A stretch of DNA of 61,177 bases, the filler included, from Sphacelaria rigidula (taxonomy: Eukaryota): the NCBI GenBank assembly GCA_964200075.2. It is 10 parts of 10 records of this genome, joined end to end, with 100 filler letters (N's around TTAATTAATTAA, not from the genome) between each part and the next. Parts side by side here need not be neighbours in the genome. Positions count along the whole stretch, not along the records: positions 1 to 6,028 come from CAXNAA020022698.1; 9 more parts are not named here. One strand, given 5' to 3'. This document shows, piece after piece, positions 1 through 61,177 of this stretch. Position 1 is the first letter of the stretch. Each line of letters starts with the position of its first letter. A model generated the notes under the pieces. It worked only from the letters and a program-made list of their open reading frames with translations, was not told the DNA's origin and did not search any database. The position numbers and the translations under genes were made by a program.

Positions 1-3000
1 GGGCTGGGGGCGGGGGGGGGGGGGGGTACTCATTTGTTGCTTGCCTTATAATAGTCGTTTGACCATTGACCACGCACCCCTTTCGAGACGGAGCACCGTT
101 CCTACTCCGAATAGAGGTACCTCCAACATTTCGGCGCTCATTACGTTCCTTTCAGACATTGCACGAAAACGTTTAACACATCTTATCCCCGTCCTGTTTC
201 GCCGTCTGTGGTCACCATCATATCCTCGTATAACCCTCGTTTTCTCCCTACTGTCTAATCCATCAAACGAGTTCATGCCATCTCCGTTTCACGTCTCGCA
301 TTTCTCTCTCTCGCACGTCCCGTTCCTCCTTGTATAGTTCACATTCTGCCACTATATGTCTTCTGCTCTCTATTGCTTTGCTACAGGGGCAGTTCTGTCC
401 ATCTACTTTATCCTCCTTTCGACTACTGGTAATTCTATTTCTTCTTTCTGGCAGGTCCAGGTTCTAAACCCGGAACTGCAGTTTCAGATATTTTGCCGCG
501 TCCATTAGGCCATGCAGATATATGTTTTCATCTCTGTCCCCTCTGGCAACCACCCGTATATCTCATCTCCAGGTGTTCTTCCTCGTGTACTCTGCGTTTG
601 AGCGCTCCTTTTCCCTTGATTTTTATCACGTCTCTTACTTCATCTCGTACCCCGAGCCTTCACTCATGGACAGTATTTCGTCTTGGTTTCCTCTTATCTC
701 CTTCCATCCTTTCTCGTTTTTTTATCCCACCTTATAGCGTGTCCTTTCGTACTTTTCTTCCATACAGCCCTATCAACTATAGCCGGCAATCTCTTTCTCT
801 ACACGTTATTTACGATATATTGCCATATCGATTTCCTCATGTCTCAGGTTGTTTTCAAGTGAGTACATTGCCAATTCTCCCCTCAGTGCTGTATCACTCG
901 TCGTTTTCGAGCATCCAAGTATCTTCTTAGCTGCTGCGATCTGTACTGTTTCCAACTTCACCACTTCACGTTCCCCTCGCATACTTCTCCTGCATATTAC
1001 AGCTTTGGTACGATCACGTTGATACATCTCTTAATCCTAGTGTTTAGGAGCGGGTCTCTGAGGATCACGCCTAACTTGCCCATCTGTGCCGTACCCTTTT
1101 CTATTACTTTGTTTATGTGTGCATCACAAGAACAGCTTCTTGAGATCCCTCTCGTACGCCAAGGTATGTATACTGGTCTACGATCGACAGTTCCTGTTCT
1201 CCCCACTTCCATTTGACCTCCACCGGATTTTTCTTATCTTCGTTACAGACGAGTACCGTGCATTTGTTGACGTTCGCTGACACTCTCCATTTCCCAGCGT
1301 ATTCTAGCGCCCTGTCTACCTGTGATCCTTCTGCTTTTCCTGAAATCCCCACAAAATCATCTGCGAGCATCAATCCTGATACCGTATGTTTACCCACATT
1401 GACTCCTTGCTTTGCTGCTTCTATTGCTATTATCAAGCCATGAATAAATACCTGGAATAGAGTAGGTGATAAAGCACATCCTTGTGCAACTCTTTTTCAA
1501 ATACCACAACATTTCGATATTTCCCCGTCCAGCATCACAGCACTTTTGGCACATTCTGTCATCTTTTGTACCATGCTCCACATCTTTCCTCTGATTCCAC
1601 TTTCCCACAATTTTTTCCACAACCCATTTCTCCATACTGTGTCATAAGCCTTTTGCACGTCCAGAAAAAAAAGCAGTACGTTGTCAGCCCGGTGTCTTTC
1701 CTACCCTGAATAATCTTACCTAGTGTGTACACATGGTCTACGCAACTGCGGTCTGGTCTAAATCCTGCGTGCCCCTCGCTGATTTTCTCTTCCGTCTCTA
1801 TTTTAGTTTCGTTCCTACTCTCTCGTTCAAGATCTCGCAGAATGTTTTCCCAACCGTGCTTAGTAGCGCTGTACCTCTATAGTTTCCTGGGTCAGCCTTG
1901 TCTCCTCTTTTGGAAAGGTTGACGACGACTCCTTCTCTCCATGCCTTGGGTGTGTACTCGATTCCCCATATCCAGTTGTACAGCATGGCCATCATGGTGA
2001 TCATTTTCTCTCCACCGTACTTTAGAAATTCATCACACCTTGGACAATAGACGGCATCTATTGCAATAGCAATAGAATCTGCTGCAGTAGATACCAATAT
2101 TGTCGCCCGTAATGGCCATCGATCGGCAAGCTTCCCTTTCCATTGTCGTCGGCAATGTCTATCGATAGGCCAGTTTCCCACACTTTTTGTCCGGGTAGCA
2201 GTCTCTTATGGCCCCACACCGAAATCCCCTGCGGCCCACCAAATGTATCGATGGATAATTTTCCAAATCTTTTGATGACGGTAACTGGTATTGATAGATG
2301 TCTCACGTAATCTGTTGATGACGGCAATGAATCTCGATTGATGGCTCACCGAATCTATTAGTATCGGGAATGACTATCAATGAATGATTTACCAATGCTA
2401 TCGATTACGGCAATGGCTATCGATATATACATCCCAGAATCTATTGCGGTATACGATTTCCATCGATGGCGAGTGACCTTTATTTCTTGTAATTGCCATA
2501 GGCTATCGATCAACTATTGCAACATGTATTGTCCCTTGCAATACATATCAATAGATGTGTTCCACCACCTATCGTGTTCAATAATATATATCGATAGGTT
2601 TTCTCCCGTGTCCGTTGCTCAAGCAATGGACTATTATTGTGTCCATTGTCCAGAGTGTGAAATTCATGAAGTATTCCGTCTGCCCCTGCAGTCTTTCTGT
2701 TCTTGACTTTAGCTACGCACTCCTTTACTTCATCTCTGGTAAACTCTCTCTGCAATTCTGTCGAGCCACTATTCTCCCGTTTTGATGTCTCTACATTTGC
2801 CTCTGTGCACACGTTGATCTCCTTCTCGAATTCCGTGTCGACTTCGTTTGAGTTCTTGGTGTTCCCAGTTTACGAGAATGCTCGACTGGCACTTCTCTTT
2901 TCCCCTTCGAACTACTGACCATTTTACCGTCCTGTCCCCGTAGTGTGGCTATCCCCTTGTCCATCTTTCCTGCCTGGTTTCCCAGAATCCCTTTTTTCTC

Positions 3001-4830
3001 TACCCGCATTTGTTTCATCCCGCCATCGAAATCTTCATTTGTTTTATTTACTACATCTTCCCATACTCCCCTCTTTTTTTCTTCTGTACCATTGTTTTTA
3101 CTTCCTTTCGAGCTTGAGTATACCCCTCCCATCCTGCCGTAGTTTTACTTAATGTACATCTCGCGTGGGCCGCTCTCCTCACTCTTACAGCCTTTTTTCT
3201 CTCCTCATCTCACCATTCGACTGCTCTGTTGCATACAATCAGTTTATTCTCTATGACTTTACTCGCTGTGTTCTTGACCATCTGCTCCCATCCTTTGATG
3301 ATATTCGCTCCTGTCCGATTTATTTCCATTTCAGTATCAACTGTTCCTACGCGTTCCAACAGCTGGGAAAATTGCACTGCATTCTTGGCCATCTCTTCAT
3401 GGAACTCTTGCCGTTTTTCTTCCATATCTTGTTTATCGATTCTCCATTTGTACAACTTCCTACCCCGCCTATTTACTTTGCTCGTAGCTCTCGTCTGTTG
3501 ACTTTCTGTCCATATTAGGCAGTGATATGTGGTTCTCACGTCCACCTGGCATACATGTACTTCCATTTCTTGTCTATTTCCATACTCTACCACTGTATAG
3601 TCAAGAATGGATCATTCTCTCTCGTCTATATATATATATCCTAGCCAATGTTCATTGCGCCTCTGGCTTTAGTGCTCTATCGTCCAGCGTTTTCATCTCG
3701 TTATGCTCGAGGAACTTGAGCATTTCTACCTCATTCATGTTATTCTTGTCTTTCCCGTATCGTCCAATGGTATCATCCGGTTGACCTGCTCTTCCTACCC
3801 TTGCATTAAAATCTCCCACTAACATTACTTATCCTTGCCTTTTACACTCATACACGTCTGCTGCTGTCTCTCCAAACCTCCGCTGTATATAGTTCACCCT
3901 ACTCTCCGATTCTGGGGGCATATAGATGTTCTCTACGAAGAAGTCCTTCGTTCCCCGCTCTCCTTGTACCCTTATCCATATGCTCTCGTCGAATTTCGCG
4001 TCGTCGATCACTTCTCTCCTGTCACACAGGTGTTCCTTTACTAAGAATCCTACTCCCCCGGGTCCCCTGCTCATGGGCTTCTGGCCCTTCCGCTTCCCCA
4101 TCTATGCGTACTCTTTAACTTTGCATCCTATTAACGCCCCTTCTTTCTCCCATGACCCTTGGATTCCCACTATATCTAGGTCGTGCTTCCTTGTTTGCTC
4201 GACTATCTCTATTCTTTTGCGCTTGTCTGTGACGAATCCGCACGCGTTCCACGATCCTATTTTCAACTTTCTTTCCAAATCATTATCTGCTCTTGTGTTG
4301 TCTACTGTTCTCTCTCCGCCGCCTATACTTCTACTCTCCCTTGCTTGGGTGTTCTTCCCATTTCTCAGATGATTTTCGTCTGTTTGCTTCGGGCCGCTAT
4401 GTCCCCGCCCCCGGGTACTCACCTGTTCCCGCCTCTCTCTCCCTCCGTTTACCCGTGGACTACGCCCTAGACTTAGGTTTGTTGTTCCATTAGCTATGCG
4501 CACTCTCCGTCCTACTCTACTAACCCATGCCGACACCTTACTTGTCTCTATCTTTTCCCACTCCTTGCTCGCGCTCTGTTTTATTGTGACTCGGAAGCGT
4601 TCTCCCTCACTTTCTACCTTTCCTCTTGCCAAACAGTATAACCCAACTCCATTGCATTTCCTTTTGAACCCTATTCTCGTCATGTCGCTACGAACTCCTA
4701 ATACCACCACTTCTAGTACTTTACCCGTCCACTCTTTACTTCTCCATCCGCCCTTCCTTACCGTCTCTCTTTGAATCTCGTTCGAGATAACCTCCAGCTT
4801 GTTCGTTTCGTTTGTATTGGTAGAATATAG
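1..4830 (-). mobile_element. Near full-length, degenerate non-LTR retrotransposon (LINE) with APE endonuclease, reverse transcriptase and C-terminal Zn-finger
   Basis: Minus-strand fragments occur in the expected order. APE motifs: LKIGSWNACG, DIVGIQ, GGVGFLVKE (4290-3830). RT motifs: KTAGADGI, PKAWREGVVVNL, PGNYRG, LMLADDFVGIS, YTYLGV (2700-1110). A C-terminal CPC..E..H....C motif lies at about 335-395. The 3' end abuts a G-tract at 1-26. There are many stops and frameshifts. Confidence 0.93.
2034..2659. mobile_element. 626-bp MITE with 8-bp TSD (hAT-like), inserted in the LINE RT
   Basis: TIRs are CACACCTTGGACAATAGAC (2034) and GTCCATTGTCCAGAGTGTG (2641-2659). TSD AAATTCAT is at 2026-2033 and 2660-2667. 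Excision restores the LINE frame GADGILHEFLKYGGE. Confidence 0.9.
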
Positions 4831-4944
4831 TCAACGTACTGGGACATCCCAATCCTAGTACTTGTTGGGGGTCTGGTGCCTTCCACTTCTTTTCCTGCCT
4901 CACCGACACTAAATAATGTCTCAGGGGAAAGGAGATACATTGTG

Positions 4945-5575
4945 TCTCTATTTCACGTCTATATCTGTGCTGTGTAATGGTAGGTTGAAAACAAAAGCAG
5001 GGTTAACTTCTTCATTTCATGTCTATATCCAGGCTATATAATGGTAGGGTAAAGAACAGGGATGAGTAGCTTTTCTATCTCATGTCCGTGTACAGGCTGT
5101 GTTATGGTAGGTTCAAGAGAATGGGTGGTTAACTTCGTTTTTTCGTGTCCGTGTCCGGCCTGTATAATGGTAAGTTAAAGAAAAGCAGGGATATCGTCTT
5201 CATTTCATGTCTATATCCGAGCTGTGTTCCAGTAGGTTAAAGAAAAAGCAGGGTTAGCTTCTCTATTTCATGCCTATGTCCGGGCTGTGTTATGGTGGGT
5301 TCAAGAAAAAATGAGGGTTAGCTTTTTCATTCCATGTCTGCCCGGGCTGTGTTATGGTAGGTCAAAGAAAAAGGGGGGGGCTAGCTTCTCTATTCCATGT
5401 CTATGTCTGGGCTGTGTTATGGTAGGTCAAAGAAAAGGGGTGGTAGGTCAAAGAAAAGGGGTGGTTAGCTTCTCTACTTCGTGTCTGTATTCGGGCTGTG
5501 TTATGGTAGGTAAAAGAAGAGGGATGGTTCGCTTCTCTATTCAAGTCTATGTCCGGGCTGTGCTATGGTAGCGAA
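4945..5575. repeat. Tandem repeat, about 61-bp unit, about 10 diverged copies
   Basis: The unit GGTTAGCTTCTCTATTTCATGTCTATGTCCGGGCTGTGTTATGGTAGGTYAAAGAAAA recurs. Confidence 0.9.
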
Positions 5576-5957
5576 AGAAAGAGCAAACACGGGAAAAAAA
5601 AAACAGGGAACAGAGAACAGAAATAAATGTAGACAAAGAGGAAATGAAAGGAGAAAAAGACGAAACAGAAGGCAAAGCGCACAGAATAAGGTAAATGAGT
5701 TAAGAAAGAGGACAGCTTTTTATGTCATTTATACAATATACCCATCTTGTGTGTTTCGGGGGGGAAACGAAATTGGTTATTCACGTTTCTGTATGTCTTT
5801 TGTTTTTGCCGGTCCGGAACTTTCTTTCGTCTAGTGGCGGTTTATGGTACAGGTACGGTGACAGTCTGTACATTTTCATGTCTAGGTTTTGGTGGCTTGT
5901 TTTTCAGCGCCGTTGCCACCCGACGCCAACCCAAGAGTCTAGAGGTGAGAGGGCCGA

Positions 5958-6028
5958 GGGGGGGTGTACTCATGATCATGCATGCCATAGTCATAATACC
6001 TTTGACCTCGCATCCCTACAATGCCGAG
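5958..6028 (-). mobile_element. 3' tail of C-tract SINE-like family A (cut by contig end); a further tail fragment at 6129-6158 (+)
   Basis: The reverse complement reads GGGATGCGAGGTCAAAGG..GACTATGGCATGCATGATCATGAGTACACCCCCCC. Confidence 0.8.
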
Positions 6029-6128
6029 NNNNNNNNNNNNNNNNNNNNNNNNNNNNNNNNNNNNNNNNNNNNTTAATTAATTAANNNNNNNNNNNNNNNN
6101 NNNNNNNNNNNNNNNNNNNNNNNNNNNN
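6029..6128. other. Artificial contig linker (N44 + TTAATTAATTAA + N44); identical linkers at 12157-12256, 18285-18384, 24413-24512, 30541-30640, 36669-36768, 42797-42896, 48924-49023, 55051-55150
   Basis: Nine identical 100-bp spacers carrying stop codons in all six frames separate segments of 6028 or 6027 bp, as expected for length-sorted contigs. Confidence 0.99.
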
Positions 6129-6761
6129 GCATGATCATGAGTACCCCTCCCCCCCCCGTGCGCATAATATTTTCCCCCATTCTTAGTGGCAGTGACCCAA
6201 TCGGGCCGATTCTTTGATCTGCATTCCGTAGACTGTCCACGACGTGGAAAAACACGATGTCGTGGATTTGAGAATCTCGGGCAGTAGAGGAAATACAACA
6301 GCAGTTGTCATGATTGGGGATGGCCGTTCGCCAGAGGCATCACTGTGCGCCTTGAAGAGGTCGAAAGAGTGAGAAGGTTACCTGTGGGAAATACGAGTGA
6401 CCGATGCCGGTGAACATTGACGCTACGCTAATGGAAGTTTTGAGCTCCGTGCTAAGAGTGTTCTAGCCTCGTGCGCGATGATTATCCCGAGAATGAAGAC
6501 TGGGATTCGCGCGCTTGCGTGCGTGTGCCTGCGGCAAGAACATAAGGAACGGCCACTGAATACTGTAGTCCACAAAACTAATCTAGCAGTACCCAACGTG
6601 GCGCAAACGAGGTTCGGTATTCGATTGAGCACTCCACGCTATCTGGGATGGAGGGGGGTCTATTGCGCCAGTCTGTTGTTGGCGTCCCTGAACGATCTGC
6701 GGCTGTATTTGCATCGAAACATACGTCCTGGAGTAATGGTGAGAAGGTAGGGTTGTCGGTA

Positions 6762-6810
6762 GTGATGGTGATGACGATTATGATTATGATGGTGATGATG
6801 ATGATGGTGG

Positions 6811-6875
<65 letters not shown>

Positions 6876-6895
6876 CGACGACGACGACGACGACA
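6762..6895. repeat. (GAT)n/(GAC)n microsatellite
   Basis: Visible trinucleotide run; it explains the poly-His/Ser/Ile/Met ORFs in the track. Confidence 0.97.
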
Positions 6896-7894
6896 ACGGC
6901 GATCACCATGATCATGGTCATGACAGCGATGGCAGTAGTATATATGAGAGACAGCGAACAAAGTCGATCGGTATCAGCAGCGAACATGATTCAGGGATGA
7001 ATTTGATAAGCGTGACTTCAATGAGAACTTTCACAGTCCACGTCAGGCTGGCAAGAATACCGAAACGAATTTTGAACCCAGTCCAGTGAAAGCAGTACAA
7101 ATATCTCAGTCCCGGGAAGGACACCCGGAAATAATCACATGATTGGTGTGCAAGAGGCCCATCTGTCACCACATCGTGAAGGGTAGCTTACCGGGTTCCG
7201 CTTGCCGAGTTTTCGGCACACTCGATCTGGAGGAACTCCAATTTCCAACCATTGCGCCACCTCCGCCTGTCAGGTAGGCAACAACATACATCCACGATAA
7301 AGGAGGCAATGTCTCCAAGCTCATCGAGGAGCGGGGTGATGCTGGCACGGCCGCAGTGGGCGGGAAGAAGGTAGAATGGAGAAAATAAACTTTCGGCACC
7401 GTCGTCAGATGTTCGGAGTTTTGTGGAGAGGAAACATGGATTCCCTGTGCATGAATCAGTGACCCCCAACTAGCTGTGTTTTATCCAGCACTTTACTCTC
7501 CGTGGGGAAGGGTCAGAGTGCGGGGTACACGGAGCTTTGTCGCTACTTGTGTTTACCTCTGTTTGAACATCGTTCTGATGTCAGGACAGTCTGGTATTGC
7601 CGTTTTCCCTTACACTCGAACCCAACTTTCCGTGATCCCAGATCTACCCCCCTGAAACAGAGATGAAACCCCAACACTCTCGTGGTGCCAATTTACAGAG
7701 AGTATCGCAAACTCTTGCGCATACGGTACAGGTATGCCTGTTACTCCCCTTACCCATGTGCCAACAAGATTACGATTTGTCATATATTCCTGATTAAACA
7801 CGATCCGCGCACTTCCTCGTGTCTCTACGCCAAAGTGCGTTGCAGGAGAGCAGTCTCATTGTTTAAAAATCATTACCTGGGTCATTCGAGATAT

Positions 7895-7931
<37 letters not shown>

Positions 7932-9489
7932 CGATCGTCCGATGGAATGACACTCACCACGAATGGTGAGATGGAATAACACACCCGCTCCTGATTTCCG
8001 CTGAGGGATATCACCTCGCAAAACCTGGAAAACAACAAGCGATTATTTTGGGAATATTTTTCGTGTACTCGTCAATACGACAACGACTTAGAACGATTTC
8101 TTGCAGACATGTTCATACACCCGTCATTCATGGATGATATCGATGATGCAGAGAAGTCGCCGCGGGGGATACACGTCCAACAAGTTCGTACAGTGTTTGT
8201 TTACAACTCCACGCTCCAGTGTCGGCAATCCAATGAGTCAATCGTGCTTTTTATGACTGTGCTAACACCTCCCTTGCTTGCTCATACATGATAGCAAATA
8301 AAATGGCAAGCACGTCTCGCCCGGAACGCTTTGCACAATTTTTTGTTTCTTTCCGTTGAAGGCAGACTTTGCAGATCGACAAAAGTGTCTCTCCCGGAAC
8401 ACTTTGGGCATCGACACACGCGCGTCCCACCCGGAACACTTGTTGCACATCGAAAAAAGTATTCTATATATAGAAATATTTTCATAGTGTGCAACGCATA
8501 CAGTTTCATGTAAACACGGCACGCCATAATACCGTGAAATTTAGTGTATGTTGCATCGGACAAGAATATACGATGCCACATGTTGTGCACCACCCAACAC
8601 TATACTATGCTATTTACGCACCATACGACACAAAATACTCAAGATATGGGTGTTGAACCTTTTGAGCACCTGCAGATGGATGCCTGATTCTGACAATCAT
8701 TAATCAAATAAACACGATACCGTTTCAATAGACGGATGCGTCTTGGCGAAAGTGAATACATCTGGGCGGGAAAAGGGTCGACAACACAAACTATAGGTTC
8801 GCCGAAAATCTCGGCTAAATCGTTGAGGCGGTAGTTGCACGTTTATACCTGGCAGATCTGTTACCTTCTAGCAGACGGAAACCGAATGCTATTATTCGTG
8901 TTTTAGTTTTCAAAGCCTCCTTCCCTACTATGTTTGTGTCACTCCTCACCTACCTAAGTTTTACCCTTGTAGCTTGTAAACATTTGAAGACACCACGGGG
9001 TAGACACGCCACAACCATGCGTGTGTTCCGTTATTGTGCGATTCACCAGCGCTACTGCTAAGGTGTGTTGGTGCGCCATGGTGACCGGAAACCATCAAGT
9101 TCACTTGTGTTTCTAAACTTACCTTTCTATTGCAAGCTGAAATGTGACCGAAGGCAACACCGCAGCTGCGGTGGTTTGATCGTTTGCTGTTGCATCTGTC
9201 TCTTGTCCACGGCTGCGCCGCCTAGACATCTCCATGCTCTGGGCATTCGACCACTCCGTGTGAAGGTCGATGAAGCCCTGAAACGCGTGAGGATATATCA
9301 TAACCTTTGTGTCCTCGTACTTCATTGGTGGCGTGTGCACCAATAAATGGGTTTACGAAATATGTGAACTAGCTTTGCGTGCTGGCATTCACATTCAATG
9401 CGGACGGATAAATCCTGCAGCCAGAGGCAGTGGCTGGTTTTCTCGTGCGAATTTCATTTCCTAAAGGCTCTACTGTGCAGTATATATAA

Positions 9490-9765
9490 GGCCCATAATT
9501 ATCGACACTGTTTTTCGAAGATCTCCGAGATTGCCGGGACTGCCATGCATCTGATATTTCTCGAATGCTTGCGAGTGCCACGGCATTTTCACAGGGCAGC
9601 TCTCCGAAGTGCTGCGTTGCAGTCCGAATTTTTCGGACTTTTCCAAAAATGAAGCTTCGGAGAAAAAATCAAGCCGTTTCGTTCTCGGAGAAGTCTGAAC
9701 GCAGAGTTCGAAAACTCTGAAAGTTTGTGAGATCCCTGAAAAAATAGTGTCGATAATAATGAGCC
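9490..9765. mobile_element. 276-bp PIF/Harbinger (Tourist-like) MITE
   Basis: TIRs are GGCCCATAATTATCGACACTGTTTTT and AAAAATAGTGTCGATAATAATGAGCC. TSD TAA is at 9487-9489 and 9766-9768. Confidence 0.85.
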
Positions 9766-10027
9766 TAATTCTCAAGAAATAAGTTCGTATGCCCGGCGAA
9801 GCTGAAGTGCGAGGCTTGAGATTCAAGGACTCTTCTACTGGTGGTCTCGTTCTGTATATCATGGAGACATAGATAGCGTGAATTGAACGGGCGTGCGAGC
9901 AGATACGTGGTGCTCACCTGAGCAACTCGTTGACACTCTGCGCTTCGCAATTGGACGCCCACAACGACAGACACATGGTAGTCGACGATTCGTCGTGGGG
10001 GAACGAGGGCGACAAGCAGGGTCAACG

Positions 10028-12070
10028 TGTTACAAGTTAAACCATGTTCGATATAGGTGATCTAGGAACCGAAGCCAAAAGTAAAAGTGGGGAAATTGCG
10101 GGGTATGCGATTATTCTGGTAAGGTTCCTGAGAACGTTCCTGGTGATTGGAGGAAGGCAAATCGTTCCGAGTTCCTACATTTTGATAAATGTATCGCGGA
10201 TCTTGCGACGCAGTAGATTTTGGATCGTAGGCAATCGTGACAACGTAGTGCTCTACGCCCTACTCCCTCACTCGTCTCCCTCACTCGTTTCCCTCATCTC
10301 TCTTCACTCAATTTCCTACGTGTGGATGGTAATAATAAAGACTTTAAACACATCGTCATCTTCTTCCCAGTTACTGCAAGCGGGCAGTGATTTGTTTGAG
10401 CTCACAGCAAGGGGCTGTCGTTGCTGCCAGGTCATCTGATCAACACGATCATTCGAATACGTAGACGTTTTTATTATAGTTCGAACTTTGATCGTTGCTC
10501 TGAGATGGCGGATCAAGACAGCGCAGTGGAAGAACTGAGGGCGCTGCCCGAGGCTCAGGCAAAGACCTTGGTAGAAAGGTTGTCACGGGTCGAGGCTGCC
10601 CAAGAAAGCAGAGGCAGACGAATTAAGAGATCCGTCAGGGGAGATCAGCCATCGTATCTCAATGGTGCTACGGGCGCGGAGCAAGCAGGGTCTGCTTCCG
10701 TTCGTAGAAGTGGAGTCACCACCGATAACCTGCTGCCAGCTGTCGGTGAGGTTCGGATTACAGGAGGTAGTACCTTTGCAATGAGTCCGAGGGAAATAAG
10801 GAGCATTAAAACTGCTGTTCACAAGTTTGGGGGAAGTGTTGATTTTCCGTGATAGAAACGACGATTCAAGGGCTTCGCTTTGTCCAACGGTTGTATGCAG
10901 GCCTTCAGTACGACCATTAATATGCCCGTAGGTGACCCCTCAGTTAGTTCACAGTTTTTGGTTGACCAAGGTTTTAGTGAGACAAGTACAAGAAGAGCAC
11001 GTATTGTTTGGGCGTGTTTGGTAGAGAGTATCACCGACCGTGTATTTTTAAGTAGGGTGTTTGACACGAACTCCCCGAGTGCAGGCCGGCGCTTTTGTGC
11101 ACCTGGTTTCTCCCGAGAACCCTCTCTAAAAACTCGAAGTGGGAACGCCTTTTCAACGAGTTACGGGTGGCGAAAAAGAAAGATCCGATGAAGTTTCTCG
11201 CGCGCGTGAATGAGAATGTGGGTGTGCTGGTATTACTAGGGTTACATATGCCTCTAGAAGATGTTAACCTCAAGATAGTTGAGGTACTCACAAGTGACTA
11301 CGAGTACGAACAACGCACAACCTTGTACAGAGACGACATAACGCGGGCAGAGATAGAGGCTATCGTACGACAGAGATACACGATCATGTCGAGGAATGGT
11401 ACGAGAAACCGTGACGTCGGACAAGCTCTCGTTGCAAGCAAGTCCACCCGCCGAAATCGCGATCAAGATGGCGCCAAGGGTGGTGCCAAGAGTGGCAAGG
11501 CGTGTTCCTAGTGGTACTGCAGCAGATAAAAACGACCAGAATAGCATTCCCAAACCGTAGACAAGAAGTACGACGACATGCGAAACAAGGGTCATCATTG
11601 CTTAGAGCCAGGACACCGATGCTTTGACTGTGCCGCACACGTCATCCCAGCCCTCAAGAAATCACAGGGTGGCTCGGGTAATATCATAGCGTGTTTGTCG
11701 ATTGGTATACAACGAAGCAAGGGGGATGCGGTGGGAGAGTTTAATAGCAGTAGTGACGGTATTGAAAGGTGGATAGCTGATAGTGGAGAAACATTTCATG
11801 TGACTAAATCAGCCGAAATGCTCTGTGATGTGCAACCATCAGAGGACAAGGTTAAGATCGGTAGTGATACTCTCATCGACGGTGAGGGTTATGGGTCGTT
11901 GATTGTAGTTTGTCCCCGAAAGGGTGGAGTAGTGATTGTAAGGCTTGAAAAGACCGCATACGTACCTGACTTGCTTTTAACCTATTCTCACTAGTGATTG
12001 CGCACACACGGGGAGTAGGCTTCTCGGCTGATGACTCCGACAAAAGTGTGACCCCACTAGATGAGCGTCT
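10028..12070 (+). mobile_element. 5' part of a degenerate Ty1/Copia LTR retrotransposon (probable LTR, gag, protease)
   Basis: gag-like frames start at MADQDSAVEEL (10505) and include KDPMKFLARV. Zn-knuckle CLEPGHRCFDC, protease WIADSGETFHVT and LEKTAYVPDL follow (11578-11994). LTR limits (about 10028-10370) are approximate. Confidence 0.85.
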
Positions 12071-12256
12071 TGTTCATGTGAACAGGTACACTGAGTGAAC
12101 ATGCACACGTCCGGATATAATTATTCGGATGTGCGGGTACTGGTAGTCGAGTGTCTNNNNNNNNNNNNNNNNNNNNNNNNNNNNNNNNNNNNNNNNNNNN
12201 TTAATTAATTAANNNNNNNNNNNNNNNNNNNNNNNNNNNNNNNNNNNNNNNNNNNN

Positions 12257-12316
<60 letters not shown>
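12257..12316. repeat. (TAA)n microsatellite
   Basis: Visible run at the contig start. Confidence 0.98.
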
Positions 12317-12317
<1 letters not shown>

Positions 12318-12769
12318 CCGGTATTTGTTCATGGTTGACCGCCTACAATCACAACCCTAGCCCTAACCCTTGGTGTGCTTGATGTAAACTGTATACTCTA
12401 AGGCTTCAGTGGCAAGCTACTACGAAGATGGTGCATAGTAAGGCCCGGGGGGCATTTCGGAACTGGAACCATGCCATTCATCATTAACTGCTTCTCACCC
12501 TCTCTTTCATATCCTAGACTCGCAGTTTCACGGGAAAAGCGTTCAACGCGGTTTCTGAACCGTTCCATATCACTTCTCAACGTGAGCTAAAAAGATTCGC
12601 CTGCGTTTCACCACATTGGAAGCAAGTGCACATATTAGCTTGACTACTGGCGGGCCGGGTCGGTATCCTCGTGTCGTGGGATAGACAAACGGTGTTGCGA
12701 CCCTCTTTGACCAACTATCAGCAGCCCATTCGTTTTTTGATGCTTTTTGATGATCTGGCCGTTTGTTGG

Positions 12770-12961
12770 TGAAAATGCAAGTTTGGCAAAAAAAAAACTG
12801 TGGCCACCTGGAAACGCAAAGATGTTCTGAAACGGTCTCCACGAGTAGAGCAAGTCATTCCAAGGGTCAACGTCTGCCTAACCCTCTTTTAGGGCGCAAG
12901 ACGACGCAAACGGATCAAGAAGATCGTATTCAACAAGTGTTTTTACACATGGAAAGTGGCC
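12770..12961. mobile_element. One arm of the long-TIR MITE family seen complete at 37921-38284; another partial copy at 48560-48725
   Basis: Shares CTGAAACGGTCTC.ACGAGTAGAGCAAGTCA.TCCAA.G.GTCAAC...CCCTCTTTT.GGGCG and ends in AAAGTGGCC. Confidence 0.75.
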
Positions 12962-13069
12962 GAATACATCAGAGGAACAAAGATCCAGGCGGCATGATCG
13001 CTGCTTGTTGTGCTCAAGATCTTCACCGTATTCCAATCCAGAGCATACGAAGTATACACAAATATCGAC

Positions 13070-13260
13070 ACGGGATTTTACAAATTGGGGTAGATTGGGC
13101 ATGGATTTTGTATTCAAGGTGAGAACCCGGAGCAAAAAAATATTCGTATCCACACCGAATCTTCGAAATATAATTCCAGCTCTCCACCTAGTGGTAGCTA
13201 TTGACAACTAGTACACGACATACAAGTTTGAATCCATATAACCGACATGTTCGGGTCCTA
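13070..13260. repeat. Dispersed non-coding repeat (probable DNA-transposon end); second copy inverted at 20725-20910
   Basis: Both copies share GGATTTTACAAATTGGGG...TTCGTATCCACACC.AATCTTC.AAATAT...GGTAGCTATTGACAACTA.TACACG.CATAC. Confidence 0.75.
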
Positions 13261-14317
13261 CCTTACGGAGTTAGCTAGGCTAAAGCCTCGTGTATCAGCC
13301 AGTGCTACTCTGTGCAGCAATAGCACAGAGGATAATATGGAGTGTCCTGTACCCCAAAGATTTTCGCGCAAGGGATTCTCGCACCTATTGGATCGAATAG
13401 GTAGCTCAAACAGGAAGCTAATTCTCGTCTTCATTAATCCCAACTTTCACCACTAATCACCTGAGGCAATATAGTGGCTGATGGCTGGATGTCAAAGCGG
13501 AAAGAGTGGGAGACGTGGGTGAGGGGAGGTCAAAATGTCTCCCACAACCGACTGTCTACTGTTACAAACGAAATAATGTTGGTCATAGTGGTCGTCCACA
13601 TGCATGTCTCTACTGTATAAGTTGAGTATTAGAGCGAACAACAATAGCATTTCGATCGTGCAAGTTACGATGTTTCGCTAGCTCATGCATGATATGACTT
13701 ACTTTTACTATTACATATGGTTACACATTTCACCATTCCGTTTGGCACAGTTCGATTTTACTATCATGTCAACCTTCTAGCATCTGCCTGCTCGTTGCCT
13801 AAACTGTGAATCAACGTCGTTACAGTCTCACCGTTATGCCTGAAACAAGAGCAAGCTCACAGCACGTAGGAAAGTCCAACGCAGAACAGTACACAACGAA
13901 CGTCGCGATATCTTGATCACCACTTCAGGTCGATTCGATTCTTTTTCCACTTGGTGGGATTTACCTCAGCACTCAAAAGAGAGTGAATCCCAGGGTGCCA
14001 GCTGGATCGATTCTTGTGAAGAACCGGATCCAACCAGATGTAAAAAGGCATGTTTATATATGCCGTCTTTTGACGGATTACACCGCCTTCACCCCTGACC
14101 ACGGTACTCGCTAGTTCCCGCGATCAGCCCTCCGGGCATAGTGTCGTTTTGAAACCGACGGCCCATCATCGTACAATCTGCATCACGCCACGCTGCGATC
14201 CGTAACACTACATTCGGAGGCGTGTAGCACCTTGGGATTTGGGGAACATCAATGCGGTCTACACCCGCCCCAACACGTATCTAACAGTGGATTGTCAGCG
14301 GTCGGAAATATTTTGAT

Positions 14318-17300
14318 ATGAGTATCACATCACCTTCGACTACTCGACGCACGTACGCGAGGGCTGTTCGATCTTCGGGATCTGAAGACCAACCTTCGAG
14401 CCATGCTCGTTGTTCGGGGCTAGAAGAAAATACTATGACGCCGCGACCTGTTCTCTCCGGTACCGATTCGGACTCAGAGAACAGGACTATGCCACCGGCC
14501 GAGTCATTGGCTCCTGACAGACTTGTCAGTGAACCCAAAACGGTGGATTCCGAAGCACCCCCCCCGCTGCGGCCTGTTCTTCCGAATCCCGATGTGGAAT
14601 CCGAAGTCAGGATTGTGCCCCCAGCTGAGTCGTTGCCCCTGGACACACGTGTCCAGCTTGGCCCTGTCACGGTTGTTCCAACCGTGGCACCCCGTCGAAT
14701 GACGGTTGACAACTCTCGAGACGACTCAGTCCCGACGAAGCGTATCGCTTCTGGAGCAAGATATTTTGCCACGGGGGCTGCTTCCGTCACGGACTCCCAT
14801 CGCACGACTCTCGGCAGTTCCATGCGCCTTGCTGCGCAGTCCAATGTCGGACCAGCAGTCGCGGCCATGCATTCTGCCCTGCAGAGCATGCATCGTACTC
14901 CATCACCGAGGCATTTACGGTTTTTGACAGGCCACGCTCCAAGACCAATCGGCGTCTGCTCACGTGCAATTCAACGATGATTCTGCACCTGCCACGTCCA
15001 AACCCGTACATTTGGCGCCCCGATCGGCTACATCACGTCCTCCGTTCGTCTCTCATGAAAAATTCAACGAACACTAGTCCAGCCCCTCCTCGACTTCAAA
15101 CCAAAGTCTTGCTCGCGCTCCTGAACGGCGCCGCACACCGACAGTTGGTCACGACCACGTCACCCGTGCTAGCAGTTCCAAGGACAACTCCCAGCACAGC
15201 TTGGATTCATCGCGCGTTTTCACACGCTCAAAGAATGTCGCTCATAGTCGCACATATGACGATAGTTCACAACACAGTTCCAATTCATCGCGCGCTCCGA
15301 AGCGCCCGGTGAATGCCGACCGTGACCGTACTCACGAGGATGAGTCGCGGCACAGATCAAGTTCCTCGCGCGTTCACTCGCGCTCGAAGAACACCGATTA
15401 TGCAACCGCGCGCACACGCCGCCGTCAGTTACGCAATGACAACACAGTGCACGCCGCCGACATCAAGAATATACTCTCGGACATGTCACCGACTCTTGAA
15501 TCCTCAATTGAGAGATCCAGCCGTAATTCATCACACAACCGACGACCCCACAATGACCGCGACCTACCGTCCCGCTCTGATGCTGCGATTATTCGTTCTC
15601 TCCAACAACGATTGACAGATCTCGAGCGAGAACTAGCAAAGTCAACAATGGAAATATCAAGAACCACCGCCGCTGCCGCCACAACTGCCGCTGCCGCCGC
15701 TGCTACCTTGGTCGCTGCGCCACCTGCTACGCCAACTACAGTCATGGCCCCAGCACCCGTTGCCGCCCCGTCTGCAGTCGATACCGACGCAGATAGTGGT
15801 CCAACCACTGGCCCAGTCGCGGATGACCCCGTGCGCTCGCCCCCGTCTGTGGAGGATCTCCCTCCGCTCGGCGACGAGCATTGCCCTACCGACCTTCTGT
15901 TGAGGCTGTTCAGGAACCGCCCCCGTGTGGAACAATTGGAGCTCATCGATGATCATGCCTCGCAAGCGCCAGCGCTGGCCAAGGACGTACTGGAGAAACA
16001 ACGGGAGGCCGACACCGCTGCGGCACGCATCCTAGCCGAAGAACACGCGGCCAAGCATCAAGACCTTCAGCGCCAGGCTGCACGTGCCCAAGCAACAAAC
16101 TCCGCGACTCAACGCGCCCTAAAGGAAGGTCGCAACGCTGCGTTGGCGGCTCAGAAGTGAGTGAAAGACCTCGAGGATCATATCCGTAGGACTGCCCACG
16201 ACGCGGTCACGTCGGTGGCCTGCCTCACAAATCATCCGGTCTCTCCGCCGTCCATCGGCAACCCGCCCGGTGGTCGCTCTTCCTGTCAGCCAACGACTGA
16301 CATCTCTACTTACGTTATCCCGCATAAGTCCGACAATACGTCGTATGCTGCGGTCGCTGCCGTCCCCAAGATGGCCCCAACACGCCCGCCTCGTGCACCT
16401 AGCTCGGCGGCCGATGTCGGCCTGACGTCAGGCCTGCCACTGGCGCCTCACGAACGAGTATGGCTTTCTCGTTCCGCGGCCGATTATACCGGCCCGTTCG
16501 ACAGAACCAACCACCTTCACTGCTCCCGTCAGGCCTGGAACTTAGTGTCGCAACGCCTGCTCCACGTCATTGGTGTTTACATGGAGAAGGGCGGCTTCTT
16601 CCCCGACGAAGGCGCACCGGCTCTGACCTTGGACCAACTGGTCCTCCAGATGACTGTCGGCGACTGCCCTGATCACCAGCGTTATGTGCGCACTGTCACC
16701 AATCTCTTTGCGGCGCTACGCGCCGCTTACAACTCTGATCCCGGCGCCACCATCGCCGACGATGACCAAGATGAAGATGGGTGGACTCCCGCAAGTGCCA
16801 ACTTCAGGGGACAGAAGAAGAACCACCGGAGGGATGACGACGACAGCGATGGAGGAGGCTCACGCCGCCACCATGGTGGTGGAGGAACCTCTTTGGGCGG
16901 CTCCGGACCGAACCGCCCGGCTCGCAATACCCGCGGCCCGCCTCGCAAGAAAATCGGAGGTAATTCTTCCGGATCTTCTGCGACAGGCTGGAGCCGGTCT
17001 GGTATAGACCTGCCCCTCTCGGGTCCGGTGACACCAAGGCAAGTGGTCTTTACATTGGCTGATGTTTCGGCTCGGATTTTGGGTTTATCTGATACGGATA
17101 CACCTGACCGTCCATTGCCTTCCACTGCAGCCCGCGCTTTAGTAACCACTGCGGCTGACAAAGAACATTCCGAAGCTAGTAAAAAAGCAGCTCCCGATAT
17201 AGCCGAGTCTGCACGAGTAGCTGCAATACAGAGACAGTACATTCAGATGGATGTGAAAAATCTTAGGCACATTGAAACCATGCCTGCTGCGGATAACGAG

Positions 17301-18113
17301 GATTCGGGACAGTTTACTTCTGCCCTCATCACGTCCATTCGCCGCACTGTTTGTAACATCCTTCACTCGGCGGATGCAACTGGCACCCAACGTTTCGAAG
17401 ATTCTGATTGGGTAGAGGGCTGGCAGACTCCCTTGCATAAAGCATTACATCGATCCTTCAGCCGCCGCTCTCCCGACATCGCTACTTCTTTAACACAGAT
17501 CCTCGACAGCTTCCTCGCCGAAATGGATCCGGATCGTGCCAAGGGGAAAACAGGTCCGGTATTGCTCTCTGATTTGGAGAGGCGTTTGATAGGCTTTTTT
17601 GATAAAGGTGACCAAGCCAACGCCATGCAGAGGCTGAGTTCTTTTGCTGTCGCATCGGATGTCCCCTTCGCGGATTATCTCCGCGAATTTATGCTTTTGG
17701 TGTCTGGTACTACGGGTGTCGGACGCCAAAACGGACCGAGCGATGCAGTGTGTCAGACTTACGTTCGCAGTAACGTTGCTCAACAGTATCCGGCTCGGAT
17801 GCCGTCGTTGTTTCCGGGTGTCTTGGCGCATCGCGAGGTGCCTTACGCCTCTGTTGATGCTATGTGGTCTGCTTTTGTACACCAAGAGGGTAATCTAACG
17901 CCCGCCATATGTGGCAAGCCTTCTACGTCTCTGCGTTCACAACCTACGGTTGTGTCCTCCGCTCATGCCCAAGGGTCTTGCGGCAGGAATTCGAGTTCAT
18001 CTCGCGCTTCATGGACCCCCGACTCGGTAGCCCGTTCAGTCATGCATGTTCAGAGTACCAGAGATGCATTCAGCGCGAGTTTGGATGGTTGGCCGTTTTC
18101 TGAGGAAACTTGA
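14318..18113 (+). pseudogene. Large disrupted gag-like ORF, probably of an LTR retrotransposon
   Basis: ORFs 15201-16160 and 16161-18113 are in one frame, split by a single TGA. ORF 14318-14980 joins by a frameshift near 14920. The N-terminus is low-complexity with internal repeats, followed by a coiled coil and a capsid-like motif FADYLREFMLLV. Upstream are an LTR-like end TAACA (14282-14286) and a PBS-like TGGATTGTCAGCGG. Confidence 0.6.
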
Positions 18114-18384
18114 GATGATGTTTATTTGGCTTCAACAACGACATTCATTACAAACAGCCTGGAATCGTTATTGAGGTTCAACATCTTCATGAGGTTTAAC
18201 GGACCATCGAAATTGCATTTACTTTGTTCAAAAGGCTCGGGAGTCGCAACCGATTTCGACCACGTGCCCCTATTTCAGAAGAGANNNNNNNNNNNNNNNN
18301 NNNNNNNNNNNNNNNNNNNNNNNNNNNNTTAATTAATTAANNNNNNNNNNNNNNNNNNNNNNNNNNNNNNNNNNNNNNNNNNNN

Positions 18385-18483
18385 GGCGAAAACCCGGCGT
18401 GCTCCATCCCGGCTTTATAGGGATGCGACGTCAATGGTCTTTTGATTATGGCATGCAAGATCATGAGTACATCTCCCGCCCCC
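18385..18483 (+). mobile_element. C-tract SINE-like family A, 3' 100 bp
   Basis: GGCGAAAACCCGGCGTGCTCC...GGGATGCGACGTCAATGGTC...GGCATGCAAGATCATGAGTAC followed by a C-rich tract. Confidence 0.85.
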
Positions 18484-20274
18484 GTATAATACGACCACTC
18501 CCTAATGGTGTCGGTTAGACCAGTATCGAGGGTTTGGACCGGCACAAACTCACCCGTTCTACACTCATCGAAATATTGTTGAGTATAGTACTATCTACAC
18601 GTACAATTCCGTCGACCTTATTCTCCGAGCACACCGCATTGATACTTGAAAAAATGTTCCAAATGTCCTGTTTTGGCTACTTGTCATTGCGTCTTTACCG
18701 TGTGAAACTCCCCGCCCCCGCTCCCATCCAGACGGTATTGATGATAGCGATTTTCTCGGAGACTACGAATCTCCTAGATATAATGGAGCTTTCATCTTGT
18801 GTCGTGGGTTCCGCGTCCTCGTCAGTACTATTTCGGTTTTCGTGCATGAAGTTGTAGGCACCGATAGGGGAGATGCAGTAGTCCTTGTGTTTTGTATCAA
18901 TAGGGTATACCCGCAAGTGGGAGACTTTCGGTTGGCATACCAAACCATGACGGAATGTGAACGAGCATTCCGGAATGGTTCGGCAAGGTATCGTGCAATG
19001 TTCCAAACACTACGGCATCGCCCAGAAGGGTTTGATTCGACTGACCGATCGATTGTCGCACTTCAACTGACCCCCAGAGGTCCAGCCGTGGTCACATAAA
19101 CAGTCGCCGCAAAAAAAAACATAACTTAAACAGTCGCCGCAAAAAAAACGAAGGAACAGAAAAAGTCGACCAGAACATCGTCGTAGACCATGACGAAAAA
19201 ATACAAAACAGGAGTAAAAACTCAACAAAAGCAAAGCACAGGAAGGAATAGTATTTACCGAAAAAGCACCTTTTTTATGCTTCTGAAAATACAGTACCCG
19301 ATTTTCAGCCGGAATATTTCACAGAACGCAACCTTGCTATCTTCCGTGGCTCACCGTCCCTGCATAAGTAAGTGCCAGCGAGGGGGGGGATTTGTCCCCG
19401 TGTTGTACAACATTGATTCGATTGCCTGACTGGTTCATTGATTGATTGTCGCACATTGAGTCCAGTCGTACTCAGGAGATAGACGTACCTGAGGGAAAAT
19501 GGACGGGAATACTTGCCGGAGGAACATCGAGAAAAACAGGCTCGTGTGGAAGAGAAAAAAAACGGGGGGGAAAACGAAGAATCACGTTTCGAATGAGTGA
19601 AGACAGGGAGGAACAGCAAGAAACAAGAGCGCAAAGAAGAGAAGAGAGAGGACACGAGGATGGAAGAACAAAACAGAAAACATAACACAAAGAGAGGAAG
19701 AGAAAAAAAAAAAAACTGTAAAAAACGATAGGGTGAGATTTATACTGCTACCGAGAAAAAATCACCAGCCGATCACTCACGGATACCTTTTGGCGAGGAG
19801 ACTGCAGGCGAAGCAAATAGGCGATACATTTGCATAGATCAAAGTATATACCGGACCGAGGAGGTAATGTCCTCCGTAAATATTCTACGGCACGAGCACG
19901 AGGAGTCGCCACCTGGGGAGTGCTATCCTCCGTATACTTCATGAACACACGTCACATCATTGGCTTACCGACTGAGACTACACTCTCAGAGTTTGCGAGG
20001 TAACCTGCGAGTGTTGTCTACTGTATCTATTTTTTACTTATATGTGGGGGTCACGTACGTGGATTTTGAGCGCGTCGAGGTTCGGTCCCCGGGCCGCTTC
20101 GTAGCACTGGGGGGTGCCCATATCGTCGGGGTCGCAGTGCCAGCGTACCTCGGCCTGAGTGTTGGCTTCATCCGTGCAAAGGTAAATCTGAATTGCGTGC
20201 GACGTGGAGATGTATGATTTTGGCGGTTGGAGGAAGGGAGCTGGTCAGACGACAAATCATCGTAGTGTTGTACC

Positions 20275-20432
20275 GGGGGGGGGGGCGTACTCATTTGTTG
20301 CCTGCCTTAGTCGTTTGATCGTTGACCATGCGTCCCTTTCGAGACGGGGCATATTGTACCGGGTAGTGATGGGTTGATCCTTCGAGACCACGGACTCGTC
20401 CCGAAAAAGGGGGGGGGTTCAAAGTGCGGCAA
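20275..20432 (-). mobile_element. SINE-like family B carrying the LINE 3' tail; its body recurs at 48734-48830 (+)
   Basis: 20275-20350 matches the LINE tail at 15-95. The body CGGGA.GAGTCCGTGGTCTCGA.GGATCAACCCAT is shared with 48774-48808. The 5' limit is uncertain. Confidence 0.7.
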
Positions 20433-21309
20433 ATACACATGCAAGCCGGAGAAACAGTTCCAGGAACGGAGTCTGCCAGTGACACACTTGAGCGGACTCG
20501 AAACGTTCAAACCTGTGAAACTGGATCTCTAGCAACGTAGGTCACACGATCTCCGGTATAAGGACGCAGAACAATAAGGGTCACCGCATGAACCCTGGTT
20601 GAACGGGACCGGTACAGCCGTACCGATCCGTTCACTCATTCTTCTAGACTACCCTTGACCACGGGCGAATCCTTGCCTAAACGTCAAAGCGAAAGGGTCA
20701 CCTAAATTGCCCAAGATCGGTTTTTGACCTAGGACCCCGAAATTTCGGTAATCGAAATCCAAATTCGTATGGCGTGTAGTAGTTGTCAATAGCTACCAGC
20801 AAGTGAAGAAATCGAACCATATTTTGAAGATTTGGTGTGGATACGAAATTTTCAATTCTCCGGCTTCTCATCCCCAATGAAAAAATCCATCCCCAATTTG
20901 TAAAATCCAGGGCTAGCAGCATCGCACTGTACACATCACTACAATACTGTATATAACTCGGGAAAGAGCCCCGATCAGTTTGACACGTGTCCCGCTCCAT
21001 TTTCATCTGGATATCCGTTCCGAAATGGTTCGCCCCGAATCCTCTCCGAAACAAAGATATCCGGCGGGAAAATCCGTTTACAGTGTCCACCGGATAACGT
21101 TTTGCCGTCGGCAACCCGTTTTCCGCACGGTACGAAGACTTCCACCCGGAGAAACTGCCGTCTGGTAGCCTACAGGCTAGGGTTTTCTCGACTGGCAGTA
21201 AGGATAGTCGTGGAGGCTTTTCAACTGTATTAGCTGGTTCTAACTGCTTCAACGGACGGTGCTTCGGTGCTCATGTGTACGCATGGCGCCGACACCACGG
21301 GAAAGTCTG

Positions 21310-21520
21310 CGGAGACGCTCAAGTGGCGTGCGAGTAACGCACAGAGGGTAAACCCAACTGTTGCGCATGTCGCACGTGGCGCTCCAGCTCTTCCTGCATC
21401 AGCAGGTCCTCGAAAATGTGTGTTTTCGCATAAAGACCTGGTAATGACTCAGGGTCGGAGCAGGCTAAGGCCAGATCAACTTCAAACTCTCGTGGTCCTC
21501 AAGGGTTCTCCGTCGGTGGC
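21310..21520 (+). pseudogene. hAT transposase C-terminal dimerization-domain remnant
   Basis: TLKWRASNAQRVNPTVAHVARGAPALPASAGPRKCVFSHKDLVMTQGRSRLRPDQLQTLVVLK fits the hAT pattern L.WW......P.LA..AR..LA.PASS...ER.FS.......RSRL....L..L.FLK. Confidence 0.8.
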
Positions 21521-21654
21521 TGAGAAAGCATCTCGACCCCCACTTGAACGACAAAACGGGAAGGTTGACCGAAGTCGCTGTGGCGAGTTGTTTGGTACCG
21601 TTGGGTTCAAAATGAAGAACGTTGGTCCGATTCCCACCCAGATGTTTTATCAAT

Positions 21655-23310
21655 AGTGGATGTGGTAGCTCGTGTAGTACGACACCTCTACCCGGGCCTT
21701 GATCCCGTGCCGAGAAGTTACCTCGTCGATGAGAGACGCCATCATCTCTTGCATCGTGGTCAGAGTCGGGAGGTCGTCTACGCGAACGACGAGGACCGCC
21801 ATGATCTCTGCCCTGCTTTGAGCTTCCGGAAGACGCGGGGGTCGCGGCGTGCGATCCCTCGAGACCTATTGCCTTCAGGTCGCTAGTGAGCTTCAAGTTC
21901 CAGCAGCGGCCGGACTGTACTATACTACGCCGTAGATCGCTTTGCTCAGCCTTCCCACGGCGTCGAGAAACTCCTGGTACTCTCCGGGCAGCTCGGTGCA
22001 GATCTCAGTGTCGATATCGGTCATCCGAGAAGCTTGCTGTTTCGGAGGTGACGCGTCTTCATGTCCTTGAGTGTCCCAGCAACGAGCGCCATGCGGATGG
22101 ATGGTTCCGCCGTGCGTCACAGCAAGTGACGGTTACTCCGTGTAGTGCAGTCGTTTGACCCGCCTGCATCCCTGAGCGACGAAACGTCACTTGTGTTTCA
22201 CCACCCCGCCATGCTTCCCGATCTTTCTGGCGGAAACGCGCCCCACCGCGAGTGCCATCTTCCCTTCCGGACGCGGTACCTGACTCCATGCGTCCTTGTT
22301 GGTTGTCCCACCTATCTTCGCCCCTTCTACAGCGTCCCAGGATGACCATTCTGGCGATACCATGGCCTCCGTGTAACTCTGCGGTTCGCGAGGGAGATTC
22401 TCCCCTCGCCCAACAGGCTTCGCGATTGCCGCTTGCATCACGGGGGTATTCTATTCAGCCGGAGCCACGTTGCGTGAGACTCGAACTCGCCGTTGATGGA
22501 CAGGGTGCAACTCAGCGCGGCCTGACCGCTCCCACTTCCGCTTTCCCCTCGACCGCTCCTGTTATGTATGCTGAGAATTTTCCGGCCTAGTAGTCCGCGA
22601 TTCTCCGAAGTTCGGCTGGTGGCCTTCACTTCTCCTCTGGCGTGGACTCCACGGCTTAGTTTCGTCGCTCTCCGGCGAGTTTTGGCTACCTAATGGCGAC
22701 TCCATGATTTCCTCCTCCGCTGGCGGCTCGTTGCTCTCCAAGTATGTTTCCTCAACTCGCTCAGCTTGTATATCGCTAGCCTTCCGTCGCCCCGCTCCAC
22801 AGCCACCCACGTTTTCGACCGTCTCTGCTACTCCCCTTTCCCCCACATGGTGATTGATTACCGGCCTGGTCTGGCGAAAACCCGGCGAGCTCCGTCGTGG
22901 CTTTGTAGGGAAGCGAGGTCAATGGCCATATGACTCCGGCATGATCATGAACACCCCTCCCCCCTCCCCCCGATACAGGCTGGCTGCTGTGCCTTTTCAC
23001 CGCTCGGTCATTCCTTGGTGCTCTCTGGAGGGTTGGGAGAGATGCCCAAGATGATTCACTCCTCATCTCGTGTCTCCAGCTCTCCGCATTCCACATAAAA
23101 CCGACCGGTGCGAATGGGTGTAGTTTTGCAGTTGCCCAAGCGGGGGAGGCTTGCCGTACCACACCTCATACAGCGTGACGCCTTTTGCATTTGACGTCGT
23201 TTAGCACATCCCTGTTGTGTTAGCGGTGTGGTGCCACGCCTCCGCCCAGAACCTCTGGACGTGCGCGCCTGGTTCCTTCTTCTAGATGATAGTCTCATCT
23301 CGCAGCAACT
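21655..23310 (-). mobile_element. Ty1/Copia relic (integrase C-terminus, spacer, RT)
   Basis: Integrase end FWAEAW...TLYEVRYGKPP...LHPF (23260-23110). RT motifs EPQSYTEAM, RFVAQG, ELPGEY, GRLSKAIYG and LVVRVDDL (22400-21770). Heavily mutated. Confidence 0.85.
22849..22971 (+). mobile_element. 5'-truncated C-tract SINE-like family A copy inserted into the Copia relic
   Basis: Matches the 3' 125 bp of 53648-53957. Both flanks are C-rich (CTCCCCTTTCCCCC and CCCCTCCCCCTCCCCCC). Confidence 0.85.
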
Positions 23311-24022
23311 CCGGGGCCCTGTCGGCCACGCCGTTCGACGATTATACATGCAGATCTACAGACGTCACTACAACAGATGTAAAACGCCACCGTTGCTCTC
23401 GACCCCCCCCCGAAATGTATTCCTATCTGGTGGATAGTGCGGATACCATAGTGTCAGCGTAGCCCGCGATTTTCTTTGGCAGCTAATGTACCATGTAGAG
23501 CATCTTGCGCGGACACTGCAACACAAATAGAACACGCGCACATTTATTTCGGGGAGCATCATTGAGCCTCTCTCTTCAACTAGTGGCCACCCGTATATCA
23601 TTTCATGCCCTGAATATCCGGATATCCGTCAACCGTCGCGATCCGCAAATTTATTTCTCTGGGCGAGACCGTCCGAATTCGTTATCCGCTCCGGAGCGTT
23701 TTTTTTGGTCACGTAGCACATCTGTACAATCCATACAGTACTCGTCAGGAACCATTTCATATGTAGAAAACAAAACACTAGTCACACGGAGGTTCGAAAA
23801 AAAGAAAAAACGCAGACATCCATAAAATTGAAGGTCACCTTTGTTTCAGTTTCGGATTGCCCAATGGCATACTCTCGTGACAAAGAAAGACTGACGTACC
23901 CACCACTCTTCAGCGAACAACGCGACATGAACGACGTATTACTCGCAGACAGTATATTCCAAGGGGGGAAAAAGGCTTAGCTTCTACAACTGTGCCACAC
24001 TACCGCATCCGTTTCTTCCCCC

Positions 24023-24084
24023 AGGGATGCGTGGTCAATGGTCGAACGACTAAGGCAAGCAATAAATGAGTACCCCCCCCCCCC
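24023..24084 (+). mobile_element. Isolated 5'-truncated LINE 3' tail ending in poly(C); a very degenerate opposite-strand copy at 24322-24412
   Basis: AGGGATGCGTGGTCAATGGTCGAACGACTAAGGCAAGCAATAAATGAGTA followed by C12. Confidence 0.85.
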
Positions 24085-24512
24085 TCTAGCAGCCTTGAAC
24101 GCTTAACGTATGCAGTATACAGGGTCATGCACCACATTGGAATACTGCTGTGACATTGTAGCTCAACGGTTGCGATGCGCGCGCAAAAATCGATACACTT
24201 CCTGAAACTTGATAGGAAGGTCCCGTGGTTCATACTAGAATCTACGATATTGTCAAGGTGCATGATATCATCGTACTTCGGTTAGGGCGACATAATGATT
24301 CTACGGTGTAGGGATACGGTAGGGGGGGGGGGGGGGGCGTTTTCCTTTTTTGCTTGCCTTAGGCGTTTTATCACCGGCCCCGCCCCCCCTCCGGGCCGGG
24401 CCCCGGTTCCTCNNNNNNNNNNNNNNNNNNNNNNNNNNNNNNNNNNNNNNNNNNNNTTAATTAATTAANNNNNNNNNNNNNNNNNNNNNNNNNNNNNNNN
24501 NNNNNNNNNNNN

Positions 24513-24591
24513 CCCCGCGTCGTAGGGAGGCGGGGTCTATGGTCTGTTGATGCCGATCGCATGCATGATCATGAGGCCCCCCCCCCCCCCC
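24513..24591 (+). mobile_element. C-tract SINE-like family A tail (degenerate, contig start)
   Basis: GTAGGGAGGCGGGGTCTATGGTC...GCATGCATGATCATGAG followed by a C-run. Confidence 0.7.
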
Positions 24592-24604
24592 ATTGCCCCC
24601 GCAA

Positions 24605-24778
24605 ACCAAAAACACACGGGTTGTCGGATTTTATATACCCTCATGGCATAGTCAACCTCCGCTGGTGGGCATAGTGTGAGATGGAAATCCCAGATCGTGT
24701 GACTGCACGGAGATTCGAACCCACGACCCAACCGTCAGAGGGTTCCGAGGTTACCAACTGAGCCACCGGGGCGACCGG
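24605..24778 (-). mobile_element. tRNA-derived SINE
   Basis: Pol III A-box TGGCTCAGTTGG (24754-24765) and B-box GGTTCGAATCT (24711-24721) at tRNA-like spacing. There is no complete cloverleaf, and an unrelated body follows. Confidence 0.75.
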
Positions 24779-24789
24779 TTATGTTCCGA

Positions 24790-27700
24790 GCTTGAAAAAA
24801 TGGAAAAGCTTGGCAGTTCATCTGGGGACTTCTTACTCGTATAACAGTTCATGTGAGGGTTTCTGACCAGGGTTTGCCCTGGTAGAAGAGCGATTCAATG
24901 CATCTGCTGCCCAACGATACGATTCTGCCCACATCCTCGCCGGAACACCCACATCGTAGAGTACCTTCACCTGAATCTGTGCAGCCATAGCGGCTTGCTC
25001 AACCATCGTGATCGCACGCTAAGCCACACTGTTAGCCGTTGGACCGCGAGGGTAGGCCACCTGCTGAATCGGCATGAATTTAACTTGGAAAAGTATTCCT
25101 GATCTAGATAGACTACCCACATCGCGGTCTAAGGGTTAATCTCAGGACCGTCTGCTGGAGTATACTCCTGTTTGATACCGCGTGTCCTACACAGATCGCT
25201 GAAACACCCTGCACACTCTCCTCCACCGTCCGATCTCACAGCCTTCACCACCGAGGGAATGCACTTTACCCCTACATGTTTGAGCTACTGCTCAGATGCT
25301 CTTGTAGTATCCGAGTTGAGATTCCCGAAATACATCCAGATTTTTCGCGGAAAAAACATCCCGAATGAGAAACGAATACTTCATACCATCCGTACTCTCA
25401 ACGAACTTCGGACTAGACGCATCCATGAACACACGTTCAAACGGCTTGGCTACTCTTGTGTTGGTGGACGTAGGAATGGGCTTGCGCAGCCGCTTTCCCG
25501 TAGAGCACCCCTTGCACTCCTGCAAGGTGCCTACCGAAGTCACCCCCTACTGTTTTGCCGTTTCTCGCAATAAGTCCTCATGCAGGTGGCCATGAGACTT
25601 GTGAAATAGATTGATGTCCACTTGATCGAGGTTGATTGGAATCTTTCCAGGGGCGAGAACAGCACTGGTAGTCGAGGTGGTTGATGGTGAAAGTCACGTG
25701 AAAAGGGGCAACCTGGGGAAGTGTACGTAAACAATGGTTGGTACTATGGGGACGCCGCCAATTCTAACGCTAACGCTAACCCTAACCCCGATTAAGGCAC
25801 ACCGAGAACCCTCGGGCAAGGGTGTGCAGAGTGTTCCCTAGGCAAAGCGTACGTTGCCAGAGCTAAAATCGACGCCTTTCAGCTGATTTTGGACCAAAGC
25901 ACGTTCTGGACGAGCTGGGTCTACTACTCACCATTGCTCACCCGCCCAAGATCATGAATTTTCTCAGAACTTTCTTGAGTCCGAAATCAAGTAACATCGA
26001 GTACCAACCATTGTTTGCGTACATTTCCTTAGGTCTACTGCGTGAAAACCATGACACCATTTCTTCTTGAAAAACACTTCCCTACCATCAGGCGAAGCCA
26101 ATTACAGTACCTCCCTTCGTCACGCCAATCGGCAAATCATGTTCCACGGCCACGCTTTGCAGGGGAAGAAAAATCACGTCTAACTCAGGAACATGCGCTA
26201 CCCTGTTGATTCTCAAAGTCAGTTGATCATCAACGCCAACCGTTGATACCAACAGTATGTCAGAACCTGCCATAGGTACTTTATGGCCACTAGCTATCGA
26301 TACATCAGTGCGAGGCTCGTTATCATGCATGCTATGCTTATATGGAGTCATGTGGCATGTTGCTCCGCTATCAGCTATCCAAACCTCCTTGCCCCCGTCA
26401 TCTAGAATTGGGCGGTGATCTGGCACACTATCAGCTGCAGACGCGTATTCACCTGTCTCAGTCTCTATGGCAACGAACCCAAAACCTACAGAATCTTCGA
26501 AATTGCTAGATGGACATATCCCGACCATCTTGTGAAACCCTTAGAGTGCCCCTTGCCGCCGCATGCCTCAAAAATACGTTCAGGGCATACAGCTTTGAAT
26601 GACCAGTTTTTCCGCATTGTAAACATGCCGCATTTTTCTCCCCTCCAGTTTTCTGTGTGGTTGTTGGACAACTGCCGCCAGTATTACCAGTTGTATCGCC
26701 GTTACCCTGAACTTTACTCTTACTATTTGCTGTCGCGGATTTTTGCAACTTATTCCCACACCCTCTACTCTCAACCCTGGCGGCAGAACCCTTGTTCCTC
26801 GCAGAGAGCGCACGGTTGTGACCTGTACCGCGAACACTGTCGGATTTCTTCAAGGACAGAAGTTTATCCTTGACTACGGCTTGTGCTTTGTCACACAACA
26901 ACGTTAGCTCAAAACGAAGTTGATCCCGAACAGAGGTACACTCAGGAGGAAGGGGAGATAACAACTTGTCAACCACGATGTCACCCGCAATCTCAAATCC
27001 CAGTGATCGAGCACGCGGCTGTACTTACTGTAGTTGGACCCGAGACTCATCTGTACTCTGACCCTTACTGTACTTCAGGTTGTTGAACGCAGACAAAGCG
27101 TCCATATTTGCTCCTGAGTTTTCCGGGGGGGCGTTTTCCGGGGGGGAAATGTTGGTCCAAAGCACGCCATGCTATGGGCGGTGATCTTGACTCAAAAAGA
27201 AATGTGCCAACCAACACTATCCCTGACTGTGTTCATCAACAAAAGATACGCAAAACGTGCCCTCCTGACGTCGTCTGAGCTCACACACCCAATCTCAGTA
27301 ACTCCTGTCCGTTCAAAGGGTCGACACATATCAGGGGATTCATAAACAAACCCTCCCCGAAACCATTTATCGAAGTCTACTGTTTTACCTCACGCTTGAA
27401 AACCAACCACGCGTGGCCTCTGTTGATTTTGAATGGCCGAATACTCCTCGCTTCCAATGTCCTGCTATCTACAGTCGCGAGTAATAATGAGCCTTGTGTA
27501 TCTACTTGATCTCGCACATCAAGATCCGAGTTTTCTGTGTTGTTAGGGAAACCTTACCTTGTCAGCATTCGTAACGAGGTATCAGGGGCGTGAATACCTG
27601 TTGAGCTCCAGCGTGTTTCTCCCGCCTCTTCTCCTGGATGTCCGGATCGTACACCGGACCACCCGCCAAGTGATGTTTCTCTTGCTCTAAAGTCCATCGG

Positions 27701-28417
27701 AGCAGCTTCTGGTTGTCGTGGCTCTCTACCCTACATCCCGGAAGTCCTTCTTGTTCTACTAGCTTTCCTTTCAGTACAACTCTCAGAATCTTCAGGCGAC
27801 ATCATTGCCGCCTGAGAAGGAACCTCCTGCTCTCCAACAGTATCCCTTTTATTTCCTGCACCGCTCATGGTACAGCCTGTCTAACGTACTAGCCCTGGTC
27901 TATCGTAAGTACTCACGGTTGCGGTTCGATATACTCCGAGCACACACTGGTTCACGCAGCACCGACTGCTTAACCAAACGTACAGGCAATCCCGCAGAAC
28001 TCTTGAGATTGAAGTCGATCAGACAGAGATGTATTGCTGTTTTTGATTATTACGTTGGATGCCACGAGTAGAGGGGACACAACACACACACTGACCACAG
28101 AGAGGCGAGAGGTGAGGGGATGCACCTCCATCAGCCCCCTCCGCACCCTACGACAAATATCCCTTATTTCATCAATCCGAGAACGCACAGCCCACCTCGA
28201 GACAACCTTCCGTACTTTCTATCCGGCTGAAGCGTACAGTACAACGCAAGAGAACTCTGCGTTCCTTCCTAATCGATTTGGAAACGAAGTAAGAAAACAC
28301 GTGGAAGAACGTTACGAAGATCAATCTGAACGCCCCCTGCATGTTCCTCCAACGATCACGGAACAGCACTTTGAAGCCTACACCATTCCCATCAGTGACA
28401 CTATCACATGATCAACA
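24790..28417 (-). mobile_element. 5' half of a degenerate Ty1/Copia element (LTR, gag, protease, integrase)
   Basis: Zn-knuckles CLQCGKTGH and CGGKGH, protease VWIADSGATCHMT (about 26340-26380), and integrase CKGCSTGK...PFERVFMD, VRSDGGGE, GIKQEYTPAD. A probable 5' LTR starts at TGTTGAT (28417); its limits are approximate. Confidence 0.88.
25711..26034. mobile_element. About 324-bp TIR element (MITE) with internal telomere-like repeats, inserted in the Copia pol
   Basis: 35-bp TIRs ACCTGGGGAAGTGTACGTAAACAATGGTTGGTACT and AGTACCAACCATTGTTTGCGTACATTTCCTTAGGT. Internal CTAACG/CTAACC units at about 25764-25788. TSD unresolved. Confidence 0.8.
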
Positions 28418-28554
28418 GAGAAAGCGACAGCACATGTCTGCCAGAGTGACAAGACCCGAGAGCGCGCCTGCTGAGAGTACACTAGTAGGAGCAAGTTTGG
28501 CTGCTGCTAGTCCTGCTGTTGAAGGGGAAGAGAAGGCTACAGGGGGTGTTATCC

Positions 28555-29010
28555 GCGTGACGCGGGCGAGCAGAGCGAGCTTGGGGCTTGCGATGCTCAT
28601 GGTGAATCTATCTACTACAGTGATACGACGGAGATCGTTCAGATTATTCGCAAGGGTGACTGGCTGAAGATGTGGATGCCGGGTTGGCGGAGTTGCCCCT
28701 GGACCAGCGTGTAGCTGAGGACACGCCTTGCATGCTCGGAGCAGCAGGAGGGTGTTTTCTGCGTGACGCGAGCGAGCAGCGCGATGTTGGGGCTTGCGAT
28801 ACTCATGGCGAATCCATCTGCTCCAGCGATACCGCGGGAGATTGTTGAGATGATTCATAGGGGTGTTTATTCGATGGAGAAGTGGATGCCGTGTTGCGGA
28901 TGTGGATTCGCTGGACCGAGTTTTGGTCGATGACCAGTGCAGCAGGGGAGTGCGAACCGCGTGAAGCGGGTAGGCAGAGCGAGCTTTAGGTTTGTGATGC
29001 TATCAGCGAT
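28555..29010. repeat. Diverged tandem repeat, about 200-bp period, 2 full copies and 1 partial
   Basis: GCAGAGCGAGCTTGGGGCTTGCGATGCTCATGG-like starts at about 28570, 28777 and 28974. Confidence 0.7.
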
Positions 29011-30159
29011 CACAATTACCACGGCAACGTCGAGGGTTGCGTGATGCTGGGTGGTCGTACGCATTGCTGTTTACATGGACAGCTTCGGCGTGTTGGCGGT
29101 GATGACGGAGATGTCTCTGCCTTTGTGTCGTCAGGTAGTTGAAGAGAGAGGTGAAATGCCATCGGAAGGTGCTGCTGTGCGCGATCGCGTGGCTGTTCCC
29201 CCTTCGCCTCTCGCTACTTCCGTAAAACTGACTGAGCAGCAAATGTTCTCTAATGCTCAAAGTATCTGTGAGGGTAGATGGCTTCTCGCATTGGTTTGGC
29301 GGTGCGGGTACACCGCTTGGTGGCGAGCTGAGCGGTACTGTGGGGGGGAAGGCTGCAACTGAACCGATGGTGCGAGAAGCGAGTGTTCGAGTGGAGACTT
29401 GCCCTATGGTGTGCACGAGGTTGGGGTTCGAGTCCTACTGCTTTTCAGGAGAGGGCTGGAGGACTACAGCTTGATGTGAAACACACTATGACTGGTGTTC
29501 TTGAATCGTTCTGTAGACGACTACAGCTTCTTGTGGTGTAGTTTATCGTCATCTTTGTGCTGCTGTTTGCGCATGAAGCATGTTGGTAATGCGAGTATGA
29601 TCATAATGCGTGTCCCGGGTGAAATACTTGCGTGCACGTGTGGGCTTGGGGTCTGCGAGTTATCATGCTCTGGTTATCACGCATGATTGCACAGTGGTTT
29701 CGCGAGGAAGGTCGCATTGATGTGCTGGGTGACATGTTGGCATTCATGCATGGATTATTTGCTACGACATTCTCCTGATGTGCATGGTGTCTGGCAAAGG
29801 TTCAGGACATGGCAGTTTTTGATGTACTCTTGTATGCTGGATGAGGTAAAGCTTGTGTATTACTCTTTGCACAAAACCACGGCGGAATTATATGCATGTG
29901 GTTTGCACGTACTGGCTGTAAGGTTGTAATTGAAAACAGGAAACAGTTGCTCAGCTTTAGGTCCTATATCACAGGCGCTGACAGTCAGCCAGATATATCG
30001 TTCCGAAACGAGGTCTGGCGCTTGAGCGGTCAAGATATCACGGTTTGGACGAATAAAATCGTGATTCGACTGATAATTAACATTTGGACGAACTAATCAT
30101 AAGATTCGTACACAAGTTGTGGTTTGTTCATGTTTTAAGTGAACGATTTGTTCGACTCC

Positions 30160-30490
30160 CCCTGGAGTGTACACATTCCCAGTTCGTGATTGTACGATAC
30201 ACCGTCGCAGGCACACCTTTCCTGCCTTCCATTGGTATGGTGTGACCCATACGCACATGTTTCCCAATTTCCACTGATATGGCATGAATCATAGGCACAC
30301 GTTCCCCACCTTCGAATCATGCGAGGTGAATCATCGGCACATGTTTCTCCCCTTTCATCCATGCCGTATGAATCGAGGGTACGTGTTCCCCCAAGTTCCA
30401 TTCATGCAGCACGAATCATACGTACATACGTGCCACCTTCCATTTACACGAGATGGATCAGGTGTACGTGTTTCCCACTTTTCATCAACC
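30160..30490. repeat. Diverged minisatellite, about 42-bp unit, about 8 copies
   Basis: The motif TGAATCATAGGCACAYGTTTCCC..TTCC recurs. Confidence 0.75.
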
Positions 30491-31415
30491 CTTTGGGAAC
30501 CCTCCCCGCCCGTCCCCGGGCCAGACGCCTCATTATGAGANNNNNNNNNNNNNNNNNNNNNNNNNNNNNNNNNNNNNNNNNNNNTTAATTAATTAANNNN
30601 NNNNNNNNNNNNNNNNNNNNNNNNNNNNNNNNNNNNNNNNACTCCAAATTTTCAACAACAAATGGCCCAAAATACCCCCCCCCCCTATCGTAGGATGACT
30701 CGGACCCTGTTATGAAGTTTGCGCAGGCGCCACAACAGCACAAATCTGGCACTGGGTACACGCATTGCACCGTTGCGCAACAGACAGCTGATACCATCAA
30801 TCACCGAGGATACAGGAGCTCCTTGTCAGTTTGTTTGTCCCAACCTGCACGCACCCGCCTTGCGTGTCTTCCCCCATCACAGCACTCAACAATAACTGAA
30901 GTACCGGAGCTCGAAGACGAAACAGGCAGCTGCATAGTCGTCACGTGTGATGCCACCCTTATTTTGTGCGACATGAAACAGAGCATGCAGCAGTACAACT
31001 GCTCACGCACTCTCCAGCGCACATCGTACCGTGGTCGCCGTAAAGAGCTCAGATGCACTACAGCACGGCGACAACTACAGCATAGAGATGACGGGTTTGG
31101 GCAGCGCCGTGGTCGTTTGACTCCATGGCGATTTGGGGGGTGTAACAAACGGTACTTACCCGTAGAAAATCCGCCACTCTGCGGACCGAACTGAGGTCTT
31201 CATTTCATCCTGCAAACTTGATGCTGAGTGAGTGCGTATGCCTCTCCTACTCTCTCGGACAATGGTCAACATGTCTCATATGCACAGTCATGCATTGGTT
31301 AGGCGTGCAAAGTAGCCTCTAGATGGGTTGCATTGTGTACGCAAGGCATCCTAGGACTCTCTAATATAGCTTACAACGGCCACACTAGTAGCGGGAGCAT
31401 TCGGCCCGGTTTGTC

Positions 31416-31754
31416 ATGGCTGGCTTTAGCCTTGTTTCGCGTGCGCAATACAGTACTTGCTTTCTTTTCGCAGGAAACGTTTACCTAAAGGCGCATACTT
31501 CTGGTACAAGGCGCAGGACTCCCTCTGGTGGTTGGGCAAGATTCACTTACCAGTCCCCGACTCCGACAACTCCTACAACATCCGCTTCCTTGATGACCCC
31601 GGCCCCCCTTAAGCTCATTTTAGACGATGCTTACTACACTGAAGCGTCGTCTGCTCGCCGCGGGTCCTGGTGTCTCCAGCGTCATAATGATGGCAACATA
31701 GACGACGCAATTCTCCGGAATACCGGCAATTCATGGAAGGAAGAGGAGCCTTAA
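31416..31754 (+). pseudogene. Frameshifted coding relic with a Tudor-like beta-barrel motif, probably the 3' end of a retrotransposon pol
   Basis: The frame from 31481 reads LPKGAYFWYKAQDSLWWLGKIHLPVPDSDNSYNIRFLDDPG. After a shift in a C-run (31603-31608) it continues PLKLILDDAYYTEASSARRGSWCLQRH. Confidence 0.5.
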
Positions 31755-31829
31755 TGCATTCTGTCCTATTGCCCCCGTACGGCGTCGCCTAGCTGCTTCC
31801 ACATCATGGCGGCAACCCCCCTTTTTTGC

Positions 31830-31983
31830 TGTTGTGTGTATGTGGGTGTATGTGTGCGTATGCGCCCATGTGTGTATGCGTGTATACGTGTATGTGTTTG
31901 TGGGTATATGTGTGTGTATGCGCATATGTGTGTATGCGTGCATGCGCGTATGTGTTTATGTGTGTATGTGTGTGTATGTGTGA
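31830..31983. repeat. Imperfect (TG)n/(TA) microsatellite
   Basis: Visible run. Confidence 0.95.
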
Positions 31984-32577
31984 ATGGTCGCGTCGCCATG
32001 CCGTGTTGGAGCTGCCCCGCATGTTGGAGGTCGAGTTATTACAGTCCTGGAACTGTGGTGCCTTTGTTCGAAGCATTTATGTACTGAGACAAGGTGATCC
32101 AACCGCATTGCAACGAACGTTTTTTTTCCGTTTCGACAATTAGCTCGACCAACTGTCAAAGCCCGCCGTACGGTATTTGTGAAGACCCTACATTGAGATT
32201 TTACACCCAACAACCCACCTGAAATGGGTGAACTGGTAAATTGCTTGAGGGCGTGTGCGTGTTCATCGTATGGAGTTGTGACTTGCGCATATTCCGCAGT
32301 TTCACCCTCCCGTCCTCGTTTGAATCGACATTCCTGGAGAACTGAGACCACGTTGTAGTCCTTCCCTCCACTGTCGCCATCCATTCTGTACCGAGGTAAT
32401 CACTGCAGTTGCTCCTTGCTAGTTGTGAGGATCTCAGCCACCTTCTTCTCTTATTCATTGTTTTGGTTTTTCTTGTTTTTGTTCCTGCGTCTCTCCGACA
32501 TTCACCGAAGCCACCGACACAGGCGATTCTAGTGGCCTGCTGGACCCGAGATGACCCGTCCCTTCTTTTCAGCCCAA

Positions 32578-33140
32578 AATTTGCGAAAACGGATGACCGT
32601 TACCCCAAGGACTTCCTTAGTAAATGCTACTTAAAGGTATCGCCCGTGTGTTCGACATTTGCGTAAACGGATGACCGATACCCCAGGGCTTCCTCAGAAA
32701 ATTGTCATGTGTGCGTGTCCATTATGCTTTTTGTTTTTTCTCGTCGTTTGCTTCTTGTTTTTTCTCGCTTTTGTTCCTACGTCTCCACGACCTTTCACTC
32801 CCTCGTGAATCGTTGGATCCGAGACACCCCGTCTCTTCTCCTCAACCCAACCTTTGCGAAAACGAATGACCGATACCCCAACGGCTTCCTCGGTGAGTAT
32901 TACTTCATATAACCGGCTGTATGTTCGACATTTGCGCCAACGGGTGACCGAGACCCCAACGGCTTCCTCAGTGAGTATTACTTCATATAACCGGCTGTAT
33001 GTTCGACATTTGCGCCAACGGATGACCGATACCCCAACGGCTTCCTCAGCAAATTGTCACGTGTGTTTGGATGTGACAACTCTGGATTTTGCTTTTCGGC
33101 GTGTGCGAAAACGGATGACCGATACCTCGGGCTTCCTCAG
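32578..33140. repeat. Tandem repeat, about 78-bp unit, about 6 copies with interruptions
   Basis: TTTGCG..AACGGATGACCGATACCCCAACGGCTTCCTCAG recurs at about 32580, 32658, 32853, 32930, 33009 and 33104. Confidence 0.88.
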
Positions 33141-33238
33141 TACGCGTCGCGCAGCGATTATCGGCGCACGGTCTTGGATCTTCAACCGGCCACTATCGCC
33201 GCTCCTAGACCCTATACCGTTAGCTATCTCGTCAGTCT

Positions 33239-33500
33239 TGTGACGAAGTCATGCCGTCACGTTGAGTATATAGTGATGATATGGATGATGACTTGGGATC
33301 TGTAGTGATGACAGGGATGATGGCATGGACACAAGGGTGATACCCTGATGTGGGTTATGGAGCGTATGTGCCTGGGTGGCACTCCAGGATAATAAAAGGT
33401 GCTGTGAAGGCTAACAACTGAAACCTGAGGCCAGTGGAACTGGGGAGTCCCTCAACAGCATTATTAGACGCTGCAGTACTAGCAACCTGCTGGCGTCACA
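33239..33500 (+). repeat. 5' LTR of Ty3/Gypsy copy 1 (262 bp)
   Basis: Inverted termini TGTGACG...CGTCACA; homologous to 39124-39379. Confidence 0.88.
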
Positions 33501-33770
33501 ATTTCGATATTAGTGCTAGTCGTGCTAGTAGTGCTATCGTTAGTGACTGCTGGAATTTTTCAGTAGAGAGGAGTCGGGACAGCTTCGGTCATACTGCTTC
33601 ACGGACGCATGAGGAGGGTTCAAGCTGAGATAGCTGCAAAGGCGGCTGGCCCGTGATTGATAGCAGCGGGAGTTTATAGGACCCCACGGCTGTGTGGTGC
33701 GGCGACGAAGGCAGGTGTGAATTGTGGAGTTCGAGAAGGTTCAGAAGCCGTCGATCAGGTCCGCTCGGAA

Positions 33771-36668
33771 ATGTCGACTACGGAGGTACCGACCGAAGAG
33801 CCAGCGGAGACGATTGTAACCCCAGTTGTTCTGAGAGAAGAGTTGCGGCCTCCCAATTACGGGAATTTGTATTCTGAGTGTGCTTCTCGTTCGTTTTATA
33901 CGAAATATGTGGAATACAAGAAGCGGGTGGAGCATGCGAATGCGGGGGGTGCGTTCAGGCATCAGGTTGTATCCATGGCGCGACTCGTGCCTACCCCCCT
34001 CTAACGCGTTTTTGCGCGAGGATTACACGAGAAGAACACAATAACGCCGCTACAATTGGCTGCAGCGATCAAGAAGCATGCAGGGCATGCGGCGGGCGCT
34101 GAGGTAGAGCTAACCCAGGCGTCCGCGGCCGTGGCGAAGGCTGTCGCCACGAACCACAAGGGGGAGACCATGCGTGAGAGGGTGGAGCCAATCACGGGAA
34201 AGTTGGAGACATATTTTTTCCGAAAACCCCAACGTTGAGATGGTATATCGTTCCTCCGATGGGAAATTCCGTCCAGGGCCCGCTGCGGTGATCACGAAAG
34301 CGATGGTGGAGGGTCTGGCACCGGCGGAATTCAAACAGGCCGTGCTTGTGCAATTGCAGCACGAAACCGATTGGAAGTCAGACCCGTACTTAGTTATGGA
34401 TACCGTGGTGGCTGAGGCTCAGGCATGGCGGAAGATTGAAGTATTCGGGAAATCATCCACTTCGTCGCCGCAGGCATTGATCTCGCGTAACCGCGGATCA
34501 AAATCCGCAGGCAGTGCCGCCGCCAACATCACTTGCTTTCAGTGTGGTCAAGTAGGCCACTACGCACGCAAGTGCCCAACGCCTTCCGAGGGGGAGTCTG
34601 GGCAGACAAGTGCCGCGCGCCCTCGCCATCACAAAGGAGGAAAAGGTAATCGGGGTGGTGCCGGAGGCGGATCCTCCAGCGGTGGAGGGGTGCAGTCGAG
34701 TTCCCAGCGGCAGCAGCAGCAGCAGGGGCAGCGGCGTCAGGAGGGGTCCGGTTCTGGGTCCGGCTCAGCCATAGGGGCTGCTGCTCCGCAACGGGCGGTG
34801 CAGGTGGGAACGACCACTCAAGTGTCGGGCTTGATGCCGGTCCCGCCGGCAGCAGAGCAAGGCGAGACGCCTGCTGCTGAGCCGGCCGGATTTCAGCTGA
34901 AATTTGGATCCGACGTTGGGTCAGCCGGAGTACCGCTGCAATTTGGTTCTGTGGGCGGGGCTTCGTACCCGCCGGCGGTGCCGGTTACCCCAGCGGGGGC
35001 GTCTATGCCTGCGCCGCACGCGCAGCCGTGGCGCCAAGTGGGGATCACGACAAATCAGTCGCCGGAGCAGGTGCCGGTCGAGTATCAAGAAAAGCGTATG
35101 CCTGCAGAGTTATATCTCCCAAATCAACGGGCGCGGGGAGCCATATCGGTCAACGCTGTGTTGGATTCAGGCGCCCATTTCACGAGCGTGTCAGTGCTGA
35201 TTGTGGGGAAGCTGGAGCGTCCACTTCCTGGTGAGCAAATCCGCATCCCGTTCTCGCTCCGGGCGCGGCAGGCCATCACCGCATCGGGGCAACGTGTAAA
35301 TGTCACGGAGCGTACGATTCCCCCTCAGTTGGCGTTCAGGACGACCTGGGGGCCAGCGAAATTATCCCCGATATCGTTTGCGATCATGCCGGGGACGGAT
35401 GGTGTCGTTCTGTTGGGCTTACCGACGCGTCGGGAACTCGGAGTCGATCCGTATGATCGGCTGTTAGAGTCCCTAAGAACGCAAATGCCGTCGCCCGATT
35501 CGAGTGTCGAGACGCCTGCTTTTTTGGCTAGTCGCAGAGTGAGCTTGTTGGTTGATGCTCTCCAGGAGGTGGGAGGGCGAGTGTCCGAGGAGCGTGATGA
35601 GGCGGTGGAACGCTTGGTGGAGCGTGGCTCCGATATCTTTATGGAGCCGACAGAAGAGGAGTCCGCGCGAATGGCTGCGCTGGAGGAAAGCGTGACGGAT
35701 GCTGTGGCAAATGGCCTCGGAGTCTCAAAAGCGGAGCGCTTGCGTGGCATATTGTATCGCCACGTTAACGCGTTTCGTCGTGCGCTGAGGGGTGATCCCC
35801 CTGCGCGCGTAGAACCCACGAAGGTTACACTGAAGCCAGGGGCGGCCGCGGTGAAGGCAAAACCGAGAAGGTATGATCCGGTAAAGTCCAGTTGGTTAGC
35901 TTCTTGCATGGGAGCTCTTGCGGCGTTTGGGTTGGTGTTCAGGAATCTACAGGCGGCGTGGTCCAGTCCAGCGATGGTGGTGCCGAAGAAGGACTCTTTC
36001 CATCTTGCTAGTGATTACGGAGACGTCAATTTTCAGGTGGAGAAGTCGACGGGTGTCATGCCCAATCAGGAATCCGACATGATAGACCTGTCGAGCGCGC
36101 GATGCTTCGGTAAGCTGAACCTCCTACAGGGGTACTGGCAGATGCCGTTGGCCGAAGAGGCGCAAGAGATATTCACCATCACGACTCCGTTTGGCATGTT
36201 TACCCCGCAACGAGTACCGCAAGGCGTGTTGAATGCTACTTCCTATTTTCAAGGTGTCATGGTAGACTTTTTAGATGGCTTGAAATGCAAGATCTGGGTG
36301 GATGATGTCTTTTTCTTCGCGGATACGGAAGACGAACTGTTGGATACGCTTGATGCAATCTTGGCTCGCTTAGAGAGTGTTGGTCTTCTTGCAGCTGCCC
36401 ACAAGTGTACATTTTTTGCTAGTGAACTAGTGTGGTGTGGGAAAGTATATTCACACGGTCGCGTCTCGCATGACCCGGTCCGCTTGGAAGGGTTGTCTGA
36501 TATGCGGCGTCCAGAAACAGCCGCAGAACTAATGCAATTCCTGCACGCAATGAACTGGTTGCGTACCTCGTTGCCACGTATGGCTGAAGAAGTGGCGCCC
36601 TTACGCATTTTTCTAGAAGAACTCATGGTGGGGGCAGCCAGGCGCACGAAGAGGATGGAAAAAAATCG
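33771..36668 (+). pseudogene. Ty3/Gypsy gag-pol of copy 1 (gag, CCHC knuckle, aspartic protease, RT), cut by contig end
   Basis: Motifs CFQCGQVGHYARKC, VLDSGAHFT, WSSPAMVVPKKD, LLQGYWQ, RVPQGVLNA and KIWVDD. There is a stop at 34002-34004 and a frameshift near 34215. The first catalytic Asp reads Asn (KLNLLQGY). Confidence 0.93.
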
Positions 36669-36768
36669 NNNNNNNNNNNNNNNNNNNNNNNNNNNNNNNN
36701 NNNNNNNNNNNNTTAATTAATTAANNNNNNNNNNNNNNNNNNNNNNNNNNNNNNNNNNNNNNNNNNNN

Positions 36769-36981
36769 AGGCTTGCACTCAACCACCCAGCGCGAAGCGC
36801 CGTGGTGTGTACGGCGAGTCGCATGAAGGATGGGCTGCATCCTGCTAGGATTATTCGGCCCGAAGCCTACTGATTATCTTGCCTTCGGATGACAGCCAAC
36901 AATGAGTTGCTTTATTCCATGGTATCGCCACTTCCAGGGACAGCCACGGCTTTTACACTGCCTCATGGGTGTCTAACCAGT
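36769..36981 (-). mobile_element. 5' portion of SINE-like family A
   Basis: Colinear with 53745-53957 (GCATCCTGC.A.GATTATTCGGCCCGAAGC.TACTG...CAGCCACGGCTTT.ACACTGCC.CATGGGTGTCT.ACCA). Confidence 0.85.
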
Positions 36982-36984
36982 ACA

Positions 36985-39123
36985 GAGAGGGGTAGGCAGG
37001 GCTCAGGCCGAACCGTAGTTGCGTAGACCATGTGTACACATTAGGTGAGATTGTTCGAAGTGGGAAAGACGCCGGGCTGACAACGTACTCTTCCTTTCTA
37101 CATGTACAAAAGGCCTATGATGCAGTGTGGAGATATGGACTCTGAAAAAAGATGTTGAAAGCTGGGATCATAGGAAAGATGTGGAGAATAGTGAAGAAGA
37201 TGACAGAATGATGCGAGAGGTGCTATGGTGCTAGATGGAGAAATATCGAGATACGTTGATATTTCACAAAGAGTTATACAAGGCTACACGTCATGCCCCA
37301 CTTTATTCAAGCTTTACATTAGTGAGATGATGGTAAAATTAAAAAGCAACAAAACAAAGAGTCAAGATGAGGGAAGATGCCGTGTCAGGATTGATGTCCG
37401 CGGATGATTTCGTGGGGATATCGGAAACACCGGAAGGGTTGCAGAAACAAGGAGAGAAAGCGCTAGAAAACACTAAGAAGTGGAGTGATAGCAAATGTAA
37501 AGAAATGCACGGTAGCTATATGCAACGCAGATAAGGAAAACCCGGTAGAGTTCAAATGGGAGTGGGGAGAAGAGAAGTTGCCAATCGTGAACCACTATAC
37601 GTACCTCGGCGTAAATGTCTGAAACAAAACATCTTGGGATGCACACATAAATGAAGTAATAAGAAAGGGTAAGGTACAGATAGGCAGGATGGACGTGGTC
37701 CTGAGAGACTCGCACCTCGACACTAGGGTCAAAATATGTATTCTGATGAACGTGATTGTATCTAAGCTAAAACATGCAGGAGGAGTTTGGGAAGGAAACG
37801 CTAAATTGGCGAAGCAGCCGGAAACAGTACAGATGACAGCAGACAAGACAATACTCGGATACTCAAGTTCTTCTTTACGCTCTATTTCAATTTCAATTTT
37901 CTCCACTCAATGCTGCATTATGCCACTTCTTGTATATAAAACAAATCCTTGTTCAAAAGGGCCTTTCTGGCCCTTGTCTGTCGTCTTTCGCCCGAAAAGA
38001 GGACCAGGCGGATGTTGACACCTCGAAATAACTTGCTCTATTCACTGAGACCGTTTCAGAGCACCATTGCGGTTTCCGTATATCAAAGTCTTGTTTTTGG
38101 CCCAACTTGCATTTGCAATGATGAACTGCCAAGAGCAGGTGCTCTGAAACGGTCTCAACGAGTAGAGCAAGTCACTCCAACGTGTCAACATCCGCCTAGC
38201 CCTCTTTTCGGGCGTAAAACAACGGAGAAGGACCAACCAAGCACTTTTCAACAAGATTTTTGTATCGACACATAAAAAGTGGCCTCAGTCGTCGTTCTTG
38301 AGCAGAACTGGCGATGTACGTACTTGAAACAAACATAGATACCAGAAAATTGAAATGACAATATTAGGTGAGTGACATGGCAAGAAAAAAATCGCCAGCC
38401 ATGTTGATAGGGCTGTACGGAAGAAAGTCAAGAAAGGGTAGGCTGGAATAAGACGGGATAGCGTAGTCGAGAAAGTATGGAAAGTACGGCAGGAAGTCAA
38501 GACGACATTATGTCCATCGGTTCATGCGGGGGGTGCAATGCAAGAAAGAGTAAGAGACATGATCGAAAGAAGGGGAAAGCAAGCGCTAAGATGGAAAATG
38601 GAAGAGGACGAGCGCCTGAAGATGTAAGGGGGGTTGAGGAAGGGGAAAAGGATGAGAAAATATCTGCGCGGCCGACTGGACTACGCGAAAAAGTTGAAAC
38701 TGCGACTTCGGGTGGGGGACCTGGACCTGCCAGAAAGAAGGAAGAAGTACACCAGTAGTCAGGTGGAGGAGGAAGTAGATACACATGATTACCCCTGTGG
38801 CACAGCAACGCAGAGAGTAGAACTCAAAGAGTGAGAGGATGTGAACTATACGAGAGAAACGGGGCGTCTTAGAAGGAGAAATGGGAAAAGTAAACGAAGG
38901 TGGCACAAAATGGTTCGGTAAACTTGATAATAGCGAAAAAACGATCGCGATACTAGGAGACAAATGGTGTCCACAGACAGCGAATCAGGAAGGGGTGGCA
39001 AAATAATACGTAAAGGGCTTTTTGCGCATTATATGAAAGAAACTTATCAGTGAGCATCCACATGTTGGAGGTGTCTTCATCAGAAATAGGAACGGTGCTC
39101 CGTCTCGGAAGGCATACGTGGTC
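36985..39123 (+). mobile_element. 5'-truncated copy of the same LINE family as 1-4830
   Basis: RT motifs RPNRSCVDHVYTL, VQKAYDAVWR, QG...PTLF and ADDFVGISE, plus KLRLRVGDLDLPERR. The 3' end TAGGAACGGTGCTCCGTCTCG matches 84-104 on the minus strand. It is interrupted by a MITE and ends at a Gypsy LTR. Confidence 0.9.
37921..38284. mobile_element. 364-bp long-TIR MITE (PIF/Harbinger-like)
   Basis: About 143-bp imperfect inverted arms (37921-38064 and 38138-38284) end in (G/T)GCCAC...GTGGCC. The flanks TTA and TCA fit a decayed 3-bp TSD. Confidence 0.85.
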
Positions 39124-39379
39124 TGTGACGAAAATACGCCATACCTTGAGTTGGTAGTGATGATATGGATAATGACTAGGGGCACGGAGATTCTGGAGGG
39201 TTCTGGATAATGACCAGGGGCACGGAAATGGTATATGCAGGTCTAGAAAGCTGGTGCCATGGCAGGACTCCTGAATAGTGAGAATGTTGTAAAGGCTGAC
39301 AACTGAAACTGAGGCCAGTAGAAGTGGGGAGTTCCTCAATAGCAGTGATCCAACAGTGCTTCCACTGGCCGGCGTCACA
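39124..39379 (+). repeat. 5' LTR of Ty3/Gypsy copy 2 (256 bp)
   Basis: TGTGACG...CGTCACA termini; homologous to 33239-33500. Confidence 0.88.
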
Positions 39380-39679
39380 ATACCGATATCAGTGCTAGTG
39401 CTAGTGTTAGTGCTAGACACCTGCTGGAAAGGATTTCGGCGGAGTGAGTCTGGCAGCTGGGGACAACCTGACATCACGGACGCGTGACGGGGGTTCAAGC
39501 TGGTGGTGGCTGCAGAAACGCGGCTAGCCTGTCATTGATCCAGACTGGAGACTTGCTGAAGCTGCGTCCAGCGAGAGTTTGGAGGCTCCTACGACTGTGT
39601 GGTGCGGCAACGAAGCAAGGAAAGTGCAATTCGAGAAGGTCCGCCGGCCTGCAGAGGCTCGCAGATAGCCGATTACAGC

Positions 39680-42600
39680 TACAGCTATGGCTACCGGCTC
39701 ACGAGGTACGTCCACCGTGACACCTGTGGTCATGAGAGAAGAATTACGACCTCCCCAATACGGGGACAAGTACTCAGAGAGTGCATCTTGCACTTTTTTC
39801 ACGAGGTGTTAGGAATACAGCGTGTGGAGCACGATAATGCAGGGGGTGCTGCGCGGCATCAGATGGTAATAATGGCTCAACAAGTGCCAACTCATGTGCA
39901 GAGAGTGTTCGCTCGTTTGGAACATAATGAGAGCACCCTCACCTCGCCGCAATTGGTTGCGGCGATCAAAACGCATGCTGGGCATGCGGCGGGCGCCGAG
40001 GTAGATCTGATCAAAGCGTCCGCGGCCGTGGCGAAAGCTGTCGCAATGGATTCTAGGGGGGAAACGATCTTGGGGCGTGTGGAGCCCATCTTGGCCAATT
40101 TGGAGAAGTACTTAACGGAAAATCCGAACGTAGAACTAGTATCGTTCTCCCGATGATGCGTTCATTCCCGGCCCGGCAGCAGTAATCTCTGAGGCTTTCG
40201 TGGAGGGGTTGGCGCCGGAAAATGTCAAGCAAGCCGTGCTTGTCAAGCTTCAGCACCAAAGAGATTGGAAGGACGACCCGTCCCTGGTGATGAGCACCGT
40301 CGTGGCCGAGGCCAAGGAGTGGCGGAAAATAGAGGTATTCGGCCAGTCGTCCACCTCTTCGCCGAAATCTTTGCGCAACCATGGCTCAAACTCGGCTGGC
40401 CGCGCCGCGAGTATTACTTGCCACCGCTATGGCAAGGTCGGCCATTACGCGCGCGATTACCCAACGTCTTCCGGTGGAAAGTCTGGGCAGTCTAGTGCCG
40501 CACGCCATCAGCATCGTCAGCACAAGGGGAAAATACGAGGTAATCGCAGTGGCGGCGGCGGATCCTCCGGCGATGGAGGGTCGCAGGCGAGCCCTCAGCA
40601 GCAGCCGCAGCCGCAGCAGAATCAGCAGCAGCAGGGACAGCGGCGTCAGCATGGACCTGGCTCTGGGTCCGGCGCCGCCGTAGGTGCTGTTGCTCCGCAG
40701 CGGGCGGTGCAGGTGGGCCCGACTTCTACAGAATCGAACACTGCGCCGTCGCCGGTGGTGGCGCTGGCGGCGATACCGGCAGCAGCGCCAGGCGCGACGC
40801 CCGTTGACGCGCTGGTCGGAGGGTCGCCAAATTCTTGGTTTGCTGGCTGGGGGGCGTACCTGCCGGCGGTGCCGTTTGAACCTGCCGGGGTGTCTTCGCC
40901 TGCGCAGCTTGCGCAGCCGTGGCGTCAAGTGGGATTAGGGGCGCATAGGTCAGCGGAAGAAGTTCCCGTGGAGCTTGCCGACAGATACATTCCGGCGGAG
41001 TTATGTATCCCGAATCAACGGCAGCGTGGAACCATTGTGGTTCGGCCTGTGTTGGATTCTGGCGCCCATTTCACTGGTCTGCCGGTGCAGATGGTTGAGA
41101 TGCTGGAGCGTCAACTCCCGGGTATGCCGCTGCGCATCCCGTTTTCGCTCGGGGTGCGGCAGGCAGTCACCGCGTCAGGTCAGCATGTTTCAGTCACGGA
41201 GCGTACGGTTCCGTTGCAGCTAGCCTTCACGACTGCTTGGGGGCTGGCGCCGTTGCCTCCGATCTCGTTTACGATTATGTCAGGGTCGGATGGCGTTGTT
41301 CTTCTGGGGCTACCGACGCTACAGGATCTAGGAGTCGACCCGTATGAGCGGTTGAAGGATTCCATGAAGACGCGGATGTCTCCGCCTGGTCCGCGCTTGG
41401 AGACGGCCGCCTTTCTGGGCAGTCGTCGCGTGAGCTTGTCGGTGGATGCTTTTCAGGAGTCTGGGGGGTAGGTGACCGAAGAGCGGGATGCAGCGGTGGA
41501 ACGCTCGGTAGAGCGCGGCCCAGAGATGATAATGATTCTGGCGGAAGAGGAGTCCGCTCGGAAGGTCGCGCTGGAGAACAGCGTGACGGATGCTGGGGCG
41601 ACAGGCCTCAGCATCTCAAAAGCGGAGCGCCTGCGCGGCATATTGCATTGCCGTGTCAACGCGTTTCGTCGTACGCTGCGGGGTGATCCCCCTGCGCGCG
41701 TGGAGCCCATGCGTGTTCAGCTAAAACCTGGGGCGTCCGCGGTGAAGACGAAGCCGCCGCGGTACGATCCAGTGAAGTCGAGTTGGTTGGCATTGTGCAG
41801 GGCGGCTCTTTTGGCGCTCAGGCTGGTGTTACGGAATATGCAGGCGGGGTGGTCCAGTCCGGATAATGCGTTTCCGAAGAAGCCTGCATCGTGGACTGTA
41901 GACCTAGCCACCATTGTTGCCTAAGGTCAGGGACTTTGTCGGTGGGGTTGCGGGTCTGATTGCCGGGCTCTGTGAAGGTGACCTCCATGACGAGGACAGC
42001 CGGTTTTGTTACTCTGGTGGAGAGAGGCTATATGGTCCTGTTCTCCTGTACTATGCTGGGTTACACATAAACAACTAAAGCTGCTGAAGTCCATGTGCCC
42101 GTGATGGGAGGAGTCCACATGGCAATCTGATCTTGAGTGACAGAGGTCTATAATAAACGACAGAGGTCTATAGGACGAAGAGCAGGCGGCAAGCGTGGGC
42201 AGCAGCGAAGGATCTGGTGGCTCATGCCGTGACGCTCTTCCATCCTCGTCTAGATTGTCAGGTGTCAATGTTTCCGGATGCATCTGAGTGCCATTGGGGT
42301 AGTTTGGTCATGCAGGTGCCTACAGTTGAAGTTCACATGCCTGTCCGCGCTGTGGCTGTGTATGGTCCTTGTGAACCTAATGACTCGATGCCGTCCAAAT
42401 CTGTCGTCCCTTAAGCGTAACGAAACGACCTTGGGGCCGAAGATGCGGATGTGCAATCTTTCGAATCGGACGCTGGTACTGCTATCTTGGACAAGGAAGG
42501 TGTGTTTCATGTGCATGTGCGTGGCCGAGACGTTTTGTGGATTCCGAGTTCTGACAAGCAGTTGCAGCTACGTCTGATGATTTGCGCGCACATGCGCGAC

Positions 42601-42796
42601 GCCGGGCATCGTGGTGTGGCTGCGACGCTCGTGCGCTTGCAAGAGTTTTGTGTCTGGCAGGGGATAGAAACTCATGTGCGCGAATTTGTCCGCCAGTGTC
42701 TTCACTGTGCTGACTCGAGGGCGGGCGATGTTGTTCCCCGCCCGCTCGGCGAAACGGTCCATGGGACCACGCCGAATGAAGTGGTTCATTTTGACT
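39680..42796 (+). pseudogene. Ty3/Gypsy copy 2 gag-pol, internally deleted (gag, protease, RT start, RNase H fragment, integrase start)
   Basis: Decayed knuckle CHRYGKVGHYARDY, protease VLDSGAHFT, and a stop at 41469-41471. RT breaks after WSSP..FPKK (about 41880). RNase H MFPDASECHWG (about 42270) and integrase HHCC motif AH...GHRG...CLHC...EVVHFD (42590-42796) follow. Confidence 0.92.
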
Positions 42797-43229
42797 NNNN
42801 NNNNNNNNNNNNNNNNNNNNNNNNNNNNNNNNNNNNNNNNTTAATTAATTAANNNNNNNNNNNNNNNNNNNNNNNNNNNNNNNNNNNNNNNNNNNNATGT
42901 GGCACCACAAGATGCGAGGCACATTGGACGCAAATTGATGATGTAGATAGATACGTTTCGCTTGATTGAGCAAGCATTGCAGAGCATTGTGGTATTTGTC
43001 TGGTCTTGTTCTCGTCGTGGAAGTGTGATGTGCGATGTATTGCCGAAACTCATGAATATAACTTGGCCTTGGCTTCGAAGATATGCGAAGAAGTAAAGCT
43101 TCGTTTACACGAATTTTTGTTCTTGATATACTATTTTATTTCTTATTTTTTCATTTTTTTCATTTATATATGACATTTAATAACCCCCCCTCCCCCCCAA
43201 AAAAACACCTACGATTAAAAGATCAGCAT

Positions 43230-43380
43230 AGGGCCCCGCATTTTTTTGGGGCACTCCTGTCCCGGTGTAGAAAAAGTGTGTTCTTACGGCACCACCAGCA
43301 GGAAAACAAATCCCGACTCAGGACTCGAACTCAACTCCCGGCGTGAAGGAAACAGTGTTCTACTCACGCACCACGAGCAA
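43230..43380 (-). mobile_element. Possible tRNA-derived SINE
   Basis: B-box-like GAGTTCGAGTCC (43321-43332) with only a weak A-box upstream. Confidence 0.3.
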
Positions 43381-45905
43381 AAATAGGTAGACACAGGGTT
43401 CAAATACCAACCAACTTCTTGCATGTCCATCAGTGTACCTTTCACCTTCAGAATACACGCGCATCTTCATCGAAGCGTAGCGCCAAATATCATGTTATAT
43501 AAATGCTAAACTTTGGATATGTTAAGAGGGTTTCGGAAAACAAAAGTTTGAGCCGAGCACTCAGGGATAATTTGCGTCTTCTTACTAAAATCCAATCAAA
43601 CGATAATCATCCCAGAGTTTTTCCGACCTGTTTTTGTCTTCCGAAACTCTCTATTATCATAATTCCACTATATTATATATATCATGAGAAGCTCGGGTGC
43701 GGGCGGGTGCGGGCATTATACACTCATCCCAGTATAAATCATGTCGACGGGTATGGACGATAGGTAAAAGTGAATATGAAAAATACCGGACCATTGGGTA
43801 CCCAGCCAGTAACCGCCCTCGTGAAGGATACAAGGATGAGTAGAAGTTCCCGCAGACGAGCTTAGTGCATGATCGCGACTATGTGCTGGCTCAGTGGACA
43901 CATCGTGAGACATTGGTCACATTTTTAGCTTGTTTCGTCAACGATTGAGGGCAAAATCAGAGTCTGCGTCCCGTTTTCTACTTGGAGTGTACACAACGGT
44001 TCAATTTTGTTTTGTACTGTACTGTCAAAAGAGCGACTTGGCTTCCGCAGGCAAGTATAACGTTTGCTCTACACAGACGGCCTCTGAGGAAAACCATGCG
44101 GTACAGGACGGCTGTCCAAGAGGCATATACCCCTGAATAAACCGAGGTGGTAAAGTCTCCAACGTCCAAAAGTAGACAAGACGGGGGTACATGCCGAATT
44201 TTATTGCGGTCGTACGTTTGAAAATAACAAGAGTAGCCTCTATACTCGTATCTTCTTGACTGAATGCATACTACTGTGCTTACTGTCTGTTTTTATGACC
44301 AATACACCAGGGGAGTAGTCCATCTCGGTCATCTATACATTTTTGATGTGAAATTGGTGCCGATTCAATCCATGACCTCCTCTCGCTGCGTGCAGTTTTG
44401 TCGGTACTGTACTATTTTTTGCATCCCTCGCACCGGCAATCATCTCCATCGGAAGCTTTCAACTCCAGACTGAGACAACACAACGTCAGCATTCAGCGCC
44501 GTATTGCACTAGACTTCGTTTCACGCCCCTCCTTGTGTGCGAGAAGCTGTCGGTGCGCCCACCCACCGACAATCAGCGCCGATAACTCTGTTCTTGGTGT
44601 CGTTATTCACTGTCTGTACTCCAGCACAGATAGATTGCTTGCACCAAGTCACCATCTGCTTCGGAAACATTGCAGGGCCACCGCGATCCCGCGTCCGTTT
44701 GAACGGTCGCGAACGCAGGTGTACCCCCCCCTACACAAATTCTAGCACGAATCCAGCAATGGACTCCTGGCATTGGCATTGGCCCGGACAGTCATCTCTC
44801 GGGGCGGGGGCGGAGGAGCTTGCACACTGACACCAGCACTCAAGCTCGCGGACGCCTCGTTACGAAGTATGCTTGACGCTCGTGCGTTCGAAATATTTTA
44901 TATTTATATATACTATATTTTTGCTGGTTCGTTTCCGTTCCTTTTCTTTCTTTCCTTCTTCCGCTTGCTTTTGCTTTGCTTTGTTTATCGTCCAGTTTAC
45001 CGACCCTGTTTATATTTTGTTTCCCCCCCGTTTTCTTTCGAGAATGCTTCAATTTTGTTTACTTTGAGTACGTCTACAGGAGTGGGCAGTCTAACTTCAA
45101 GGATGTTTGAGGGTTTCCCTCGCGTAGTGTTCTTCGATAAAACTCGAAATTCCTAGCGTCGGTATTTTTTGGTACAATAAACACATCATCCTCAAAATAC
45201 AGTGCCCAAGTCATCGTTGGTTAGTGTTATCGGGCGATACGATTAAATACCCCGTTTATCAGGAGGGTGTTGTTGACCGTGAAACACACTTTTCCGGCTC
45301 TAGTGCAATGGGTACGTAGTATTTCAACTAATAAAACTATTCTATTCTTCACAAACATGATCGGGATAGGCCCGATCGACCGAAAATACCGGAGAGTAAG
45401 GATCTGGGCTGAAACGTTGCAGGACCCCCGATGACGGGTCAGCCCGTAAGTCACTCAATATGGAGTACAGGTGATTTTTTTTCTGGGAATGTGGAGCGGG
45501 TATATATATCTTCAGATCCCCAATGTGATGAGCGGTGGCAAGCGAAAAGAGCATAAGAAAATCGCCAATTACGAAAAAATCACAAAATGCCACAAAATAA
45601 ATGGTTAGGCCGCCCACTACTTCATCTTATGGATAATGACCACGGCTGAATCTCTCGAGGATCAGTTGATGTGCGACAATCAATAAGTCAGTCAAGCATA
45701 TATTGGGGTGTGTTAACTGTCATGCTTGTCGTGCGTTCGTTAGAAGGGGGCGTAGGTGGCTCTCATGCGTTTTCTGGGTTTGAGATTACACGGGGAGCGA
45801 GGATGGATATTTTTTTAGCGATCAGCTTCCCTGTGTGGTGTCTCGTCCCCTGTCTCGTTTCTCTCACGCCCTCCCCGCCCCCGCCCCCCCTTTTTTTTCT
45901 CATTC

Positions 45906-46014
45906 GGCGAAAATCGGGCGTGCTCCGTCCGGGTCTTGTAGGGATGCGAGGTCAGTGGCCGTATGAATACGGCATGCAAGATCACGAGTACACCCCCTCC
46001 CCGCCCCCCGCCCC
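45906..46014 (+). mobile_element. 5'-truncated SINE-like family A copy with C-rich TSD
   Basis: The family A tail is flanked by CCCTCCCCGCCCCCGCCCC (45869-45887) and CCCTCCCCGCCCCCCGCCCC (45995-46014). Confidence 0.85.
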
Positions 46015-47550
46015 TCTCCCCCCTTTCCCCCGCCTCTTCCCTGCTTCTGTCTGGTTATGTATATATATGTCCGTTTGTCTGCCTGTATCGATCTATCTGT
46101 CTTCCTGTCTCTCTGTTTCTCATCTGTCTATCCACCTCTTGTCCAACTGTCTTGGTTTGCATTGTTCACCTCTTTTCTTGCCTCTTTTCCCCCCTCTGTT
46201 TCTATCCCGGGCTTGGTGTTGAACGAACTGGCAACAAAAAGGTGTTGCTCATGATGACCTTGCAGGTGGCGGTGGGGCGACTCAAGCATATAAGCCTCAC
46301 TTCGGGTGTTATCGACGCTAGAAACAGGGGCAAGAAATTTCGATGGCACGGAAAGGTTCGAGAAAATGATCCAAGAACTGTATCAAACGACCCCCTTGTT
46401 TTTTTGTTTTATTTTAACTTTTTTTTATCATTTGCTTGGGCCCACACAAACTATCACAGTTATCGAAATTTTTTGGGGGGGTAATCGAGAAGAAATTGCA
46501 CAATTCTTTCTAATTTTTTATTTTTGGAGATTGGAACACATTGTGTATTCCCACAAATTTGGCGTCCCCATTTTCAAAAGATACTCTAGCTGTAAAGAGC
46601 AGACCCGATGCTGTTGTGACTAATTTGATACCTGTATTTGGCGGGTCGAGAGCATGTTATGAAAGAATAATACTGTCGTCTGTTTTTGTGGCGTTCTTTT
46701 TATTTCTTGTACGTGTGTCTTGTTTTCGGTCGTTTTGTTTTGTTGTGGTTTGCGTTTGTCGTGTGATTTACATTGTGATACATGTGTTTTGGATGAAGTG
46801 ACGCTACATCAGGGTGCACATTAGTCAGCGTCTGGATACCGGATGAATGATCTCAATCGGGGTTTTTCGCAGACGGTTTGTCCCTTCACTAAAAAGTTTG
46901 AGTCGGTAGGCATTGGAAGAAAACACAGCTCGTGCTCCGGACACCTTTCCCAATTTTTTGTTTTCGGAATAGTAAAGAAGAAAAACCTGTTTATCGAGGG
47001 GGTGTAGTTGATCGTGCATGGTCCCCCGAATTCGTTTTTTCGGCTATAGCGCGATGAATATCTTGAAAAAATATATATCGAGAACTGCGCCACAAAATTG
47101 TTCATCACGGCGATCCGGGCCATTCGTTGGAGCGAAAATATCAAGAAGCGAAAACCCAGGGATGTACACTCTTCGGACCCGCGACGACCGGCAATTCCGT
47201 AACTCGTTCAAATTTTAATCGCTGCTTTTTTTGTTTGTTTTCTCGGAGTTTGTGCGTTGCTCAGTTTCTCGACTTCCGAAGTTCTGAAGCAAACAGTAAC
47301 CGTGATGAATTTTGGTAAACGGAATACCCGCAAAAATCGTTCTTGATCAAAATATAATGTTTAATTGTTGACTACCGTAGTCATCATGCTATTCCACACC
47401 ACGCTAGTGTTTAGTCTTCTACGGTCGTACTTTTTTTGCTCTTTGTTCCTCACCCTCGTTTGTGGTATGTCTGTACAAATTTTCATCTCCTCTTTTCTTC
47501 CTGTTCTTTGTTTTTATTCACCCTTGCTACCCCCGTGTGCGTGAGGACAG

Positions 47551-47682
47551 ATGGGCTTACTGGTGTATGACATGGCTACTTTAGCCTTTATCACGGGACT
47601 GTTCACGCACTTCGGCTTTCACATTATCACCGTGCTCGTGCCCATCTTGGTGGTTTACGCGTGGCTCAACGTCAGTCTCCAG
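47551..47682 (+). CDS. Probable exon of a host membrane-protein gene
   Basis: A pyrimidine-rich tract and CAG acceptor precede a 132-nt open phase-0 exon, MGLLVYDMATLAFITGLFTHFGFHIITVLVPILVVYAWLNVSLQ (hydrophobic). The donor is CAG|GTATGG. Confidence 0.6.
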
Positions 47683-49942
47683 GTATGGTTGGGTTCACCA
47701 CCACATTGCGATCAAAACCACTCGTCATAAGTCCAACCCGCTGCTAAATTATCAAGTTATCTCACTATACCAGTATAATGCAGGGTCCCAGTATAGTGCA
47801 GGGTTCCTGCATAGTGCAGTCCTGCCAGTCGGGCGATCCACGGCACTATGCTGGGACCACCGCTGAACTTGAAATAAAAACGTTGCCAAGAAGGAAAAAC
47901 ACCGATTTGTATCTCAACTCGGGGAGTGTCGCGTGTGTAGACTATGTTGCCTTGGTTCTCTGGATACAGTTATAGGTAGGAATGGGGGCCCTGAAGACCA
48001 AAGATCGACCCAAAATTAAAAATAAATAATAACGCGGAGGAAGAATGAACACGTCAGTAGATGATCGGACCTGCGCCGAGGCCTTCACGAACATAACGCA
48101 TGCTTCATCACTTGATACCTTGGTTTAGTATGGGAAAGCTGTAGCACTAGAGATCGCTCGGTTCTCGACACAAGAAGCAAGCCGGTCCACGGCACTTGAC
48201 AGCCCCCCGCATACACACAAGATCAAGGGGACCTAGTTGGATATTTTGCCGGCATCGCGTCAGCGGCCAGGGAACCCTCCTTCAGAGCGGAAAATAACTT
48301 ATTTTAGTATACAAGGATCGGACGGGGCCGCCGATAGGCGGCCCCGTCCTCCACGATAGGCGTGGAAAGAGATTAATTTTATTCGGGGGATGGTGAAGGC
48401 AATGAATCCTACCAAGAGGTTGAGCCAAATATTGGATATCTGTATCGGTTATGAAACTATGTTATGTGTAATGAGTAGAAGATTTTCAGTAAAAAACGGT
48501 CAGGCGATCAAACTTTCCCCGTGTTTTTTGATCGCTTGACCGTTTTTTATTGAAGGTACGTGTTGGGCCAAAATGAAAGTGCAGCCAGCGGGAAATGCAA
48601 ACTTGTCCTAGAATGGCCTCAATGAGTAGAGCAAGCCATTCCAAGGTGTCAATATGTGCCTAGCCCTCTTTTCAGGCGAAAGGTGACCGAGAAGGGCCAA
48701 AAAGGCAGTTTTGAACAGAAATTTTGAACGACTCCCCCCTTTTTCCCCTCACACTTTCAACCCCTCTTCTTCCTCGGGATGAGTCCGTGGTCTCGAGGGA
48801 TCAACCCATGTCTCCCCCGGTACGCGCCTTTTATTCTGGTGTCGCGGATTGCGTCAGCACTCCCGCACCGCGTCAACTCACTTCACACAAACCCAGTCGG
48901 CTACTTTGTTTATTCACGTTCTCNNNNNNNNNNNNNNNNNNNNNNNNNNNNNNNNNNNNNNNNNNNNTTAATTAATTAANNNNNNNNNNNNNNNNNNNNN
49001 NNNNNNNNNNNNNNNNNNNNNNNAGACTAGAAGTTGTCGCCATAGGCGACCAGGGCCTGGGGGGATGTTGGACCGTCCTATATTAGGCTCTTCCTGGCAT
49101 CACCCCGAGTTGTCTAGTTACGTCGGCATTACATGGTCCTCGGTGATCTGGTCCTTCCGGATCGCCCCTAGCTTGTCCCTGCTTGCGCTGGGTCTGTATA
49201 CATGTGTGACATCAGTATCTGATATGCCACTGCAAAGAGATATCTCCCACATGTATGCTAAATGTCTGAAATTCCATCACTGGATCATTACTGACAATGA
49301 CTCGACACAGAGCTAGGATTACTCTCGATCTCAACCTCTTGCCGTGTCCGTCTGCCTTGTCTACTAAGTTGACAGGGGGTTTTAGTGGGTTTACACTGCC
49401 TTTAGCAAGACTTCCTGAACGCTTGAGGCGCCTGCCCCACATGACTGCCGTGAGGCAGTCAAGCCGAGCCTCCGGGTATCGACACACGAACCTACTAGTG
49501 GAGTGAGTGTTGGGTGGGGTTTCCTCTTTCCTTCAAGGGAAAAGAAAAAAATGTATCTAACAAGGTGCGCAGCAGGCAGTGCAAACGCAGAGCGCGCGTC
49601 ATCCTCGAAAACATACGACCGAACTATTTGTCGTAATCCAACATTATATCGATGACATTTGTCATTATCTAGCATTGAAAATGACTTTTTGATTACAAAC
49701 ATGTGACAGTTTTGCAGGATATATCACAGTTTTCAGTCATAGCGTTATTGTTATATGGATCTCTCGGAGTGCCATGCGAAGGCGAATACATGAATATATC
49801 ACTTGTACGTACAGTCCTACCGGGTTCTTAGAAATTCTATCTGCTACTTCTGCTCACCCGCCCTCCAGCTACGGCTGGCAGCAGCGAAATCGGGGTCACA
49901 AGCTACCAGCAACTACCGCACACGAACTGGTGTGAACAAGGG

Positions 49943-50105
49943 TTCGGCTGGCACACGTCTCCGCATATGTTGTAGTGTTGTCTGGTGTACTGAACTGTCG
50001 TCCACGCTTGATCTCGGCTTGACTCACAAGGACCTTGCAAAGGTACGTCGTTGCTACCAAGATATCAAACTGGGAATCAAGCCTGTCGGTGCGCGCGCGC
50101 GCGCG

Positions 50106-50156
<51 letters not shown>

Positions 50157-50313
50157 CGGCTGGCACACGTCTCCGCATATATGCTGTAGTGTTGTCTGGT
50201 GTACTGAACTGTCGTCCACGCTTGATCTCGGCTTGACTCACAAGCACCTCGCAAAGGTACATCGTTGCTACCAAGATATCAAACTGGGAACCAAGCCTGT
50301 CGGTGCGTGTGTG

Positions 50314-50345
<32 letters not shown>
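49943..50345. repeat. Two-copy tandem duplication (about 210 bp), each copy ending in (TG)n
   Basis: TTCGGCTGGCACACGTCTCCGCATAT...CAAGCCTGTCGGTGCG at 49943 and 50155, near identical. Confidence 0.92.
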
Positions 50346-50346
<1 letters not shown>

Positions 50347-51358
50347 TGGTGTTTGTGTTTGTGTTGCCATTCCATCTATTCCAGATGCTGGTCTACACCT
50401 TTCGGTATATGTACTCGCATCAGCCGGGGTCACATAGGAGGAAGATCAACACATGAGTTTTTCGCTTTATAAAAAAATCTAGTTACAGCATTCCAACTCC
50501 CTTCCGCGTTTTTGGCTTCTTTTTTCTTCAATCTAGTTATGGGACTCCACCAAGGTTAGAACCCACGTCCCAAAGCTCGGTGACAGGGTTAGATGTAGAT
50601 AGATGGGCATATGTAGGGCTGTATTCTACTGAACGGCGGGGTGCGATGCTGTGCTGCGCTCTACTTCTGTCTGCATGGATTACCCTCTTTTGGGTGCGTG
50701 CGTGATTTGAGTTCGATTATATATGCATCATTATCTACATTACTGACCGGCTAGCATAATGCGCTGTTGGTTGTTCGTGAGGCTGCAGCTCTAAAGGTTT
50801 GATGTATTCTGTATGCTGTACACGCAGGCACACTTACACCCCATCTGCAGCGCTGGTTACCGTTCTTCGAGCATATTACATACATCATCCTACGAATAAT
50901 AAACAAACACAATCACACTCACACACAACAGGTAACCCACGCGAATGCTGCCGAGATAGCTCCCCCCCGGACCGGCCAAATAAGTGCACGGAGGCGATGA
51001 CCATAAATGCCGTCAAAGCTGGTTTCGTGCTGCACGACGCGACTCATTTGGGCGTTATACTGTAGCTGATGTCGGACTGCTACACGCCTCTCATGTGGGC
51101 GAAATTGCTGCAAATGAGCCCAATAGTGGGATTGCAGCCGGTTTGTTGGACGATCTCCGGTGCACTCTTGGGGGGGGGGGGGGGGGCTATCTCGGCATGA
51201 GTCACACACATACTGAAACCATGACACGTACAGACTGGAGCATTACACGTACAGACTGGAGCATGACACATACAAAACAGGGTCAACACACACTCAAAAC
51301 ACACTCACGCGCGATACACATGCTGAAGCATGACGAACACCCACACATGTACACACAC

Positions 51359-51691
51359 CTGTAATAAAGTGCTGTCGTGAGGATACCGCACGCTGTTCTC
51401 CACATCAAGCCCCACGCACCTAACCCCCTCTCCTCGCTCCCCCGCCCCAACAGAACCGCCTACGGCGGGCGGAGACCATAGAGCCCGCTCCGCATAGTTA
51501 AGGGTATCCCACCCATCCACCACAAAAACTCGAGAATCTTCGAGCGGGATCTGGAGATGCGCTTCCGCGTGCGCACGCGCGCTAGCCTCCACTTGTGCAG
51601 GGTCCAAGGGCGGAAGCAGGTGGTGCAGCCTGAAATGGTCCATGAGATGGGCGGCCGCAGGCAGGTTGCCCAGCTCGATCATATACCGAGT
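51359..51691 (-). CDS. Internal exon of a host DEDD-family 3'-5' exonuclease (EXD3/Mut-7-like)
   Basis: A 333-nt open phase-0 exon lies between AATAG| and CAG|GTGTGT. It encodes ...HLQIPLEDSRVFVVDGWDTL...RCVGLDVENS...STLLQ, which is the ExoI D-x-E motif followed by LLQ. Confidence 0.7.
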
Positions 51692-53647
51692 CTATTCTCA
51701 TTTTGGTTTTGAAATATTGCGGCAGACAGTCAATACAGTACAGGTAATACACACAGCAGCATGGGGGGCGTGGGGGGCAGGACAGGACAGGGGAGGGGCA
51801 TGGAAACTTCAACACAAGGAGTTACCGCACGAAGCGATGGATATGAATCCCGGGTGATAACATGTTGGGACTCGACGAGTCATCACCTTGGTGTGATGTT
51901 CAGGGGGTGTTAAACTACGTATGGGTCGTATGAAATGGTGGACCCCTGTTAACCCTTCGACAGCAACCCCCCCGCGGATGGACTGAGATGGACTATGCCA
52001 CTTTTTGGGTTCAGAATCATTCCTTTGTCACAACACAAAACGCCTTTTTCATGAACATGTGGATATTTGTCATCTATGTAGAAAATAGTATCGGAGAACC
52101 CCTGACCAGTTTTGACCCTGCAGTCAATTGCGTGCAGAGTTGGTATGTTTGTTTGCTGTATATCTTCACTGGATACAACGTCAAGAGGCAGTACAACTGT
52201 GCCATCGCTCTCCACTGGACACAATTCTACTGCATGCTGCTGATGCCTCTGCCTAGTGCTCGACAACACTAAAGTGTGAAGCTATGCTAGCAGCACATAA
52301 GGGGCCAGGCACGTGGTGTAGACCACGAGCAGAACACAAAACAAGTTATTTATATCCATGTAATCTATGGTTGGTTCCCCATGACCAAAATGAGTCGTGG
52401 GGGTGGACAGCGAATTAGTCCAATGTAGTCCACCCGAACCGGAAGAGGGTGCTCATTTTGACGATCGTGATTGGTCAGAATGGGCATCCCGCGCGCCTCT
52501 CGGGCCTCGTGCACCGCTCATGATTCTCCGCGGGAAACTTCCAAATACACACGGTTAACTTGGTGAGCTTTTCGTCTCCTCTGCGGACAGACACCCCTCC
52601 CCCTCAAAAACCACGTGGAAACCCCCGAATGTCTTCGGACTGTCAGCCTGTGAAACTGTTACAAAGCGACGCTCACTGTCTGAGGGTTAAGGCAGCATTT
52701 TGACTAACCAAAAATGCCTGACTAATTCGTAGTCCTGCCTTAGCCCGAGGTAAAATTGGTACCGTGTTACTGCGGGATTTCAGTATACTGCACTCTGGTG
52801 TACTATACTGTCGGTACGGCGAATTGAGGGGGTCGGCGGCGACAATGAACTACGGTACACTCTGGACAGCAGAACCATCAATACTTGCAACAGGAAAAAG
52901 CTATGCTGAGTATAGTATCGGCCTGCCTATTGCATATTCACTGCTATTGCTGCAAAAGCAATCGGCGATAGATCGATACTTTACGCAGCATTTTTTTTTT
53001 TCATTTGCAACTGGTGCTGGTCTATTGTCCGGGGCGTGGAATGAGAGAACACAAAAAAAGTCTGATTGCTGGCCAGGATTCGTGAAAAATCCGTTTTTTT
53101 GTCAACGAGGGTCTGCAATAAAGGGAAAAGGCGGGTGATATAGGCCATACAGTAGAAACGCCCATCTCAGTGGGGGAAATGTTGTCAAGCCAAAAATACG
53201 CCGCCTTATTGTTGGTAGTCTCGCCTCATTAGGTGCCGCCTTAACACGGGCCCACCCACTACTATACGCTTGTCTATTACGGCAGTAGCCTTTCTTCGGT
53301 TTGCTATTTTGGCAGCTTACACACAAGTCATATCGGTGCAGAAGCAAGTGCTTCATGGTATAGTCATAAGTGAGCAATAGAGCTAGTACAATTTGTCGAC
53401 GACGAAAAAGTTTCGAGTCGAAAATTGCCGTATGTAGATATATATGAAATGTATGTTATATTTTGCAGTAAAGTACGCACGTCGAGGGACCAAACAAAAA
53501 TCTCACCTATGGATAATGACCGACGACAAAATCAAAATCATCAACACCACAATGTGCTTCATCGAGGGACGGCAGGGGTGCTCAGAGGTGACAAGCAAAA
53601 ATCGAATTCTAGGCAACTCGACATGTAACAAATCCTTGAAACTTTTA

Positions 53648-53957
53648 GGGGTGTTCTCATGATCCTGCATGCCTTAGTCGTGATAACGTAGAACTCGCAT
53701 CCCTTTGAAGCCGGGACGGAGCACGCCGTGTTTTCGCCGGACCAGGATCGCAATCAACCACCAAGCGTAAAGTGCCGTGATGTGTTCGGCGAGTTGCGGG
53801 AGGGGTGAGTTGCATCCTGCGAAGATTATTCGGCCCGAAGCGTACTGGTTTGTCTTGCACACGGGTGACAGTCTCGAATGGGTTGCTTCACTCCTGGTAT
53901 CGCCATTTACAGAGCCAGCCACGGCTTTCACACTGCCCCATGGGTGTCTCACCATTG
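53648..53957 (-). mobile_element. Apparently full-length (about 310 bp) SINE-like family A element
   Basis: Joins the 5' body seen at 36769-36981 to the tail seen at 18385, 22849, 45906 and 54980. Confidence 0.85.
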
Positions 53958-54979
53958 AAACACTACGTAGTACGATCATCGCCTTTGCACGGCACTGAGT
54001 TTTTCTCACCTCTCACAAAATGATCTAGCTCGACCGCCATCGTGGTTGCCGCAAAAAAACTCAAGCTCGCAAAAAACAAATGGTAACCTGGTGGGCTAGC
54101 TTGAGCCGTGAGTGGTGCGTTTTACAGCGTCGTTGCCAATCGATGGGAGTGGGGGGGAGGAGAGATAGGTTGCCGCACAATCAACACCGTTATATATGGA
54201 CAGTATGGTGATCTCACTTATTTTTCACCAAGAATTTGGGGTTCCCACACTGCAGATGCAGATGCAAACCGTTTACTTGAGCCGACACGACGAAATATCC
54301 ACACAAAGGAAGAGGGTGTGCGGGGGTTGTACAGAGTACACTGATGGATCCTTCATGTTCGGTGCAACACGTTCACCTCACGAACCAGAAGAGACGTGGT
54401 GCTGTTGCAGAACATCAGAGTCGACGAGGCAAGGTGGAGGATGCAACCGAACAACACCCACACGTATACACACGGCGCGGTCTATTTCCAGGACGGGTGT
54501 CCAAAAAACATTGTGACGGTAACGAACGCCTCGAGAGCCAATGCAGTAATGAACCCAATTCCTAATAATGTACCCACAAAGGCAGTGCCGACAGCATAGC
54601 TCGGAAAAAAAAAAACAGCGAAAAAAAAAAACGCTCTGGGCACGAAGGGGCATGCACTGTACTGTACTGTACTGTCGGCAGACCCCAGTGTGCGCTGCCG
54701 CAGTGCTCACGAGAACTCACGCGAACGTGCGGGGGCGCCTCGCACTGGTACTGTCCTCCGGGGGTTGTCTACATTCAGGCTAACTGTCCCACAGAAACTC
54801 AACATGGAGCCACAGATATAGGCTGGCAATAGCACAACTCGGGAAAATCGACAGCTGGAAGGGCTGCTCTGGGTAACGCGTATGCTGTACTGTGCTGTAC
54901 CATACTGTACTGTCTGCAGAAACAGTAGAGCATTTCGGCATCCCACGCACCATGAACGATCATGCGGTCGGTCTATCGG

Positions 54980-55050
54980 GAGAGTGTACTCGTGATCATG
55001 CATGCCATAGTCATAAGACCATTGACCTCGCATCCCTACAAAGCCGGGAC
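54980..55050 (-). mobile_element. Family A tail (cut by contig end)
   Basis: GTACTCGTGATCATGCATGCCATAGTCATAAGACCATTGACCTCGCATCCCTACAAAGCCGGGAC. Confidence 0.85.
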
Positions 55051-55490
55051 NNNNNNNNNNNNNNNNNNNNNNNNNNNNNNNNNNNNNNNNNNNNTTAATT
55101 AATTAANNNNNNNNNNNNNNNNNNNNNNNNNNNNNNNNNNNNNNNNNNNNCAGTGTTGGTGTACAGTCCGCTTTACCAGCTGTAAGTGTTGTCACTGCCC
55201 CTCCCCCCAGTGTTGGTGTACAGTCCGCTTTACCAGCTGCAAGCGTTGTAACTGCCCCTCCCCAAGCGTTCGTGTCCACTCCGTTCCTCCGGCGAACGTG
55301 GTAACTCCGAGTGTTGGTTTTCAGTCAGCTTCACCGGCAAGCTTTGTACCTACTCCCACGAATGCTGTTGGTTCTCTCCGTGCAGTGCAAGGGCTTCACT
55401 GTCCAGACTTGGGTGTTTTCAAGGATGAAACCCTGATGGCTGGATTCGACACGACCCCCCCCCCCCAAGAATTTTTTCCGCGTTTCATGA

Positions 55491-57185
55491 GTGAAGGACT
55501 GGGAGTTGTGTCTAAAACCGGGATTGCCCTTGCTATTCTTGCCCCCAGCCCTCACCCATTTTCAGTTGGGAAACCAAAGAAAGAAGTCGACACTATTTGT
55601 TTACGTTTCCCTCCCCCACCTTCATGAGACGTTACTCATAGAAACTGCAAAACAACAGGACATTTTATTGACGGGGGTACTAGCGCCATGTGCTGGGTGC
55701 TTGGAAGCGAAGGGGCAGAGAGCAGGTATTCCGAGAAGCCTGGGAACGAGGACGACGACGATACTACGCAGGGTGCATCTCGACCTCACCGGTCCACACC
55801 CTCGTACTTTGGGCGCTTCAACCCATGTGCTGGGCTGCGTCGACAGCAAGTCGCGCTTCATGATGTTTTATGGCCTCGCACGCAACTCGGACACGCTCAC
55901 GAAGGTGAAACGTTTCATCGCCGATGTCAGCGCCACCGGTACCCCCGGTTGTTTTCGTATGGACAACGGAGGCGAATTCACCTCCAACGATTTCGGTGCC
56001 TTCTGCGACGATGCAACGACTCGTCGTGAATACACTGCCCCAGACGCCCCCAAGCAAAACGCTGTCGCGGAAAATGCAATTTGGACGGTCATGAAGGGGG
56101 GTCACGCCGCCCGTCTCGAAGCGCGACGCCTGTTCCCAAAGTACCGCTTCGACGACATACCTCACCTGGGGGAAAACATGAAGCGCCTGTGGCTGGAGGC
56201 CGCGGTGTGGGCAGCGGACGGGTTCAATCGTTCCGCTACTACGGCGAACCCGGGAAGACTGCCGCCGTGTGAGGTGTTCACTGGCAAGCGCCCGCCGCTA
56301 CAGATTGTGCCGTTTCTGCAACCCGTCATGATGCGGGTCAACCGCCGAGGAAAGATGGATGCTCAGTCCGTGGCCTGCCCCTACCTCAATAATGGCAGTA
56401 ACCATTCTCCATCGACGGTCAAGGTCCTGAAGGCTGCCACCGGTGCCGTCTGCTACACCAACAACGTTGTCTGGACGGTACCGCGTGTGTTACTGCAGTC
56501 GTCGGCAACGCCGGTCGTCGGGGGAGAGGAGGCCCATCCCGGTACCGTCGCCGCCGCCGCCGCGCCGTCAGCAGAGCAACATTACGGGACGCCGCTCGCC
56601 GTGGGGGGAAAGGTCCAAACGCCGCTCGTCGGAGGGGAGGAGGTTCATGGCAGCACCGCCGCCACCGCCGCCACACCGCTGCTCCCGCCGACATATCACA
56701 CAGTGGAGTTCGAGCTGCCGCCGCCGCCGCCGCCGCCGCCGCCGACACCGCCGACCCAGCCGGCACTACCGCCGCCGACGGATCCGTCCACTCCGCAGAT
56801 GCATCGATCGCCGCCGACATCCCCGCCGATCTTCTCCGGCTCTTCGGCCCCGATCCCGTCCCCGATACCGTCAGCATCTTCTTCGACTGCGTCACGCGAT
56901 GCATCATCCGCCCCTGAAGTGATGGACCATTCTTTCTCGCCGCTCCCAATCAACGTGAGGAAGGAGCTGGAGCTGGAAACAGATCCTCGGCAGCCAGGGC
57001 GGACGCGGTCAGGGTCGACGCAATACAAGACAAACAAGGCTGCACTCTTGCACCACAGCTGGGGACTCATGCAGCAGTTGAATAAGCGATATTTGCTGTC
57101 TGCTCTCCTCACGCGCGGCGTGGTTGATGCCGAGCGACAGGGCAACGATGGTGAGAAAGAGGGGCACGAGGGGATACCGATGTGA
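55491..57185 (+). pseudogene. Ty1/Copia integrase region with Pro-rich spacer
   Basis: H..H...CAGC zinc motif, RVHLDLTGP, RMDNGGEF, PKQNAVAE and LWLEAA. Confidence 0.92.
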
Positions 57186-57314
57186 CTCGCGACGAGGCTG
57201 GCGACGCGTGAAGATATAGATACCGCTTTACGTGAGCAGCGCCCGCCGCACATCCCACCAGAACTCCCACATTGTCAGCAAAGGATCTCAGTCCCCAACG
57301 GATACACGCAGGCG

Positions 57315-58828
57315 GTGCGCTCGGAGTACGGTGATTTATGGAGGGACTCGATGGGGCGGGAATGGCGGGGCATTCTGGAGGCGGGGACGATAGACTCAGC
57401 GGAAGAGCAACTCGTGGACAACTATATTCATACAAAGTGGGTGTATAACAGGAAGGCGGACGAGTTTGGATGGCCCACGAAGATGAAGTCGAGACTAGTA
57501 GCAAGAGGAGATATGCAGAGGGAAAACATAGATTCTGGAGAGTTGTATGCACCCACTGTAGCAGTTTTTAGCGTACGTTTGTTGGCGACTCTGGCTTGTG
57601 AGCAAAATCTTGCGTTGCGCCATTTTGATATCGAACAAGCTTTTGTACAGTCTGAGTTGGACGAGGATGTTTTTATGCGGTTGCCACTTGGTTGTGGAAG
57701 CTTATCTGGTGAAATAGTAAAACTCAACAAAAGTTCGTACGGATTGAAACAGGCAAGTAGGCAGCGGCATAATCACCAGGCGGAATGTTTATTTGTTTTG
57801 GGATTTGGTCAGTGCTTGGTGGATTCATGTGTGTTTCGGTTGATTGAGGATAGCAGGGTAATTATCACCATTGTAGTACATGTGGATGGTATATTCGCAG
57901 TGGGAGAGAAGGACAGGTGTGACGAGTTTGGTAAAGATCTCAACACGATGGTTCCAGTCAAAAACCTCGGGGATTTGCGTTGGTATTCTGGACTGTACTA
58001 TGAGAGAGATATTGCAAGGGGGACTCTAAACATTTCACAACAAACATACGCAGAAGAGTTGGCGAAGGAATACGGAATAGAGTGGGGAAAGAGTATCCTC
58101 ATCGCTGTTGGTGCGAAGCTTGAAGAGTTCAGTGTAGAAGAGCAGGCAACGGAATTTCCGTTTCGGGAATTGATAGGGTCACTGATGTGGCTGGCTACTC
58201 AAACGAGGCCAGACATATCTAACGCAGTACGTGCAGTAGCGAGGTACTGTGCCTCACCGAAACACCTTCATTGGCGTGCTGCATTTGGTACTTTGGGGTA
58301 TATGTTAGGCGAACAAGTTCGCTTGGGATTTCTTTTCGCAGAGGAAGTATACAGGGGTTGAGCTTTCATGTGTTTGCAGACGTCGACTACGCAAGTAAGG
58401 CAGCTGATAGGCGGTCGGTATCAGGAGGGCTAGTCATGTGTGGAGGTGGATATGTGTCTTGGTTTTCGAGGACTCAGAAGTGTGTGACGCTGTCCGCAAC
58501 GGAAGCAGAGTACGTTGCGATGACAGATATTCTGAAGGAGGTATTGTTTTTGAGACAGGTTTGGCGTTTCATGTTGCCGCAGATGGGAATGCCATGCATC
58601 CCAGTGTTTGAGGATAATCAGGGAGCTATTCAGTTGGCAAAGAACCCAGTCATAAACTCCAACTCTAAGCACATCGACGTACGGCATCATTTTATCAGGG
58701 AGTTGGTTGGTAGGAAAGAGGTTTCGGTTATTCACGTAAAATCGGAGTATCAACATGCAGATTTCCTCACTAAAGTGTTGCCGACAGAGTCTTTTTAGTT
58801 TCACCGTAATATTGTCATGAACATCATG
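57315..58828 (+). pseudogene. Ty1/Copia reverse transcriptase and RNase H (frameshifted near 58300)
   Basis: RT motifs KSRLVARG, FDIEQAFV, YGLKQASR, VHVDG (catalytic YVDD decayed) and TRPDI. RNase H motifs FADVDYA, EAEYVA, EDNQGA, KHIDVRHHFIRE and ADFLTK. Confidence 0.94.
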
Positions 58829-58959
58829 TAGAGTCTGCAAGACACTGGTACATTGGATTGGTTTTAGCTGATTTGATTTGTTTTCGGGGACATTTATCCA
58901 CCCCGGGAAAGTAGGGGTACGAGGCCATGGTTGCAATATTTTCAATTTTGCAATGAATT

Positions 58960-59185
58960 ATTCTATCTTCGACGGGTACGACCGGATTTGATTTTTGCTG
59001 CAAACAAACTATTTTTTCAATGGTTTTTGGTGTTGGATTTCGGTCTTCGACGGGTACGACCGAATTTGATTTTTGTTGCAGACAAGATATTTTTGAATGG
59101 TTTTTGGTGTTGGATTTCGATCTTCGACGGGTACGACCGAATTTGATTTTTGTTGTACACAAAACATTTTTTAATGGTTTTCGGT
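58960..59185. repeat. Tandem repeat, about 78-bp unit, 3 copies
   Basis: TCTTCGACGGGTACGACCG.ATTTGATTTTTG at about 58966, 59044 and 59121. Confidence 0.9.
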
Positions 59186-61177
59186 AATGGACTTCGGGTG
59201 CCACAAACGTTTCCATGGCAAATATCGGAAACTGGACTGGTTTTTGACTTTGCGTCTGGTTGATGAATTTTTGTATTCTTGTCGAATATATATCTGGGAT
59301 TTTTTGACATTTGATTTGCGATGATTTGAGTTCATGATATCGAATTCTTTTTCAGTTCTGAAAGGCGTGATGGGATGGATGAATAGCATAAGCATGTCAT
59401 GACGTATTGAGGAAAACGACTGAAGGAAGGAATTTCAGTTTACTCAGTAGATGGCGTTATCAAATATCTGTACACGGGTGGGACGATTTTTCTATGCTCG
59501 GTGATATAGCATTGAATACTGTCTAGTAGGGTTTGAGACGTGAGTAGAATTGGGCTGTGTGTAGGAGGGCTAATCGAATATGAGAGCATAAGACTTGAGA
59601 ATTGAGTAGAGTTGAGCCGTGAGTAGGAGGGCTAATCGAATATACTCACACTCAGTGATTGATACAGGTAAGCAGGCCTCGATGCGAGGGAAATGGATAT
59701 TGTGATTGGACCATGACCTATGGGTGAATGACAAGTAATGAGATACAGTTATGTTATCAAAGGTATACACGATTTGTTGGTTGCAGCAAGAATCCGCTGA
59801 GAGGCACACGCCCAATCGCGTGGCCAAGGAATTAGACTCTGACGTGTTGTTTTTCTATACATGAGTGGGTTTTCATGATTGACCACGCCCCGTTTTGGCA
59901 GTGTACTTTTCTGGGTTTTTACGTTTTGGATGGAGAGTATAGTATACATTTATCAACAAGTGAATCAATTCAACAACAGGGGTCCCACGACCTTTTCTTA
60001 CACATAGACCCCAGCGCCGAGTAGGAGATTCAGCCCTTAACCGCAGCACTAGTACACGGTATATGAAAGGTTGGCAAGGATAGATGACGGCACGCGGTCT
60101 GGAGATGGTGATGCAAGGACACAAAACACGAACGCGCAAGATAGTCCGCCATAGGTCGAACCGCATACCGTTACCCACCCCACCTCAGATATTCAATCGC
60201 TGACGGGTTCGCCTGGTGTGCTTGAACACCAGACTTTCAGGCGACGCCAACCTTCAATACCCCACACCCCACCTCCTCACCCTGAAGGAAAAAACAGGAT
60301 GGAGCAATGTCAGAGGGGCTACCAGGAAGCAGAGTCCTGGAAAGCTCGGAAGAGTGATGAGACGACGAAGACTGCGTGGAGTCTTCGAGTGAAGAGCTCC
60401 AGCAAGTGGCCCAGACGAGCGAGCCGATGGCATTGAGCAAACGAAGCAGAGAAAAGCATAATATTGTACGAAGGGAAGAGCAGGAGACCGTTTTTGTGAT
60501 GCATTACAGGAGCGAGCAGCGCTTTGTATTTGTATTTGTGTTTGTGTTTTTTGTATAGTAATGAGCAGTAGTTCAGTATTGTTTCTTTCTTTACATTGGA
60601 ACAGCTGATTCAGATCTTGACTTTTGGGGGGGGAGACTGCCTTCTCGACTTGTTTGGCTCGTTTTTCTGGATCAAAACTTCCTCCTCAAGCCCTCATTTT
60701 TTTCCCTGTTCGGTTTTCTGGTCTGGATTCTATTTGTTTTTTTTCCTCAACCGTTTTGTCTACCTTGCCTCCGTAGGACCTGATCCTTTTTCTTGTGTCA
60801 GTTCTCTTTTTTCTTTGTTGTTTTCATGTTTCATGAGATGTTCTTTTGTCGTACTTTAGACGTGGTATGTCCTTTCTAGTCTCCTCGATGTTCCAGTTTC
60901 CTTTCTCTTCTCCTTTTGTTGCGGGCCTGGTTCGTTCCTCCAGTACTATTTTTTTGGTTTCTCTTTTCCTTTCCACCTTTTCGCGGAGTGATCTTGCTCC
61001 GCTCTTTGTTTCTTTTTACACTTTCTACGATAGCCCCCCCCCAAAAAAACCCAGCTAAGTGTCACGAAACCAATGGCCATACAGCGCCTGATGTTCGGGT
61101 TAAGGCTGCATGAAGCGCCTCATATTGGCGACATTGGCTAGAACGAACCTAAGCGTCGGAATTCCCAGCTTCTCGTT

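Follow-up and report, generated by a model that had tools for sequence, protein, structure and literature searches.

In Sphacelaria rigidula a LINE and a short element that accompanies it, both present at high copy number, end in runs of C and not of A. The repeat stops with this run, which is not internal to a longer one; the run begins at a fixed base within each subfamily, and in one copy it lies inside the target-site duplication. We think it probable that the two elements form a stringent-type system, in which a single-ORF APE LINE and its short partner insert by pairing their (C)n tail with a nicked target strand that ends in G. The analysis covered a window, that is the whole stretch of 61,177 nucleotides taken from assembly GCA_964200075.2, which is made up of ten contigs, each 6028 or 6027 nt long, linked by N44-TTAATTAATTAA-N44 spacers; the contigs referred to in an earlier note on this sequence are real. 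Direct reading of the minus strand at the window start also bore out the observation that the LINE tail leads into a C-run: the tail reads ...AAGGCAAGCAACAAATGAGTAC, after which C15 G C5 A G CCC (1..26, minus strand, copy A) extends to the contig end.

Distribution of the tail and its short carrier

A search of the window with a profile built from the tails themselves found 11 copies at E <= 0.007, to which a 16-nt stub at 6129-6144 on the plus strand was added to give an in-window set of 12. An exact 22-mer search found three matches against 0 expected. Twelve further positions had been proposed for the tail, and 11 of these are matched by profile copies or by the stub. The remaining position, 39060, belongs to a second LINE copy (36984..39138, plus strand), which extends from the RT to the C-terminus, and lies in its 3' region; the similarity of this copy to the LINE stops about 50 nt short of the end, and no C-run is found there.

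The LINE's own tail (type 1) is carried by copy A (profile match 26-121, minus strand), by a 5'-truncated copy B with 67 nt of tail followed by G and C11 (20275..20353, minus strand; profile match 20287-20373), by copy C with the last 50 nt of the tail and C12 (24023..24084, plus strand; profile match 23982-24073), and by copy D, a divergent version (...AAGGCAAGCAAAAAAGGAAAACG) with C16 at a contig end (24322..24412, minus strand; profile match 24347-24400). Copy B sits inside another high-copy repeat. The 5' truncation point of copy C was confirmed in public data, with 91-321 contigs per run going on into LINE sequence.

Eight of the 12 in-window copies carry a second, homologous tail type, ...GGCATGCATGATCATGAGTAC-A-Cn, which sits on a short element and is not the LINE's own tail. 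Copies L (about 103 nt, with a type-2 tail and ACACCCCTCCCCCCTCCCCCC; 22848..22971, plus strand; profile match 22871-22950) and M (53647..53770, minus strand; profile match 53654-53742) begin at the same 5' point, some 117 nt before the end, and have nothing in common upstream of it. Copy E ends in a degenerate C-rich run of about 60 nt (45906..46050, plus strand; profile match 45901-45991). The other type-2 copies adjoin contig boundaries. Copies G (5966..6028, minus strand; tail followed by A C7 T C GG CCC) and J (54977..55050, minus strand; profile match 54986-55050) lie at contig ends, while the stub, copy H (6129..6157, plus strand; followed by CCC T C9), copy K (18385..18483, plus strand; followed by ATCTCCCGCCCCCG; profile match 18385-18470) and copy I (24513..24591, plus strand; followed by C15; profile match 24511-24575) lie at contig starts.

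An alignment of the type-2 copies to the LINE tail extends for about 65 nt and has 20 invariant columns; the LINE-like part of copies L and M is preceded by only about 30 nt. Judged by its sequence, the partner is a short, predicted non-autonomous family of at least about 117 nt that carries a homologue of the LINE's last 60-90 nt. The tails that had been reported as dispersed are real, but most of them appear to belong to this separate family rather than to 5'-truncated LINEs. No tRNA-, 5S- or 7SL-derived head of the partner was detectable in the window with ARAGORN, which found 0 tRNA genes, or with Rfam, which gave 0 matches at the gathering score. Folds of single tail sequences were not significant (z-scores +0.37 to -1.17), and the consensus fold of the tail has 9 pairs at -3.9 kcal/mol, with changes on both sides at one pair only (U-A in type 1, A-U in type 2).

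The LINE and its partner are the commonest repeats here. Eight of the 20 contig ends had been said to fall inside these repeats; we placed seven of the 20 inside the tail repeat. Since these contig ends break in LINE or partner repeats, short-read assembly of such genomes is limited.

The C-run and the target site

We examined the C-run in 15 copies, namely the 12 in the window together with L049, L084 and L247 from other public assemblies. At least nine C were found in the first 15 nt past the tail in 13 of the 15 copies, against a background P of 0.013. Ten of the 12 in-window copies pass this threshold; the exceptions are copy M, where only CACCCCT remains, and copy J, where only ACTCTCCCG remains. 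A C-run of at least five within 25 nt was likewise found in 13 of 15 copies (background 0.027). No 3' A-run was present in any copy examined, and all end C-rich. The base at which the run starts is fixed per subfamily, as GAGTAC(G)-Cn in type 1 and GAGTACA-Cn in type 2, and near-identical tails differ in run length, from 8 to 17 or more. The pattern Cn G CCCCC A recurs in copy A and in L084, and simple slippage fails to explain it.

Past the C-run the sequence is different in every copy, with no relation between copies. In four public runs from two studies, 53-351 contigs per run extend past position 24084 (copy C) through more C's, and 76-365 contigs per run do so past 20275 (copy B). Logan contigs of the four runs show no consensus beyond the C-run (agreement 0.38-0.47). 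The G11 run of copy B is bridged by X1 and X2 contigs with 0 differences and is also spanned in X4, which comes from the other study. Unique sequence flanks the run on both sides in five in-window copies, and three other assemblies have ...GAGTAC/GACTAC-G-C8, C11GC5 and C13.

Copy B places the run within the insertion. A 10-nt target-site duplication, CCCGGTACAA on the element strand, adjoins the 5' junction of this copy (20354..20363, minus strand) and returns directly after G+C8 (20268..20277, minus strand), where its CCC merges with the C-run. Because the duplication encloses the tail plus the C-run, the run is part of what was inserted. A paralogous uninterrupted site at contig loose end 20368 represents the host repeat in its empty state, and 55-63 contigs in X1 and X4 read ...GTGTACCGGGGGAGA across it. 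The copy B duplication is the only clean one; all 5' junctions were set by eye. L247 has just GTTGG, or CCCGT(GT)TGG with an indel, copy C has just CCCCC, and copies E, L and M give an ambiguous or a negative result. A run of at least three C lies within 10 nt upstream of five of the seven definable 5' junctions (B, C, A, L and L247, again by eye), a small sample; in copy E a C7 stands further out, at -16 to -22, and copy M has no such run. Tandem copies occur in one contig, where a type-2 tail is followed by 25 C-rich letters and then by the start of another unit.

Coding sequence and relatives

The LINE at the window start (copy A, 27..4922, minus strand) is degraded, with broken frames, yet it is collinear with the intact relative L247. 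The latter has one APE+RT frame (ORF 999-5144, 1382 codons) that matches Exo_endo_phos at 8e-11 and RVT_1 at 7e-32; its frame ends TGA-GTAC-G-C13, and the full-length element (908-5165) is about 4.3 kb. In copy A the APE region lies at about 3649-4707 and the RT region at about 1155-2034, and the 5' end, set against L247, is near 4905-4922 (all minus strand). A foreign insertion of about 626 nt (2034..2659, unstranded) is absent from L247 and is no part of the LINE. The protein P0007 (1328 aa) has the same layout as L247 and matches human L1 ORF2p at 1e-25.

The tail had been translated as RNGAPSRKGCVVNGQ.TKASNK-stop, with a frame that might end about 3 nt before the C-run. This translation holds for the family, as L247 ends ...SRNGAPSRKGCVVNGQMTKASNK-stop, but it is broken in the window's own copy by a 5-nt insertion (TATTA) upstream of the TGA. 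The end of the frame does lie just before the run, at a distance of four bases: GTAC separates the TGA (30..32, minus strand) from the C-run in copy A. The element is read here as a LINE with almost no 3' UTR, whose predicted frame is followed by TGA, by GTAC with or without one subfamily-specific base, and then by the C-run.

Ectocarpus proteins are the best named protein matches of the window LINE, at 58-65% identity. The protein P0013 ends ...NAPSSRGRVVNGLTAK, which is homologous to the tail-encoded peptide, and a C-terminal peptide G-C/R-V-V-N-G...stop is found in many of 135 public-data relatives, down to about 35% RT identity. A 20-nt tail pattern, too degenerate for this purpose, led to the tail in only two of 240 loci (L049 and L084) in metagenome and genome contigs. 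The exact type-1 pattern gave one true match in genome contigs, L241, which is on the same contig as L247 and is the single copy in its MAG. The exact type-2 pattern gave one match, L242, a pattern match alone, in a MAG with the title Acidobacteriaceae, where its contig measures 1.84 Mb. In viral contigs the two exact patterns had 0 matches each and a protein-guided scan found no locus; the same scan of genome contigs found three loci, of which L248 is without the 3' end. L249, a LINE of 26% identity whose tail is (CTTGTAT)n, was set aside as not relevant.

Proposed priming on the tail and comparison with known LINEs

It had been proposed that this family either has a C-tail or uses G/C tracts for priming. 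The two parts of this proposal both seem to hold, which fits the place of the run inside the copy B duplication, its fixed start and the C-runs in the 5' flanks. In the model that we favor, the C-run would be a one-letter microsatellite tail and part of the inserted element. The endonuclease would nick the bottom strand beside a short C-run in the target, and the nick would leave a 3' end of G's able to pair with the (C)n that terminates the element RNA on its 3' side. The RT would then recognize the conserved terminal module, as in stringent-type LINEs, and copy the RNA. Nicking beside a C-run with G:C pairing would yield a duplication that starts with C's. Homopolymer slippage could give run lengths of about 8 to 17 or more, and old C-tails may serve as new targets, which would give rise to tandem copies. 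The polyadenylation machinery cannot make (C)n, so the tail would have to come from a template, be kept up by slippage or be the product of an enzyme of the element itself. These LINEs may use a G:C version of the T:A priming of L1, and the RT-recognition module would double as coding sequence for the C-terminal peptide.

In a different account the run would not be copied from the RNA: either the RT would extend the nicked 3' end of the target with G's and only then engage an RNA ending in ...GAGUAC, or C's would be added to the transcript afterwards. Reverse transcriptases can add untemplated nucleotides, and such addition would agree with the unique sequence always stopping at the same base, with run lengths that spread from 8 to 17 or more in tails that are otherwise nearly identical, and with the odd Cn-G-C5-A interruptions of copy A and L084. 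However, slippage on a templated homopolymer explains the length variation equally well, and the short C-runs in the 5' flanks and the duplication starting with CCC fit pairing between primer and tail; we consider untemplated tailing unlikely. Should the run arise without a template, as by G-tailing of the nick, target-primed reverse transcription would start here in a way of which we know no description, a reading that we regard as doubtful.

A further alternative is site-specific insertion into pre-existing long C/G tracts, which would make the C-run target DNA and not element. The C-rich 5' flanks of copy E (C5GC7), copy C (C5) and copy L (C5), and the C-rich letters that link tandem copies, would suit such a preference. 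The runs are nonetheless strongly asymmetric, since the 5' flanks have 0-7 C and the 3' runs 8-17 or more. Given the copy B duplication (CCCGGTACAA), no more than 3 C can be ascribed to the target, the uninterrupted paralogous sites of copy B show about 5 G, and the boundary between unique sequence and run is fixed per subfamily. We give insertion into long tracts little chance, and pure homopolymer-site specificity was rejected on the run asymmetry, the copy B duplication and the fixed boundary. It is extremely improbable that the runs stem from poly-G read ends, which two-colour sequencers yield, or from assembly breakage, or that they are internal to a longer repeat: several do lie at contig ends, but the five copies with unique sequence on both sides, the recurrence of the runs in contigs of four runs from two studies and in three other assemblies, and the lack of a consensus past the run led us to reject both the artefact and the longer repeat on contig, assembly and downstream-sequence evidence.

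Pairing of an inserted C-tail with a G-ending nick can be set against what is known of other LINEs. Mammalian L1 has a poly(A) tail, a TT/AAAA target and duplications starting with A. Like L1, the window LINE has a homopolymer tail of variable length and a duplication that opens with the tail's own letter, which suggests that the tail pairs with the nicked target strand. Unlike L1, its tail is C and not A, and so beyond polyadenylation, it has a single ORF and apparently almost no 3' UTR, and it has a conserved 3' module in common with its partner, for which recognition would be stringent and not of the relaxed L1 kind. Microsatellite-specific LINEs (Waldo, Mino, Kibi and others) were reportedly treated by Kojima and Fujiwara in 2004; in these the repeat is the target and is found on both flanks. 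The end of the window LINE also goes with a simple repeat, but its long run is confined to the 3' side and, in copy B, is enclosed by the duplication. Described LINEs end in poly(A) or in short repeats, and to our knowledge a C-tail is unusual among them. As polyadenylation cannot explain it, the C-tail lends itself naturally to testing the way in which tail, target and RT work together at the first step of insertion.

Stringent-type LINE/SINE pairs have repeat tails, for example (TGTAA)n in UnaL2/UnaSINE1 and (TAA)n in the I element, and the excerpted text of PMC3747384 states that the short-repeat tail of such LINEs is thought to permit template slippage. As in the UnaL2/UnaSINE1-type pairs described there, the window partner carries the 3' end of the LINE. 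Unlike those pairs, the window system has a one-base repeat unit and a shared module that is part of coding sequence and not of a 3' UTR; no supported stem-loop was found in the tail, and the partner is without a detectable tRNA, 5S or 7SL head.

The (C)n tail and C-rich duplications are already known from the curated Ectocarpus TE library (PMC12477816, Genome Biol 2025). The supplementary annotation table of that paper describes RTEX-1a_Ec32 as 'single EN-RT ORF; (C)n 3'' and RTEX-2_Ec32 as '(C)n termini/TSD', gives the TSD as 'C-rich', and notes (C)n, among Ectocarpus LINEs, for RTE-X entries only. RTE-X is the most abundant TE group of the Ectocarpus genome, its copies 'can be present in tandem', and RTEX-1a/1b_Ec32 and RTEX-2_Ec32 have the non-autonomous partners RTEX-N1_Ec32 and RTEX-N2_Ec32, with 60-100 bp of 3' end in common (PMC12477816). 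No discussion of the (C)n tail was found in the excerpted main text of the same paper, no mention of tails in the excerpts of PMC11005252 or PMC10294476, and, among the matches listed, no description of a (C)n LINE tail besides PMC12477816. The earlier note knew of no description of such a tail; database entries that describe it do exist for the sister elements RTEX-1/2_Ec32 of Ectocarpus, and the tail is therefore not new.

Like RTEX-1/2_Ec32 as annotated, the window LINE, represented by L247, has a single EN-RT ORF and a (C)n 3' end, and the C-terminus of the Ectocarpus proteins is homologous to the window's tail-encoded peptide. Like RTEX-N1/N2_Ec32, the window partner shares the LINE's 3' end, and tandem copies occur in both systems. 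The 'C-rich' TSD of RTEX-1/2_Ec32 can be set beside the one clean duplication of the window (copy B), which begins with CCC. The systems differ in full length (about 4.3 kb for L247 versus 5.5-5.9 kb for RTEX-1/2_Ec32) and in the size of the partner (at least about 117 nt versus 188 and 607 bp), and the window belongs to another genome, with 58-65% protein identity. Based on the Ectocarpus protein matches and the shared anatomy, with library elements compared by description, the window LINE is most likely the counterpart of RTEX-1/2, and the same evidence would place it in the RTE-X clade. To the Ectocarpus record the window adds a second genome, a run that lies inside the duplication in one copy, and a shared 3' module that is coding sequence.

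Poly(C) at the LINE tail

Read on the minus strand, the LINE copy that opens the first contig (copy A) closes with ...AAGGCAAGCAACAAATGAGTAC, and C15 G C5 A G CCC comes next. A tail profile built from eight tails recovered 11 copies in the window with E values from 2e-23 to 7e-3, and a 16-nt tail stub opens contig 2. Together, profile copies and stub account for 11 of the 12 further tail positions named in an earlier note on this DNA. The exception, 39060, falls near the 3' end of a second LINE copy (36984-39138), from which the final 50 nt are missing and which lacks a C-run. The window's 61,177 bases comprise ten pieces, each 6028 or 6027 nt long and separated by N44-TTAATTAATTAA-N44 spacers; because they resemble successive contigs in a fragmented assembly sorted by length, we take their ends as true contig ends, seven of which (of 20) we place in tails where eight had been counted before.

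C-runs were counted in 15 copies, the 12 in the window plus three from other public assemblies: L049 (ending GAGTAC-G-C8), L084 (GACTAC-G-C11GC5) and L241, identical to L247 (GAGTAC-G-C13). At least nine C residues lie within 15 nt past the tail in 13 of the 15 copies (background probability 0.013), and a C-run of at least five lies within 25 nt in 13 of the 15 (background 0.027); the remaining two retain CACCCCT and ACTCTCCCG after the tail. The last unique base before the run is constant per subfamily (GTAC, GTACG or GTACA). The observation that the LINE tail runs into poly(C) is real and well supported. We also note that the copy A tail and L084, from different assemblies, have in common the pattern Cn-G-CCCCC-A, which simple slippage fails to explain.

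Conserved sequence beyond the C-run, which the earlier note named as grounds for refutation, was not found: the DNA 3' of the run is unlike in every copy, and the contigs give no consensus there. We compared Logan contigs of four public sequencing runs (two studies) with contig 4. Summed word depth, which does not equate to copy number, was 1.5e5 to 1.1e6 in tail bins (runs X1, X2 and X4) versus 10-35 in unique bins. At 24084, the end of copy C (24023..24084, plus strand), 53-351 contigs per run extend via more C's into non-consensus sequence, as do 76-365 per run past the C's at 20275 in copy B (20275..20353, minus strand), with agreement of 0.38-0.47 at both sites. The G11 run of copy B is bridged by X1 and X2 contigs with zero differences and is likewise spanned by X4, which comes from the other study. 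The best-matching run may derive from the very sample behind the window, so it is X4 and the three outside assemblies that support the C-run independently. The C-run is real and closes the repeat.

The window DNA is eukaryotic and transposon-rich, with Gypsy-like and Copia-like polyprotein frames. Long open frames that are Gypsy-like (gag knuckle, protease, RT) or Copia-like (integrase, RT) occur at 34114-36720, 40140-41471 and 55491-58361, and the two gag-pol copies on contigs 6 and 7 are related to each other. A (TAA)n array opens a contig at 12257-12320, and the minus strand of a simple-repeat region at 6578-6973 translates into runs of His and Ile. Contig 6 starts ...CAACAACAAATGGCCCAAAATA-C11. 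Runs at 30675-30685 (C11), 51170-51186 (G17) and 55455-55466 (C12) have no recognised tail copy and may mark the ends of further non-autonomous families that have diverged more strongly.

The LINE and its short partner

The best named relatives of the LINE's RT fragment are in Ectocarpus (58-64% identity), and on this basis we regard the source as a brown-alga-like genome. L247, a 5259-nt contig binned in a bacterial MAG, is an intact relative 74-77% identical to copy A. Its single frame (999-5144, 1382 codons) carries Exo_endo_phos and RVT_1 domains and ends ...SRNGAPSRKGCVVNGQMTKASNK, TGA, GTAC, G, C13. Likeness to copy A begins near L247:908 and window:4922, which gives a full element of ~4.3 kb. 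Upstream of this LINE, at ~440-540, L247 holds an older stretch resembling the tail in inverted orientation (...GGTGCTCCGTCTC...GGCAAGGCATTTGTTTCATGAG...), with ~40 bases between it and CCCCTCCCC. The metagenomic protein P0007 (1328 aa) has the same layout as the L247 frame and matches human L1 ORF2p at 1e-25. Copy A is degraded, with broken frames, a 5-nt insertion in its tail and a foreign 626-nt insertion at 2034-2659 that is absent from L247; this insertion is rich in short repeats containing ATCGAT.

Many LINE ORFs among the retrieved proteins P0019-P0135, from public metagenomes and assemblies and down to ~35% RT identity, have G-(C/R)-(V/E)-(V/A)-(N/D)-G at the C-terminus, with another 5-8 residues before the stop codon. 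Ectocarpus P0013 has G-(C/R)-V-V-N-G near its C-terminus (...NAPSSRGRVVNGLTAK). Conservation of the terminal module may extend over a broad group of marine LINEs.

Type 1 tails (...GGGATGCGTGGTCAATGGTCAAAYGACTAAGGCAAGCAACAAATGAGTAC) are the LINE's own end and comprise copies A, B and C, the divergent D (24322..24412, minus strand) and the three outside copies, while type 2 (...GGGATGCGAGGTCAATGGTCTTATGACTATGGCATGCATGATCATGAGTAC-A) makes up eight of the 12 window copies. As a 3' UTR is all but missing from the LINE, the tail common to both is coding sequence. Over ~65 nt the types can be aligned with each other, 20 columns being invariant, and type 2 carries a TAG in the frame that codes in type 1. 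Type-2 copies L (22848..22971, plus strand) and M (53647..53770, minus strand) have a common 5' start ~117 nt from the end and no likeness upstream; copy E (45906..46050, plus strand), also type 2, is shorter. No tRNA or Rfam family was detected in the window. On these grounds we assign type 2 to a short non-autonomous element borrowing a LINE-type end, whose status as a SINE is not demonstrable. In one contig a type-2 tail, 25 C-rich letters and the beginning of another unit follow each other in tandem.

Source of the C-run

Copy B comprises a 5'-truncated tail of 67 nt, a G and C11, and sits inside another high-copy repeat. CCCGGTACAA adjoins its 5' junction and reappears directly past G+C8, and insertion-free contigs of the host repeat read ...GTGTACCGGGGGAGA over the site (55-63 contigs, X1 and X4; agreement 0.53-0.57). 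Together these show that the target had ~3-5 C and that the insertion supplied the rest. The host repeat (20395-20997) is very abundant too, has a summed word depth of 2.5e4-2.3e5 in X1, X2 and X4 versus 10-35 in unique bins, and contains a G9 run at 20409-20417. Other junctions are weaker than that of copy B: L247 has GTTGG, or CCCGT(GT)TGG allowing an indel, copy C has CCCCC only, and at copies E, L and M the results are ambiguous or negative. Judged by eye, five of seven 5' flanks have at least three C within 10 nt. The runs are asymmetric, with 0-7 C on the 5' side and 8-17 or more past the 3' end.

Catalogued relatives and a putative priming mechanism

In the set of papers searched, nothing relevant on poly(C)-tailed LINEs came up apart from the supplementary annotation table of PMC12477816 (Genome Biology 2025), a paper on Ectocarpus transposons. 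There, Ectocarpus RTEX-1a_Ec32 is entered as 'single EN-RT ORF; (C)n 3'', RTEX-2_Ec32 as '(C)n termini/TSD', and all RTE-X entries have the TSD 'C-rich'. Two non-autonomous entries are RTEX-N1 (607 bp; '60 bp 3' end 83% RTEX-1/RTEX-2'; 'can be present in tandem') and RTEX-N2 (188 bp; 'could be SINE'). The main text gives RTE-X and partners as the most abundant families and, in the part consulted, is silent on the tail. In its anatomy the window LINE is of a catalogued kind, the brown-algal RTE-X elements with (C)n at the 3' end and duplications entered as C-rich, here in another genome; its own membership of that clade, assigned by proxy, is probable.

The earlier suggestion that the element carries a C-tail or primes on G/C tracts is reasonable. 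We infer that a nick next to a short C-run would leave a primer ending in G, which would pair with the (C)n of the element RNA; the RT, much as for stringent LINE/SINE pairs, would recognise the conserved module at the element's end and would slip on the homopolymer. Stringent recognition and slippage on tail repeats are both treated in the consulted part of PMC3747384. No supported RNA structure emerged in the terminal module: z-scores were non-significant, and the consensus fold (-3.9 kcal/mol) has a single pair whose two bases both differ from one tail type to the other. Addition of the C-run without a template seems to us less likely. Priming by a G-ending end on (C)n would give the same picture as in L1 with the letters changed, the tail here being of C.
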